IMG/VR virus record: IMGVR_UViG_2563366800_000008
DNA length: 31,111 bases
Origin: a virus
Taxonomy: Duplodnaviria; Heunggongvirae; Uroviricota; Caudoviricetes
Strand: one strand, 5' to 3'
How positions within the stretch are numbered: position 1 is the first letter of the stretch; the number at the start of each line of letters is the position of its first letter. The notes under the pieces are model-generated. The model saw nothing but the letters and a program-made list of their open reading frames with translations. It had not been told where the DNA came from and did no database searches. The position numbers and the translations under genes are program-made. Positions 1 through 31,111 of this stretch are shown one piece after another.

Positions 1-1128
1 TTATGCCGCCAGCACGCGGTTGCGTCCATCATTTTTCGCCCGATACAAAGCATCATCAACGCGTTTAAACAGTTCATCGATGCTTTCATTTCCTTCGTGA
101 TGCGCCACACCAATGCTGACGGTAAAGCGTGGTAAGCCCGAAATACTCACTTTTGCCACGCTTACGCGGATAGTTTCAGCCAGCGAAAGCGCGGTATCCA
201 GTGGGGTTCTTGGTAGCAATAAGACAAACTCTTCGCCTCCCCAACGAAACACCAAATCGCCTTTGCGAGCGCAACTTTCGAGGGTGCGGGCGAGGGCGCA
301 TAACACCTCATCACCTTTAGAATGCCCATAGAGATCGTTAATGTGTTTAAAACGATCGGTGTCGATGAGCAACAAGCTGTAATCCTGAGCGATGGCGAGA
401 TGCTGCATTTGGCCTGGTTCCGTAATGTGATAAAACTGTCGCCGATTCAGTAATCCGGTCATCGCGTCATGGTGAGCAGCATGTTCCAGCTGCTCCTCCA
501 GCCGTTTTTGCTCAGTAATATCATGCACAATACATAACATGAGCTTGTCGCCATAAATTTCAATCGGTCCGGCATAGGTCTGCACATGACGAGTCGAACC
601 ATCCGCCAGTTTATGAACAAAATTCAAAGGTTTATGACCACCGGGTAAATGCGAGATTTCATGCATGATAGGCATGACGCGACGCCCGAGCATATTTATT
701 TCCCAGGTATGTTTCTGGCACATCGTTTCATGGTTATAACCATAGAAATTGAGCGCGGCGAGGTTAGCATCGACGATTTGTCCATCTCGTGACGGGTCAA
801 TCAACAACATTGGTGCAGAGTTAGTCAGAAAAAAGCGCGCATAAAAACCTTGTTTTTTGCGCTGATAATTTGCCGAGCGACTGGCTTTTAAACCCAGCGT
901 TGCCGGCGCTTCGATACCTTCGAAAATAATCACCGGTTCTGTTTCTGTCAGCTTTCGCAAAACAAGCCGACAGCTCAATGCTGTTTCCTCTTCTTTACGC
1001 TGAACAGTGAGGATTTCGATAATATCGTGTTGGTTTTGCAGATCGGAGAGGTATTTCGGCAGTTCTTTTTGTGAGGAGACGGAATAGGGTCCGGTTCGTA
1101 GCTGACTAAACGTGAGGTCTTGCATCAA
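1..1128 (-). CDS. dgcM: Host PAS-GGDEF diguanylate cyclase; 5' end interrupted by the prophage
   Basis: 375-aa ORF with GGEEF active-site motif (RWGGEEFVLLL) and PAS-like N-terminal region; stop codon at 1-3. Reading frame stays open upstream to a TAG at 1213-1215 and encodes SLDLLTSPVWIVSPFEEQLIYANSAAKLL, which matches my recollection of the DgcM/YdaM N-terminus. No in-frame start before that; first in-window ATG is at 1123-1125 (ORF track begins at a TTG). Confidence 0.8.
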   Translation of the reverse strand: MMQDLTFSQLRTGPYSVSSQKELPKYLSDLQNQHDIIEILTVQRKEEETALSCRLVLRKLTETEPVIIFEGIEAPATLGLKASRSANYQRKKQGFYARFFLTNSAPMLLIDPSRDGQIVDANLAALNFYGYNHETMCQKHTWEINMLGRRVMPIMHEISHLPGGHKPLNFVHKLADGSTRHVQTYAGPIEIYGDKLMLCIVHDITEQKRLEEQLEHAAHHDAMTGLLNRRQFYHITEPGQMQHLAIAQDYSLLLIDTDRFKHINDLYGHSKGDEVLCALARTLESCARKGDLVFRWGGEEFVLLLPRTPLDTALSLAETIRVSVAKVSISGLPRFTVSIGVAHHEGNESIDELFKRVDDALYRAKNDGRNRVLAA

Positions 1129-1248
1129 CAGTTTCGCCGCGCTATTGGCATAAATTAACTGTTCCTCAAAGGGCGAAACGATCCAGACAGGACTGGTGAG
1201 TAAGTCCAGTGACTAGTGACAGTGATGTATGGATCAAACAGAGAACCC

Positions 1249-1288
1249 GGGAATAACCGGGAATTCATGGGAATTAACGGGAGGAAGG
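1249..1288. repeat. Four tandem 10-bp units GGGAATAACC / GGGAATTCAT / GGGAATTAAC / GGGAGGAAGG near the prophage left end
   Basis: Directly visible head-to-tail repeat with 10-bp period, about 40 bp inside the inferred terminus. Position fits transposase end-binding sites (attL). Confidence 0.5.
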
Positions 1289-1506
1289 CTTGAGTTGTGA
1301 GGCTTCGCACAACGTTAAGCTACTCGACTTGTGGAAAATCTGGCATATCGTCAATTTTGGATCATTCGATAGCGAAGCCAGTTAAGTGTCACATAGATTT
1401 GGATCGTATAGCAGTTAATTTCAAAGCGTTTAACGGGATTTAAACTCAGCTTAAAATGCCCACAGGAGGTGCGAAGGTAAAGCCAGCCAATTGAGCACTT
1501 TTGCAA

Positions 1507-2106
1507 TCAGCCAGCTTTATTTCGCGTGCTCAGCTTCGGCGCGGCTTGAATCTGTTCATTGGGATCACGTTGTTCAAAAATCTCTCTATCTGCACTGGCT
1601 TCCAAATCAGCTACCATCGGCATTAAAGCGTTCAGCCCACCTTGCATGAAAACCTTAATAACATACTGTTTTTGACGCTCTGTTAAGTTGTCGAAAAGCA
1701 TTATCCATAGGTCCCGAGCTGTTGAGCTTGGTGACGATAAGGCTGAGTCAGGTATAACTGAGCGCTCTTCTACCCCCAAGAATTTCTTTGTTTCTTCTGG
1801 CAAGACCGATACATGATATTCATATGCTTTCGATTTAGCCTTCTTACGTTTCAACTTAGGATTATTACTCACAAGTTGTTCCAGTTTCCGCCGGACATTC
1901 GGCGCTCCACTGGGGAAACCTGGTAGACCAATACAATCCTGAACTGACACCCATTCACTAAAATCAACCATATCATTCACCGTACTTTTCTGTGTTATTG
2001 AAAAATACATCTGGTACTTTTTTGTGATTAACCACGGAAAATCAAGTAACGAATTGATTTTAAATAAAATATCATGGTTAACCTCATCAACCATAAAAGT
2101 ACGCAA
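1507..2106 (-). CDS. c: Mu c-type repressor (winged-helix DNA-binding)
   Basis: 199-aa ORF transcribed away from the early operon, at the left end as in Mu. Segment GGLNALMPMV resembles the Mu repressor as I recall it. ORF-track start is a TTG at 2104-2106; first ATG is at 2092-2094, so the true start is uncertain. Confidence 0.7.
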   Translation of the reverse strand: MRTFMVDEVNHDILFKINSLLDFPWLITKKYQMYFSITQKSTVNDMVDFSEWVSVQDCIGLPGFPSGAPNVRRKLEQLVSNNPKLKRKKAKSKAYEYHVSVLPEETKKFLGVEERSVIPDSALSSPSSTARDLWIMLFDNLTERQKQYVIKVFMQGGLNALMPMVADLEASADREIFEQRDPNEQIQAAPKLSTRNKAG

Positions 2107-2200
2107 AAGTATTTACTTTCGTTCTTTTGTGTTCTAATCTTTACTCGTAGTGGTTAGCGATATTGCTGACCTGAACGTGTAAACATTTAAGGATCGCAGA
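2107..2200. promoter_or_regulatory. Divergent early/repressor promoter and operator region
   Basis: AT-rich 94-bp gap between the leftward repressor and rightward ner. Direct repeats TTTACTTTCG (2112-2121) and CTTTACTCG (2139-2147). Position corresponds to Mu Pe/Pc operators. Confidence 0.5.
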
Positions 2201-2437
2201 ATGATGACCAAAAGCCAAGACTGGCACCCGGAAGACATCAAAGCAGCGATTAGGAAACGTGGGATGACTACCAGTCAGCTCTCCAGAAGCAACGGATTAG
2301 CGGAATCAACATTACGAAATGTATTCCGCCACCACTGGCCGAAAGGGGAAAAAATTATTGCTGAGTTTCTGGGGCTTACCCCCAGAGATATTTGGCCCTC
2401 ACGTTATGAAGCTGTATCAGTCAAAGAGGTTGCATAA
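2201..2437 (+). CDS. ner: Ner-like DNA-binding transcriptional regulator
   Basis: 78-aa ORF; HHWPKGEKIIAEFLGLTPRDIWPSRY resembles Mu Ner. AAGGA Shine-Dalgarno 7 nt upstream. Stop overlaps the transposase start (TAATG). Confidence 0.85.
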   Translation: MMTKSQDWHPEDIKAAIRKRGMTTSQLSRSNGLAESTLRNVFRHHWPKGEKIIAEFLGLTPRDIWPSRYEAVSVKEVA

Positions 2438-4419
2438 TGGATTTCTGGGTTACCGCAAAAGAATGCGTAGGAATTTGTTCTTTTCCTAATGCAGAAAAGA
2501 ACGTCAGAAAACATTTGGAGTCTTTTGTCAGTGGACGTAGTGAACTACGCCGTAAACGTGCTGGCACCAAAGCATTCGAATACCACATATCGGTGTTGCC
2601 ACCTGAAGTCCGCGCTGAACTGCTGGCCGCACGTGGCCTGATTGAAACATCATCCGGGCTGATTACATTGCCACAGGAGCCTGAGCGCGTGGCGGCTGAC
2701 GATCTGGAACGCCAGCGACTGTGGTCTGCATGGGAGAAAGCTACCGGCGAGCAGCGTCTGCATGCAGAACGCCGGACTAAAGCTGCCGCGCTGGTGGCGG
2801 AACTGATGGCTTCCGGCATCGGCAATCGTAAGGCGATCACGCTGGCAGCAAAACAGCTGCAAATCAGTGAAGGTACGCTGCGCAATCTTTACTACAAAGT
2901 CAAAGACCATAGTCCTGACCTCTGGGGTCCGGTACTGCTTGACCGCCGTGTGCGTGAAAAACGTCAGACTGGCCGGACTGCCGATATCTCTGAAGATGCC
3001 TGGCAGTTCTTCCTGGGCGATTATCTGCGAAACGAAGCGCCGTTCTTCTCCAAAAGCTATGAGCGCCTTGAAAAGGCGGCAGATGCTCATGGCTGGATTA
3101 TTCCCGCTGAGCGCACTCTGCGCCGCAAGCTAGAACGTGAAGTTGATCCGCGTATCGTCGTTGCCACCCGTGAGGGCGAGAACGCGCTGGCGCAGATGTA
3201 TCCGTCGCAGCAGCGCACCGTGGCATATCTTCATGCGATGGAGTGGATCAATGGCGACGGTTACCAGCACAACGTGTTTGTCCGTTGGTTTAACGGCGAC
3301 ATCATCCGTCCTAAAACGTGGTTCTGGCAGGATGTCCACAGTCGCAAAATTATTGGCTGGCGTGCTGATTTGTCGGAGAACAGTGACAGCATCCGTTTAT
3401 CCCTGATGGATACCATCCGCGCTTACGGTAAGCCTAAACATGTGACCATCGATAACACCCGCGCTGCTGCAAATAAATGGCTGTCCGGTGGCGTTCCTAA
3501 CCGTTACCGCTTCAAAGTCAAACCTGATGACCCGATGGGGATCATCCCTCTGCTGGGAATGAAGCTGCACTGGACGGGGGTGATTGGCGGTAAGGGCTGG
3601 GGACAGGCAAAGCCCGTTGAACGTGCCTTCGGCGTGGGCGGTCTGGGCGAATATATCGACAAACATCCTGCGCTGGCTGGAGCATTTGCCGGTGAAAACG
3701 TCAGCTCCAAGCCAGAGAACTACGGCAGCCTGGCGGTGGATGTGGATACATTCCTGGAAACCATCAGCGAAGGTGTCGCCATGTTCAACGCGAAGGCCGG
3801 GCGCGAGACCGAGATGTGCCGGGGGGAACTGTCCTTCGACCAGGCGTTTGAGCGCAGCTACAGCCAGTCAGTCATCACCCGTATGACCGAAGAGCAAATT
3901 CGTCAACTGATGCTGCCTGCGGAAGCTGTACGCGTGAAGACTACAGGCGAATTTACGATGGAGTGCGGGGGCTCGTTATTTGGCCGTAAGAATACTTACT
4001 GGAGTGAACAGCTCGTCAGCCACCGCTCGCGCAAAATCACCGTCCGGTTTGATCCAAGGAACCTGCACGGAGAAGTCGCCTGTTATGACCTCGACGGCCG
4101 TTTCCTTTGCATGGCTGAGTGTCGTGCCGCCGTGGCCTTTGGCGATACCGAGGCTGGACGTGAACACAACCGTGCACGCCGCGAGATGATCAAGAGTACG
4201 AAGAAAGCGACTAAGGCTCTGAACCGTATGACGGCGATTGAGGTGAATGACCTGCTGCCGAAGACTGAGCATGCAGAACTGCCGGAGCGGCATGTGGTGG
4301 AGCGTGTATTTACCCTGGGCAACACCGTCAAGCGCGTGGAGGACATACAGGAAACGCAGAGCGAAAACGACGTTATTTTCCAGCAGTTTGTTAATAAGGC
4401 TAAACAGGCACGGAAATAA
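2437..4419 (+). CDS. A: MuA-type DDE transposase
   Basis: 660-aa ORF directly after ner. N-terminal region resembles the repressor DNA-binding domain, as in MuA/c. Size and position match MuA. Confidence 0.9.
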   Translation: MDFWVTAKECVGICSFPNAEKNVRKHLESFVSGRSELRRKRAGTKAFEYHISVLPPEVRAELLAARGLIETSSGLITLPQEPERVAADDLERQRLWSAWEKATGEQRLHAERRTKAAALVAELMASGIGNRKAITLAAKQLQISEGTLRNLYYKVKDHSPDLWGPVLLDRRVREKRQTGRTADISEDAWQFFLGDYLRNEAPFFSKSYERLEKAADAHGWIIPAERTLRRKLEREVDPRIVVATREGENALAQMYPSQQRTVAYLHAMEWINGDGYQHNVFVRWFNGDIIRPKTWFWQDVHSRKIIGWRADLSENSDSIRLSLMDTIRAYGKPKHVTIDNTRAAANKWLSGGVPNRYRFKVKPDDPMGIIPLLGMKLHWTGVIGGKGWGQAKPVERAFGVGGLGEYIDKHPALAGAFAGENVSSKPENYGSLAVDVDTFLETISEGVAMFNAKAGRETEMCRGELSFDQAFERSYSQSVITRMTEEQIRQLMLPAEAVRVKTTGEFTMECGGSLFGRKNTYWSEQLVSHRSRKITVRFDPRNLHGEVACYDLDGRFLCMAECRAAVAFGDTEAGREHNRARREMIKSTKKATKALNRMTAIEVNDLLPKTEHAELPERHVVERVFTLGNTVKRVEDIQETQSENDVIFQQFVNKAKQARK

Positions 4420-4514
4420 AAAAGCGACGTAGTGAGCGCCGCTTCTGAATTAAGTGAATCAGTTTTAACACCTGAATAATTACAGGCCATTTAAAAAATA
4501 CAGGATTAATAATC

Positions 4515-5453
4515 ATGACGCAAATTAACCATGATGTTGTGCGCAGTGCCATTCGTGAACTTATCGACAGCAAGACGATTTCCGGTGCAGCGCTGGCGCG
4601 TGAGACCGGTACATCAACCGCGACGGTTTCACAGTTCCTGAACGGGAAATACAAAGGTGACAATGACACCGTAGCTGCCAGCCTGAATACCTGGCTTGAA
4701 AGTCACAACGCCGCGAAAACCACGCTTCCGGTGGCCCCTGATTTCGTTGAGACACCGACCTCTCAGAAAATCCTCGCCACCCTGACGTGGGCGCAGCTGG
4801 CCGGGACGATTGTGCTGGTTTACGGCAATCCGGGCGTGGGTAAGACAAAGGCTATCCGGCAGTATGCCGCAGGCGGTAATAACGTCTGGCACATCACCGC
4901 CAGCAAATCCCGCAGCAATGAGCTGGAGACCCTGTATGAACTGGCCCTGAAAATGGGCATCAGCGATGCGCCATACCGCCGTGGTGCACTCTCTCGCCTG
5001 CTGCGCCAGCGTCTGCCGGACACGCGCGGCCTGATAGTGGTGGATGAAGCCGACTGGCTGAGTCTGGATGCGGTGGAAGAGCTGCGTATTCTCCAGGAGG
5101 AATGTGGCGTGGGGCTGGCACTGGTGGGTAACCACAAGGTCTATGACCGTCTTACCGGCGGCCAGCGCAGCGTGGATTTTGCCCGCCTGTTCTCCCGCGT
5201 GTCCAAGAAGTACGTCATCAATACCGTTTCCGCTGGTGACGTGGACAGCTTCTGCGATGCCTGGCAGGTCACCGGCGCTGACGAACGCAAGCTGCTGAAG
5301 GCTATCGCCCGACGTCCGGGGGCGCTGCGTTCTCTGTCGCACATCCTGCCGCTGGCCGGAATTTACGCTCAGGGCAAGGGTGAGACCATTGGCACGGCGC
5401 ACATCCAGTCCGCCATGCTGGAGCTGGGCCACAGCGGTATCGGAGAGGAGTGA
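4515..5453 (+). CDS. B: MuB-type AAA+ ATPase, transposition target DNA activator
   Basis: 312-aa ORF with Walker A motif GNPGVGKT and N-terminal HTH-like region; same length and position as Mu B. Confidence 0.9.
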   Translation: MTQINHDVVRSAIRELIDSKTISGAALARETGTSTATVSQFLNGKYKGDNDTVAASLNTWLESHNAAKTTLPVAPDFVETPTSQKILATLTWAQLAGTIVLVYGNPGVGKTKAIRQYAAGGNNVWHITASKSRSNELETLYELALKMGISDAPYRRGALSRLLRQRLPDTRGLIVVDEADWLSLDAVEELRILQEECGVGLALVGNHKVYDRLTGGQRSVDFARLFSRVSKKYVINTVSAGDVDSFCDAWQVTGADERKLLKAIARRPGALRSLSHILPLAGIYAQGKGETIGTAHIQSAMLELGHSGIGEE

Positions 5454-5457
5454 CATC

Positions 5458-5697
5458 ATGATCGCCGAACGTATTGCAGAGCACATCAGCATGGCAGAAG
5501 CGGCGCAGAACTGGCTGCGTGCGCGTGGCAGTCGCGTGACTGACGTTCGGGTGTTTATGCGTCGCCCGCTGCTGGAGATTGCCTGCCCGCCGGTTGAGCT
5601 GCTTAACAGCGCAGAGCGCATTGCTGAATCACACAACGGTGGCACCCGCTCCGTCTGGGTCGCCAGTCTGGAAGGTTGCCGGATTATCTGGAGGTAA
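5458..5697 (+). CDS. Hypothetical early-region protein
   Basis: 79-aa ORF from ATG 5458 with GAGGAG 9 nt upstream; sits where Mu has kil. No family recognised. Confidence 0.5.
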   Translation: MIAERIAEHISMAEAAQNWLRARGSRVTDVRVFMRRPLLEIACPPVELLNSAERIAESHNGGTRSVWVASLEGCRIIWR

Positions 5698-5699
5698 GC

Positions 5700-5990
5700 A
5701 TGGGGTGGAGAACGGGTAAAACATGGTCCCCCGAAGAGCTTCGCATTCTTGAGCAGAGTGCAGGGAAAGTCAGTGTTATCGGGCTGGCTCAGCAACTGGG
5801 ACGTACAAAACAGTCCGTTCAGAATTGCGCTCTTCGTCTTGGACTGTCACTGCGTATTCGTACAGAGGACGAGCATGATGCGTATTTATGCCGTGAGCTT
5901 TATAAGGAGGGGCTGACCGTTGCGATCATCGCAGAAAAAATGGAAATGTCCCGTCGTCAGGTTTTTAACATCGTTTATCGCGACAGCTAA
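5700..5990 (+). CDS. Hypothetical protein with two HTH-like segments, putative DNA-binding
   Basis: 96-aa ORF from ATG 5700 with GGAGG upstream. Segments VIGLAQQLGRTKQSVQNCALRLGL and LTVAIIAEKMEMSRRQVFNIV look like helix-turn-helix motifs. Confidence 0.5.
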   Translation: MGWRTGKTWSPEELRILEQSAGKVSVIGLAQQLGRTKQSVQNCALRLGLSLRIRTEDEHDAYLCRELYKEGLTVAIIAEKMEMSRRQVFNIVYRDS

Positions 5991-6004
5991 CTTAAAGGTT
6001 TTTT

Positions 6005-6280
6005 ATGACTGAGAAACAGCAATCAATATTAATCGCTTATGCGTGGGCCAGCGGGCTGATTGAATTTGGTCAGACACTCCCGGAAGGCGCTTTACCTATC
6101 GCGAGCGCCCGTCATCACAAGCGGCTCCGGGAGGTCATAAATGTTTACGCACGCCACGGATATGCCCCTGGGCAGCTACTGGTTCCGGGGATTCCTGAAG
6201 CAGCCACCCAGAACGAAGCCGGAGTGGCTCTGACAAAGTTCTGTTTTTATGTTGAACGCGCATTACTGAATAAGGATTAA
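6005..6280 (+). CDS. Hypothetical early-region protein
   Basis: 91-aa ORF, AAGG upstream, same strand and tight packing as neighbours. No family recognised. Confidence 0.5.
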   Translation: MTEKQQSILIAYAWASGLIEFGQTLPEGALPIASARHHKRLREVINVYARHGYAPGQLLVPGIPEAATQNEAGVALTKFCFYVERALLNKD

Positions 6281-6284
6281 AACA

Positions 6285-6536
6285 ATGGCTAAACAGGTTA
6301 TCACCATTGTCATTGAGGATGGCATCGTTCAGAAAAGTGACAAATCAATTAATAACGAACTACCTGAAGGGAAACTCAATATTCAGTTTCATCTTAATAA
6401 CACAAATGATGATGGTTCATTTTCGTTTCTGGTTGCTGAAGGTCTGTCAGCTATTTTCCCGATGGCGATCCAGCAGGTCACCACGTTTGTGAAAGCAAGG
6501 GTGGAGCAGGATAACCGTAAAATAATCAAACACTGA
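6285..6536 (+). CDS. Hypothetical early-region protein
   Basis: 83-aa ORF, lower GC than neighbours, 4 bp after the previous ORF. No family recognised. Confidence 0.45.
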   Translation: MAKQVITIVIEDGIVQKSDKSINNELPEGKLNIQFHLNNTNDDGSFSFLVAEGLSAIFPMAIQQVTTFVKARVEQDNRKIIKH

Positions 6537-6543
6537 GGTTGAT

Positions 6544-7071
6544 ATGAAAGCACCTAAAAAACCACGAGCCAAGTCTGCTGCGGCAGTGGCCGTTCCGCAG
6601 TCACGTGAAGACGTGATTAACGATATCCGAAAAATTGGCGACATCACCCGTGTCATTTTGCGCCGTGAAACAGAACTGAATGACAAACTGGCCGAGCTGA
6701 CTAACGACGCCGCTCCCGGAATTGAAGCGCTCAAGAAAGAGCTGGGCCGCTTACAAACTGGCGTCCAGACGTGGTGTGAAGCCAACCGTGCAGAGCTTAC
6801 GAAAGACGGTAAGACCAAGACGGCCAACCTGACAACGGGCGAAGTTCGCTGGCGTAAGCGCCCGCCCAGCGTCACCATTCGCAAAGTTGAAGATGTTATT
6901 GCGTTACTCAAGAAATTCAGCCTGGGTAAATTTCTTCGCAATAAAGAGGAAATTAATAAAGAGGCAATTCTTGCATCACCGAATGAAGTTAAGGGAATTG
7001 CAGGGATATCCATTAAATCAGATGTTGAGGATTTTGAAATAATCCCATTTGAACAAACTGTAACTGATTAA
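6544..7071 (+). CDS. gam: Gam host-nuclease inhibitor (DNA end-binding, Ku-like)
   Basis: 175-aa ORF; segments TWCEANRAELTKDGKTKTANLTTGEVRWRKRPPSV and KSDVEDFEIIPFEQ resemble Mu Gam as recalled. Confidence 0.85.
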   Translation: MKAPKKPRAKSAAAVAVPQSREDVINDIRKIGDITRVILRRETELNDKLAELTNDAAPGIEALKKELGRLQTGVQTWCEANRAELTKDGKTKTANLTTGEVRWRKRPPSVTIRKVEDVIALLKKFSLGKFLRNKEEINKEAILASPNEVKGIAGISIKSDVEDFEIIPFEQTVTD

Positions 7072-7108
7072 TTAACTTTCTTTGATTCTCAGAATTTTAA
7101 TACGGTAT

Positions 7109-7137
7109 GCCTGCCGGGGCTTCGTGCACCCGCAGGC
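7109..7137 (+). other. GC-rich imperfect stem-loop between gam and the next ORF
   Basis: GCCTGC (7109-7114) pairs with GCAGGC (7132-7137), plus GGG/CCC inner pairs; no T-tract follows. Confidence 0.3.
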
Positions 7138-7160
7138 AACTAAATATGGAGTTTAAGCGA

Positions 7161-7817
7161 ATGACCAGGCATACGATTATCAATATCCAGCAGATACGTG
7201 ACGATATCTGCAAACGTAAAGCAATGCCGCCATTTGGCCCCGATACCAGTATTAATCGTCTTAAAACTATCAATGAGACCCAGCGCAGTTTCACTCTTGA
7301 AGTCGTGGAATTGTTGCTGGGTGAAATAGACGTCCTGTCAAAATCAGAATGGACACTGGCGGATGAACTGGTCAAGGCCCAAAAACGCATAGCTGAGCAG
7401 GAACGCACTAACACCGCCCAGGACGATCACATCAATCAGCAGGCAGACCGTATCGAATGCCTGGAAAAGAAAAACGACGATCTGGGCAAAGCTATTAGGG
7501 CCGCACTTCCATCGTTTTCACTGTCACCAGCAGCATCTGATGTTCTGGCCGAGCGCCAGCGGCAGATATCGGTTAAGGGGTACACTACACAGCAGGACGA
7601 CACATATATTGAAGGTGAGCTGGCCGCAGCGGCTATAAGTTACATAGAGCCTTTGGCGGCTGAAGAATACTGGCCTGCTGACTGGCATGATGACAGTTTC
7701 AAACCGTCAGACTATCGTCGAAATTTAGTGAAAGCATGTGCGCTTTTGATTGCAGAAATTGAGCGTATTGACCGCCAGTCGGAGGGAAATAACGATGAGC
7801 CGCGCATCCCTGATTAA
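7161..7817 (+). CDS. Hypothetical protein, coiled-coil N-terminal half and acidic C-terminal half
   Basis: ORF open from 7107; ATG 7161 has GGAG 9 nt upstream, with alternative ATGs at 7107 and 7146. Occupies the slot between gam and gemA. No family recognised. Confidence 0.5.
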   Translation: MTRHTIINIQQIRDDICKRKAMPPFGPDTSINRLKTINETQRSFTLEVVELLLGEIDVLSKSEWTLADELVKAQKRIAEQERTNTAQDDHINQQADRIECLEKKNDDLGKAIRAALPSFSLSPAASDVLAERQRQISVKGYTTQQDDTYIEGELAAAAISYIEPLAAEEYWPADWHDDSFKPSDYRRNLVKACALLIAEIERIDRQSEGNNDEPRIPD

Positions 7818-8322
7818 GTTAATCCATGTTGCCCGTCGCAATCTACAACTGGACGATGACACCTACCGCTCTGTACTGATGCGAGTGACGGGAAAGCAAA
7901 GCTGTCGTGACCTGAGAGTCGGCCAACTGGAGGATGTGCTGAAGGTACTGGAGGATAAGGGTTTCATTCGTACCCGTCCCCGTTCTCCGGCTCGCCGTCA
8001 TCGTGAGACAGATATCACCGCAAAGGTCCGCAGCATCTGGCGGCAGATGCATCTTGATGGGTTTATCCGTGATGGCAGCGATACCTCACTCGATTCGTTC
8101 GTCGCGAAGATGACTGTCAGAACCAACAAAGGTAAAGGTATCGCCAGCCTGGCATGGTGCCGTGGCGATAATCTTCTGATGGTGCTGGAAAGCCTCAAGC
8201 AATGGCACCTGAGAGAAATGACAGAGGCGCTGAGTCCGCGAGACCTGGCATTTCAGGATAATCGGGGTTATGACGCCATCAACAGCCTGTATTCCAGTAA
8301 AGTAAGAAAGGTGCGCACATGA
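7795..8322 (+). CDS. gemA: GemA-like protein (Mu gp16 family)
   Basis: N-terminus MSRASLIKLIHVARRNLQLDDDTYRSVLMRVTGKQSCRDL resembles Mu GemA. ATG at 7795; the ORF-track start at 7750 is a TTG. Confidence 0.75.
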   Translation: MSRASLIKLIHVARRNLQLDDDTYRSVLMRVTGKQSCRDLRVGQLEDVLKVLEDKGFIRTRPRSPARRHRETDITAKVRSIWRQMHLDGFIRDGSDTSLDSFVAKMTVRTNKGKGIASLAWCRGDNLLMVLESLKQWHLREMTEALSPRDLAFQDNRGYDAINSLYSSKVRKVRT

Positions 8323-8726
8323 GCGAAAAGCAGAATGACCTGTTTGGTGATATCCAGGATGACAGCATTCTGGAGCACCTGGACGATGACAGTTCGGCGG
8401 AAACTGTGCGTTTCCCTGCACTGCTGACAGAACTGAATACGCTGTTGCGTGGCGAACTGACAAAGCATGGTGTTGACCCACGAATCTCTCTGGAGCTGGT
8501 CTATGCGATTAGCTGTCAGATTGGTGGAATGCAGATTTATTTTCCACGCGGCCAGACTCTTGAGTCATTGATTCGTGATATGAAAATCTGGCGTGATTTC
8601 AATGGCAGAAACATCACAGAGTTGGTTGAGCGTTACCGTGTTACCTATAAAACGGTGTATAAAGCAATCCGGAGAATGCGAAAGTTAGAGCAAGGTAAGA
8701 GGCAGCTCTCATTTAATATGGAGTGA
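8319..8726 (+). CDS. mor: Mor/C-family transcriptional activator
   Basis: 135-aa ORF; DLFGD..DD.IL.HLD...RFPALL.EL..LLRGEL and C-terminal HTH TVYKAIRRMR resemble Mu Mor. Start overlaps the gemA stop (ATGA). Confidence 0.85.
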   Translation: MSEKQNDLFGDIQDDSILEHLDDDSSAETVRFPALLTELNTLLRGELTKHGVDPRISLELVYAISCQIGGMQIYFPRGQTLESLIRDMKIWRDFNGRNITELVERYRVTYKTVYKAIRRMRKLEQGKRQLSFNME

Positions 8727-8730
8727 TAAT

Positions 8731-9054
8731 ATGGTTGGTGTGATTGTTATTAACATAGTTTGTATTATATGTGTTTTTTGGGTTTTCTTTGATGCTACTT
8801 CTAACAACATAGGAAGTTATGTTGTTAGAGACGGTGTGCGAAAAGGATGTCGCAGAGGCATACACCCTGTGGTTTGGGCTGCGCTGAGTATATTTATACT
8901 TCCTTTTATTTGGTATCTGATCAACAGGAAATCTTTATTGATCGCTGCGGAAGAATATCCAGTAAAGACTGATAAAAGCGTAAGTTTTATTATTCTACTT
9001 TTGTTGGTATCAGGATGGTTGCTCTATCGCTACAAAGATTATTTATTCTATTAA
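8731..9054 (+). CDS. Small hydrophobic membrane protein (about 3 predicted TM segments), AT-rich moron-like gene
   Basis: 107-aa ORF with visibly lower GC than its flanks and three hydrophobic stretches; followed by an intrinsic terminator. Occupies the position of C in Mu but is not a Mor/C homologue. Confidence 0.55.
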   Translation: MVGVIVINIVCIICVFWVFFDATSNNIGSYVVRDGVRKGCRRGIHPVVWAALSIFILPFIWYLINRKSLLIAAEEYPVKTDKSVSFIILLLLVSGWLLYRYKDYLFY

Positions 9055-9070
9055 GTTATAGCCAATACAA

Positions 9071-9086
9071 TGAAGCCGGTTAATCC
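9071..9086 (+). promoter_or_regulatory. Conserved motif TGAAGCCGGTTAATCC upstream of the lysis operon; candidate late-promoter activator site
   Basis: Identical 16-mer recurs at 17045-17060 upstream of the head gene; both copies lie 76-80 nt before the first ATG of an operon. Confidence 0.45.
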
Positions 9087-9097
9087 GGCTTTTTTTT
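9073..9097 (+). terminator. Rho-independent terminator
   Basis: Perfect inverted repeat AAGCCGG-TTAAT-CCGGCTT followed by a run of T residues. Confidence 0.7.
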
Positions 9098-9150
9098 CGT
9101 CCGGCACATGATGGAAGGGAAATCTAACCCACTTCCAAAGGTGCCGTTTT

Positions 9151-9741
9151 ATGAACAACACCCCCGATTCTCCCGCATTTCGCAATGCTCTTGCTTTCGT
9201 GCTCAGCGCAGAACGCGGATATGTCAATGACCCCACTGACCGTGGCGGTGAAACTAACTTCGGTATATCAGATAAACGCGACGGTGTTGCCGATGGCATG
9301 ACCGACGTTAATGGCGATGGCAAGCCTGATACTCGTATTCGTGATTTAACGGTTGAACAGGCCGGACAGATTTACTTCCGTGACTACTGGTATCCGGCGT
9401 ATTGCCAGTTATGGCCGGATGATATCGCCCTGTTTGTCTTTGATTCTGCCGTCCAGCATGGCGTCAAAAAGGCTGTCCAGTTGCTTCAGGAAGCTGTGGG
9501 TTTCACTGGCAAAAGCGTTGACGGTATCGCCGGTAAAAACACCCGTGCAGCCGTTGAGCGTGCTGACCCTGACTGGCTGCTGAACCGTTTGTTTCTGCAA
9601 CGTTCCCGCTATTACGCCGACATCATCAAAGCAAACTCTTCGCAGGGCAAGTTCCTCAACGGCTGGTTTAACCGCCTTGACAACCTCGCTGACGCCTGTC
9701 GTGAGATTTCCGGTGTCCGCTATTCGGTAGCCCGGAGCTGA
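9151..9741 (+). CDS. Endolysin, GH108-type lysozyme with C-terminal peptidoglycan-binding domain
   Basis: 196-aa ORF; N-terminal LSAERGYVNDPTDRGGETNFGI and C-terminal region VDGIAGKNTRAAVE fit the GH108 plus PG_binding_3 architecture as I recall it. Confidence 0.8.
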   Translation: MNNTPDSPAFRNALAFVLSAERGYVNDPTDRGGETNFGISDKRDGVADGMTDVNGDGKPDTRIRDLTVEQAGQIYFRDYWYPAYCQLWPDDIALFVFDSAVQHGVKKAVQLLQEAVGFTGKSVDGIAGKNTRAAVERADPDWLLNRLFLQRSRYYADIIKANSSQGKFLNGWFNRLDNLADACREISGVRYSVARS

Positions 9742-9742
9742 T

Positions 9743-9961
9743 ATGGGCAAGGGATGGGACGCTTCGCTGAAACAGGGACGACGTGACCGGCTGAGGCAGG
9801 AAGTTCTTCACCGAATAGCAGGTGGCCCCGTCCCCGTTCCGACAAGTTATGCAGGTCATGACGGTACACACGCCAGTTACTACATGCGCGGCTGGTCATC
9901 CGTCGATATCAGAGACATCGTCTGGCAATGCCAGCGATACAAGGAAAAACACAATGTTTAA
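9743..9961 (+). CDS. Hypothetical lysis-cassette protein
   Basis: 72-aa ORF starting 2 nt after the endolysin stop; no TM segment or lipobox seen. Confidence 0.4.
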   Translation: MGKGWDASLKQGRRDRLRQEVLHRIAGGPVPVPTSYAGHDGTHASYYMRGWSSVDIRDIVWQCQRYKEKHNV

Positions 9962-10361
9962 ATCGTTTAGCTGCGACTGGTTAAGGCTGGCACTGGTACA
10001 GGTTTTGCGCTCCGGATGGAGCATTGTCATTCTCGTCGGCCTGTCGCTGTTCATCTGTAGTTTCTCAGGCCGCCAGGCATTTATGGTCTGGTGGCTGGCA
10101 CTCTCCGGCGTGGTTCTGATCGGATTCAGTATCTTTCTTGGCAATCTTCCGTACAGGCTTCTTAAACCTGAAATGCATATCAGCCGGCATGCCCGTTTCT
10201 GGGCGTGGGTCATCTGGGTTGTAGGCGGTTTTCTTCTCATTCTGAGCCAGCTATATGCCACCCCGTTATACCTGATTCTTCTTACACCAGTGGGTGCTGC
10301 AATCGGCGTTCTTTTCTGTATGTGGGTTGAACGTAAGGGGCTTCTTGCATGGATCCAGTAA
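9954..10361 (+). CDS. Integral membrane protein (about 4 TM segments), possible lysis or holin-associated protein
   Basis: ATG 9954 with AAGGA 8 nt upstream; strongly hydrophobic throughout. The ORF-track start at 9822 is an out-of-context extension overlapping the previous gene. Confidence 0.55.
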   Translation: MFKSFSCDWLRLALVQVLRSGWSIVILVGLSLFICSFSGRQAFMVWWLALSGVVLIGFSIFLGNLPYRLLKPEMHISRHARFWAWVIWVVGGFLLILSQLYATPLYLILLTPVGAAIGVLFCMWVERKGLLAWIQ

Positions 10362-10957
10362 CCATCTCTACCGTTGCCAGCGTTCTGATGAAGGCAGGAC
10401 CGTCGTTACTGCGTACCGTGGGCGGCTGGTTCGGTGGCGACACCGCCAGAACGGCAGATTCTGTGGCGGGGATCGTTGAGAACGTCAACAGCGTCATCAA
10501 CCCGCAGGACCAGCAGCGGGTGCTTGAGCAAAAACTGGCGGCGCTGCCGCCAGAACAGTTCGTCCAGCTCCAGTCCCTGAAGGTCCAGATTGAACAATTC
10601 CAGCTTGAGCGGGACAAAGCCGTACTGGCTGACCGTCAGGCTGCCCACCATGAACAGCAGGAAACCATCCGTAACGGGGACAACGCCACGGATGAATATG
10701 TCCGTCAGACCAGACCGCTGATGGCCCGGCTGTCGCTATACAGCAGCATTGCGTATGTGATGCTGATGTCTGTGGGTCAGCAGGCTGGCGCGGTATCCGG
10801 TGCTTTTGGTCATGCCTTCTCCATGCCATCACCGGACTGGGATATCGCACTCATGCTGGCGACACCGGCGCTTGGGTATCTTGGTTTTCGTACCCTTGAC
10901 GGGTTCGCCCGGTACAGCAAATCCAGCAAACACAAAACGATGGCGGCGGGTAGATGA
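10349..10957 (+). CDS. Putative holin (3-TM holin family-like)
   Basis: 202-aa ORF with an N-terminal hydrophobic segment, central coiled coil and C-terminal hydrophobic segments; sits in the lysis cassette. Family assignment is from memory. Confidence 0.5.
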   Translation: MDPVTISTVASVLMKAGPSLLRTVGGWFGGDTARTADSVAGIVENVNSVINPQDQQRVLEQKLAALPPEQFVQLQSLKVQIEQFQLERDKAVLADRQAAHHEQQETIRNGDNATDEYVRQTRPLMARLSLYSSIAYVMLMSVGQQAGAVSGAFGHAFSMPSPDWDIALMLATPALGYLGFRTLDGFARYSKSSKHKTMAAGR

Positions 10958-11160
10958 CGGATGAACTGGACAAGGCCAGCGGCCTTGAGATGGCAGACCG
11001 TGAACGGGCATTAAATGCTCAGTTAAACAGGGTTAAAGAATCTCCTGACACGCCAGACCACTGCAACGACTGTGGTGACGAAATTGACCCGAAACGACTG
11101 GCGGCCATGCCGGATGCCGTGACCTGCATTGACTGCCAGACACTCAGGGAGACGGCATAA
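10954..11160 (+). CDS. traR: TraR/DksA-family C4 zinc-finger protein
   Basis: 68-aa ORF with CNDCGDEI...CIDCQ, the four-cysteine spacing typical of TraR/DksA zinc fingers. Confidence 0.8.
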   Translation: MTDELDKASGLEMADRERALNAQLNRVKESPDTPDHCNDCGDEIDPKRLAAMPDAVTCIDCQTLRETA

Positions 11161-11466
11161 ATGGAATGGGAAACCGTAAGAAGTAACTGGGCTGTCATCT
11201 GGGCCGGACTGATGTCCGGTATCAATATTATCCACCTGCTGCTGGTGAAAACCTATGCCCGCCGGGAAGAGATGGAGAAAGTTAACAGCCGGATGAGTGC
11301 ACTTGAAAAGGCCATCGACGGGATGCCGTCACGGCAGGAACTCCACCAGTTGCAACTGGATATGAGCAACCTGCGCGGCGAAATACGGGAGTTCTCCGGA
11401 ATGCTCCGGCAGGCCACACGTATCAGCGATCTGTTGCTGGAAAACGAACTGAAGGAAAAAAATTAA
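11161..11466 (+). CDS. Hypothetical membrane-anchored coiled-coil protein
   Basis: 101-aa ORF; N-terminal hydrophobic helix then coiled coil. Conserved in this position in Mu-like phages as far as I recall. Confidence 0.55.
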   Translation: MEWETVRSNWAVIWAGLMSGINIIHLLLVKTYARREEMEKVNSRMSALEKAIDGMPSRQELHQLQLDMSNLRGEIREFSGMLRQATRISDLLLENELKEKN

Positions 11467-11472
11467 GAGGCT

Positions 11473-11766
11473 ATGAGCATGCAAGAAATCCTCAACAGCG
11501 ACCAGCGTCTGGTCATTCTGCGCTCACTGGTGGAGTGCGGAGACAGTGCAAACGAATCCATTCTACAGACCTGCCTCCAGACCTACGGCCACCGGGTTTC
11601 CCGTGACACCGTCCGCACCCTCCTTGCGTGGCTACGTGAACAGGGACTCGTCACCCTGTCAGATGTCTCCGGGTGTTACGTCGCCGGCATCACAGGACGC
11701 GGTGAAGATGTGGCCTTTGGGCTGGCGACGGTCCCCGGCGTCAAAAAACCACGTGCGCGGGAGTGA
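11473..11766 (+). CDS. Hypothetical winged-helix-like protein
   Basis: 97-aa ORF on the late strand; no confident family assignment. Confidence 0.5.
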   Translation: MSMQEILNSDQRLVILRSLVECGDSANESILQTCLQTYGHRVSRDTVRTLLAWLREQGLVTLSDVSGCYVAGITGRGEDVAFGLATVPGVKKPRARE

Positions 11767-11768
11767 CG

Positions 11769-12143
11769 ATGGAACGGGCCAGAATACTTCAAATGTTAAT
11801 GACCTGCCGCCAGCAGGCGGAACAGTTGCGCCGCCTGTCAGGTCTGGCGGAGCGTCGGGAGTCCGGTGAAATCGGCATGTCAGCGAATGCGCTTTTTCAG
11901 GCCGCTGTGATCATTGATTCCCTTATCAGTGCAAATGAAAAAGCACTGGAAGGCATTGCCCGGTTGGACCGCTCTGAAACCCAGCTTATAGGAGAGCGCG
12001 ATCAGGTTATCGCCGTACTGGACAGCATGTATGAGGCTGTAACCGGTGCGCCCCCTGAGTGGAGCAGCGCATTTGGTTTTACGGATGCGATTAACGATGT
12101 GACAGAGCGTATTTTTGAACTGGAGAACATCTGCCATGACTAA
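11769..12143 (+). CDS. Hypothetical protein
   Basis: ORF-track start 11763 is a GTG that overlaps the previous stop; ATG at 11769 has GGAG upstream. Confidence 0.5.
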   Translation: MERARILQMLMTCRQQAEQLRRLSGLAERRESGEIGMSANALFQAAVIIDSLISANEKALEGIARLDRSETQLIGERDQVIAVLDSMYEAVTGAPPEWSSAFGFTDAINDVTERIFELENICHD

Positions 12144-12414
12144 AGCCCTTAAGCCACTGAGCAGCAGCCAGCGCGACATCATCCGGAAAATGGCCGCCAT
12201 TCTCGTCTGTGCGGAAATTGAAGTCAGAGCCATTGCACCGCAGTTTGAAAAATCGACGGGTAAAAAATACAACTCCGAATCCGCTGATTCGTATCTGAAC
12301 ACATTCCTCAACAGCAACCCGGAATACAAACGCGTCTGGAAGTTGCTGCTGAAAGACAAATCCAGCGTTGAACGTGACTTCCTTGAACGTATGAGGAGGG
12401 AGAATGGCAAGTGA
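12136..12414 (+). CDS. Hypothetical protein
   Basis: ATG 12136 inside ORF 12115..12414, overlapping the previous stop by 8 nt. Confidence 0.45.
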   Translation: MTKALKPLSSSQRDIIRKMAAILVCAEIEVRAIAPQFEKSTGKKYNSESADSYLNTFLNSNPEYKRVWKLLLKDKSSVERDFLERMRRENGK

Positions 12415-12982
12415 ACGCCAGACGCGCGGACGACCCTCAAAGATTGATTTGCTCCCGGATGCGGTCCGGGAGCAACTTCATCAGATGCTGCGCGACAAAC
12501 GACATACCCAGGAAGAAATCCGCGAAGCGATTAACGAGCTGATCAACGAATATAACCTTCCGGAGGACATGCAAATCAGCCGTACCGGTCTGAACCGCTA
12601 CGCAAGCCGCATGGAAACGATGGGGTCAAAGATTCGCGCTTCACGCGAGATGGCTGAAATATGGGCATCAAAACTTGGCTCAGCGCCGACGTCTGACGTC
12701 GGAAAATTACTGCTGGAGTTTGTCAAAACACTGGCCTTTGAAACCTCAATGGAAATGGCTGACAGCGATAAAACTGTCGAACCAAAAGCGCTGGGCCAGC
12801 TTGCGCTTGTCGCCCAGCGACTGGAAGCCGCAGCGATGGCAAGCCACAAACGCGAGAAAGAAATCCAGCAGGAGTTTGCGAAAAAAGCCGCTGCGGCCGC
12901 AGAGACCATAACCCGTTCTGCTGGTCTGTCTGCTGAGACGGCGGCTGATATCAAACGTCAGATTCTGGGGATTGCAGAATGA
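12404..12982 (+). CDS. Terminase small-subunit-like protein (Mu gp27 family)
   Basis: 192-aa ORF directly before the large terminase; N-terminus RGRPSKIDLLPDAVREQL resembles Mu gp27 as recalled. Confidence 0.7.
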   Translation: MASERQTRGRPSKIDLLPDAVREQLHQMLRDKRHTQEEIREAINELINEYNLPEDMQISRTGLNRYASRMETMGSKIRASREMAEIWASKLGSAPTSDVGKLLLEFVKTLAFETSMEMADSDKTVEPKALGQLALVAQRLEAAAMASHKREKEIQQEFAKKAAAAAETITRSAGLSAETAADIKRQILGIAE

Positions 12983-14562
12983 CGACGATGACGCCGGACA
13001 GAACACTCACCAGTCAGTCCGCTGCGGCTATCCTGTCGGGCGAGTTCGACAAAAGCCAGCTACTGCTTCCCTACCAGAAGCGGTGGATTGCCGACTCCTC
13101 TCAACTGAAGATTGCCGAGAAGTCGCGTCGTACCGGTCTGACCTGGGCGGAAGCCGCTGACGCGGCCCTCAACGGCTCAATGTCGGTGGAGGCCGGTGGG
13201 TGCGACACATTCTACGTCGGCACAACGAAAGACATGGCCCGTGAGTTTATTGATGCCTGTGCCATGTGGGCGAAAGCCTATGACCGCGCCGCGTCTGGCA
13301 TTGGTGAAGAAGTGCTGAAGGATGAAGACAAAGACATCCTGGTCTATGTCATCCAGTTCGCCAGTGGCTACAAAATCAAGGCGCTGTCGTCTAACCCGTC
13401 GAACCTGCGTGGTATGCAGGGTAACGTCATCATTGATGAGGCCGCATTCCAGGCTGACCTTGCAGCGGTACTCAAGGCGGCGCTGGCGCTGACAATGTGG
13501 GGGAATAATGTTCGCCTTATTTCCACTCACAACGGTATTGATAACCTGTTTAACACCATCATCACCGACAGCCGGGCCGGGAAAAAACGCTACTCTGTCC
13601 ATCACGTCGATATTGAAACGGCCATTGCAGAGGGGCTGTATCAGCGCATCTGTCAGGTTACAAAAAAAGTCTGGTCTGTGGAGGCCGAAGCGGAATGGCT
13701 GGCTAACCTGCTGAGCGACACGGCCACAGAGGAAGATGCCCGCGAGGAATACTACTGCGAGCCGAAGAACGGCGGTGGCGTCTATATCGCACGTTCCCTG
13801 CGCGAACGTGCGGCCAGAGGTCCGACCGTTGTCCTGCGCTTCACCGGTACGGCTGATTTTAACGCGATGCCGGACGGACTGCGCCGTGTGGAAATGCAGG
13901 AATGGCTGGAGACGGTCGTACTACCCGAACTGGAGAAGCTGCCGCAGAACCTGCGCCACTGTCTGGGGGAGGACTTTGCGCGTAATGGTGACCTGACCGT
14001 GTTTGCACCGGTGACAGTCAACGATGACACGACGCGCAACGTCCCGTTCCTGGTGGAACTCAGCAATGTGCCATTTAAACAGCAGGAGCAGGCGCTGTTT
14101 TATATCTGTGACAGGCTTCCCCGCCGTGACGGCATCAAGCTCGATGCGCGGGGTAACGGTCAGTATCTGGCAGAACAGGCGGCGGAAAAATACGGTGATG
14201 AAGTTGAGCAGGTGCAGCTTTCCGTCAAATACTACCGGGAGAACATGCCACGGTTCCGTGCGGCATTCGAAGACAATGAGCTGGTACTGCCAAAGCATGA
14301 AGATGTGATCACAGACCTCGGCGCAATTCAGCTTTATCGCGGCGTACCGGGCATTGATGATGCACGAACTACCGGCACCGATGGCCGCAAGCGTCACGGT
14401 GACTCTGCTATCGCTATTTTTCTCGGTTTCCTCGCCAGTCGCGAGGACTGCCGCCGTTATGAAGTCCACAAGTTAAAGAAACCTTCCCGCCCCGATGAGC
14501 GTAATGAACACCGTCAGGTCCGCATCACACGGGGTCTTAAAAATCAGCGGGGATTACTCTGA
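12979..14562 (+). CDS. Terminase large subunit (Mu gp28-like)
   Basis: 527-aa ORF, the size and position of Mu gp28; acidic nuclease-like C-terminal half. Confidence 0.85.
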   Translation: MTTMTPDRTLTSQSAAAILSGEFDKSQLLLPYQKRWIADSSQLKIAEKSRRTGLTWAEAADAALNGSMSVEAGGCDTFYVGTTKDMAREFIDACAMWAKAYDRAASGIGEEVLKDEDKDILVYVIQFASGYKIKALSSNPSNLRGMQGNVIIDEAAFQADLAAVLKAALALTMWGNNVRLISTHNGIDNLFNTIITDSRAGKKRYSVHHVDIETAIAEGLYQRICQVTKKVWSVEAEAEWLANLLSDTATEEDAREEYYCEPKNGGGVYIARSLRERAARGPTVVLRFTGTADFNAMPDGLRRVEMQEWLETVVLPELEKLPQNLRHCLGEDFARNGDLTVFAPVTVNDDTTRNVPFLVELSNVPFKQQEQALFYICDRLPRRDGIKLDARGNGQYLAEQAAEKYGDEVEQVQLSVKYYRENMPRFRAAFEDNELVLPKHEDVITDLGAIQLYRGVPGIDDARTTGTDGRKRHGDSAIAIFLGFLASREDCRRYEVHKLKKPSRPDERNEHRQVRITRGLKNQRGLL

Positions 14563-16130
14563 TGTTTAAACAACTAACCGGAGCCGTTCGCCGGCTGCTC
14601 AGTCCTGCCACGGGAGAAGTTGTCACCGTGAACAAGGATGAGCTGAAGCAGACGCAATCCGCAGCGGCGGTAATGAGTGTACGTTCCCCCTCGGCAGGTA
14701 TCAGCGTTGCCAGTACGCTGAGTCCCGGCAGGCTTGCGGGGATCTTACGTAATGCAGCCGATGGTCATGCCCGTGATTTCTTCATTATGGCGGAGGAACT
14801 GGAGGAACGTGACCTCCACTACGCCAGCGTTTTACGTACACGCAAGCTGACGGTTTCCGGGATTGAACCTTCAGTGGAGGCCGGGAGCGATTCCCCGCGG
14901 GATGTGGAAATCGCAGATGATATCCGTAACCTCATGGCGCAACCGCAGGTTCCCGAACTGCTGTTCGATTTGCTGGACGGGCTTGGTAAAGGCGTTGGTG
15001 TCTGCGAAATCCTCTGGAATACCAGCACCACACTCTGGAAACCCCGCGATTATGAATGGGTAGATCCACGTTTTCTGAAACCTGACCGGGAAACGCTGCG
15101 TGATTTCAGACTACTGACGGACAGGAACCCCATCGATGGTGAGCCATTGTCACCGGGGAAATTTATCGTCCATAAGCCCCGCCTGAAATCCGGTCTGCCC
15201 TTGCGTAACGGTCTGGCGCGTCTGGTGGCCGTCATGTATATGCTCAAGTCCTACACAGTCCGGGACTGGTGGGCGTTTGCTGAAAAATTTGGCATCCCGA
15301 TTGTGGTGGGTAAATACGGCAACAACGCCAGCCCGGAACAAATCCAGACATTGCTGGATGCGATTGCATCACTGGCATCAGATGCCGGCTGCGCAATCCC
15401 CGACTCGATGAAACTGGAGATGCAGGAAGCGGCGAGCCGTAACAGCGGTGGCACTCTCTTTAAAGAGATGGCCGAATGGTGTGACGCGCAGATTAGTAAG
15501 GCCGTACTGGGGCAGACCATGACCACGGATGACGGCAGTTCACGTGCTCAGGCGGAAGTCCACAATGGTGTGCGTATGGACATCGCCAAATGGGATGCCT
15601 GGCAGTTATCCAACACGCTGTCTGAATTCCTTGTTCGTCCCTATGTGGATATGAATTACGGACCACAGGAGCATTACCCCCGCGTCGTTCTGCGCATCAG
15701 CAAACCGGAAGATCTTAAGGTTCTGGTGGATGCACTGTCGCCGCTGATTGACCGGGGGATGGAAGTTCAGATGTCAGAGATCCGTGACAAATTCGGGCTG
15801 TCTGAACCGGAGAAAGGCGCAAAAATTCTGACACCAACGGCGCAAATGACTAACCCACTACCGGCCATGAACCGTGAGCAGACTGCGCTTAACCGCAGCC
15901 AGCCTGACGTTCTTGATATGATGGTGGATGAAGCGATGAATGACTGGCAGCGTACCGGCGATGCGTTCACCAGTCCGGTGCTTGAGCTGGCAAAGAAATC
16001 TGACAGCTTTGAATCTTTTCTTGCTGGCCTGCCGGCGCTTCAGAAAGAACTTGATGCGGATGAGTTTGCGACGCAGCTGGCGATGCTCTGTTTTAAAGCC
16101 CGGTCGCTGGGAGATGTAAACGATGGCTAA
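14562..16130 (+). CDS. Portal protein (Mu gp29 family)
   Basis: 522-aa ORF immediately after the terminase; size and position match the Mu portal. Confidence 0.85.
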   Translation: MFKQLTGAVRRLLSPATGEVVTVNKDELKQTQSAAAVMSVRSPSAGISVASTLSPGRLAGILRNAADGHARDFFIMAEELEERDLHYASVLRTRKLTVSGIEPSVEAGSDSPRDVEIADDIRNLMAQPQVPELLFDLLDGLGKGVGVCEILWNTSTTLWKPRDYEWVDPRFLKPDRETLRDFRLLTDRNPIDGEPLSPGKFIVHKPRLKSGLPLRNGLARLVAVMYMLKSYTVRDWWAFAEKFGIPIVVGKYGNNASPEQIQTLLDAIASLASDAGCAIPDSMKLEMQEAASRNSGGTLFKEMAEWCDAQISKAVLGQTMTTDDGSSRAQAEVHNGVRMDIAKWDAWQLSNTLSEFLVRPYVDMNYGPQEHYPRVVLRISKPEDLKVLVDALSPLIDRGMEVQMSEIRDKFGLSEPEKGAKILTPTAQMTNPLPAMNREQTALNRSQPDVLDMMVDEAMNDWQRTGDAFTSPVLELAKKSDSFESFLAGLPALQKELDADEFATQLAMLCFKARSLGDVNDG

Positions 16131-16917
16131 GCCGGTCAGCGATAAATACAGCATTATTCCCCAGGAAGCACTGGCCTGGCTGAAGGCGAAAAAGCTGAAG
16201 CCGGGATTTGATTACCGCGATGTCTGGATGGAAGAACACAGCATCGGCTTTACTGTGGCAAAGATGACGCAGCTTGATTTGCTGGCGGACGTTCGCCAGC
16301 TCGTGGAGGACGCACTGGAGAGCGGCCAGACCTTTGAGCAATTTCGCGAGGTTCTTAAACCTATGCTGGTCAAACGTGGATGGTGGGGACAGCAACTGAT
16401 GGATGATCCACTGACCGGTGAAACCCGTACTGTCCAGCTCGGCAGTGACCGCCGGATGCGCGTTATCTACGACACCAACATGCGGACAGCCCGCGCGGCG
16501 GGACAATGGCAGCGTATTGAACGGACCCAACGGGCAATGCCTTATCTTGTCTACACCGTCGGCCCCTCACGTGAGCACCGTGCGGAGCATCTGCGCTGGA
16601 AGGATGTCTGCCTGCCGGTGGATCATCCGTTCTGGCGAACACACATGGGGCCGAACGGCTGGGGATGCAAATGCGGTACACGGCAAATCAGCCGGTATGA
16701 GTATGAGCAGATGAAGGCCAACGGCACTATCAACACGGAAGCCCCTGAAGTGCGTACGGTCAGATGGGTTAACAAACGCACCGGCGAAGAAGAGACCATT
16801 CCGGAGGGGATTGATCCCGGCTGGGCGTACAACCCCGGAATCTCCCGCAGTCGCGAGCTGGATGAACAGCTACGCAGAAAACAGGACGCGTTTGACAGTC
16901 ATTCGCCACAAAGATAA
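16123..16917 (+). CDS. Head morphogenesis protein (Mu F-like)
   Basis: 264-aa ORF after the portal, the position of Mu F. Confidence 0.7.
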   Translation: MAKPVSDKYSIIPQEALAWLKAKKLKPGFDYRDVWMEEHSIGFTVAKMTQLDLLADVRQLVEDALESGQTFEQFREVLKPMLVKRGWWGQQLMDDPLTGETRTVQLGSDRRMRVIYDTNMRTARAAGQWQRIERTQRAMPYLVYTVGPSREHRAEHLRWKDVCLPVDHPFWRTHMGPNGWGCKCGTRQISRYEYEQMKANGTINTEAPEVRTVRWVNKRTGEEETIPEGIDPGWAYNPGISRSRELDEQLRRKQDAFDSHSPQR

Positions 16918-16958
16918 AAACCATCCCACAACGCGCGTGGCGGCATTAACGATTATTA

Positions 16959-17060
16959 CGTCATGACGGCACGTGAAAAAATCGTTAAACGCGCCACAGC
17001 GTTTTTAAACGTGTTTTAAACGCGGTTTCATGCCGCGTTTACAGTGAAGCCGGTTAATCC
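16959..17060 (+). promoter_or_regulatory. Head-operon upstream regulatory array: palindromes, 9-mer repeats and the shared 16-mer
   Basis: Palindrome CGTCATGACG (16959-16968), CACGTG (16970-16975), three direct TTAAACGYG copies (16985, 17005, 17016) and one inverted copy forming a 9-bp stem (17017-17041), then TGAAGCCGGTTAATCC (17045-17060), 61 nt before the protease/scaffold ATG. Confidence 0.5.
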
Positions 17061-17120
17061 ACCTGCATCCCCGTTCCCCCCCACACTGTCCGGAAGTAAA
17101 CAACGTGACCGGACAACACC

Positions 17121-18077
17121 ATGAACCCGAACAATACGGAACTGCTGGCGCTCTGCTTTCAGCTTCCTGACCTTACCGATGATGCATTGCCGGAATGGCT
17201 GCCGATGATACCGGCGGGAACCTTTACAGGGCGTGATGGCCGTTCGTGGGTGAACAACAATCCGGAAGCCATCATTCGTGCCTCGATGGCTTATCCAAAG
17301 CTCCCGTTTGATATCGAGCACTCTACCGAACTGAAAGGCCCGAAAGGCGATGAAGCCCCGGCTTATGGCTGGATTGACGGCTATCGCGTCAGTGATGGCG
17401 TGGTGGAGGCGCACGTTGAATGGACTGATGACGGCATGGCGCAGCTGCGCGGCAAGAAGTACCTCTATTACAGTCCGGCCTTTCGGTTCACTGCGGACGG
17501 TCAGGTCACCCGCCTGTCCAGCGCCGCGCTGACCAACAAACCCAACCTTGATTTACCCGCACTCAACTCTGAGGAAAACACGATGACCGTACCTGTCCAG
17601 ATTGTGACAGTGCTTGGCCTCGCGGCCACTGCCACAGCAGACGACGCAGTAAAAGCCATTCAGCAGATTAAGACCGCCGAGCAGGTGGCGCTTAACCGCG
17701 CTGAGAATCCTGACCTGACGAAGTTCATTCCGGTAGAGACCCACCAGTTAGCACTTAACCGTGCGGAAAGCGCTGAAAACAAACTCAATGAGATTGCCAT
17801 CAAAGAATCAGAAGCACTGGTGGACAGCGCCATTGAGTCGGGGAAAGTCGCACCGGCCAACCGAGAAATGTATCTCGCCACCTGCCGCTCTGAAGAGGGC
17901 CGAAAGCGGTTTGCTGAATTCGTGAAAGCGGCACCGGTCATTGTCAGCAAGACCACGACGACCAAAAAAGAAGGCACCGAAGGTCATGCCTCGCTTTCTG
18001 ACGAAGACCTCGCGATGTGCCGCCATATGGGCATCAGCGAAGAAGAATTCCTTTCCGTTCGTAAGCAGGAGAAATAA
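17121..18077 (+). CDS. Head maturation protease / scaffold (Mu I family)
   Basis: 318-aa ORF directly upstream of the major head gene; N-terminal protease-like region and Ala/Glu-rich helical C-terminal region as in Mu gpI. Confidence 0.8.
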   Translation: MNPNNTELLALCFQLPDLTDDALPEWLPMIPAGTFTGRDGRSWVNNNPEAIIRASMAYPKLPFDIEHSTELKGPKGDEAPAYGWIDGYRVSDGVVEAHVEWTDDGMAQLRGKKYLYYSPAFRFTADGQVTRLSSAALTNKPNLDLPALNSEENTMTVPVQIVTVLGLAATATADDAVKAIQQIKTAEQVALNRAENPDLTKFIPVETHQLALNRAESAENKLNEIAIKESEALVDSAIESGKVAPANREMYLATCRSEEGRKRFAEFVKAAPVIVSKTTTTKKEGTEGHASLSDEDLAMCRHMGISEEEFLSVRKQEK

Positions 18078-18080
18078 TTC

Positions 18081-18974
18081 ATGCAGGTATCCGCAGAAGT
18101 GTTGCATGCCCTGACCACCGCACTGAGCGCCGCCTTTACCAAAGGTGTTGGTCGGGTCAATCCGCAGTATCGATCCATCGCCACGGTCATCCCCAGTTCC
18201 GGCGCGTCTAACACTTATGGCTGGGTTGAAGACTTCCCGACCATCAAAGAATGGATCGGGGCGCGTCAGCTGAAAGAACTGGCTCAGGCCGGGTATGTCA
18301 TTACCAACAAGACCTGGGAAAACTCGGTCAAGGTCAAGCGCGAAAAAATCGAGGACGATCAGATTGGTCAGTATTCCGTGATTGCTGAGCAGCTTGGCCG
18401 CGATACCACGATTTTCCCGGACAAGCTGTCGTTTGAGTTGCTGTGCAAAGGCTTCGATACGCTGTGCTGGGACGGTCAGTATTTCTTCGATACTGATCAC
18501 CCTGTTGGTACATCCACCAAATCGAACGTTGTGGGCGACCCGGCGACCGATACGGGTGAGCCGTGGTTCCTGATTGATGCAACGCATGCGCTGCTGCCCA
18601 TCATTTACCAGGAGCGCCGTCCGTTTAACTTCATCGCCCTTGATGATCTCACCAGTGAGCGTGTGTTCCTTCAGAACGAATTCGCCTACGGGACCGATGG
18701 CCGCAGCAACGTTGGCTTTGGTTTCTGGCAGACCTGTGTGGGGTCAAAAGCAGCACTGAACAAAGCGAACTATGAAGCCGCTGTCTCCGCAATGATGGGT
18801 ATCACGGACTCTAACGGCGAACCTCTGGGCATGAATCCGACATTGCTGGTCGTCGGTAAGAACAACCGTGGTGCGGCCAAGGCGCTGATTGAAGCGGTTA
18901 CGGCTGATGGTGGTGGTTCAAACATCTATTACAAGGATGTTGACCTGCTGGTCTCACCTTACGTCAAAGCATGA
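18081..18974 (+). CDS. Major head subunit (Mu T family)
   Basis: 297-aa ORF after the protease/scaffold; size and position match Mu gpT. Confidence 0.85.
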   Translation: MQVSAEVLHALTTALSAAFTKGVGRVNPQYRSIATVIPSSGASNTYGWVEDFPTIKEWIGARQLKELAQAGYVITNKTWENSVKVKREKIEDDQIGQYSVIAEQLGRDTTIFPDKLSFELLCKGFDTLCWDGQYFFDTDHPVGTSTKSNVVGDPATDTGEPWFLIDATHALLPIIYQERRPFNFIALDDLTSERVFLQNEFAYGTDGRSNVGFGFWQTCVGSKAALNKANYEAAVSAMMGITDSNGEPLGMNPTLLVVGKNNRGAAKALIEAVTADGGGSNIYYKDVDLLVSPYVKA

Positions 18975-19008
18975 CGTCATTACGTAAAAAATCACGTAAT
19001 GCCGGATT

Positions 19009-19029
19009 AAGGAGGGGTTAACCCTCCTT
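19009..19029 (+). other. Stem-loop after the major head gene, possible attenuator
   Basis: AAGGAGGG (19009-19016) pairs with CCCTCCTT (19022-19029) around a GTTAA loop; only a short T run follows. Preceded by inverted repeat CATTACGT/ACGTAATG (18978-19001). Confidence 0.4.
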
Positions 19030-19057
19030 TAAACCCAACCTGAATGAGGTTTAAAAA

Positions 19058-19651
19058 GTGAGTGGAAAAGTTAATAAGTCAGCCGCTGGTAAGACCGGAA
19101 CCACTTCGGAAAAGAAAGACGACAAAGCAACGAAGGATACGCCTGTCCCGGCGAAACCGGCACCGGTGGCACCAGTTATTACTGATGACAGTCAGGCATC
19201 ACAACCGGCGGTTGCAGCTTCAGATGTCGCATCTGACCCGGAACCTGTACCCGGTGACAATGGAATAACGGTTATCCCGGCCACAGTCAGTCTTGTCACC
19301 ATACCGGGTGAGAACACGGGTGATGACCTGAGAAAACATCTCTGGCAGGAGACGCTGGCACATGACCATTCAGAGGCTGTTCGCATTGCTGAAAATGTCG
19401 TGGTGCTGGAGGTCCGCGCCATTCCGGAAAACGGTTTTCGCCGGGCTGGCCGATTCTGGCCGCACGATACGGTGCATGTGTTTGTCAGCGATAACCCGGA
19501 TGAACAGATTCTGGAAGATGCCGGTGGTAATCCGCTACAGGGGTGCGTGATCAGTACCGACACAGCCCTGCGTCTGAAGGCTGAAAAGATGCTGATTGTG
19601 ACCGAACTGGCGACCGTTGCCGGGACTGAAGCCGACGTGGAGAGCAAATAA
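19058..19651 (+). CDS. Hypothetical virion-associated protein with Ala/Pro/Thr-rich low-complexity N-terminus
   Basis: 197-aa ORF with GTG start and GAGG 9 nt upstream; lies between the major head gene and the gp36-like gene. Confidence 0.55.
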   Translation: MSGKVNKSAAGKTGTTSEKKDDKATKDTPVPAKPAPVAPVITDDSQASQPAVAASDVASDPEPVPGDNGITVIPATVSLVTIPGENTGDDLRKHLWQETLAHDHSEAVRIAENVVVLEVRAIPENGFRRAGRFWPHDTVHVFVSDNPDEQILEDAGGNPLQGCVISTDTALRLKAEKMLIVTELATVAGTEADVESK

Positions 19652-20091
19652 TGGGCATCTACGTAACGCGTGAGGACCTGCTGGCAACCGATGGTGACCG
19701 CGTCTGGAACATGGCAATCAACAAAGAGACGCAGCAGCTCGACGAAGAAAAGATCCAGCGTGCGATTGATGACACTGATGCAGAAATTAATTCCTTTCTG
19801 GCAAAGCGTTATCAGTTGCCGCTGAACCTTCCGAGCCTGCCGAGTCCGTTGCGCCGGGCGGCGGTTTCCATCGCGTTCTACTGGCTGTCTGAACGGGACC
19901 ATCAGATCACCGATGAAATCCAGAAGCGTTACGACGAAGCCCTCCGCACCCTGCGTGAAATCGCCAACGGCACCCGTGACCTCGGTGTGCCGTCTGACAC
20001 CCCGGTCCCTGAGACCGACACCGGAAAGCTGATCATCGTCAGTGAAAACCGTCGTCTGTTCACCCGTAACAACCTGAAAGGGGTGCTGTGA
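19651..20091 (+). CDS. Mu gp36-like head-tail joining protein
   Basis: 146-aa ORF in the Mu gp36 position; start overlaps the upstream stop. Confidence 0.65.
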   Translation: MGIYVTREDLLATDGDRVWNMAINKETQQLDEEKIQRAIDDTDAEINSFLAKRYQLPLNLPSLPSPLRRAAVSIAFYWLSERDHQITDEIQKRYDEALRTLREIANGTRDLGVPSDTPVPETDTGKLIIVSENRRLFTRNNLKGVL

Positions 20092-20633
20092 TGGGAATTA
20101 CTGTCGAGGTCAGAGGAGACCAGAAGTTTCAGGACATTCGCCGTGCGATTGAGCGACTGGCTGACCAGTCGCTGCAACAGGAGCTACTGGAGAGCATTGG
20201 CGCTGTGGTGGAGTCACAGACCCGCCGGCGCATCTCCAGCGAAAAATCCAGTCCTGCCGGCGAGAAATGGCAGGACTGGTCTGACAGCTACGCGAAAACC
20301 AGACACAGCAACCAGAGCCTGTTACAGGGCAACGGCGATCTGCTCGACAGTATCCAGTATGTGGTCAGCGGCTCTGTCGTTCGTGTGGGTACGCCGCTTG
20401 ATTATGGCCGGACGCACAACGAGGGGTTTTCCGGCTCGGTGTCTGTGTCAGCCCATAAGCGACTCATCTCACAGGCATTTGGACGGGCGCTTAAACACGG
20501 GGTATGGCAAACCGTGGGGGCGCATAAACGTATGTTGAACATCCCGCAGCGTGAGTTCCTCGGCCTGTCCTCCGGGAACAGTCAGGAACTGCTGCACGTC
20601 ATCGGGGATTTCTGGAATGAGGTTCTGCAATGA
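20088..20633 (+). CDS. Phage virion morphogenesis protein (gpG/S-like)
   Basis: 181-aa ORF, translationally coupled (ATGA overlap) to the previous gene. Confidence 0.6.
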   Translation: MMGITVEVRGDQKFQDIRRAIERLADQSLQQELLESIGAVVESQTRRRISSEKSSPAGEKWQDWSDSYAKTRHSNQSLLQGNGDLLDSIQYVVSGSVVRVGTPLDYGRTHNEGFSGSVSVSAHKRLISQAFGRALKHGVWQTVGAHKRMLNIPQREFLGLSSGNSQELLHVIGDFWNEVLQ

Positions 20634-21253
20634 ATGAACGTCCGGCGTTCGTCACCCTGGGCAGTACGGTCAGTGCCGCCGAGAATATTGTTAACTGGCT
20701 GAAAGCTGAACTGGAGGGTGAAAAGCAACCTGACCGGGTTGAAAAGGTGGAGCGTCACATCGGTCAGTTTAACACCCCGGATCAGGTCAAAAGCTATATG
20801 TCCGGGCGCGGCGGCAGTATCCGTATTGCGGCCTTACGGGTCAGGAATATCCAGAACCGTCGCGGCATGACCGGACTTGTGACCTGGGCGGCCTACATCA
20901 TGATGGCTGATTTCTGGGGATACCCGCGCGATGCCCGCTGTGAGGTTATTGCCGGACGCCTTGCCCGTCGTATCAGTTGTCGTGAAGCGGCTGCGGGCAT
21001 GAAGGCTGAGCGTATGGCTGAGAACATCGCCGCTGAAAACCTCTGGTCGGGTGGCCTGGACAATCTCGGGATCACCATGTGGGCCGTTACATGGGAACAG
21101 GAATTCCGTCTTGATGATGAGATAGACCTGTCCACGCTGCCGGAATTCCTGCGACTGGGGGCAACCATTGTGGTGAACGGACAGCCTGTAAGCGATGAGC
21201 CGCAAATCATAAACGTAAGAGAAGGACAGACTGATGACAAAGAAAATGATTAA
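20630..21253 (+). CDS. Mu gp37-like protein
   Basis: 207-aa ORF in conserved position before the tail sheath gene. Confidence 0.6.
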   Translation: MNERPAFVTLGSTVSAAENIVNWLKAELEGEKQPDRVEKVERHIGQFNTPDQVKSYMSGRGGSIRIAALRVRNIQNRRGMTGLVTWAAYIMMADFWGYPRDARCEVIAGRLARRISCREAAAGMKAERMAENIAAENLWSGGLDNLGITMWAVTWEQEFRLDDEIDLSTLPEFLRLGATIVVNGQPVSDEPQIINVREGQTDDKEND

Positions 21254-21422
21254 GCCATCACGGGCGGGCCTGCTCGTTCGTAAGGCTGATGGCAGTCACC
21301 TTGCCGCTGATGGCGAGACGCTGCCGGTCAATGCGTACTGGCTGCGCCGTGAAAAAGAAGGCGATGTGAATATCACTGAGCCACCGAAGTCCCGCACACC
21401 TAAAACCGATAAGGAGGCATGA
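21234..21422 (+). CDS. Small Mu gp38-like protein
   Basis: 62-aa ORF with AGAAGGA upstream; immediately precedes the sheath gene. Confidence 0.5.
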   Translation: MTKKMIKPSRAGLLVRKADGSHLAADGETLPVNAYWLRREKEGDVNITEPPKSRTPKTDKEA

Positions 21423-22900
21423 TGTCCATCGGTAATATTCCTGATGATATTCGTGTCCCGCTGGTCTGGATCGATATCGATAACTCTATGGCGATGAGTG
21501 CCGCGCCGGCACAGTCCCGAAAAATTCTGGTTGTGGGTCAGCAGCTCGCCAGCGCGACTGCTTTACCGTTGACGCTGAACCGTATTACTGGCGACAGCAT
21601 GGCTGATGAACTCTATGGCCGTGGCTCCATGCTGGGTGAAATGGCAAAGATGGTCCGTATGGCCAACAGTTACACCGAGATGTATGCGATGGGACTGGAA
21701 GATATTGCCCAGGGTGCCGCGGCGAGTGCCACAGTCACGATGCTCGGCACCGCCACTCAGGCTGGTACGCTGGCACTGATGATCAATGGCGTATCTGTCC
21801 AGGTCGGGGTCAGCATCGGTGATGAAGCGGCAACCATTGCCGGCAATATCATCGCTGCAATTACCGCAAAGCCTGCCACTCAGGTTACTGCCACAGCAAA
21901 AGCTGAAGCTGCTGCAACGGTAGTGCTGACCGTGAAGTGGAAAGGCGTCACGGGAAATGACAGTGATGTGCGCCTGAACTATTACGCCGGAGAAAAAACA
22001 CCTGCCGGCATCAGTGCAACACTGACCGCATTTTCGGGTGGTACGGGGACGCCGGATATTCAGTCTGTTGTCGCGGCGCTGGGAGATGACTGGTACACGG
22101 ATATCATCTTCCCGTACCTCGATGCCCAGAGCCTGAACACCATTCGTGACGAACTGCTGGAACGCTGGGGGCCGCTCAAGATGATGGAGGCGCTGTTGTG
22201 GTCTGCTTATCGCGGAACACATGCCCAGAGCGGAACATTCGGACATACCCGCAATGACTGGCTGATTTCCTGTATCGGCACCAACATCGCACCTGAACCG
22301 TCATGGATGTGGGCCGCCAGCTACGGTGCAACGGCGGCATACCAGCTTGCCATAGATCCGGCCCGTCCTCTCCAGACTCTGATCCTGACAGGCATCAAGC
22401 CCCCCGCTCGCGGTATCCGCTGGGATATGCCAGAGCGTAACCTGCTGTTGCATGACGGTATCGCCACGCACTTTGTTGATGCCGGAGATAACGTCTGTAT
22501 TGAGCGCGAAATCACCATGTACCGCGTAAACCGCTATGGCGATACGGACATTTCATACCTCGATGTGCAGTCGCCAGCAACGCTTGGCCGTATCCGTTAT
22601 GTCATCAAAAACCGTTTCACCAGTCGCTACCCACGCCACAAGCTGGCGGGTGATGACGTGCTTGATTTGCTCGATGCCGGTCAGCCAGTCATGACGCCAA
22701 AAATCTGTCGGGCTGAGTTACTGGATATTGCGCTGACTGAGCTTATCCCGGCAGGTCTGGTGGAGGATTTCGAAGATTATAAAGACACGCTTGATGTCAC
22801 CATCGACAGCAAAGACCCAAACCGTCTGAACTTTATCTGCCACCCGAATCTGGTGAATCAGTTGCGCGTTCTGGCCGGTCTCATCCAGTTCAAACTTTAA
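21419..22900 (+). CDS. Contractile tail sheath protein (Mu L family)
   Basis: 493-aa ORF followed directly by a small tube-like gene, the sheath/tube pair of myovirus tails. Confidence 0.85.
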   Translation: MMSIGNIPDDIRVPLVWIDIDNSMAMSAAPAQSRKILVVGQQLASATALPLTLNRITGDSMADELYGRGSMLGEMAKMVRMANSYTEMYAMGLEDIAQGAAASATVTMLGTATQAGTLALMINGVSVQVGVSIGDEAATIAGNIIAAITAKPATQVTATAKAEAAATVVLTVKWKGVTGNDSDVRLNYYAGEKTPAGISATLTAFSGGTGTPDIQSVVAALGDDWYTDIIFPYLDAQSLNTIRDELLERWGPLKMMEALLWSAYRGTHAQSGTFGHTRNDWLISCIGTNIAPEPSWMWAASYGATAAYQLAIDPARPLQTLILTGIKPPARGIRWDMPERNLLLHDGIATHFVDAGDNVCIEREITMYRVNRYGDTDISYLDVQSPATLGRIRYVIKNRFTSRYPRHKLAGDDVLDLLDAGQPVMTPKICRAELLDIALTELIPAGLVEDFEDYKDTLDVTIDSKDPNRLNFICHPNLVNQLRVLAGLIQFKL

Positions 22901-22909
22901 GGAACCAGC

Positions 22910-23266
22910 ATGGCAAATATTCTGGGTATGGCGGCGATTCGTATTAATGGCCGTGAAATCAAAACTGAAGGCAAGTCCACCCTGAATCCGGGTGGCTATG
23001 CCCGCCAGCAACACATGGGCGGCGGTAAGGTCTGGGGGAATTCCCGCAAGATGGCTGCCCCCTCCATCAAACTGACCATTGCAGCGGATCGTGACGTTGA
23101 TGTGATTGAAATCAGTAACTGGGAGGACGTGACCGTCATGTTCTACGGTGACAACGGCCTCAACTACATGATGACCGGCGCGGCCACCGATAACCCGGCT
23201 GAACTGGACGAAGACGCGGGGACAGTTTCGGCTAACTTCATCGGCGTCAAGTGTGTGAAGGTGTAA
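22910..23266 (+). CDS. Tail tube protein (Mu M family)
   Basis: 118-aa ORF after the sheath gene, AAGGA upstream. Confidence 0.8.
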   Translation: MANILGMAAIRINGREIKTEGKSTLNPGGYARQQHMGGGKVWGNSRKMAAPSIKLTIAADRDVDVIEISNWEDVTVMFYGDNGLNYMMTGAATDNPAELDEDAGTVSANFIGVKCVKV

Positions 23267-23269
23267 GAC

Positions 23270-23665
23270 ATGGCTGAACTGACATTCCCTCTGGTACACG
23301 GTCTGCGCACCGGCAAAGGTACTACCGACGAAATGCTTCACAAGGATGTGACGCTACGCGAGCTGACATCACGGGATGTTATCGAATCACAACTGGCCTC
23401 CGAGCGCGTTGTGATTGGGGATAACGGCAAGGCGGTTGCCTACTGCTCTGAGGTCATGATGGGTCTGGAGATGATGCGCCGGCAGATTAAGAAGATTGGA
23501 GAAATCCCCGGCCCGCTGGACATGAATCAAATTTATGCCCTGCATCCGGAAGATTTGAAGTTGCTGACAGAAAAGGGTCAGGCGATGGATGACATGCTGG
23601 GGGAGACTGCCGAACGGGGGCGACATGATGCCGATGGCAGCGGCGCTCAATCTACTGCTGATTAA
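23270..23665 (+). CDS. Tail assembly chaperone
   Basis: 131-aa ORF between the tube and tape-measure genes, the conserved chaperone position. Confidence 0.65.
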   Translation: MAELTFPLVHGLRTGKGTTDEMLHKDVTLRELTSRDVIESQLASERVVIGDNGKAVAYCSEVMMGLEMMRRQIKKIGEIPGPLDMNQIYALHPEDLKLLTEKGQAMDDMLGETAERGRHDADGSGAQSTAD

Positions 23666-23774
23666 CCTCTCTCAGCGTTTCGATGTTAACCGGCTTGAGC
23701 AACTGCCCCTACGGCAGTTGCTTATTCAGGTCAGGCAACTGAGGAAGCAATATGACAAACCGCCTAAGCACTGA
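23589..23774 (+). CDS. Possible frameshift extension of the tail assembly chaperone
   Basis: ORF in the +1 frame overlapping the chaperone's last 77 nt and ending just inside the tape-measure gene; G-runs at 23600-23605 and 23615-23620 lie in the overlap. Confidence 0.3.
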   Translation: MTCWGRLPNGGDMMPMAAALNLLLINLSQRFDVNRLEQLPLRQLLIQVRQLRKQYDKPPKH

Positions 23775-25671
23775 AATTCTGATTAACCTTGCCGGGAACC
23801 TGACGGCTAAAGCCCGCCAGTACGGCGCTAACATGAGCGAGTTTGCCAGCCGTAACCAGAAAGCAATGTCTGTTGTTAAGGCCGCGTCTGAATCTGCCGG
23901 ACGTGGTCTGGACATGCTCAGTAATCGCTATACAACGATGATTGCCGGCCTTGCCAGCGGCGCAGCGCTGAGAGAATTTGCTAAAACAGATCGACAATTA
24001 ACCGGGCTGGGTATTGCCGCCGGTAAAACTCGTGATGAGATGCGCAATATCTTTGATGGTATTCAGGATACCGCCATCAAATTCCGGGTGGATGACTCGG
24101 AGGTGTTGGCCGCACTGGAGAATGTCAACAAAACGACCGGTGATCTGGATTTCGGTATTCAGAATAAGGGCATGATAGCCGCCTCTATCGCTGCATCAGG
24201 CTCTCAGGGGGATTCGATTGGCGGACTGTTTTCTCAGTTCCCCAAATTTGGTCTTCAGACTGAAAAGCAGACGCTTGCAGCTATGGACACGTTAAACCTT
24301 CTGGGAAAAGAAGGCGCATTTGAGCTGAAAGACATTGCAGAAAAAGGCGTCAGAGCCTTCTCTATGTACTCCGCTGCTGGCGGGAGTGGCGTTAAGGGAG
24401 TCAAAGACGTAGGCGTTGTACTGGAATCAGCCATTGATGCCACAGGCAACCGTGATACAGCAGCCACGGCGACTGAAAACCTTATTCGTGATCTGCAGTT
24501 GCCAAAGGTTGTTAGCACCCTTCGAAAGAATGGTGTCAACGTTTATGACAAAGATGGGAAGATGCGATCACTTCCAACACTCCTGGAGGAAATCGCTAAA
24601 AAATCAGGGAGTAAAGGTTCTGAGAAACAGAATAAAAGACTCCTGGAAGCCGGTTTTAACCAGGACAGTATTTTACTTATCAGCAGTGCCACCTCTGGTA
24701 AAGGAGCAGAAAACCTCAAGCGATACCAGTCAGTTGTCGGGGACGGCACAGGCATCATGAAAGATGCTGAATATGCGGCGAAAGATTTTACTTCGGCACT
24801 GACCAGCCTGAATGTTACCTGGAAGAAGTTTTCTAACAGCAATCTTGCCGGCCCGGTACAGGACCTGGCTGATGCTATCAATTCAGTTGATCAAAAGACG
24901 GTTCAGAACTGGCTGGAAGTCGGCAAGAAAATAGCCATTGCGACCGCTGGAGTCATTGCGGCACGTAAAGCATTTAAAATTGGTAAAGGTGCATGGGAGT
25001 TTCTCCAGCCAGAAAAAGGCGGAAAAGGCATCCCTAAAGGCGTCTCCGATGTTTTTGGCTCCGGTGTTATGCCCGTTTATGTCGTGAACATGGGCAAAGG
25101 TGGGATGGGGGGGCCGGGTGATTTAATCCCCGATGGACCTGATGGAAAAAATCCCCGTAAACCTAATAGTCCCAGACGTCCTGGCAGCCCACAGGAAATG
25201 GTCGGCCTGACCATGCTGGCGTCAACTATTCCATACCTTTATGAAGAACCATCACTGAGCAGTGATGACAAAGCTGGCATGGTTCAGTGGGCAAAGGATC
25301 GTGCCAAACGCAAAGCAAATGAGAAACCGGTTATTGACCCGCGCCCGTGGGCATCACTGACCCCGGCGACGCCGTTCATTCCTGCGGCTGAAAATCCCCC
25401 GGCAGACAGACCGCGCCCTGAAACGAGTGATCATTCTTTGTTTGGTGTCATCGTTGATTTTCTGCGTGGCACCAACGCCGCAATTGAAAACAAAAACGCG
25501 TTTGATAAGCCTGTTCAGCCACCTGCATTACCCACAACCCTACAGAAAATGCAGGGTGAAATCCGCGTGATCCTTGAGGGTGGCGGTGGCCGTGTTAAAA
25601 GCGTCACCATGAACCAGCCGGATATCAAACTTAGTGCATCTGCTGGCGTGTCCAGCGTGGAGCAAGGCTGA
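23752..25671 (+). CDS. Tail tape measure protein
   Basis: 639-aa ORF after the chaperone; long helical Ala-rich N-terminal region and Gly/Pro-rich C-terminal part. Confidence 0.85.
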   Translation: MTNRLSTEILINLAGNLTAKARQYGANMSEFASRNQKAMSVVKAASESAGRGLDMLSNRYTTMIAGLASGAALREFAKTDRQLTGLGIAAGKTRDEMRNIFDGIQDTAIKFRVDDSEVLAALENVNKTTGDLDFGIQNKGMIAASIAASGSQGDSIGGLFSQFPKFGLQTEKQTLAAMDTLNLLGKEGAFELKDIAEKGVRAFSMYSAAGGSGVKGVKDVGVVLESAIDATGNRDTAATATENLIRDLQLPKVVSTLRKNGVNVYDKDGKMRSLPTLLEEIAKKSGSKGSEKQNKRLLEAGFNQDSILLISSATSGKGAENLKRYQSVVGDGTGIMKDAEYAAKDFTSALTSLNVTWKKFSNSNLAGPVQDLADAINSVDQKTVQNWLEVGKKIAIATAGVIAARKAFKIGKGAWEFLQPEKGGKGIPKGVSDVFGSGVMPVYVVNMGKGGMGGPGDLIPDGPDGKNPRKPNSPRRPGSPQEMVGLTMLASTIPYLYEEPSLSSDDKAGMVQWAKDRAKRKANEKPVIDPRPWASLTPATPFIPAAENPPADRPRPETSDHSLFGVIVDFLRGTNAAIENKNAFDKPVQPPALPTTLQKMQGEIRVILEGGGGRVKSVTMNQPDIKLSASAGVSSVEQG

Positions 25672-27002
25672 TGGCTGCTACCCGATGGGAAGACCTGCGC
25701 GATGCTTCGTTCCGGGGCGTCTCGTTTTATCTGGTCGATAACGAAGGCACCAGCGGCCGTCGGGCAATTCCCCGCGCCTACCCCAAAAAAGAAGTGGGCT
25801 GGACCGAGGATAACGGTGCCGTTCTGACCCAACAGCAAATCAACGGCAAGCTGATTGGAAAGAACTACCAGAGCCAACTGGAGGCACTTCTCCGGGCTCT
25901 GAACACACCTGGACCCGGTGAACTTATCCATCCGTGGTTCGGCATTCAGAAGGTTCAGATTGGTAAGGTGACTCACCGTCTGAGCACTGAGGAAGGCGGC
26001 ATTGCCTACATCTCTTTTGAGGTATCTGAGGCGGGCGAGCGCCTGTTTCCTGCGCCGGCAGAAAATACCAGCCTGACGGTACTCAGCGCAGCGGATAAGG
26101 TCAAAGCTGCGCTGGCGAATGGCGATGTCTTTGCCCTGCTTGATGGTCTTGGTGAGATGGCCGATACGTGGATGGACGACATGGAAAATCTGGTAGTGGG
26201 TGTGCTGACGCTGCCCTCCGCGATTACTGAATGGACTGACCGTTTAGGGCGTTTTCGTGGGTTGATTGAGCTGGCCGTCGCGAAACCAGCCGGATTTATC
26301 AATGATGTTCTGAACCTTGTCAGCGGTGTACGCGACACCGTGACCGAACCTCTTTGGTCAATGCGGGTTTATGATCAGATCCGCAACCGGTGGCAGGGAG
26401 ATCAGTTTTCCGGTTCTTCATCTTCGCCGTGGTCGTCGCCGGTTTCGCCAACAAATACAAGTGACCGGGCGACAGCCGCTGCACTTCACCAGTTGCCCAA
26501 ATACATGTCAGTCACACCAGGTTCAGTGACTGACGGAAAGTATGGTTTTGCCAGCAGCCTTCCGGACGTTGTCCCTGAACTGACCGATGCCATGCAGGCC
26601 AACATCACTCATTTTCGTCAGCTGATTGTCGTTGCCAGCCTAATTGGACAGGCAGAGACCGTTGCCAGCACCGAGTTCAGAAGTAGTGAGGAAGCCATAA
26701 GTGCGGGTGACACGCTGGCTGAGCAACTGAATGAACAAGCTGTGTATGCCGTAGAAAACGGTCAGCGGAATTTGTGGCATGCCCTGCGCGAGCTGCGCTT
26801 TGCCGTCGTCAATGACGTGCGGGTCAGAAGCGCTCAGCTACCACAGACACGAACGGTCATTCTGACCACAACGTCCCCGGTATCTCTGATTGCATGGCGT
26901 GAAACCGGTAATACCGAGAACCGTGACGCCATCGCGTCAAGGAACCGATTGAAAGACCCGGCGTTCGTTCTTCCGGGTAAACCTGTCGAGGTAACAGATT
27001 GA
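25671..27002 (+). CDS. DNA circularization protein (Mu N family)
   Basis: 443-aa ORF directly after the tape measure, the position of Mu N; start overlaps the upstream stop. Confidence 0.75.
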   Translation: MAATRWEDLRDASFRGVSFYLVDNEGTSGRRAIPRAYPKKEVGWTEDNGAVLTQQQINGKLIGKNYQSQLEALLRALNTPGPGELIHPWFGIQKVQIGKVTHRLSTEEGGIAYISFEVSEAGERLFPAPAENTSLTVLSAADKVKAALANGDVFALLDGLGEMADTWMDDMENLVVGVLTLPSAITEWTDRLGRFRGLIELAVAKPAGFINDVLNLVSGVRDTVTEPLWSMRVYDQIRNRWQGDQFSGSSSSPWSSPVSPTNTSDRATAAALHQLPKYMSVTPGSVTDGKYGFASSLPDVVPELTDAMQANITHFRQLIVVASLIGQAETVASTEFRSSEEAISAGDTLAEQLNEQAVYAVENGQRNLWHALRELRFAVVNDVRVRSAQLPQTRTVILTTTSPVSLIAWRETGNTENRDAIASRNRLKDPAFVLPGKPVEVTD

Positions 27003-28093
27003 TGGAAATGGTTGTGCTTGAGGTTGACGGCCAGCAGTGGGACGGATGGACAGAGATGTCCATCACTTCCTCACTGGAGGCTGTTGCCGGCGAATTTGAT
27101 CTCACTGTCACCACACAATGGTCAGAAGCATCACCACGCGTGATTAAGCAGGGCATGCCCTGCATCGTCAGGCTGGGAAAAGATACGGTTCTGACGGGGT
27201 ATATTGATGATTTCATTCCCAGCTATGACGCAGAAAACATGAGTATTCGCGTTATGGGGCGGGATAAAACCGGCGATCTCGTTGACAGCTCAGTGGTGCA
27301 TAAATCCGGCCAGTGGAAAGGTGTTCGACTGGAGCAACTGGCAGTGGAAATCTGCAAACCCTATGGCATCAGTGTTATCAGTGAAACTGACACTGGTGAA
27401 ACCTTCGGTAGCGTGGTGCTTGAACAGGGAGAGACCGCCTTCGATCTTCTTGACCGCCTGGCTAAACAACGCGGCGTTCTGCTGACTGCTGATGGTCTGG
27501 GTAATCTGATCATCACCCGTGCATCAACAAAGCGTGCCGGCGTTCCTCTGATTTTCGGGACCAATATTCTTGCAGCCCGCGGCCGGTTCAGCTGGCGTGA
27601 GAGAAACAGCCAGTACATCGTGAAAGGCACCTCCAGTGCGGGTGGGAGCACGTGGGACGATCAGCCAGTCAAAGTGATTGGAGGACGTCAGACCATCGTT
27701 GATGATGGTGACATCAACCGTTACCGCCCGAAAATTCTGGTCAATGAAGACAGCCTGACCGTCGGAGGCGCAAGTACACGCGGTGAATGGTACAAAGCGC
27801 GGATGATGGGCGAAGCCAACAGCACCGAAATTACACTGGCAGGATGGCGAGAGAATGGCGATGAAGGCCCGTTATGGCAGAAAAACAGGCGCGTTGATAT
27901 TGATGACCCGGTACAGAACCTGAAGGACTCATGGCTGATTAAAACCGTCACGTTTACTGAAGGTGATAACGGACGTCTCTGCGTTCTGACGCTGGTTCCC
28001 CCTGAGTCGATGGATATGCCTGAAACCAGTGCGAAAAAAGCAGGCAAGAAAGGCAAGAGATCAAAGGCAAAAACGGAGGAAACATGGGACTGA
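26999..28093 (+). CDS. Baseplate hub / tail protein (Mu P family, gpD-like)
   Basis: 364-aa ORF in the Mu P position, with a basic Lys-rich C-terminal tail. Confidence 0.75.
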   Translation: MMEMVVLEVDGQQWDGWTEMSITSSLEAVAGEFDLTVTTQWSEASPRVIKQGMPCIVRLGKDTVLTGYIDDFIPSYDAENMSIRVMGRDKTGDLVDSSVVHKSGQWKGVRLEQLAVEICKPYGISVISETDTGETFGSVVLEQGETAFDLLDRLAKQRGVLLTADGLGNLIITRASTKRAGVPLIFGTNILAARGRFSWRERNSQYIVKGTSSAGGSTWDDQPVKVIGGRQTIVDDGDINRYRPKILVNEDSLTVGGASTRGEWYKARMMGEANSTEITLAGWRENGDEGPLWQKNRRVDIDDPVQNLKDSWLIKTVTFTEGDNGRLCVLTLVPPESMDMPETSAKKAGKKGKRSKAKTEETWD

Positions 28094-28626
28094 ATCCGGC
28101 AAATATCGGTCGCACACTTGAAGGTATTGGACGCCGGCTGCGATTGCTCGTTGACAGGGCCGTTGTTCGTATCGTTACAGACAGTCTCGGGCGTCAGAAC
28201 CTCCAGATCCAGTCTCTGGCGGATTCCACCAATGATGATGTTGAACGTTTCCAGAACTACGGCCTGACGTCTGTGCCGCCAGTCGGTTCAGAAGCACTCA
28301 TTCTGGCAGTGGGGGGACGCCGGGAAGGTCTGGTGGCAATCGCTGTTGAAGACAAGCGCTGTCGTCCAAAAGGTCTGGAGGATGGAGAGGTCAGGTTATA
28401 TCACGGCGATGGTCAGTCTTATATCACCCTGAAAAAAGGTGGTCTTATCGACGTTAAAGGGAAATCGGTTAATTACGATGCCGGCGAATTGTTTGCGATA
28501 AATACAAAATTATTAAAAGTTAACGGCCCATCTGTATTTTCAAATGATATTCAGGTCGCCGGTAAATCTGTTCTTGAGCATTTCCATATGGACGGGGATG
28601 GCAAAAAAACATCGGAGATGAAATGA
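28084..28626 (+). CDS. Baseplate assembly protein V-like (spike)
   Basis: 180-aa ORF in the conserved baseplate order. Confidence 0.7.
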   Translation: MGLNPANIGRTLEGIGRRLRLLVDRAVVRIVTDSLGRQNLQIQSLADSTNDDVERFQNYGLTSVPPVGSEALILAVGGRREGLVAIAVEDKRCRPKGLEDGEVRLYHGDGQSYITLKKGGLIDVKGKSVNYDAGELFAINTKLLKVNGPSVFSNDIQVAGKSVLEHFHMDGDGKKTSEMK

Positions 28627-29075
28627 CTATTGGTATCAGCTGGAATAATCAACTCTCCAGAGGTGAACTGACAATTAACCATGATGGTTTATCGCGTGAT
28701 GAAGGACTGGTCACTTTGGTTCTGATTTGTCTTTTCACCGACGTCCGTGCTGATACTGATGACATTATTCCTGATAACTCATCGGACCCGAGAGGCTGGC
28801 CCGGCGACACATTTAGTGATTATCCGTGGGGATCGAAACTCTGGTTGCTGGATCGCGAGAAGCTGACGGAATCCGTCAGAATGCGGGTGGAAGATTATGC
28901 ACTGCTTTCTATGCAACCGCTTTTACGTTCTGGTTATGCGCGTAATGCAGCAGTCACAGCCACTATAAGCGGCAATGACCGAATTAATTTTATTGTCATT
29001 CTAACCCGCCCGGATAAAACGACGCTCCGGATTGAAATAAGTAAACGCTGGGAGTCCACTGCTAATGCCTTATAA
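28623..29075 (+). CDS. Baseplate protein, GP46 family (gpW/gp25-like)
   Basis: 150-aa ORF immediately upstream of the baseplate J gene. Confidence 0.7.
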   Translation: MTIGISWNNQLSRGELTINHDGLSRDEGLVTLVLICLFTDVRADTDDIIPDNSSDPRGWPGDTFSDYPWGSKLWLLDREKLTESVRMRVEDYALLSMQPLLRSGYARNAAVTATISGNDRINFIVILTRPDKTTLRIEISKRWESTANAL

Positions 29076-30141
29076 CGTTCCCGCGCTGCGCAAGCTTATT
29101 ACTGACGGCGAAAAAGATATTGCCTTTGAACTGGGGCTGCAAAAACTTCCGCCAGTAGGCGTTGAGAAAGCTCTAAATACCTCATTCAGCAATCAGGTTC
29201 GTGATTTATACGACCATCAGAGCTGGATTAAAGACCAGATTATTCCGTCTGTTAAATCTGATGATGAAACCATCATTGAGACTGCGGCCAGCGAAGGCGT
29301 CGTCAGAAAACAGGCCACGTTTGCTACGGGGCCGGCGGTATTTAAAGGGAATACACCGCTGCCGGAAGATATGGAGATGCAAACCGCTACCGGTATTGTT
29401 TATGCCGTGACGACTTCCGGCGTTCCTGTAGATGGGGTCATGACTGTAACCATTCAGGCCAGCGATGCCGGCGCGTCAGGAAACCTTCCGGAAGGTGAAA
29501 GCCTGACCCTGCTGTCCCCCGTTCCCGGCGTGGAAAGTATTGGTTTAACGGGTACGGGAGGCATCATCGGTGGTTCGGATATTGAGCCAGTTTCTGAATT
29601 GCTTGACCGGCTTTTATTCCGTAAACGCAATCCCCCCGTTGGTGGGGCTGTGCATGACTATGTCATCTGGGCGCGAGAAATGGCTGGTGTCAGTCGGGCG
29701 TGGGCATTTGATGCCTGGCATGGTCCCTGCACAATCGGACTGGCATGGGTTTATGACGATCGTTCAGTGATTACCCCCGGATATCAGGACCGGAAAAATA
29801 TGGAAGATTACCTTTTCCGTCATACCGACCCGGCGACTGGCGTATGGGTTGGTAAACCTGGAGGAATAGAAGTCTGGCCCGTGGAACTGGTGCTCCGTCC
29901 CGTCAATATGATTATTGGCATAACACCGGATACACCGGCCACGCGTAAAGCTGTCCAGTCCCGCCTGTTGACGCTTCAGAAGACGCTGCAACCAGGACAA
30001 ACGCTGCCCATTTCAGCGATTCGCACTGCTATCGGCACCGCATCTGGCGTGACGGATTACACGCTGAATCTGACCGCTGACATTCCCTGTGCTCAGAATG
30101 AACTTATCACTATCGGAGTGCTGACATGGCCCACAGTGTAG
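29065..30141 (+). CDS. Baseplate J-like protein (Mu gp47)
   Basis: 358-aa ORF in the baseplate wedge position. Confidence 0.8.
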   Translation: MPYNVPALRKLITDGEKDIAFELGLQKLPPVGVEKALNTSFSNQVRDLYDHQSWIKDQIIPSVKSDDETIIETAASEGVVRKQATFATGPAVFKGNTPLPEDMEMQTATGIVYAVTTSGVPVDGVMTVTIQASDAGASGNLPEGESLTLLSPVPGVESIGLTGTGGIIGGSDIEPVSELLDRLLFRKRNPPVGGAVHDYVIWAREMAGVSRAWAFDAWHGPCTIGLAWVYDDRSVITPGYQDRKNMEDYLFRHTDPATGVWVGKPGGIEVWPVELVLRPVNMIIGITPDTPATRKAVQSRLLTLQKTLQPGQTLPISAIRTAIGTASGVTDYTLNLTADIPCAQNELITIGVLTWPTV

Positions 30142-30716
30142 ATGAATGGCTGGGCGCTTTATGGCAGGTCATGCCACGTGGCAAAGCGTGGTCACGCGAT
30201 GAGGATGGTGATTTAAACCGTTTTTTACGGGCGTTAGCCAGGCGTTTAAGTCAGACGGAATTTGATGCAGAAAACCTGCTACCGGAGATGCGGCCAGAAA
30301 CAACATTTATGCTGCTGGAAGAATGGGAGGAATACCTTGAACTGCCGGAGTGTGGGCAGTTAAGCGGTACTGTAGAAGACCGACGTCGTGCTGTCGTGGA
30401 GAAGTATCACCGCAAAGGTGGCCTTTCCCCGTGGCAGATTGAAGCTGTGGCTGCCGCGCTTGGATTTACTATCCGGGTTACTGTCATTCTGCCTCACCAC
30501 TGCATGCGTAGCTGCGTGTATCCCCTTTATCCAGCTCGTTATCGCTGGACGTTACAGATTGATGTGATCGGTATCAACGGCGGACGTTTTACCTGTATCG
30601 ATAACGTCATGACACCGCTTCTGAGCGAACGTGCAAGAGAACTGGAGTGTGTGCTGACGAAATACCGTCTCGGCGGCACAGCATACGAATATTTTTATTC
30701 TTCAGGAGATAACTGA
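30126..30716 (+). CDS. Tail protein, Mu gp48 family (gpI-like)
   Basis: 196-aa ORF directly before the tail fibre gene. Confidence 0.7.
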
Positions 30717-31111
30717 TGTTTCACGTAGATAATTCAACCGGTGTTCCGGTTATGCCACAACCGTCTCCTGTCACCAGTGAGACCGAGCTTTTCTTTACTG
30801 AAGGAGGTAATGGCGTTCCTCCGACGTATCCCGGACCGGACTGGTTTAATGTCATTCAAAGCGAGCTGCTCAATATTCTCAAGGCCGCTGGGATTGATCC
30901 TGACAAAATGGACAACACGCAGATTCTGGTCGCTCTCAAAAAACTGTTTCTGAGTCGTTCCAATCCATTTGGCGACATTAAAGCAGATGGTGCGGCAGCA
31001 ATCGCGGCGGCTCTCACAAACCTTGGTTTGGGAGAAGCAGCTAAAAGGAATGTAGGTACAGGGGCGAATCAGATACCTGATATGAGCCTGTTCGCGTCAA
31101 GTAATACCGCA
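30716..31111 (+). CDS. Tail fibre protein, N-terminal part; runs off the window
   Basis: Open frame from ATG 30716 (overlapping the previous stop) with no stop to the window end; not in the ORF track because it is open-ended. Translation [60 protein letters not shown] resembles P2 H / Mu S tail fibre N-termini. Confidence 0.8.

Follow-up and report, generated by a model that had tools for sequence, protein, structure and literature searches.

Two look-alike strings in a Mu-like prophage of Escherichia coli: the probable core of a central strong gyrase site and a probably unrelated stem-loop

Results

The prophage and the two strings

The window, by which we mean the whole 31,111-nt stretch of DNA that was analysed, is a Mu-like transposable prophage of E. 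coli with a Mu-like gene set that includes transposase A and B, Gam, a Mor-family activator, portal, F, protease I and T. The prophage in E. coli ECONIH4 is identical to the window, and the same prophage is present in 5 of 5426 complete E. coli genomes. Its ends map to window position 1210 (left) and to position 40068 of locus L001 (right), with a 5-bp target duplication ATGGC. The prophage carries an IS66 insertion of ~2.49 kb, without which its native length is ~32.37 kb.

We analyse two similar strings in this prophage. Site 1, TTACGTCATGACGGCACGTGAAAAAATCG, occupies positions 16956-16984 in the F–I gap (16918-17120), between head gene F and protease gene I. Site 2, TGACGTCATTACGTAAAAAATCACG, occupies positions 18972-18996. 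The original prediction described them as one recurrent composite motif upstream of two head genes, and both strings do exist, 2-3 bases away from the positions given there (16958-16983 and 18972-18993). The ACGTCAT core is common to both, starting at 16958 and 18974; it occurs nine times on the two strands of the window, compared with 3.8 expected. The ACGT(G)-type extension said to follow the core is exact, as the 13-mer ACGTRAAAAAATC, only at 16971, while the second copy reads ACGT-AAAAAATC and is one base shorter; AAAAAATC itself occurs five times on the + strand of the window. If gaps are allowed, the likeness exceeds what was originally noted and takes in TTACGT, CATGACG, ACGT and AAAAAATC. 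The location upstream of head genes is half right, since site 2 opens with the stop codon TGA of T and hence belongs primarily to the 3' flank of that gene.

The significance of this likeness depends on the space that is searched. The local alignment of the two sites scores 28, compared with 15.4 ± 2.4 (maximum 27) in 1000 shuffles, while a score of at least 28 is also reached by 162 of 146,611 pairs of 110-nt segments from the same prophage, which places the similarity within chance for a whole-window search. For a search limited to the ~10 intergenic gaps (an estimated ~45 pairs), ~0.05 pairs this similar would be expected. A third copy of the composite motif was not found.

Only where the T protein is at least 98% identical do prophages carry the composite pattern at both sites, and a T protein with 100% identity still does not guarantee both copies: in L083, L085 and L087 the match at site 2 is lost through a change of A6 to AAAATA, and in L084 and L086 the match at site 1 is lost, with CACGTG changed to CATATG and TACGTCAT to CGCGTCAT. 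At T identities of ~95% and below, site 1 has TG.TACGATG in place of ACGTCAT. The idea of a single regulatory or protein-binding motif placed before two head genes is not supported, since the copies neither co-vary nor are conserved together and their contexts differ. Conservation in homologous phages, by which that idea was to be judged, does not extend beyond near-identical prophages. What the sites do contain is better described one site at a time.

A dyad-symmetric region with a homologous right arm in the F–I gap

The F–I gap contains the following features, of which the first four carry no strand:

16937-16997: 61-bp imperfect palindrome, arms 16937-16957 and 16977-16997, 81% complementary, centre ~16967
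16958-16976: central spacer ACGTCATGACGGCACGTGA, the most variable stretch in the closest relatives, with CGTCAT kept
16976-16981: A6 tract, which opens the series of A/T tracts in the right arm; A5-7, A4T4 or T6 in relatives
[quoted passage not shown]
17017-17041, + strand: hairpin TAAACGCGG / CCGCGTTTA, 9 bp with a 7-nt loop, at the right end of the arm
17040-17060, + strand: late-promoter box TACAGTGAAGCCGGTTAATCC of the probable P_I, from repeat, alignment and conservation profile
17082-17087, + strand: -10-like hexamer CACACT, 21 nt past the box, aligning with CAAACT in Mu and with CATACT or GACACT in relatives

Site 1 consists of the 19-nt spacer of the palindrome together with the inner end of the right palindrome arm, and the pairing of the 61-bp palindrome is also seen in the fold. 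As a query against all complete E. coli genomes, the gap matched by blastn only the same five prophages, in which it is unannotated. Megablast against the phage collection gave no match, and a distant-mode search of that collection gave Klebsiella phage Kp4866-3 as the sole match spanning most of the query. An Rfam 15 scan of the window found no family at gathering score, and in 16850-19120 only chance-level hits (E=0.28-8.3).

Mean identity across the gap alignment is 0.39 for ACGTCAT, 0.81 for the right arm and 0.84 for the promoter box. The right arm is therefore one of the two best-kept parts of the gap, and ACGTCAT itself is not conserved. Over its 41 nt (16985-17025) the arm is 76% identical to Mu; the block 16987-17022, which directly adjoins site 1, matches Mu 17898-17933 at 28 of 36 positions (78%). 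The right-arm alignment to Mu scores 37, compared with 16.2 ± 2.2 (maximum 32) in 500 shuffles, and a MAFFT alignment with Mu returns the identical register. A right-arm signature, TTTRAACNNGNNTTNAAC, occurs exactly once and on the + strand in 79 of 163 related loci, with a single match on the - strand in one more; in the loci examined it lies upstream of gene I. Its carriers include Mu and prophages of Vibrio, Rheinheimera, Photobacterium, Ectothiorhodospiraceae and a Thermodesulfobacteriota MAG. That the TTAAAC boxes are near-invariant across such distant hosts could, though improbably, reflect base-specific reading by a conserved protein, beyond bendability.

The Mu record annotates a 'gyrase cut site' at 17879/17880, in the G-I gap and 20 nt past the stop codon of G. 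Carried over through the register of the right arm, this predicts gyrase cleavage at 16968/16969 (CATGACG|GCAC), inside site 1 and no more than 2 nt from the centre of the palindrome. The predicted cut lies 15,759 bp from the left end, which is 48.7% of the native ~32.37 kb; the cut in Mu, at 17,880 of 36,717 bp, likewise lies at 48.7% of the genome. The 61-bp palindrome would then form the core (G-segment) region of the SGS homologue. The core itself aligns poorly, with an identity of 24% to Mu in the window over site 1. The dyad symmetry of site 1 would suit a two-fold symmetric enzyme.

The A/T tracts of the right arm are phased at 10-10.6 bp (permutation p=0.0012) and those of the left arm are not (p=0.96), the same asymmetry as in Mu (right arm p=0.027, left arm p=0.74). 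Phasing is not specific to these arms, as it also appears in the post-T gaps of the window and of Mu, where it is probably produced by the stem-loop architecture described below. The right flanks of both sites are among the top five 63-nt windows for A/T periodicity, though after normalisation for variance they reach only the 98th-99th percentile. The suggestion that the A6 tract bends DNA fits site 1, where it is the first of the phased A/T tracts; at site 2 the tract is just a variable loop.

We also scored positions with two crude surrogates derived from a 133-nt gyrase consensus string, one for the exact bases and one for the A/T-versus-G/C (W/S) pattern. Site 1 ranks about 30th among the peaks of the window, by a score that barely picks out Mu's own SGS. 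Both sites fall within the top 0.15% of positions by the W/S score, which hardly discriminates the Mu SGS either; on that SGS the surrogates give rank 48th, or a tie for first within 6.5 kb. They were given no weight. The genome-wide gyrase cleavage motif of Sutormin et al. (2019; PMC6379681) has the consensus centre GGTAT-NNNN-ATACC. The TA(C/T)-rich cores of relatives resemble this centre.

The probable gene I promoter

A 21-nt box, TACARTGAAGCCGGTTAATCC, occurs at 9066-9086 and 17040-17060 and is a real element common to late-gene upstream regions. The promoter of gene I probably lies at the second of these copies, the first belonging to the lysis operon, and not at site 1. Some 100 nt separate the end of site 1 from the -10-like hexamer of P_I downstream, so that the proposed regulator motif is not at the promoter. 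In Mu, the late promoters P_lys and P_I respond to the activator C, a member of the Mor/C family. A block of 10 bp is common to these two Mu promoters (PMC4461284), and we find it, as TCCCGCACCT, in the Mu sequence.

The hairpin at 17017-17041 may terminate the upstream late operon. A conserved terminator in the form of a box-1/box-2 hairpin (AAACGC...GCGTTT followed by T5) was considered and rejected, as Mu and L094-L096 cannot form it.

Three stem-loops after head gene T

The second string lies in a different setting, on the + strand throughout:

18972-18974, + strand: TGA that ends the major head gene T; site 2 opens with these three bases
18975-19004, + strand: stem-loop 1, CG.CAUUACGU - loop AAAAAAUC (18986-18993) - ACGUAAUG.CG, corresponding to site 2
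19009-19029, + strand: stem-loop 2, AAGGAGGG-GTTAA-CCCTCCTT, a structure kept in all relatives
19028-19055, + strand: stem-loop 3, TTTAAACC / GGTTTAAA, overlapping the Shine-Dalgarno GAGG (19046-19049) of the GTG-start gene at 19058

The post-T RNA folds into these three hairpins at -29.9 kcal/mol (z=-4.5). In stem-loop 1 the inner TTACGT/ACGTAA never changes and the outer pairs co-vary, while the A-tract belongs to a variable loop; 87.5% of the cells in its alignment are paired, and three pairs are changed on both sides. Stem-loop 2 has compensatory changes in five of its ten pairs. Where the T protein is only ~65% identical, the palindrome of stem-loop 1 is absent and stem-loop 2 is kept, and Mu has a stem-loop at the place equivalent to stem-loop 2, followed by UUUU. 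Of the palindromic halves originally proposed to bind a dimer, those at site 2 (TTACGT-N8-ACGTAA) are thus real, while site 1 is instead the centre of a dyad-symmetric region.

Both 18975-19004 and 19009-19029 are G+C-rich stem-loops of the kind found in intrinsic terminators. Stem-loop 2 is, however, not a canonical intrinsic terminator: in place of a U-run of at least five it is followed only by UUU (CCCUCCUUUAAAC), and a terminator scan of the + strand found nothing here. In the transcript just past T, the three stem-loops would most likely stabilise the 3' end or cause partial attenuation, uncoupling the expression of I and T from that of the downstream genes, with stem-loop 3 covering the ribosome-binding site of the next gene. 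Tandem octamers, TGACGTCA TTACGTAA, were compared by eye with the met boxes of MetJ (AGACGTCT) and match at just 6/8 and 4/8 positions.

Discussion

Site 1 is probably the core of this prophage's counterpart of the central SGS of Mu. For the two sites together, the account that we think likely is that site 1 is the predicted SGS core, site 2 an unrelated stem-loop, and the resemblance between them coincidental; probably it is a lineage-specific coincidence between two unrelated elements. The homology to Mu's site, the position, the conservation, the A/T phasing and the pairing are all observed.

The Mu SGS drives efficient, processive supercoiling from mid-genome, which helps the prophage ends to meet for transpososome assembly and replicative transposition. 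It was reportedly described by Pato, Howe and Higgins in 1990 and again by Oram et al. in 2006. By analogy, we infer that the dyad-symmetric core at ~16967-16969 would be where host DNA gyrase (A2B2) docks and cuts with a 4-bp stagger, and that the right arm, from the A6 tract through the three phased TTAAACG boxes (16976-17025), would wrap around a GyrA C-terminal domain; any role in transposition would follow from this. In Mu the right arm of the SGS is essential and the left arm dispensable (PMC13284261, PMC10052514), and its phased A/T tracts are credited with bending the DNA around gyrase (PMC13284261). The strength of the site here cannot be assumed, because only one of the heterologous sites tested in Mu, taken from the Mu-like prophage of E. 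coli O157 Sakai, sustained replication (PMC10052514).

We also weighed other explanations. In the first, a single dimeric protein, either a regulator or a nucleoid protein (for example IHF, Fis or a regulator of the phage), would use both sites as operators to control the head genes at 17121 and 19058, and the A-tract would supply a bend. The palindromic ACGT-core elements at both sites and the 26 identical positions in the gapped alignment of the two gaps, more than in shuffles of that pair, would fit such a protein, but the likeness lies within the whole-window background, only near-identical prophages carry both copies, and even where the T protein is identical one of the two can be broken. 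ACGTCAT is moreover replaced at site 1 in relatives, its copy at site 2 is variable and shares bases with the stop codon of T, no third copy accompanies the pair, and the real upstream box is a different sequence. The IHF consensus WATCAANNNNTTR has no match at either site, its sole match in the window being at 2047-2059 on the - strand. We regard common operators as very improbable, and scarcely less so the alternative that site 2 is a second, lineage-specific gyrase-engaging site whose likeness to site 1 is functional convergence. If this were true, the I-T head genes would have a gyrase site on either side. A CATGACG core, ACGT, A6 and right-phased A/T tracts are indeed present at both sites, the right flank of site 2 is phased at 10-10.3 bp (p=0.0016; left flank p=0.47), and both sites score high by the W/S surrogate. 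However, that score does not discriminate, three stem-loops in a row account for the phasing, which Mu also shows after T, and site 2 is without homology to the Mu SGS; its CATGACG encodes the last codons and stop of T, and its A-tract is a variable loop.

Each site also has a reading of its own, which we consider unlikely in both cases. The core of site 1 could be, or could double as, a rightward sigma-70 promoter, either for a short leader or small RNA ending at the downstream hairpins or for transcription of gene I. Relatives keep GTGACG-16 nt-(TG.)TACGAT at exactly site 1, Mu has TAAAAT, L040 TACAAT, L158 TTGACG-16-TACAAA and the sister prophages of the window CATGAT, and several relatives have hairpins and then T-runs downstream. 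The hexamers of the window itself, GCGGCA and CATGAC, nevertheless lack the key final T, a promoter scan of the + strand found nothing at site 1, the TG extension and the -35 element are not kept in distant relatives, and the TA(C/T)-rich cores also resemble the gyrase consensus centre. The A/T tracts are kept in Mu and L094-L096 even though the box-1/box-2 hairpin is missing there, which suggests a constraint at the level of DNA. At site 2, TTACGT-N8-ACGTAA might act in DNA, bound by a dimeric protein, and not as an RNA hairpin. The loop varies but the six inner base pairs never do, and this constancy is silent on pairing and would fit base-specific recognition by a dimer equally well. Such recognition does not predict the two-sided A:T to G:C changes of the outer pairs, and the palindrome is single-copy in the prophage, is followed by two further stem-loops in the transcribed 3' flank, and is missing where the T protein is ~65% identical, though stem-loop 2 is kept there. 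An SGS core at site 1 and an RNA stem-loop at site 2 remain the preferred reading of the two strings.

If site 1 works as an SGS, it provides another natural variant for studying how gyrase chooses its sites, and it bears on how a 30-40 kb transposable prophage joins its ends. The comparative series of 79 loci, with a variable core and near-invariant phased TTAAAC boxes, spans Enterobacterales to a Thermodesulfobacteriota MAG and could separate the needs of the enzyme from features specific to Mu. The pair of strings also illustrates that a two-copy composite of short words in A/T-rich gaps is probably not regulatory here, the real promoter element being a different, longer repeat.

SGS-like central sequences in Mu-like prophages were treated by Oram and Pato (2004), as summarised in PMC10052514, and the present prophage resembles these in having a central gyrase-site candidate in the equivalent gap. 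The parallels with Mu are closer. In both, the site lies between the last head-morphogenesis gene and protease I at the same fraction of genome length, has a homologous right arm with A/T tracts phased on the right side only, and is followed by P_I in the same gap. To our knowledge this prophage is not among the Mu-like prophages that have been tested for an SGS, and its site is a candidate. It differs from that of Mu in its core (CATGACG|GCAC compared with AAAATC|AGCC), in its 61-bp imperfect palindrome where Mu has only AAAATC/GATTTT, and in the upstream gene, which is F here and G in Mu. The box and -10-like hexamer (17040-17087) align with the P_I region of Mu, and in both phages the lys and I promoters share a block, of 10 bp in Mu and 21 nt in the window, although the box sequence differs and only one Mor-family gene, at 8319-8726, is annotated in the window. 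For site 2 the nearest parallels are stem-loops or terminators that directly follow a phage major capsid gene, for example T-phi behind gene 10 in T7. As with elements of the T-phi type, a stable stem-loop stands immediately 3' of the most abundantly needed structural gene; the element in the window differs in having no proper U-tract and in being a sequence-based prediction.

Resemblance of the two sites

The 31-kb window holds a Mu-like transposable prophage. The original prediction joined two strings with an ACGTCAT core, upstream of two head genes, into one composite motif. Both strings are present, although their coordinates, 16956-16984 in the F-I gap (site 1) and 18972-18996 directly 3' of head gene T (site 2), differ by 2-3 bases from those first reported. 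The surrounding genes, with calls taken from the RefSeq annotation of the E. coli ECONIH4 copy (locus L001), are:

8319-8726, Mor-family protein gene
16123-16917, head-morphogenesis gene F
17121-18077, phage protease gene I
18081-18974, Mu-type major head protein T
19058, GTG start of a hypothetical gene, with tail genes next

The same annotation gives a repressor-like DNA-binding gene, a transposase and a Mu B-like AAA ATPase, Gam with a single Mor-family activator, and a lysis cassette, terminase and portal; it has no entry for the region of the two sites.

ACGTCAT starts at 16958 and at 18974, and the TGA stop codon of T opens site 2. The 13-mer ACGTRAAAAAATC matches at site 1 only, the version at site 2 being one base shorter. 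A gapped alignment of the two sites (TTACGT / CATGACG / ACGT / AAAAAATC) scores 28 and exceeds the likeness originally described; no shuffle of the pair reaches this score (maximum 27, n = 1000). When 110-nt segments of this prophage are compared with one another, 162 of 146,611 pairs score at least 28, so for a search of the whole window the resemblance is unremarkable, and it is only mildly unusual if intergenic gaps alone count, where we estimate ~0.05 expected pairs among ~45 gap pairs. Site 2 also falls within the densest ACGT cluster of the window, four TNACGTNA octamers within 41 bp at 18959-18999 (TTACGTCA, TGACGTCA, TTACGTAA and TCACGTAA), the first of which encodes Pro-Tyr-Val in the final codons of T.

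Among 160 related loci gathered by T protein, those that have the composite pattern at site 1 and site 2 together are all prophages with a T protein identity of 98% or more. Three prophages with a 100% identical T have no match at site 2, because the A6 tract is interrupted, and two have none at site 1 (CACGTG has become CATATG in one, TACGTCAT has become CGCGTCAT in the other). At T identities of ~95% and below, site 1 reads TTTATGCTACGATGGCG... in place of ACGTCAT, and the mean identity of these columns to the window is 0.39; the ACGTCAT of site 2 overlaps the stop codon, and relatives have GAGTCCG, AGCCGG and similar. The two copies vary independently. A lack of conservation in homologous phages is what the original prediction itself had named as speaking against it. 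The observation is real as a string match but not a motif.

Site 1 and the strong gyrase site of Mu

Conservation in the F-I gap is strong but peaks away from the proposed motif, at 16985-17025 (mean identity 0.81) and 17040-17060 (0.84). Three copies of a TTAAACG box lie in the first peak (16985, 17005, 17016), spaced by 20 and 11 bp. In the Mu record a 'gyrase cut site' is annotated at 17879/17880 in the G-I gap, 20 nt past the stop of gene G, and the Mu sequence to the right of this cut, GATTTTTTAAAACGCGCCACGGGATTTTTAAACCGGTATTTAACGG, is homologous to GAAAAAATCGTTAAACGCGCCACAGCGTTTTTAAACGTGTTTTAAACGCGG of the window: the right arms are identical at 28 of 36 positions, with a score of 37 against 16.2 +/- 2.2 for shuffles. 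Multiple alignment with Mu gives the same register as the pairwise one, which places the predicted cut at 16968/16969 (CATGACG|GCAC), within site 1. The cut is close to the centre (~16967) of a 61-bp imperfect palindrome with 81% complementary arms (16937-16957 and 16977-16997), of which site 1 comprises the 19-nt spacer together with the inner part of the right arm.

The left end of the prophage, beginning TG (TGACTAGTG...), is at 1210, and its right end in ECONIH4 is ...CA at L001 40068, where ATGGC forms the flanking 5-bp target duplication. Once an IS66 insertion (~2.49 kb, tail-fibre region) is discounted, the native element is ~32.37 kb, and the predicted cut, 15,759 bp from the left end, falls at 48.7% of its length. 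The cut in Mu, at 17,880 of 36,717 bp, lies at the same fraction.

Site 1 and the strong gyrase site (SGS) of Mu also agree in A/T phasing. At site 1 the 10-10.6-bp phasing is found on the right flank (permutation p = 0.0012) and not on the left (p = 0.96), and the Mu SGS has the same right-only pattern. The Mu SGS works through its right arm, where phased bending signals wrap a GyrA C-terminal domain, and its left arm is dispensable (PMC13284261; PMC10052514).

The noncoding signature TTTRAACNNGNNTTNAAC covers two of the phased TTAAAC boxes, of which there are three. Of 163 Mu-like loci, 79 have a single copy, on the + strand (e.g., L019 2722-2739, L040 2763-2780, L058 2827-2844, L066 2398-2415 and L163 3416-3433), and in the loci examined this copy is upstream of gene I. 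The loci that carry it come from very different hosts and include Mu and prophages of Vibrio, Rheinheimera, Photobacterium, Ectothiorhodospiraceae and a Thermodesulfobacteriota metagenome-assembled genome. The signature is conserved above its flanking sequence. In relatives the spacers between the boxes vary and the A/T tracts are kept, a pattern that a DNA-shape element should show and an RNA hairpin should not. In the closest clade, most variation falls within the spacer, near the predicted 4-bp overhang; CGTCAT and the flanks are fixed. We conclude that the prophage has an SGS homologue with site 1 as its core and first A/T tract, at which gyrase would act.

Over the queried 3.7 kb, prophages of E. 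coli ECONIH4 and two other strains are 100% identical to the window; of 5426 complete E. coli genomes, only 5 carry the prophage. The left flank of the window (1-1209) is unlike that of ECONIH4, where the element is inserted within a lambdoid tail gene, so the window copy has inserted elsewhere, as a transposing phage would. The IS66-family element of ECONIH4 (L001 35513-38002, past the window's right edge) disrupts a tail-fibre assembly gene, so that the SGS homologue sits at 45.2% of element length instead of 48.7%. The strongest 10.6-bp A/T periodicity of the window comes from repeated GGGAAT units (CCGGGAATAACCGGGAATTCATGGGAATTAACGGGAGG) just inside the left end, at 1242-1290, which are probably its transposase-binding repeats.

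The probable late promoter of gene I

The second conservation peak of the F-I gap is a 21-nt box (an exact 20/21-nt repeat) with exactly two copies in the prophage, each 20-21 nt upstream of a -10-like hexamer:

9066-9086, TACARTGAAGCCGGTTAATCC, before the endolysin gene; -10-like CATGAT at 9107-9112
17040-17060, TACARTGAAGCCGGTTAATCC, before gene I; -10-like CACACT at 17082-17087

The I copy aligns with the region of P_I, the late promoter of gene I in Mu, CACACT corresponding to CAAACT. The lys and I promoters of Mu have a 10-bp block in common (PMC4461284), seen as TCCCGCACCT in the Mu sequence, just as the lys and I regions share the 21-nt box here; Klebsiella phage Kp4866-3 likewise has two copies of the box. 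These are probably Mor/C-dependent late promoters, with the Mor-family protein of 8319-8726 as the likely activator. Site 1 ends ~100 nt upstream of the P_I -10-like hexamer and is outside P_I.

The lys copy is also an intrinsic terminator (AAGCCGG-TTAAT-CCGGCTT + T8, 9073-9098) after a 107-aa ORF. Several relatives have an I copy that likewise makes a perfect hairpin followed by a run of T. A single sequence may thus serve both as terminator of an operon and as a piece of the promoter that follows, which also appears to be the case in Mu for the hairpin downstream of gene C. The predicted 5' leader of gene I carries a hairpin, TGTCCGG / CCGGACA (17087-17093 / 17109-17115), kept in relatives via compensatory changes (CTGTCCGTC / GACGGACAG in the related locus L003); Mu has a leader hairpin of its own, CTGCTCA / TGAGCAG.

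Site 2 and the stem-loops after T

Between the end of T and the following start codon lie 97 nt whose RNA folds as three hairpins (-29.9 kcal/mol, z = -4.5):

18975-19004, stem-loop 1, equal to site 2, with the A6TC string as its loop
19009-19029, stem-loop 2, its structure conserved in all clades
stem-loop 3, overlapping the Shine-Dalgarno sequence of the GTG-start gene

In the nine relatives compared, stem-loop 1 keeps its inner stem, UUACGU/ACGUAA, without change, whereas three of its outer pairs are substituted on both sides (e.g., A:U to G:C). Of its cells 87.5% pair, while the loop varies (AAAAAATC, AAAATATC, AATAAATG, AAAAAATA). Stem-loop 2 has compensatory changes in 5 of 10 pairs, and Mu has AAAGGCGGT-tcag-ACCGCCTTT at its position. 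Site 2 is an ordinary post-capsid stem-loop. The gap after T has no proper U-tract, and a terminator scan reported nothing there on the + strand; we therefore favour a role as 3' stabiliser or partial attenuator over a canonical terminator.

Alternative explanations

A regulator site shared by both places, as first proposed, fails: conservation, position and copy number are all against it, and IHF, suggested for a binding assay, has its consensus WATCAANNNNTTR at neither site. The repressor-like gene (1507-2106, - strand) has the window's only IHF-consensus match (AATCAATTCGTTA, 2047-2059, - strand) over its 5' end, adjoining the divergent control region between this gene and a ner-like gene. 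The IHF site of Mu is in the corresponding repressor/ner control region. The TTACGT-N8-ACGTAA palindrome of site 2 may instead be a protein site, although there is little in favour of that reading. That site 2 is a second gyrase site is suggested by CATGACG, common to both sites, and by A/T phasing on its right side, but both are explained by coding sequence and stem-loop architecture.

In relatives the SGS core may also hold a promoter, since a promoter-like pair, GTGACG-16-(TG.)TACGAT, is conserved there, precisely at the predicted gyrase core (e.g., L094 2855-2885, L008 and L003, aligned with window 16937-16967), and Mu has TAAAAT at this position. The window hexamers are degenerate, however (GCGGCA / CATGAC), and a promoter scan of the window returned nothing on the + strand at the core; sister prophages have CATGAT in place of CATGAC. 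The pair could reflect either a promoter or the core preference of gyrase.

Two by-products should be the most useful, the 21-nt late-promoter box and an alignment of SGS homologues from distant hosts. Site 1 itself probably adds one more case to an established class of element, the strong gyrase site at the centre of Mu-like prophages.

Follow-up and report, generated by a model that had tools for sequence, protein, structure and literature searches.

Canonical intrinsic terminators combine a G+C-rich stem-loop with a U-rich tract of ~7–9 nt located immediately 3′ of it, and leaky versions of such terminators follow phage structural genes, T7 T-phi being positioned after gene 10 and phiX174 T_F after capsid gene F. 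Other intercistronic stem-loops are protective, including the Rhodobacter puf hairpin and the malE-malF hairpin, the latter being a REP hairpin. In E. coli, a genome-wide set of protective 3′ structures, mapped by Dar & Sorek (2018; PMC5927463), marks the boundaries of operon segments that decay differentially, for example malE-malF; conservation of these structures extends across the enterobacteria, and they may lower translation of the flanking gene as well.

The junction described here lies directly 3′ of the major head gene in a 31,111-nt stretch of phage DNA that was analysed as a whole (the window). The original prediction held that two hairpins at this junction could set head-protein stoichiometry and that the second of them may act either as a partial terminator or as an RNA-stabilising structure that keeps capsid mRNA above the mRNA of downstream genes. 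Between these options, the RNA-stabilising one appears to fit the anatomy of the locus best.

The gpT junction of a Mu-like prophage

A 1201-bp query containing the junction (window positions 18500–19700) is 100% identical to a Mu-like prophage of E. coli ECONIH4, and this prophage is carried by only 5 of the 5426 complete E. coli genomes. The major head gene matches the Pfam family of Mu gpT (Table 1), and its copy in the identical ECONIH4 prophage is annotated as "Mu-like prophage major head subunit gpT family protein". The stop codon of the gene, TGA (18972–18974), is followed by an 83-nt spacer having the sequence cgtCATTACGTaaaaaatcACGTAATGccggattAAGGAGGGgttaaCCCTCCTTtaaacccaacctgaatgaggtttaaaaa. 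This spacer is the sole non-coding gap within 5.8 kb of packed late genes (17121–22900), in which the other junctions are 3 nt or overlaps. Read-through of the spacer is obligatory, because essential head-completion, sheath, and tube genes follow and leave no room for a promoter; an effect of the hairpins on downstream expression would thus be partial at most, as had been guessed. A scan called no σ70-like promoter on the + strand of the spacer, and inspection by eye revealed no convincing conserved −10 element in the spacers of relatives.

Table 1. Positions of the late genes, the gpT spacer, and the predicted RNA structures (window coordinates)
Feature	Position	Strand	Details
Portal gene	14562–16130		
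gpF-like head morphogenesis gene	16123–16917		
gpF–gpI gap	16918–17120		203 nt
Protease/scaffold gene (gpI)	17121–18077		
Major head (capsid) gene (gpT)	18081–18974	+	Pfam PF10124 Mu-like_gpT, E = 2.1e-109
H0	18961–18978	+	ACGUCA(aagca)UGACGU; straddles TGA stop; −5.5 kcal/mol, z = −3.2
Intercistronic spacer	18975–19057	+	83 nt; from ORF list and RefSeq annotation
H1	18978–19001	+	CATTACGT-aaaaaatc-ACGTAATG; 8 bp, 8-nt loop; −7.0 kcal/mol, z = −6.6
H2	19009–19029	+	AAGGAGGG-gttaa-CCCTCCTT; 8 bp, 5-nt loop; −14.2 kcal/mol
H3 (inverted repeat)	19028–19055	+	UUUAAACC(12 nt)GGUUUAAA; 8 bp; in spacer MFE
Shine-Dalgarno sequence (GAGG)	19046–19049	+	(near-)invariant in relatives
GTG start of next gene	19058–19060	+	(near-)invariant in relatives
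Gene after gpT	19058–19651	+	197-aa product; starts GTG
gp36-family adaptor, virion-morphogenesis protein, two small ORFs	between gene after gpT and sheath gene		
Tail sheath gene	21419–22900		

Several known classes of element do not account for the spacer. The spacer is present in one copy per genome and is confined to the five prophage-carrying E. coli genomes (of 5426), and its single-copy state rules out a REP/BIME element, a dispersed repeat, or a MITE. An Rfam scan of 18500–19500 returned noise below threshold (the best match scored 19.9 bits, with E = 0.86, where the gathering threshold is 79). Stimulation of stop-codon read-through or of frameshifting by the hairpins was rejected, since the frame continues past the TGA for just 12 codons until a TAA at 19008.

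Other parts of the window also contain structured or unusual sites. Two RefSeq pseudogene fragments lie on either side of the Mu-like prophage (~971–1500; L001 2472–2711 with 37614–37877), and the prophage appears to have inserted inside a tail-assembly gene of a resident lambdoid prophage. In the early region of the prophage, a perfect 9-bp hairpin, GTTCTTTTC-ctaatgca-GAAAAGAAC (2477–2502), is located between a small helix-turn-helix (Ner-like) gene and the transposase gene. The gpF–gpI gap is non-coding, is conserved across enterobacterial relatives, and contains a long inverted repeat (16937–16957 with 16977–16997), hairpins at 16987–17004 and at 17017–17041 (TAAACGCGG-tttcatg-CCGCGTTTA), and three TTAAACG repeats with spacings of 21 and 11 bp. 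This gap is syntenic with the Mu G–I gap, where the PI late promoter and the strong gyrase site of Mu are located, and the gpT spacer was accordingly rejected as a strong gyrase site analogue. In L100, a Klebsiella-type relative, the equivalent gap upstream of the protease gene measures 535 nt, compared with about 200 nt elsewhere, and has an AT-rich, moron-like insert between a conserved promoter-like block and the protease gene. The heptamer TTTAAAC occurs 14 times in the whole window (2.8 ± 1.9 expected; 0 of 100 shuffles as high), with copies in the gpF–gpI gap (17004 and 17015) and in the gpT spacer (19028 on the + strand and 19049 on the − strand), and GTTTAAAC-like sequences form the apex of many relatives' hairpins. 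Further downstream, a perfect 10-bp hairpin with no T run, AGCAACTGCC-cctac-GGCAGTTGCT (23698–23722), lies in an 87-nt spacer between a tail-assembly gene and the tape-measure gene and is a second candidate for a U-tract-less intercistronic hairpin after high-copy tail genes.

Both of the originally predicted stem-loops, H1 and H2, are present directly 3′ of the major head gene, within the exact limits of the spacer; two further pairings, H0 and H3, had been missed. The whole 83-nt spacer folds with an energy of −29.6 kcal/mol, compared with −14.5 ± 2.7 kcal/mol for dinucleotide shuffles (z = −5.7; 0 of 200 as good). Perfect hairpins with stems of 8 bp or more number 14 in the window as a whole (3.2 ± 1.5 in shuffles), of which two are in the gpT spacer and three in other intergenic gaps. 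As RNA, H2 is AAGGAGGG(guuaa)CCCUCCUU, with five G-C pairs in its 8-bp stem, and can be extended to 10 bp with one bulged U (19007–19032). It is among the weakest hairpins of its family (−13 to −14 kcal/mol), and, because its energy places it merely in the top ~2.7% of 40-nt windows in the 7-kb neighbourhood, the case for H2 rests on comparison with relatives. H1 is AT-rich as RNA, CAUUACGU(aaaaaauc)ACGUAAUG, and is made of two T[T/C]ACGTAA octamers. H3 pairs the DNA arms TTTAAACC (19028–19035) and GGTTTAAA (19048–19055), has an inner alternative, AACCU/AGGUU (19037–19051), and covers part of the Shine-Dalgarno sequence of the next gene. H0 would be melted by terminating ribosomes and lacks its 3′ arm in three relatives (L095, L096, and L097); it is probably incidental.

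Covariation and strand preference of H2 among gpT relatives

We surveyed 162 loci with gpT homologues, drawn from species-representative genomes and from IMG/VR, phage, Klebsiella, and E. coli records, which comprise 136 distinct junctions. Almost all gammaproteobacterial junctions (capsid identity of at least 50%) carry a hairpin, with energies of −9 to −24 kcal/mol, and at 53 of 78 loci the gpT junction ranks by stability in the top 1% of 40-nt windows in its own ~6-kb locus. The gammaproteobacterial hairpin ends 14–41 nt (mostly 14–30 nt) upstream of the next start codon, and in the enterobacterial clade this distance is rather constant, at 17–29 nt. The stem sequences are unrelated from lineage to lineage. 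In particular, the stem is GTTACAGCGGG/CCCGCTGTAAC in Klebsiella-type phages, CTTTATCGGGTG/CACCCGATAAAG in the Serratia type, GGCCG/CGGCC in Grimontia, and UGGCGG/CCGCCA in Vibrio and Shewanella, while phage Mu has AAAAGGCGGT-tcag-ACCGCCTTTT (RNA AAAAGGCGGU-ucag-ACCGCCUUUU) after gene T. Among the distant, alphaproteobacterial relatives, about half have a 10–14-nt junction without a hairpin; Mu-type head operons can evidently do without the element. In Pseudomonas phage DMS3 (41% capsid identity), the 66-nt spacer contains only a weak 5-bp hairpin.

From 46 distinct enterobacterial junctions, aligned by sequence alone with MAFFT, RNAalifold recovers only the H2 helix, with compensatory changes in 7 of 7 pairs and with no second conserved helix at the junction. 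A covariance-model alignment, which was fitted to the H2 structure and with which the MAFFT-only result and the slid controls concur, has 92.9% of cells paired, compared with 34–52% in slid controls. In this alignment, both-side (compensatory) changes are present in 9 of 11 pairs, and the covariation score is 0.57, against at most 0.11; 0 of 500 shuffles reach the observed value. Turnover of the stem can be followed within the window's own clade (94–100% capsid identity), in which AAGGAGGG/CCCTCCTT is changed to AAGGAGGA/TCCTCCTT in L091 by replacement of G-C with A-U. The stem of L095 is ACAGGAGGG/CCCTCCTGT, in which AAGG/CCTT has become ACAGG/CCTGT, and the stem of L096 is GTTACAGGCAGG/CCTGCCTGTAAC, a bridge towards the Klebsiella-type stem.

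These substitutions bear on whether H2 has any present function, or is the relic of an ancestral terminator or a by-product of palindrome-generating mutation. Decay of the U-tract in the enterobacterial clade and the position of the window's H2 among the weakest hairpins of the family are compatible with such an origin. A neutral relic, however, would lose pairing, and many independent compensatory changes hold pairing at 93% here while the flanks diverge, making absence of function highly improbable.

Mismatches were counted in 53 distinct hairpins by outward extension from the loop, with G.T and A.C mismatches treated alike. The internal mismatches comprise 24 G.T and 3 A.C (binomial 5e-5, which, as with strand p-values generally, is only indicative, because the hairpin sequences are phylogenetically related). 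When both strands are folded, G-U pairs number 29 on the + strand and 9 on the − strand, and the + strand fold is the stronger in 28 cases and the − strand fold in 14. The direction of these asymmetries is nonetheless clear and shows selection on the sense-strand RNA and not on duplex DNA. H2 is, on this comparative evidence, an intercistronic RNA stem-loop that is under selection as a sense-strand structure.

H1 and H2 are not equivalent: H1 is shallow and clade-specific, with a sequence-conserved core, whereas the stem of H2 covaries. H1 is found only in the closest relatives (capsid identity of at least ~71–85%), is lost or rearranged below that level, and is a clade-specific companion of H2. 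Among 10 close relatives, 88.8% of H1 cells pair (17–55% in slid controls) and three pairs have both-side changes, with an A-U to G-C switch at the base of the stem that passes through A.C intermediates. The H1 core, UUACGU/ACGUAA, is invariant in close relatives, whereas the H2 stem is rewritten in the same genomes. The constancy of the core hints at sequence-specific recognition, but could equally reflect shallow divergence.

The conserved H1 core would be in keeping with a reading at the DNA level, in which the palindromes, especially H1 with its TNACGTNA octamers, would be binding sites for a phage or host regulator. Four of the 11 octamers in the window (TTACGTCA, TGACGTCA, TTACGTAA, and TCACGTAA) lie within 41 bp (18959–18999), and two more distant relatives, L098 and L099, retain ACGTAA/TTACGT copies after the capsid stop in other arrangements. 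For TGACGTCA/TTACGTAA, MetJ-like tandem 8-mers or sites of other host factors could be considered, but only as speculation. The whole-window enrichment of TNACGTNA is, however, marginal (11 against 5.6 expected; 2 of 100 shuffles as high), the + strand has no called σ70-like promoter, and, for H2, the asymmetry of G.T and A.C favours single-stranded sense RNA over duplex DNA. The presence of a similar 14-mer in the gpF–gpI gap would also favour a DNA site, but the gpF–gpI copy varies even among the closest relatives and is replaced by GATACGATGACGC in other relatives. A regulatory motif common to the gpF–gpI gap and the gpT spacer (ATTACGTCATGACG vs ATGACGTCATTACG, plus ACGTRAAAAAATC) was rejected as a probable coincidence. 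Overall, a DNA-level function of the palindromes is very doubtful.

The apex of most enterobacterial hairpins follows a pattern, GGG-N-(G)UU(U)AA(A)-N-CCC, with UUAA at its centre, while the lower stems turn over by compensatory change. The apical UUAA is kept in 29 of 35 enterobacterial hairpins, compared with 1 of 18 marine ones. This retention and the invariant UUACGU/ACGUAA core of H1 are the grounds for supposing that the enterobacterial hairpins might form a specific RNA operator, with H1 and H2 being recognised by an RNA-binding factor of phage or host origin that would control translation or decay at the capsid/gp35 junction, for example through feedback from head assembly. A generic exonuclease barrier leaves the apical UUAA unexplained; common descent can explain its retention. 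We regard a specific operator as distinctly unlikely.

Possible effects on termination, decay, and initiation at the junction

The short T run that had been noted after the second hairpin is indeed present: TTTAAACC follows the last G-C pair of H2 and contains 3 T in 8 nt. In the RNA, the run is UUU, with two of the residues inside the stem, and is followed by AAACCC. H2 thus shares the G+C-rich stem of a canonical intrinsic terminator and lacks the U-tract, and a terminator scan makes no call at H2. T residues were counted in the 8 nt that follow each hairpin's G-C core. All 35 distinct enterobacterial hairpins have fewer than 4 T, Mu has 4 T, and 5 of 18 marine gammaproteobacterial versions have 5–6 T together with an upstream A-tract and are canonical, bidirectional-looking terminators. 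Canonical A-tract/stem/U5–7 terminators are located at the homologous site in Marinomonas, Rheinheimera, L072, and L154. As judged from these motifs, a single homologous site is occupied by real terminators in some members of the gpT-junction family and by bare hairpins in others.

A leaky Rho-independent terminator, at which a fraction of RNA polymerases would stop so that fewer transcripts extend over the downstream genes, would be in keeping with the classical position and sense orientation of H2, with the four U residues after the Mu hairpin and the canonical terminators of several marine relatives at the same place, and with the precedents of phiX174 and T7, in which expression is tuned after structural genes. 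The composition of the window (just UUU, then AAACCC), the count of 0 in 35 for the enterobacterial versions, and the absence of a call by the terminator scan all stand against leaky termination, and the "partial terminator" option of the original prediction is correspondingly weak. Moreover, selection maintains the hairpin in the absence of a U-tract, indicating that the selected property in the enterobacterial clade belongs to the stem-loop itself and not to termination. Leaky termination is therefore an unlikely explanation, and H2 would be at best a very weak terminator.

Processing by RNase III was considered and rejected. A T7-type RNase III site requires roughly 20 bp of double-stranded RNA, or two helical turns, and the stems at the gpT junction, at 8–10 bp in the window and 11–16 bp in relatives, are too short.

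The most probable role of H2 is that of a 3′ decay barrier or a translational insulator, to the advantage of capsid expression; we estimate the chance of this reading to be about even. Late transcription would continue across the spacer, since no other promoter is obvious for the head-completion and tail genes downstream. An endonuclease would cut in the poorly translated, AU-rich downstream segment, and 3′-to-5′ exonucleases would stall at the stem-loop, such that the capsid cistron would outlive the distal transcript. In addition, translation of the next gene would be uncoupled from that of the capsid gene, and kept lower, by the structure in the spacer, by partial occlusion of the Shine-Dalgarno sequence, and by the use of GTG as start codon. 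It is from this anatomy that we infer an effect of H2 on mRNA half-life and protein ratios. It is not obvious what would be gained by destabilising the distal transcript, because the sheath and tube genes located downstream are also needed in high copy. We found no literature on transcript 3′ ends at the T junction of Mu or Mu-like phages.

The product of the gene after the spacer belongs to phrog_10420 and is syntenic with Mu gp35. Its N-terminal half is hypervariable, of low complexity, rich in Ala, Pro, Lys, and Thr, and probably disordered; its C-terminal ~85 aa form a conserved domain (GFxRxGRFWP...VHVFVSD...RLKAE). The product has no significant Pfam or NCBIfam match, the match to FluMu_N (Mu gp35/HI1506) being below threshold (E = 0.25), compared with 1.8e-10 for Mu gp35 itself. 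PHROGs, a PDB sequence search, BLASTP against Mu gp35, and a homologue search gave no identity for the product beyond phrog_10420, and the homologues are all annotated as "hypothetical".

The initiation region of this gene bears on a reading that places the effect of H2 in translation. According to this reading, the hairpin would prevent ribosomes that finish on the heavily translated capsid cistron from moving on and re-initiating, and the hairpin, a C/U-rich tract pairing with the Shine-Dalgarno sequence, and the GTG start would together give low, independent translation of the gp35-like gene, with mRNA levels that may be equal. The distance of 17–29 nt between the end of the enterobacterial hairpin and the start codon corresponds to the edge of the ribosome footprint. 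Across 46 distinct relatives, GAGG and the GTGAGTG start show little or no variation. Distant relatives that have no hairpin have tightly coupled junctions of 10–14 nt, and selection on the sense-strand RNA is compatible with an effect on initiation. The predicted probability that the Shine-Dalgarno sequence is unpaired is 0.27 in the window and ranges from 0.05 to 0.88 among relatives. Thus, the sequence is predicted to be mostly paired in the window and in many relatives (0.05–0.4), but the occlusion is inconsistent, with values of 0.87–0.88 in L095 and L096, and, as noted above, RNAalifold gives no conserved second helix. An insulator or initiation modulator of this kind is rather unlikely in our estimation. 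The mechanism may coexist with a decay barrier, since the two are not mutually exclusive.

If the preferred reading of H2 as a decay barrier or insulator were confirmed, the gpT junction would provide a comparatively validated case of a phage tuning its head-protein ratios post-transcriptionally by means of a U-tract-less stem-loop and not by a terminator. The gpT-junction family offers a natural series for dissecting hairpins, extending from terminators (terminator-like in Mu and canonical in marine phages) to the bare hairpins of the enterobacterial clade. In the engineering of Mu-like phages or of capsid expression cassettes, H2 should be kept as a candidate regulatory element. The kind of element is already known, and general concepts are unchanged.

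Comparison with described elements

H2 resembles T7 T-phi and phiX174 T_F in being located immediately after the major capsid gene and in being subject to obligatory read-through, and the terminator-like hairpins of Mu and some marine relatives at the homologous site extend the resemblance. H2 differs from T7 T-phi and phiX174 T_F in the U-tract, which is absent from the window and from all 35 enterobacterial versions.

The hairpin after Mu gene T (NC_000929, 20056–20121) is the positional counterpart of H2. The gene order (I, T, gp35-like, gp36) is the same, a hairpin separates the head gene from its downstream neighbour in both cases, and an AU-rich stretch and then a Shine-Dalgarno sequence follow. 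The Mu hairpin carries no feature annotation in NC_000929, and we found no literature in which it is described or tested. The Mu sequence itself is unrelated to that of H2 and consists of GGCGGU/ACCGCC flanked by A4 and U4.

The comparison with protective structures of the malE-malF type yields differences in copy number and setting and similarities in architecture. Specifically, H2 is single-copy and phage-specific and is not a dispersed REP, and lies in a phage late operon with high-copy sheath and tube genes further downstream. Like the malE-malF type, H2 is a stable sense-strand stem-loop without a U-tract, positioned 3′ of the more-needed cistron within a polycistronic unit. The cistron downstream of H2 may likewise initiate weakly, its GTG start being conserved and its Shine-Dalgarno sequence being predicted as partly paired in many, but not all, relatives. 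Structure rather than sequence is conserved in orthologous loci, with selection acting on the RNA strand.

Follow-up and report, generated by a model that had tools for sequence, protein, structure and literature searches.

A candidate capsid decoration protein with a predicted FluMu_N-type domain, encoded after the major head gene of a Mu-like prophage

The head-gene locus and the reading frame

The window, by which we mean the whole stretch of DNA analysed (31,111 nt; IMG/VR virus record IMGVR_UViG_2563366800_000008, Caudoviricetes), contains the late head genes of a Mu-like prophage, and a prophage identical to that of the window is carried by E. coli ECONIH4. The features are listed in Table 1. 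The gene under study encodes a protein of 197 aa and lies directly after the gene for the major head subunit, as the first-pass annotation had placed it. Its stop codon shares bases with the start codon of the adaptor gene (ATAATG). The gpT-type head subunit, which is 41% identical to gp38 of Pseudomonas phage JBD30, is the presumed binding partner of the 197-aa protein.

Table 1. Coordinates of the features discussed in the text (positions are those of the window).
Feature	Position	Strand	Basis or description
Portal	14562..16130		PF06074
F-like protein	16123..16917		Context gene
Protease/scaffold I	17121..18077		PF10123
Major head subunit, Mu gpT type	18081..18974	+	PF10124, E=2.1e-109
Two stem-loops	18978-19001 and 19010-19028	+	RNA fold of the spacer
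Shine-Dalgarno sequence GAGG	19046..19049	+	8 nt 5' of the GTG; direct sequence reading
CDS of the 197-aa protein	19058..19651	+	197 aa, GTG start, TAA stop
N-terminal low-complexity region, predicted disordered, aa 1-110	19058..19387	+	pLDDT, indels, low conservation
Conserved C-terminal domain, aa 113-186	19394..19615	+	Invariant columns, AlphaFold2 model, profile links
Acidic insertion of ~19 aa, aa ~146-164, NPDEQILEDAGGNPLQGCV	19493..19549	+	Between the third strand and the helix
Head-tail adaptor, Mu gp36 type	19651..20091	+	PF07030, E=1.4e-32; directly 3' of the 197-aa CDS
Sheath	21419..22900		Myovirus-type tail

The gene order was compared with that of Mu. The window lacks a G-like gene from the F-I interval (16917-17121), and its F-like protein is short (264 aa versus about 439 aa in Mu). 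Downstream, the adaptor gene is followed by a Phage_tail_S / 'virion morphogenesis' gene (20088-20633, 181 aa), a gene for a 207-aa protein without a Pfam match (20630-21253), DUF2635 and then the sheath gene.

Among 80 IMG/VR loci carrying a related gene, a gpT-type head gene was found upstream in 76 and a gp36-type adaptor gene starting just downstream in 79, and the domain gene occupied the slot between gpT and gp36 in about 75 of the 80 viral contigs. Four loci had no detected head gene: two were short of upstream sequence, one held too little for a whole gene, and one (L077, IMGVR_UViG_2531839178_000011) was flanked and gave no match. The last has a truncated ORF of 74 aa and no detectable gpT gene despite 2.9 kb of upstream flank; the contig is possibly rearranged or chimeric.

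The head gene and the gene under study are separated by a spacer of 83 nt, which was predicted to fold into two stem-loops with an energy of -29.9 kcal/mol (z=-4.0; none of 200 shuffled sequences was equally stable). A third, weaker stem-loop (within 18975-19054) could mask the Shine-Dalgarno sequence. Neither a canonical intrinsic terminator nor a sigma-70 promoter was found by a simple scan, the terminator scan being empty because the stem-loops are not followed by a T-run. In Mu, a terminator is predicted at the corresponding position. The stem-loops of the spacer may act as an attenuator or an RNA-stability element, and may set the ratio of head-protein expression to that of the downstream genes.

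The GTG is the earliest possible start codon in the frame, and the RefSeq/PGAP annotation of E. coli ECONIH4 has a CDS with identical coordinates (WP_016239603.1, labelled 'hypothetical protein'). Among 72 unique relatives, 58 also start with GTG and 61 have a GAGG-type Shine-Dalgarno sequence before the start. The GTG start and the Shine-Dalgarno sequence read in the first-pass annotation were thus both corroborated. The protein matched phrog_10420 of the PHROGs collection (E=2.9e-84), which is annotated there as 'unknown function', and 183 homologues were retrieved from a large protein collection, so that the ORF is conserved in related phages. The family was found in Mu-like prophages of Citrobacter, Klebsiella, Raoultella, Rahnella and a few E. 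coli; the gene was carried by 5 of 5426 complete E. coli genomes, and the closer relatives of the protein were mostly from Citrobacter. The INPHARED phage collection gave a single partial relative, in the unannotated Klebsiella phage Kp4866-3.

The sense frame was uninterrupted in every relative examined (a dozen diverged ones) and the remaining five frames were broken. The start codon, the Shine-Dalgarno sequence and an N-terminal MSG(K/T)..K motif were kept in relatives of just about 35% identity. The ORF is therefore a real conserved gene and not a chance frame, as follows from the phrog_10420 match, the 183 homologues and its being the sole frame kept open in diverged relatives. An ORF of 236 aa on the minus strand (19192..19902) was rejected as a shadow ORF since it is interrupted in the relatives.

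The C-terminal domain and its relatives

The conserved part of the protein is a C-terminal domain of about 75 residues, which is under purifying selection (dN/dS 0.10-0.26). Its pLDDT was 70-84 in the full-length AlphaFold2 model, and a domain-only model built with a 48-sequence alignment had a mean pLDDT of 74.9. The elements were predicted in the order strand (114-121), hairpin with the sequence GFRRAGRFW, strand (139-144), loop with two mini-strands, helix (167-174) and strand (179-187). The helix motif is TALRLKAE, of which RLKAE is invariant across the family. The acidic insertion of 19 aa, which contains the only cysteine of the protein (C163), is missing in the short FluMu_N forms, in gp39 of JBD30 and in gp35 of Mu. 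A compact C-terminal domain had been proposed in the first-pass annotation; the structure prediction and the invariant columns agree that it is present, while its boundaries had been set wrong by about 40 residues.

Pfam and NCBIfam scans of the protein gave no match (for Pfam, none at E<=0.1 with the full protein). The gathering score of PF17891 (FluMu_N), 25.8 bits, was not reached, because the insertion of about 19 aa splits the domain. Searching PDB sequences with phmmer returned chance matches only, such as a pantothenate kinase at E~0.4. A profile of aa 108-197 was then searched exhaustively against 1.84 billion representative proteins and gave 71 clusters at E<=1e-3. The matches graded from long forms with the insertion to short forms of about 50 residues without it, and PF17891 was present in 14 of the 54 matches scanned (best E=1.2e-13). 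In the four that were checked (P0171, P0172, P0186 and P0193), the residues matched by Pfam were those matched by the profile.

The iterated profile matched the N-terminal domain of HI1506 with E=5.5e-5 in a set with 560 decoy sequences. When the domain model was compared by Foldseek with 350,542 PDB chains, HI1506 (2OUT) ranked first (TM 0.45, with E=1.3 not significant alone) and the JBD30 chain was not among the matches returned; against BFVD, a 'FluMu N-terminal domain-containing protein' ranked first (E=0.017, probability 1.0), these E-values being short of significance by themselves. The full-length model, of low confidence, gave nothing usable in Foldseek. Cross-matches between PHROGs via intermediate proteins joined phrog_10420 with phrog_2498 (Mu gp35) and phrog_4833 (JBD30 gp39). 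By these profile links the domain is best classified as a divergent FluMu_N domain (PF17891, the N-terminal domain of HI1506 and Mu gp35) bearing an insertion.

The same small domain occurs elsewhere at the N-terminus, in tandem, or fused to HHH_5, Rho_N/SAP-like or Mu-gp35-type C-terminal modules (examples of such rearranged proteins are P0171, P0193, P0172, P0182 and P0177). This arrangement suggests that the FluMu_N-type domain is a shuffled docking domain with exchangeable partners. At rank 11 of the Foldseek search against the PDB stood YqbF of a B. subtilis prophage (2HJQ), with TM 0.39, rmsd 4.7 and a non-significant E of 6.6. The yqbF gene also follows a capsid gene and the C-terminus of YqbF is Rho_N-like; YqbF could be a very distant analogue.

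The nearest structurally described protein is gp39 of JBD30, a minor capsid protein whose gene lies directly after the gpT-type head gene (PMC11445458). By cryo-EM, its trimers occupy the threefold and quasi-threefold axes in mature T=7 capsids and are absent from procapsids, and decoration was seen on about 5 of 12 particles (PMC11445458). Residues 1-52 were unresolved, and the remainder folds as a three-stranded sheet with a short hairpin and a helix, called a beta-tadpole (PMC11445458). The PDB entries 8RKC/8RQE hold 427 gp39 chains, named as a FluMu_N-domain protein, which is consistent with one per capsid subunit. The sequence of gp39 has a tail rich in Lys, Ala, Thr, Pro and Asp followed by '...VFVRATVERRCRAGFCFDKEGQGFADGVLSDEQLEALESDPLLKVERC...', and Pfam FluMu_N matched it just below the threshold (E=9.3e-5).

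BLASTP found no significant match between the 197-aa protein and gp39 (E=0.39), and word-indexed protein searches with the gp39 domain and with Mu gp35 returned close relatives only. With hhalign, the 48-sequence alignment of the domain matched gp39 alone over its entire ordered domain (P=6.6e-4). Against a 6-sequence alignment of the gp39 family, which included two relatives of 49-56% identity with the motif SFRRAGFRF, the probability was 95.7% with E=9.4e-9 over 63 columns, again covering the whole ordered domain. The insertion appeared there as one gap of 19 columns. Judged by these alignments, the C-terminal domain and the ordered part of gp39 are homologous. The two proteins also share the slot between the gpT-type head gene and the gp36-type adaptor gene, a disordered N-terminus rich in Lys, Ala, Thr, Pro and Asp before a small C-terminal domain, an R-A-G-F hairpin motif and an 'L..L.(A/S)(E/D)P.L.V' helix-strand motif. 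The predicted strand-hairpin-strand-helix-strand order agrees with the published description of gp39.

The differences are in size, detail and context. The protein has 197 aa versus 113 aa in gp39, with a tail about twice as long, and the acidic insertion within the domain is absent from gp39. The disulfide Cys67-Cys72 in the hairpin of gp39 is missing in GFRRAGRFW, which has no Cys. The phage of the window has a myovirus-type tail, whereas JBD30 has a siphovirus tail. The published contacts (gp39 E91, S95, D96 and K100; MCP K66, T193, S194, K197 and E198) were compared as well. The capsid-contact segment E91-K100 of gp39 aligned with the family-invariant RLKAE, and D96 with the family-invariant E176. 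On the capsid side, Lys66 of the JBD30 MCP is K in the window phage and A in the head proteins of 54 of 77 relatives, the contact residues of helix alpha5 differ from those of JBD30, and the contact residues overall appear not to be conserved.

Given the homology to gp39, the gene position and the architecture, the 197-aa protein is probably an accessory (minor) capsid decoration protein of the JBD30 gp39 type, to which we assign a probability of roughly 0.6. The first-pass annotation had offered a decoration or cementing protein, or a linker-tethered accessory head protein, and this remains the best-supported reading by sequence comparison.

The main alternative is that the protein acts like Mu gp35, as a transient or low-copy factor in head completion, head-tail joining or assembly that forms no ordered shell on the mature capsid. 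Mu gp35 is encoded after gene T of Mu, carries Pfam FluMu_N and is related to HI1506 (PDB 2OUT). These proteins share with ours the superfamily domain, the gene slot after the major head gene and a small domain with a (Y/F)RRAG motif; by eye, the 197-aa protein and gp35 have (Y/F)RRAG followed by 'L..(L/I)(K/R)A(D/E)..L.V'. A GenBank note suggests head completion or head-tail joining for gp35. Cryo-EM of Mu showed no cement proteins and did not locate gp35, which is described just as 'probably structural' and possibly connector-related (PMC11915804). That connector role lacks structural backing, since the portal, adaptor and terminator of Mu were resolved with no density for gp35 (PMC11915804).

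Virion proteomics could also be taken on the side of a gp35-like role. In the mass spectrometry of Mu-like SuMu virions the gp35 equivalent was not reported. For PaMx73, the accessible part of the report gives 13 virion proteins, with the portal, the major head protein, two morphogenesis proteins and the accessory ORF h as head-module products, and in that part no product of the post-capsid gene is listed, so that it was apparently undetected in virions (PMC4378225). A small protein could escape such proteomics, either by detaching during CsCl banding or by running off a 10% gel.

The layout of the protein argues against a gp35-like role. Mu gp35 and HI1506 have the domain at the N-terminus, ahead of a helical C-terminal domain (PKVKAVSAALG...), whereas in the 197-aa protein the domain is C-terminal after a long disordered tail, as in gp39, and the helical domain is absent. 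A two-domain protein of the gp35/HI1506 type was rejected for that reversed order and missing domain. BLASTP gave no match to gp35, including its C-terminal half, and hhalign against a shallow alignment of the gp35 family gave E=0.17 and 0.056 with only the FRRAG hairpin aligned. The direct comparisons with gp35 being not significant, the link to Mu rests on intermediate sequences, and the profile match is far stronger to the gp39 family (E=9.4e-9) than to the gp35 family (E=0.056). We consider a gp35-like role unlikely. By its sequence relations the protein is a rearranged, distant counterpart of Mu gp35, since it has the same FluMu_N superfamily domain in a different domain order. The earlier remark that it does not obviously correspond to the Mu protein at this position was right as to the lack of a BLASTP match and the domain order, and missed the shared superfamily domain.

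A nucleic-acid-binding or regulatory role was once proposed for HI1506-like proteins, and the domain is fused in some family members to DNA/RNA-binding-type modules (HhH, Rho_N or SAP; HHH_5 in P0172, E=4.9e-7, and Rho_N in P0182, E=1.2e-8); a non-structural factor of this kind is very improbable here, as the 197-aa protein has no such module in the Pfam scan, both its halves are net acidic overall, and the fixed position in the head-neck block (80 loci) together with the JBD30 structure argues for a role in the virion.

The N-terminal tail

The first-pass annotation had described about 70 probably disordered residues rich in Ala, Pro and Thr. The N-terminus is indeed predicted to be disordered, with pLDDT below 50 at residues 1-109 of the full-length AlphaFold2 model, including a low-confidence helix at aa 88-99, and with many indels; its length is about 110 residues rather than 70. 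It is Ala- and Pro-rich and equally rich in Lys, Asp and Ser (aa 1-70: A 11, P 9, K 8, D 8, S 7, V 7, T 6). The first 35 residues are basic (net +4), and aa 36-110 are acidic (net -9) and rich in Ala, Pro, Val, Thr and Ser.

In an alignment of 17 homologues reaching down to about 35% identity, the only invariant residues were those of the extreme N-terminus, M-S-G-(K/T)-x-x-K, and of aa 113-186. Between them the sequence was variable with many in-frame indels. The dN/dS ratio, calculated by the Nei-Gojobori method for the protein versus six relatives, was 0.80-2.0 for codons 2-110 and 0.10-0.26 for codons 111-197. The tails of 72 unique relatives from the 80 IMG/VR contigs were 16-125 aa long (median 101), rich in A, S, G, T, V and P, and almost without aromatic residues. 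The frame and composition of the tail are thus maintained, and its sequence is essentially unconstrained and evolves near-neutrally. In the gp39 family tails also vary in length, with about 120 aa in distant relatives and a 33-aa tail indel between close ones, and a variable tail is therefore a family trait.

The synonymous divergence of the tail (positions 19058-19387, compared with L009, L011 and L012/L013) was about half of that of the C-terminal domain (dS 0.17 versus 0.33-0.35 against L012/L013) and dN was higher, the counts being small. A motif G-H-(Y/H)-x-x-(V/L), for example 'LPGHYVAVG' or 'TGHYQPV', was seen within the disordered tails of 42 of the 72 unique relatives (among them L019, L028, L036, L045, L050 and L070) and was absent from the E. 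coli/Citrobacter group to which the 197-aa protein belongs (positions 19058-19387). The motif may serve as a short linear element for interaction.

The dN/dS of about 1 or above in codons 2-110 and the annotation of a few relatives from internal starts in databases (e.g. P0033, 153 aa) would fit an untranslated N-terminus, with an internal GTG start (e.g. V113/V114) producing the domain alone (~85 aa) and nt 19058-19390 serving as a leader, which is highly unlikely given that 16-125 N-terminal codons are open in all 72 unique relatives despite divergence and indels while the other frames are not, that relatives keep the Shine-Dalgarno sequence and start codon directly behind the spacer as well as the MSG(K/T)..K motif, that the indels are in frame, and that the gp39 family has a like tail.

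A proposed role on the capsid

As a decoration protein of the gp39 type, the 197-aa protein would dock by its C-terminal beta-tadpole domain as trimers at the threefold and quasi-threefold positions of a T=7 gpT lattice, after expansion of the prohead. The expected copy number would be about one for each capsid subunit, or some 400 in a head. The docked domain would clamp adjacent capsomers and add stability under stress, and the protein would be non-essential. The N-terminal tail would stay outside the ordered shell as a flexible, charged and highly variable projection that can drift freely in length and sequence. More speculatively, initiation at a weak GTG and the stem-loops that follow the head gene might tune the dose of the protein relative to the head protein.

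In the JBD30 study gp39 was likened in topology to the beta-tadpole decoration protein Soc of T4, as a clamp of trimers at quasi-threefold positions that is dispensable but stabilising (PMC11445458). No match to Soc was found for the 197-aa protein in the Pfam, PDB-sequence or Foldseek searches. By extension from gp39, the protein would work in a manner analogous to T4 Soc. To our knowledge, Soc has no long disordered tail.

In some Pseudomonas Mu-like siphophages, such as PaMx73, the candidate decoration gene is a different one, 'ORF h', which is gpD-like by modelling and precedes the major head gene, and its product was found in virions (PMC4378225). Its presence in some Mu-like phages means that Mu-like heads may use more than one decoration system.

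A broader proposal, which we think quite improbable, is that FluMu_N is a general capsid-docking module used in either orientation with varied payloads, and that in this phage some 400 tails of 110 residues form an adaptive surface brush. The payloads of such a module may be disordered tails (the 197-aa protein and gp39), HhH or Rho_N/SAP modules, the helical domain of gp35, or tandem copies. The brush could serve adhesion, prevent aggregation or evade recognition by the host or the immune system, and would then be more than a passive linker.

In conclusion, the 197-aa protein is a currently unannotated member of the FluMu_N superfamily, and its variant features are the insertion within the domain and a tail twice that of gp39. 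A capsid decoration protein at this position would be no surprise to a phage structural biologist. By annotation transfer, the analysis gives a candidate and testable function to a protein that is 'hypothetical' in RefSeq and belongs to phrog_10420 in PHROGs. If the decoration reading is true, the protein would be dispensable, present in many copies on the capsid surface and freely variable at one terminus, which would make it a candidate scaffold for display. The PHROG families 10420, 2498 and 4833 and Pfam FluMu_N are tied into one superfamily, of which the sole structurally located member, gp39 of JBD30, is a capsid decoration protein, and this link bears on the role of gp35 in Mu.

Follow-up and report, generated by a model that had tools for sequence, protein, structure and literature searches.

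A Putative −2 Ribosomal Frameshift of the Phage Mu Type in the Tail Assembly Chaperone Gene of a Mu-Like Prophage

Frameshifting in Phage Tail Assembly Chaperone Genes

Ribosomal frameshifting in the −2 direction is rare. Xu, Hendrix and Duda reportedly described in 2004 a −2 programmed ribosomal frameshift in the tail assembly chaperone gene 41/41.5 of phage Mu. In the GenBank record of Mu (AF083977), the entry Mu_56 is a two-piece joined CDS named "tail assembly chaperone" and bears the note "verified −2 translational frameshift in PMID 15469818", and Mu stands among the −2 cases in a published list (PMC5009743). A further paper describes for Mu a tandem −2 slip on GG GGG CGA, the A-site tRNA-Arg (anticodon ICG) pairing better in the −2 than in the −1 frame (PMC3458567), and another, which likewise gives the direction as −2, puts the efficiency of the Mu shift at ~2.2% (PMC3498833). 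Neither the mechanism nor its presence in the Mu family is new, both having been known since 2004; the prophage described here is another member of this family and leaves the understanding of the mechanism unchanged.

The chaperone gene of the prophage is homologous to Mu gene 41 (Mu_41/Mu_56; family PF23746), with 42% identity over 89% of the query in tblastn, and like it lies between the tube and the tape-measure genes. Both genes contain the identical GAA CGG GGG CGA in phase, both are followed by a 50-codon extension in the −2 frame, and a downstream RNA structure is detectable in neither. The two loci differ in the zero-frame tail past the site (13 residues here, 6 in Mu) and in the end of the extension, which overlaps the start of the tape-measure gene here and lies 14 nt before that start in Mu. 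The extension sequences are weakly similar, and ATG codons just past the site are found in the clade of the prophage whereas Mu has none. It should be noted, too, that the fusion protein has been verified experimentally in Mu but is predicted from the sequence here.

In phage lambda, gpG and gpGT likewise begin at the same start codon, the shorter being nested in the longer, and their coding region lies between the gene for the major tail (tube) protein and that for the tape measure; just a small percentage of the product is the long form and neither protein is found in the virion, which for the prophage would hold by analogy. A division of labour has been proposed for lambda, the N-terminal part binding the tape measure and the extension binding the tube subunit (PMC5009743). 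Unlike the prophage, for which a −2 shift without a heptamer leading to the extension is proposed, lambda shifts by −1 on G_GGA_AAG; moreover, lambda gpG has no detectable sequence homology to the chaperone described here, and the tail is here contractile. The pair gpE/gpE+E′ of phage P2 also serves a contractile tail and has a Pfam family (PF10109, Phage_TAC_7, "E, or 41 or 14") in common with the present chaperone, and no downstream stimulatory hairpin has been reported for P2 (PMC3091744). P2, however, uses TTTTTTG with a −1 shift, in contrast to GG_GGG_CGA with a −2 shift here, and a T-run or A-run of six is absent from the chaperone gene of the prophage.

The Prophage and Its Chaperone Gene

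The stretch of DNA that was analysed (31,111 nt, in the following called the window) is by its gene content a nearly complete Mu-like transposable prophage. It has early and regulatory genes (a c-repressor-like gene, MuA transposase, MuB, Gam, GemA and Mor), genes for lysis and the head (endolysin, gp27, terminase, Mu portal, F, I, T capsid protein, gp36 and gp37) and, on the + strand, a tail module in the order sheath, tube, chaperone, tape measure and gp43-, gp44-, gp45-, gp46-, gp47- and gp48-like baseplate genes (Table 1). The position of the chaperone gene between the tail tube and the tape-measure genes is that of a Mu-like contractile-tail module. At the left end, the first ORF (1–1128, − strand) encodes a host-type PAS-GGDEF diguanylate cyclase and adjoins the repressor-like gene of the prophage (1507–2106, − strand), which has a Mu DNA-binding domain. 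Since the listed start of this ORF is merely the first TTG after a stop codon, the Mu-like element may have inserted in or beside the diguanylate cyclase gene.

The chaperone scores 121 bits with PF23746 (Gp41_Mu; cutoff 27), matches PF10109 weakly (27.6 bits, cutoff 25) and matches phrog_508, "tail assembly chaperone". A preliminary description of the locus had drawn attention to a second ORF in the +1 (= −2) frame, which overlaps the last 77 nt of the chaperone gene and ends just inside the tape-measure gene. All its coordinates hold: the ORF has 61 amino acids and extends from ATG 23589 to TGA 23772–23774, going 23 nt past the start of the tape-measure gene at ATG 23752. The ATG at 23589, however, plays no role: the −2 frame is open from 23568 to 23774, and both frames are open together over 98 nt. 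Taken by itself, this geometry is unremarkable, stop-free +1-frame runs of at least 68 codons having a frequency of 7% in the genes of the window. Likewise, the octamer GGGGGCGA within the overlap is expected 1.07 times per window and was observed once, a count that alone is not significant. What raises the finding far above chance are the relatives, in which the position, the phase and the conservation of the octamer come together with a conserved length and a coding signature of the downstream frame.

Table 1. Features of the tail module and of the proposed frameshift, in window coordinates; the slash marks the predicted junction.
Feature	Position	Strand	Basis
Sheath gene	21419-22900	+	Gene order of the tail module
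Tail tube gene, upstream neighbour of the chaperone gene	22910..23266	+	PF10618 Tail_tube, E 1.4e-38; "phage tail tube protein" on identical E. coli sequence
Tail assembly chaperone, zero-frame product, 131 aa, analogue of Mu gp41 and lambda gpG	23270..23665	+	PF23746 Gp41_Mu, E 2.2e-35
TGA closing the −2 frame upstream; 5′ limit of any productive shift	23565..23567	+	Frame reading
Slip site CGG_GGG_CGA, CGGGGGCGA, codons 116-118, R-G-R	23615..23623	+	Identical to Mu, same phase
−2-frame extension, 50 codons + TGA, analogue of Mu gp41.5 and lambda T: DMMPMAAALNLLLINLSQRFDVNRLEQLPLRQLLIQVRQLRKQYDKPPKH	23622..23774	+	Open frame, conservation, wobble signature
Predicted fusion, 168 aa, ...GETAERGR/DMMPMAAAL...	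join(23270..23623, 23622..23774)	+	Inferred from the Mu_56 annotation and the identical site
Tape-measure gene (TMP)	23752..25671	+	PF10145 PhageMin_Tail, E 1e-13; same start in RefSeq on identical E. coli sequence

The Proposed −2 Shift

The most probable reading of the locus, to which we assign a probability of roughly 85%, is a programmed −2 ribosomal frameshift of the phage Mu gp41/gp41.5 type. The preliminary description had suspected a programmed frameshift of the G/GT type, a view that is supported by the homology to Gp41_Mu and by the presence, in the same phase, of the CGG_GGG_CGA verified in Mu. The comparison with Mu-family chaperones that it had suggested shows that the 12 nt GAA CGG GGG CGA (GAACGGGGGCGA, 23612–23623) are identical in Mu gene 41 and are read in the same phase; Mu has ...CAA GAA CGG GGG CGA GTG... 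and the window ...GCC GAA CGG GGG CGA CAT... at this place. The octamer GG_GGG_CGA (23616–23623) is in phase 0 and lies, measured from site to stop, 47 nt ahead of the stop codon of the chaperone gene. A full-text literature search for GGGGGCGA returned unrelated papers only.

Most ribosomes would read the chaperone gene to its stop codon at 23665 and thus make the 131-aa protein. A small fraction would slip two bases back with GGG (23618–23620) in the P site and CGA (23621–23623) in the A site, the tRNA-Gly re-pairing with GGG at 23616–23618 and the tRNA-Arg (anticodon ICG) with GGC at 23619–23621. Decoding would then restart at GAC (23622) and continue to the TGA at 23772–23774, so that the fusion would consist of the first 118 residues of the chaperone and a new tail of 50 residues. 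For this prophage the slippage, its −2 direction and an efficiency of ~2% would be carried over from Mu by homology. If lambda gpG/gpGT is a guide, both forms would bind or coat the tape-measure protein with the N-terminal part that they have in common, and the tail tube protein would be recruited by the extension, which only the rare long form has. Tail assembly would require that the long form be made in a constant and low proportion to the short one, and neither form would stay in the virion.

Two G-runs in the overlap had been named as possible slip sites, the first at 23599–23603 within CTGGGGGAG and the second at 23616–23620 within CGGGGGCGA. The second stands, being the same as in Mu and conserved. 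The first (CTG_GGG_GAG, 23597–23605, + strand) was rejected, as it is not conserved, the first two positions of its middle codon having an entropy of ~1.5 bits, and as in many relatives it is cut off from the octamer by a stop codon in the −2 frame. Indeed, just 6–15 nt (9 nt in Mu) separate the second G-run of many relatives from the last −2-frame stop codon ahead of it, so that the extension frame can be entered there at the octamer only.

As to direction, the preliminary description had expected +1 or −2 rather than the usual −1, and this is borne out: the extension is in the +1/−2 frame, and the −1 frame closes one codon past the site, here and in most loci, which rejects a −1 shift at the octamer. 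A search for canonical −1 heptamers (X_XXY_YYZ) found as the sole in-phase one A_AAG_GGT at 23572, which was rejected because it meets a stop codon in the −1 frame after six codons.

Conservation of the Slip Site

In all, 111 loci were compared: Mu, the Klebsiella phage Kp4866-3, 24 contigs from bacterial genomes, 80 IMG/VR contigs and five divergent phages. [quoted passage not shown] The four exceptions were considered as alternative designs and discarded: in L016 and L018 the octamer lies behind an upstream indel, and in L022 and L024 the run is one G shorter and the frames are fused. A second scan, in which divergent homologues were the seeds and which met some contigs of the first set again, found the in-phase octamer in 54 of 66 unique loci.

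The site is held much more tightly than its surroundings. For example, between ten divergent lineages with 44–64% GC (from Escherichia, Vibrio, Shewanella, Pasteurella, Alteromonadaceae, Kistimonas and Endozoicomonas) pairwise nucleotide identity averages 98% over the 9-nt site but 39% over the 32 nt before it and 38% over the 33 nt after it. Within a set of 77 distinct sequences that share 60% identity or more with the chaperone of the window, the entropy is ~0 bits over the nine bases CGGGGGCGA and 1.8–1.9 bits at the wobble positions of the three preceding codons. In the octamer-bearing loci R-G-R is always spelled NGG GGG CGA, for which the probability given R-G-R is 0.0016 with the codon usage of the window, where NGG, GGG and CGA are rare (18%, 14% and 7% of their codon families). 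The sole variation in the 9-nt site is C or A at its first base (CGG or AGG, of the six Arg codons), which is the only position not needed for a −2 slip.

A sub-lineage of 11 unique loci, 43–54% identical to Mu gp41, has NNG_GGG_CGA instead, with AAG, TCG or GAG before GGG and thus a run of four G's (IMG/VR contigs L135–L138, L140, L142, L143, L149, L153 and L158/L159). Its members still have a Mu-like extension in the −2/+1 frame, of 45–51 codons and ending at the ATG of the tape-measure gene. Therefore, the first G of the run is not strictly required, and the invariant core is G_GGG_CGA. In L143, L149 and L153 the zero-frame stop codon TAG follows directly after CGA (G_GGG_CGA_TAG).

Copies with one G fewer (CGGGGCGA) were encountered in Erwinia tracheiphila ICMP 5845 (L022, at ~2835), in Kluyvera genomosp. 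3 YDC799 (L024, at ~2835) and in a Logan contig (protein P0041). They read the chaperone and the extension as a single in-frame protein and thus display the fusion sequence directly; P0041 and L022 encode the same fusion as the one predicted here. In L024 the frame is disrupted a second time within the extension, which has KGARNGPF in place of the KGGPEWAL of relatives. These copies are either homopolymer sequencing errors or decaying prophages.

The −2-Frame Extension

The extension is 46–54 codons long in every relative and lineage, and in most relatives its stop codon overlaps the start of the tape-measure gene by 8–35 nt; the part of the zero frame that follows CGA, by contrast, has anything from 1 to 13 codons. 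Both the downstream frame and its length are conserved. Before the site, mean entropy is highest at the third codon position of the zero frame (1.33 bits). Past the site, the maximum falls on the first position of the zero-frame codons, which in the −2 frame is the third (1.02 vs. 0.32 bits). The peak of wobble variability thus moves to the −2 frame at the site, which indicates that the coding signature changes frame there, and by this signature the extension is under protein-coding selection.

The extension matches phrog_38797 ("unknown function") with E 2e-20; no family in NCBIfam or Pfam was matched. It aligns co-linearly with the extension of Mu, with a common LPL(R/S)xL motif (LPLxxL) at the same position; the two profiles score weakly against each other (hhalign E 7e-4, probability 26%), and the identity in the multiple alignment is 13%. 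A search for solved structures of the fusion found none, and gp41 is unresolved in the cryo-EM paper on Mu.

Alternative Explanations

The extension frame would also be reached by a +1 shift, in which the P-site tRNA-Gly slips forward from GGG to GGC while CGA is waiting in the A site, giving a 167-aa fusion that lacks Arg118 (...ERG/DMMPM...). Shifts of +1 and −2 cannot be told apart from DNA alone, as both lead to the same frame, and the NNG_GGG_CGA loci, which keep the extension although re-pairing of tRNA-Gly two bases back is weakened in them, speak somewhat for +1. The −2 direction is nevertheless favoured because the identical site is recorded as verified −2 in Mu, and because the two G's before GGG, which are useless for a +1 shift, are needed for the tRNA-Gly to re-pair two bases back and are kept in 107 of 107 octamer-bearing loci through the use of only CGG and AGG. 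In enterobacteria, moreover, CGA is read by an abundant tRNA, which makes a pause at a hungry codon less likely. We therefore hold a +1 shift to be very unlikely. The two directions would differ in the protein: the junction ...GR/DMMPMAAAL... of the −2 shift would yield the tryptic peptide DMMPMAAALNLLLINLSQR, and the +1 shift GDMMPMAAALNLLLINLSQR.

Alternatively, there could be no frameshift but a separate small gene starting at ATG 23625, 23628 or 23634, with the G-run as Shine-Dalgarno sequence and a free peptide of 46–49 amino acids as product. The predicted pairing of the G-run with the anti-Shine-Dalgarno sequence (−8.6 to −9.0 kcal/mol) is stronger than that of 94% of the gene starts in the window, and the three ATG codons in the −2 frame lie 4, 7 and 13 nt downstream of the G-run (window 23616–23636). 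In E. coli RM11911 the equivalent ATG was taken by PGAP as the start of a "hypothetical protein" of 45 amino acids, and a stand-alone PHROG (38797) exists for the peptide. A plain Shine-Dalgarno sequence, however, needs neither a phase lock with the upstream gene nor exactly GGGGGCGA in lineages whose flanks are 38% identical, and in Mu the fusion is the verified product. Nor is the start codon conserved. It is ACG in the group of L008, L059 and L067 and absent in Mu, L023, L020, L021, L107 and L110, and in Mu, L023, L107, L110 and L008 the −2 frame has no start codon near the site at all. With the start codon lacking in close relatives (ACG), in Mu and in the relatives from Vibrio, Shewanella and Kistimonas, a free peptide cannot be the conserved mechanism. 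In addition, the −2-frame residue before the common ATG is hydrophobic in all lineages, which suggests that translation in the −2 frame is already under way at this point. An internal start in place of the −2 frameshift is accordingly given little chance.

The ATG at +12 is common to most of the enterobacterial clade; Klebsiella-type loci have GTG there, the L008 group has no start codon at this position and Mu has none. Within the enterobacterial clade it is conceivable, if rather doubtful, that the extension would be made both as the −2 fusion and as a free peptide of ~47 amino acids from the ATG codons 4–13 nt past the G-run, the run of five G's doubling as Shine-Dalgarno sequence. If this were true, the ratio of short, long and free form would be set by one octamer, which is undescribed for Mu, a phage that lacks those ATG codons.

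Slippage of the RNA polymerase on the run of five G's, with one G lost or two gained, would give a minority of mRNAs with fused frames. There is a homopolymer at the junction, and the contigs with one G fewer (P0041, L022 and L024) show that such a loss yields the in-frame fusion. Productive sites of this kind are known, however, to be longer runs, usually of seven or more A or T (PMC5009743), the Mu case is described as ribosomal (PMC3458567; PMC5009743), and the invariant CGA past the run and the fixed phase of the run would be left without explanation, all of which makes transcriptional slippage highly improbable as the source of the fusion. That the overlapping frame is open by chance and has no product is, the frequency of long open +1-frame runs in the window and the expectation of about one octamer per window notwithstanding, effectively refuted by the sequence comparisons, in which the length of the extension is conserved in all relatives, the wobble signature switches to the extension frame exactly at the site, the octamer is kept in otherwise unalignable lineages and a PHROG family is matched.

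Annotation of the Extension

The −2 fusion is missing from current annotations. For example, a stretch of 531 nt is identical in E. coli ECONIH4 (L112, NZ_CP026399), where RefSeq has the 131-aa chaperone and the tape-measure gene only, without a fusion, and is blank over the stretch that equals 23666–23751. In a 70%-identical prophage of E. coli RM11911 the hypothetical protein called by PGAP from an internal ATG occupies L113 1159–1296. PHROG 38797 is the frameshift extension. As the extension is thus unannotated, "hypothetical" or of "unknown function", a protein is missing from the gene lists of these Mu-like prophages, and it is one that is probably essential for tail assembly. The main value of the finding is therefore in the annotation of Mu-like prophages. 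Beyond this, many natural instances are added to a rare class of frameshifts, and the comparison brings out the tight conservation of the octamer among the Mu-like phages of gamma-proteobacteria.

RNA Structure Downstream of the Slip Site

Folds downstream of the site in the window are no more stable than those of shuffled sequences (z = +0.29 for 42 nt, +0.62 for 76 nt and −0.17 for 77 nt), and the same is true of hairpins starting 3–9 nt past the site in a constrained scan (z = +0.43). The consensus fold of the clade has just an invariant GCCG...CGGC hairpin of 4–5 bp without compensatory changes, a search of Rfam gave no matches, and the downstream fold of Mu is also insignificant (z = +0.2). 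Stimulatory structures are rarely found at the frameshift sites of phage tail genes (PMC3091744). The lack of a detectable structure fits a shift of low efficiency that is driven by the slippery sequence alone.

In the window the small hairpin, GCCG(N7)CGGC, occupies 23630–23644, at a distance of 6 nt downstream of the slip site, and does not vary within the enterobacterial clade. In the same clade all three codon positions are nearly frozen from +14 to +31 past the site, which can be explained by dual coding, MPLA(A/T)AL in the −2 frame lying over DAAGDG in the zero frame, so that a structure is not needed to account for it.

Some marine Mu-like phages have very stable stem-loops that start 4–5 nt past GG_GGG_CGA and that have no counterpart in the window or in Mu. 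In the Shewanella phage vB_SspM_MuM16-2 (L107 1845–1910) the stem-loop has −32.3 kcal/mol (z = −4.5) and in the Vibrio phage 1.028.O (L110 1859–1926) −34.3 kcal/mol (z = −7.1), with 0 of 200 shuffles as stable in either case; those in L108 and L021 are weaker. These stem-loops could be lineage-specific 3′ stimulators with a short spacer, an arrangement that has been linked to −2 rather than −1 shifting (PMC3458567).

Follow-up and report, generated by a model that had tools for sequence, protein, structure and literature searches.

The closest described counterparts of the locus analysed here are the invertible switches of the Din family, above all the G segment of bacteriophage Mu. In Mu, whose invertase is Gin, whose crossover sites are called gix and whose gene pairs are S/U and S'/U', the order is gp48, the constant part of the fibre gene, a site, Sv-U, the inverted pair U'-Sv', a second site and the invertase. 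The C segment of P1 with Cin, the P region of e14 with Pin and the Min system of p15B also hold fibre C-terminal cassettes and chaperones that are flipped by Din-family invertases. Their crossover site lies inside the fibre gene, where it encodes a motif of the ..LGL.E type. Min is a multi-site shufflon, whereas no more than two sites per element were found here, which makes this a simple two-state switch. Like the present locus, the Hin/hix system of Salmonella has a serine invertase with its catalytic serine near the N-terminus and 26-bp sites, together with a Fis-bound enhancer of the kind proposed below; the serine acts as nucleophile, the invertasome is activated by Fis and the enhancer, and inversion proceeds by subunit rotation (PMC4513852). 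Hin controls a flagellin promoter, whereas the switch described here changes the coding sequence of a fibre.

We analysed a stretch of 31,111 nucleotides of viral DNA (the window), which ends within an ORF. We are highly confident that this ORF is the constant part of a fibre gene with a Gin-type invertible segment of two cassettes, carried by a Mu-like prophage of about 32.4 kb (a length inferred from relatives). In the defining features tested, the system is an invertible fibre switch of the Din family (Gin/Hin/Cin/Pin). The coordinates of its parts are given in Table 1.

The gene order is the same as in Mu, and like Mu the element is transposable, with MuA, MuB, a repressor, Ner, TG...CA ends and a 5-bp target duplication. 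It is more compact. Mu has a segment of 3.06 kb, a constant part of about 170 aa (the G boundary lies at nt 509 of S) and fibres of 504 aa; here the segment, measured in the intact relative L011, spans 1.86 kb, the constant part 107 aa and the fibres 213-272 aa. The C-terminal domains have no relationship to Mu Sv, and the core dinucleotide of the sites is TT rather than the TC of gix. In every related prophage the 3' ends of the two convergent chaperone genes overlap by 29 nt (L011 9655-9683; L001 17283-17311), while Mu U and U' do not overlap; both chaperones end in ..TSTAPD(I/V)xWPxxP, encoded on opposite strands of one stretch. The prophage ends 65 bp past the invertase, whereas Mu continues for about 1 kb with com and mom. 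In all five right ends that were aligned, these 65 bp were all that lay between the invertase and the end, and com and mom were absent from them, so that the DNA-modification gene about which the first-pass annotation had asked is not there.

Table 1. Features of the prophage and its fibre switch. Positions refer to the window unless the source scaffold (L014) is named.
Feature	Position	Strand	Basis or remark
Host dgcM (ydaM), 3' 1.2 kb	1..1209	-	100% identical to many E. coli strains
Target-site duplication TCCAG, left copy	1205..1209	.	Right copy at L014 10789-10793
Mu-like transposable prophage body	1210..31111	+	Left end TGACTAGTGAC... to window edge
Mu gp48 homologue, baseplate wedge gene	30126..30716	+	Pfam Phage_Mu_Gp48, E 1.5e-30
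Tail-fibre gene, 5' part, 132 codons	30716..31111	+	ORF and translation, Mu S similarity, PHROG 1833
Constant fibre part, residues 1-107	30716..31036	+	Common to both orientations
Left 26-bp crossover site (gixL/hixL equivalent)	31011..31036	.	CTCTCACAAACC TT GGTTTGGGAGAA
Central TT dinucleotide, inferred strand-exchange point	31023..31024	.	12+2+12 symmetry of the site
Variable cassette, first 74 bases, Gp53-like_C class	31038..31111	+	Continues into Pfam Gp53-like_C
Serine invertase, 184 aa	L014 10169-10723, outside the window	+	Pfam Resolvase E 5.6e-51, HTH_7 E 6.2e-12

Prophage, insertion site and source scaffold

From position 1210 onward the window is 99.98-100% identical to a prophage of E. 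coli ECONIH4 (100% over 17000-31111), while the flanks of the two differ. According to Pfam, the left end encodes MuA domains, MuB, a Mu-type repressor and Ner (DDE_2, E 6.8e-111; HTH_Tnp_Mu_1 and _2; Mu-transpos_C; Phage-MuB_C; HTH_35). The prophage begins with TGACTAG and ends with GCGGCA, that is, TG...CA, and in the source scaffold the right end ...GCGCGCGGCA is followed by TCCAG. Because TCCAG stands at both ends, and because the independent insertion in ECONIH4 has a 5-bp duplication of its own (ATGGC), the element is a Mu-like transposable prophage. Comparison of the left and right ends for terminal inverted repeats gave nothing beyond TG/CA and a trivial 7-mer. The flanks differ in every genome examined, which indicates many unrelated insertion sites.

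In the window, the first 1,209 bases encode GGDEF and PAS domains (Pfam). The prophage splits the diguanylate cyclase gene dgcM after about codon 10, and the window starts exactly at the dgcM stop codon. The 5' end of the gene lies past the right prophage end (L014 10789-10830), in a flank that holds these first dgcM codons and zntB-like, dbpA-like and ttcA-like genes. DgcM regulates curli and biofilm formation, and the insertion should inactivate it. The left junction of the window was in no record among the complete E. coli genomes searched. The ECONIH4 copy sits in a tail-assembly gene of a lambdoid prophage. Two records of Stx-converting phages, L008 (LC727881.1) and LC727895.1, carry the annotation 'inserted Bacteriophage Mu-like phage', with a fibre N-terminus 42% identical to the present one; here too, as with the ECONIH4 copy, transposition has brought a Mu-like element into a lambdoid prophage.

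The source scaffold was found by exact look-up of the gp48 protein in the assembly collection. L014 (GCA_000408625.1, scaffold KE137202.1) matches the final 8,986 bases of the window, the stretch that was compared, without a difference, and is the source of the window or an identical insertion. The element is common: 1,144 blocks of the collection contain the identical gp48 protein, and the look-up returned ten loci with differing host flanks. In L014 a run of N begins one base after the last base of the window; the truncation of the fibre gene therefore reflects an assembly break. As 2,850 nt separate the fibre start from the prophage end in L011, about 2.45 kb of prophage lie beyond the window, less than the 5-8 kb of rightward extension that had been suggested.

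The truncated fibre gene

The fibre gene starts with an ATG at 30716, which shares bases with the TGA that closes a 196-aa ORF just before it (ATGA); the fibre frame is open through all 132 codons up to base 31111. In the identical prophages the full protein in the orientation of the window has 222 aa. The preceding ORF is the gp48 homologue, to which the fibre gene is translationally coupled, and the same adjacency of gp48 and S is found in Mu. The fragment matches PHROG 1833 'tail fiber protein' (E 2.8e-33). By tblastn, its residues 1-78 are 44.9% identical to S of Mu, D108 and SfMu (E 9e-16), and by BLASTP it is 41% identical to Mu S over 113 residues (E 4e-24). In support of the start at 30716, the fragment and Mu S align from residue 1 onward (MFHVDN vs MFYIDN).

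These matches agree with the first-pass annotation in that a tail-fibre gene runs off the window. Its description of the N-terminus as P2/Mu-type holds for Mu only. BLASTP of the 132-aa fragment against P2 gpH gave no N-terminal similarity (best E 0.36, H residues 370-387), and the fibre is therefore Mu-type. The internal gpH stretch at residues 370-387 (..YLGLQETVNR) resembles the translated crossover site; the LGLQE stretch looks like a relic module boundary inside a non-invertible fibre.

Residues 1-107 are near-identical across the related prophages, with few substitutions in two lineages, and everything beyond residue 107 differs. Between ECONIH4 and a second prophage, EC09, identity ends at window position 31037. 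From its position and its homology to Mu S, the constant part is presumed to be the baseplate-attachment domain. Pfam returned no domain for residues 1-107, which were identified only by PHROGs and by direct comparison with Mu S. In the identical prophages the continuation of 31038-31111 contains a Gp53-like_C domain (E 5.7e-14). The host-range part had been placed just beyond the window, which is right for most of it but not for its start, since the variable region begins inside the window at 31038.

Crossover sites, cassettes and invertase

Although invertibility had been judged invisible in this stretch, the left crossover site lies within it. The site encodes L100-T-N-L-G-L-G-E107, and the fibre gene crosses it at codons 99-107. 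The right site is at L014 10089-10114 and reads, reverse-complemented, TTATCGAAAACG TT GGTTTGGGAGAA. The full 26-bp sites are inverted to each other and identical at 21 of 26 positions, with TT at the core of both. The corresponding inverted repeat in ECONIH4 joins L001 14019-14038 (window 31018-31037) to a stretch 60 bp upstream of the recombinase gene, with 19 of 20 bases matching. The half-sites of the left site match as a dyad at 10 of 12 positions and those of the right site at 8 of 12; compared with Mu gix (TTATCCAAAACC TC GGTTTACAGGAA), the left site agrees at 17 and the right site at 19 of 26. The AA/TT core is the same as that of hixL (TTCTTGAAAACCAAGGTTTTTGATAA). A loose hix/gix-like motif has a single match in the 31-kb window, and this match is the left site. 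The 12+2+12 symmetry suggests that strands would be exchanged at the central TT. A shufflon of the Min type with more than two sites was considered and rejected, because the motif scan gave at most two sites per related element.

The layout of the region can be read in ECONIH4 and in intact relatives such as L011. It opens with the 222-aa Gp53-like_C fibre and a 155-aa Caudo_TAP chaperone, continues on the minus strand with a convergent 200-aa Caudo_TAP chaperone and the C-terminus of a Collar-domain fibre, and ends with the 184-aa recombinase on the plus strand, 65 bp and the prophage end. In L014 the sequence beyond the gap holds a chaperone fragment (+), a 155-aa chaperone (-), a Gp53-like C-terminus (-) and the right site, followed by the invertase, the prophage end and the dgcM 5' end. 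The second cassette of the source scaffold is hidden in the gap, except for the last 55 codons of its chaperone.

We compared fifteen loci, namely L014 and 14 related prophages. The invertase gene is present in 14 of them, two inverted 26-bp sites in most, and there are two cassettes, each of a fibre C-terminus and a chaperone. Both orientations give open in-frame fusions to the same constant part, of 222 aa with the Gp53-like end and 257-272 aa with the Collar end, and in the relatives a Caudo_TAP gene comes after each fusion. The C-termini found behind the same constant part are of at least six kinds among the fifteen loci: several Gp53-like, several Collar, a glycine-rich one of 322 aa and one of 415 aa without invertase. 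The last belongs to L016 (8591-10495), which has the identical gp48 and a degenerate site, CTTTCGAAAACCTTGGTTTAGTAGAC, with one full chaperone, a second that is truncated, and no invertase gene called. L016 is apparently a fixed, non-invertible derivative. The ECONIH4 copy has an IS66 insertion in the 155-aa chaperone gene of its Gp53-like cassette (L001 14505-16985), and particles made in the Gp53-like orientation of that prophage are probably fibre-less or defective as a result.

Aligned with Mu Gin over 181 aa, the invertase shows 80% identity. Its best PDB matches, 3uj3 and 4m6f, are structures of DNA invertases. Ser9 lies in the N-terminal catalytic-serine motif YVRVSTNDQ common to both proteins. 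The 184-aa ORF is intact in 14 of the 15 loci, and the copy that was aligned with Gin retains the Ser9 motif. Candidate Fis cores, 15-mers of the form G-N13-C, occur at the same two positions of the invertase gene as in gin (nt 22-36 and 71-85). The presumed enhancer region does not exceed the remainder of the N-terminal half in third-codon-position identity to gin, and coding constraint is here inseparable from any constraint on an enhancer. By analogy with gin, the invertase would depend on Fis and on an enhancer within its own gene.

The first-pass annotation had raised an invertible segment, a serine invertase and fibre chaperones as possibilities, and each is borne out by the source scaffold and the relatives: two inverted sites, an invertase close to Gin, and a Caudo_TAP chaperone in each cassette. 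Extending the sequence rightward, as it proposed, revealed the second site, the gin-like invertase and the right prophage end.

We propose that the switch would work as follows. Late transcription of the tail operon would run via gp48 into the constant part of the fibre gene. The cassette in plus orientation downstream of the left site would be translated as the C-terminus and its adjacent chaperone co-expressed, and the other cassette, being without an N-terminus, would stay silent. The invertase, encoded just outside the right site, would pair the two inverted sites, cut at TT and rotate the DNA, and inversion would fuse either the Gp53-like or, in relatives, the Collar-type receptor-binding end in frame to the constant part. 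A lysogenic culture would then release phage with two fibres and presumably two host ranges. In this scheme, catalysis by the invertase and separate receptor specificities of the two ends are predicted.

Orientation of the segment

Both orientations occur in near-identical prophages. In EC09 the segment of ECONIH4 is turned round, the inversion being bounded exactly by the two sites, and the flanks match at 100% and 99.9%. Of the prophages that share the constant part, five join it to the Gp53-like end (ECONIH4, L011, L013, L017 and L018) and four to the Collar end (CAVP776, EC09, L012 and L015). The segments of ECONIH4 and EC09 are 3.3% diverged within identical flanks, which implies that cassettes are also replaced by recombination, so that differences in orientation between strains are not pure flips.

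In the source scaffold the same cassette is joined to both sites. The first 74 cassette bases, which stand after the left site in the window, are found again as their reverse complement beside the right site after the gap (L014 10014-10087), and the post-gap contig is otherwise colinear, at 98% identity, with L012, which is in the Collar-expressed orientation. The simplest reading of this assembly behaviour is that the sequenced culture contained the segment in both orientations, and that this broke the source assembly. Two draft assemblies with accessions in the same range, L009 and L014, have runs of N at the invertible segment; the run in L009 (8913-10887) spans exactly from site to site, and that in L014 occupies 8988-9177. 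This pattern resembles a systematic mark left on assemblies by mixed orientation. In IMG/VR, several contigs from other phages stop 15-63 nt beyond a site of this kind. The distance from site to contig end was also tried as proof of mixed orientation. The 75-nt overhang is about a k-mer or read length, but could not be linked to a specific assembler setting, and we treat it as supporting only.

The duplicated 74 bases could also arise in a culture of a single orientation, if the two cassettes of the source shared at least their first 75 bases. A perfect inverted repeat of at least 101 bases, as cassettes with identical starts would produce, could likewise break the assembly. A step in this direction is seen in ECONIH5 (L005), where both cassettes are Gp53-like and the inverted repeat extends to 48 bases. 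In L014, however, the post-gap contig starts in the C-terminus of the 200-aa chaperone type, which is paired with the Collar end in most other loci (ECONIH4, CAVP776, EC09, L011-L013, L015, L017 and L018), and its colinearity is with the Collar-expressed L012. We therefore consider a long inverted repeat unlikely, and less likely than mixed orientation as the cause of the duplication.

A second alternative accepts the sites and the invertase but holds that flipping has ceased, the orientations now seen dating from old events or from homologous replacement of cassettes. Recombinational replacement does occur, as the divergence between ECONIH4 and EC09 shows, and signs of decay exist in L016, which is without invertase and has a degenerate site, and in the ECONIH4 chaperone disrupted by IS66. 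Against these stand the intact invertase in all loci but one, with its Ser9 motif kept in the copy compared with Gin, the identical TT core retained by the sites, and the occurrence of both orientations among prophages whose constant parts are 100% identical. Moreover, two short-read assemblies break at or just past the sites, and repeats of 26 bp would mislead an assembler only if the reads contained both junctions. A switch that no longer flips is accordingly very improbable in our judgement.

The first-pass annotation had set against its own suggestion the outcome of one fibre gene that does not invert, with the prophage end directly after it. L016 comes near this state (a 415-aa fibre, one full chaperone and no invertase called), but here it can practically be dismissed, because the second site and the invertase gene are present in the source scaffold and also in the ECONIH4 prophage, which is 100% identical.

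Mixed orientation of an active two-state segment is our preferred reading of this locus, and the same site is found well beyond it. Exact junctions of site and cassette occur in at least 163 IMG/VR contigs (L022-L182), only one of which has the present constant part. These junctions were rejected as a measure of how frequent each orientation is in the prophage, since 162 of the 163 belong to other phage backbones. The commonest left half-site among them is CTCTCGAAAACC, and about half of those with at least 4 kb of downstream sequence contain an invertase-like catalytic motif. The 'short tail fiber protein' genes of the Shigella phages SfI, SfII, SfIV and SfV have window positions 31008-31111 in common with the present gene at 97-98% nucleotide identity, and their fibre protein is 56-58% identical over residues 27-131. 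In SfI, the one phage of the four whose context was examined, gtr O-antigen genes follow downstream, and neither an invertase nor a second cassette is present; the SfI site is a relic module boundary.

The site is a module boundary common to many phages, as has long been proposed for fibre genes. Sandmeier, Iida and Arber reportedly raised the idea of cassette exchange in these genes decades ago. Whether the 26-bp site also serves as a portable boundary, across which unrelated phage backbones exchange receptor-binding cassettes, we would put forward only tentatively, as a possibility more doubtful than probable. The IMG/VR junctions, the 3.3% divergence between ECONIH4 and EC09 and the invertase-free SfI junction fit such exchange, for which we know of no mechanistic demonstration. 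If the invertase itself catalysed intermolecular capture, the compact switch would be a natural device for swapping cassettes.

The locus reveals no new principle beyond Mu, P1, e14 and Hin, and is a compact further case of a known type of switch. The prophage has a complete Gin-type host-range switch and no mom. At the right edge of the window the assembly broke, at or beside the invertible segment, which is a useful point when truncated fibre genes in draft assemblies are judged. Finally, the compact element could serve as a natural two-state fibre scaffold.
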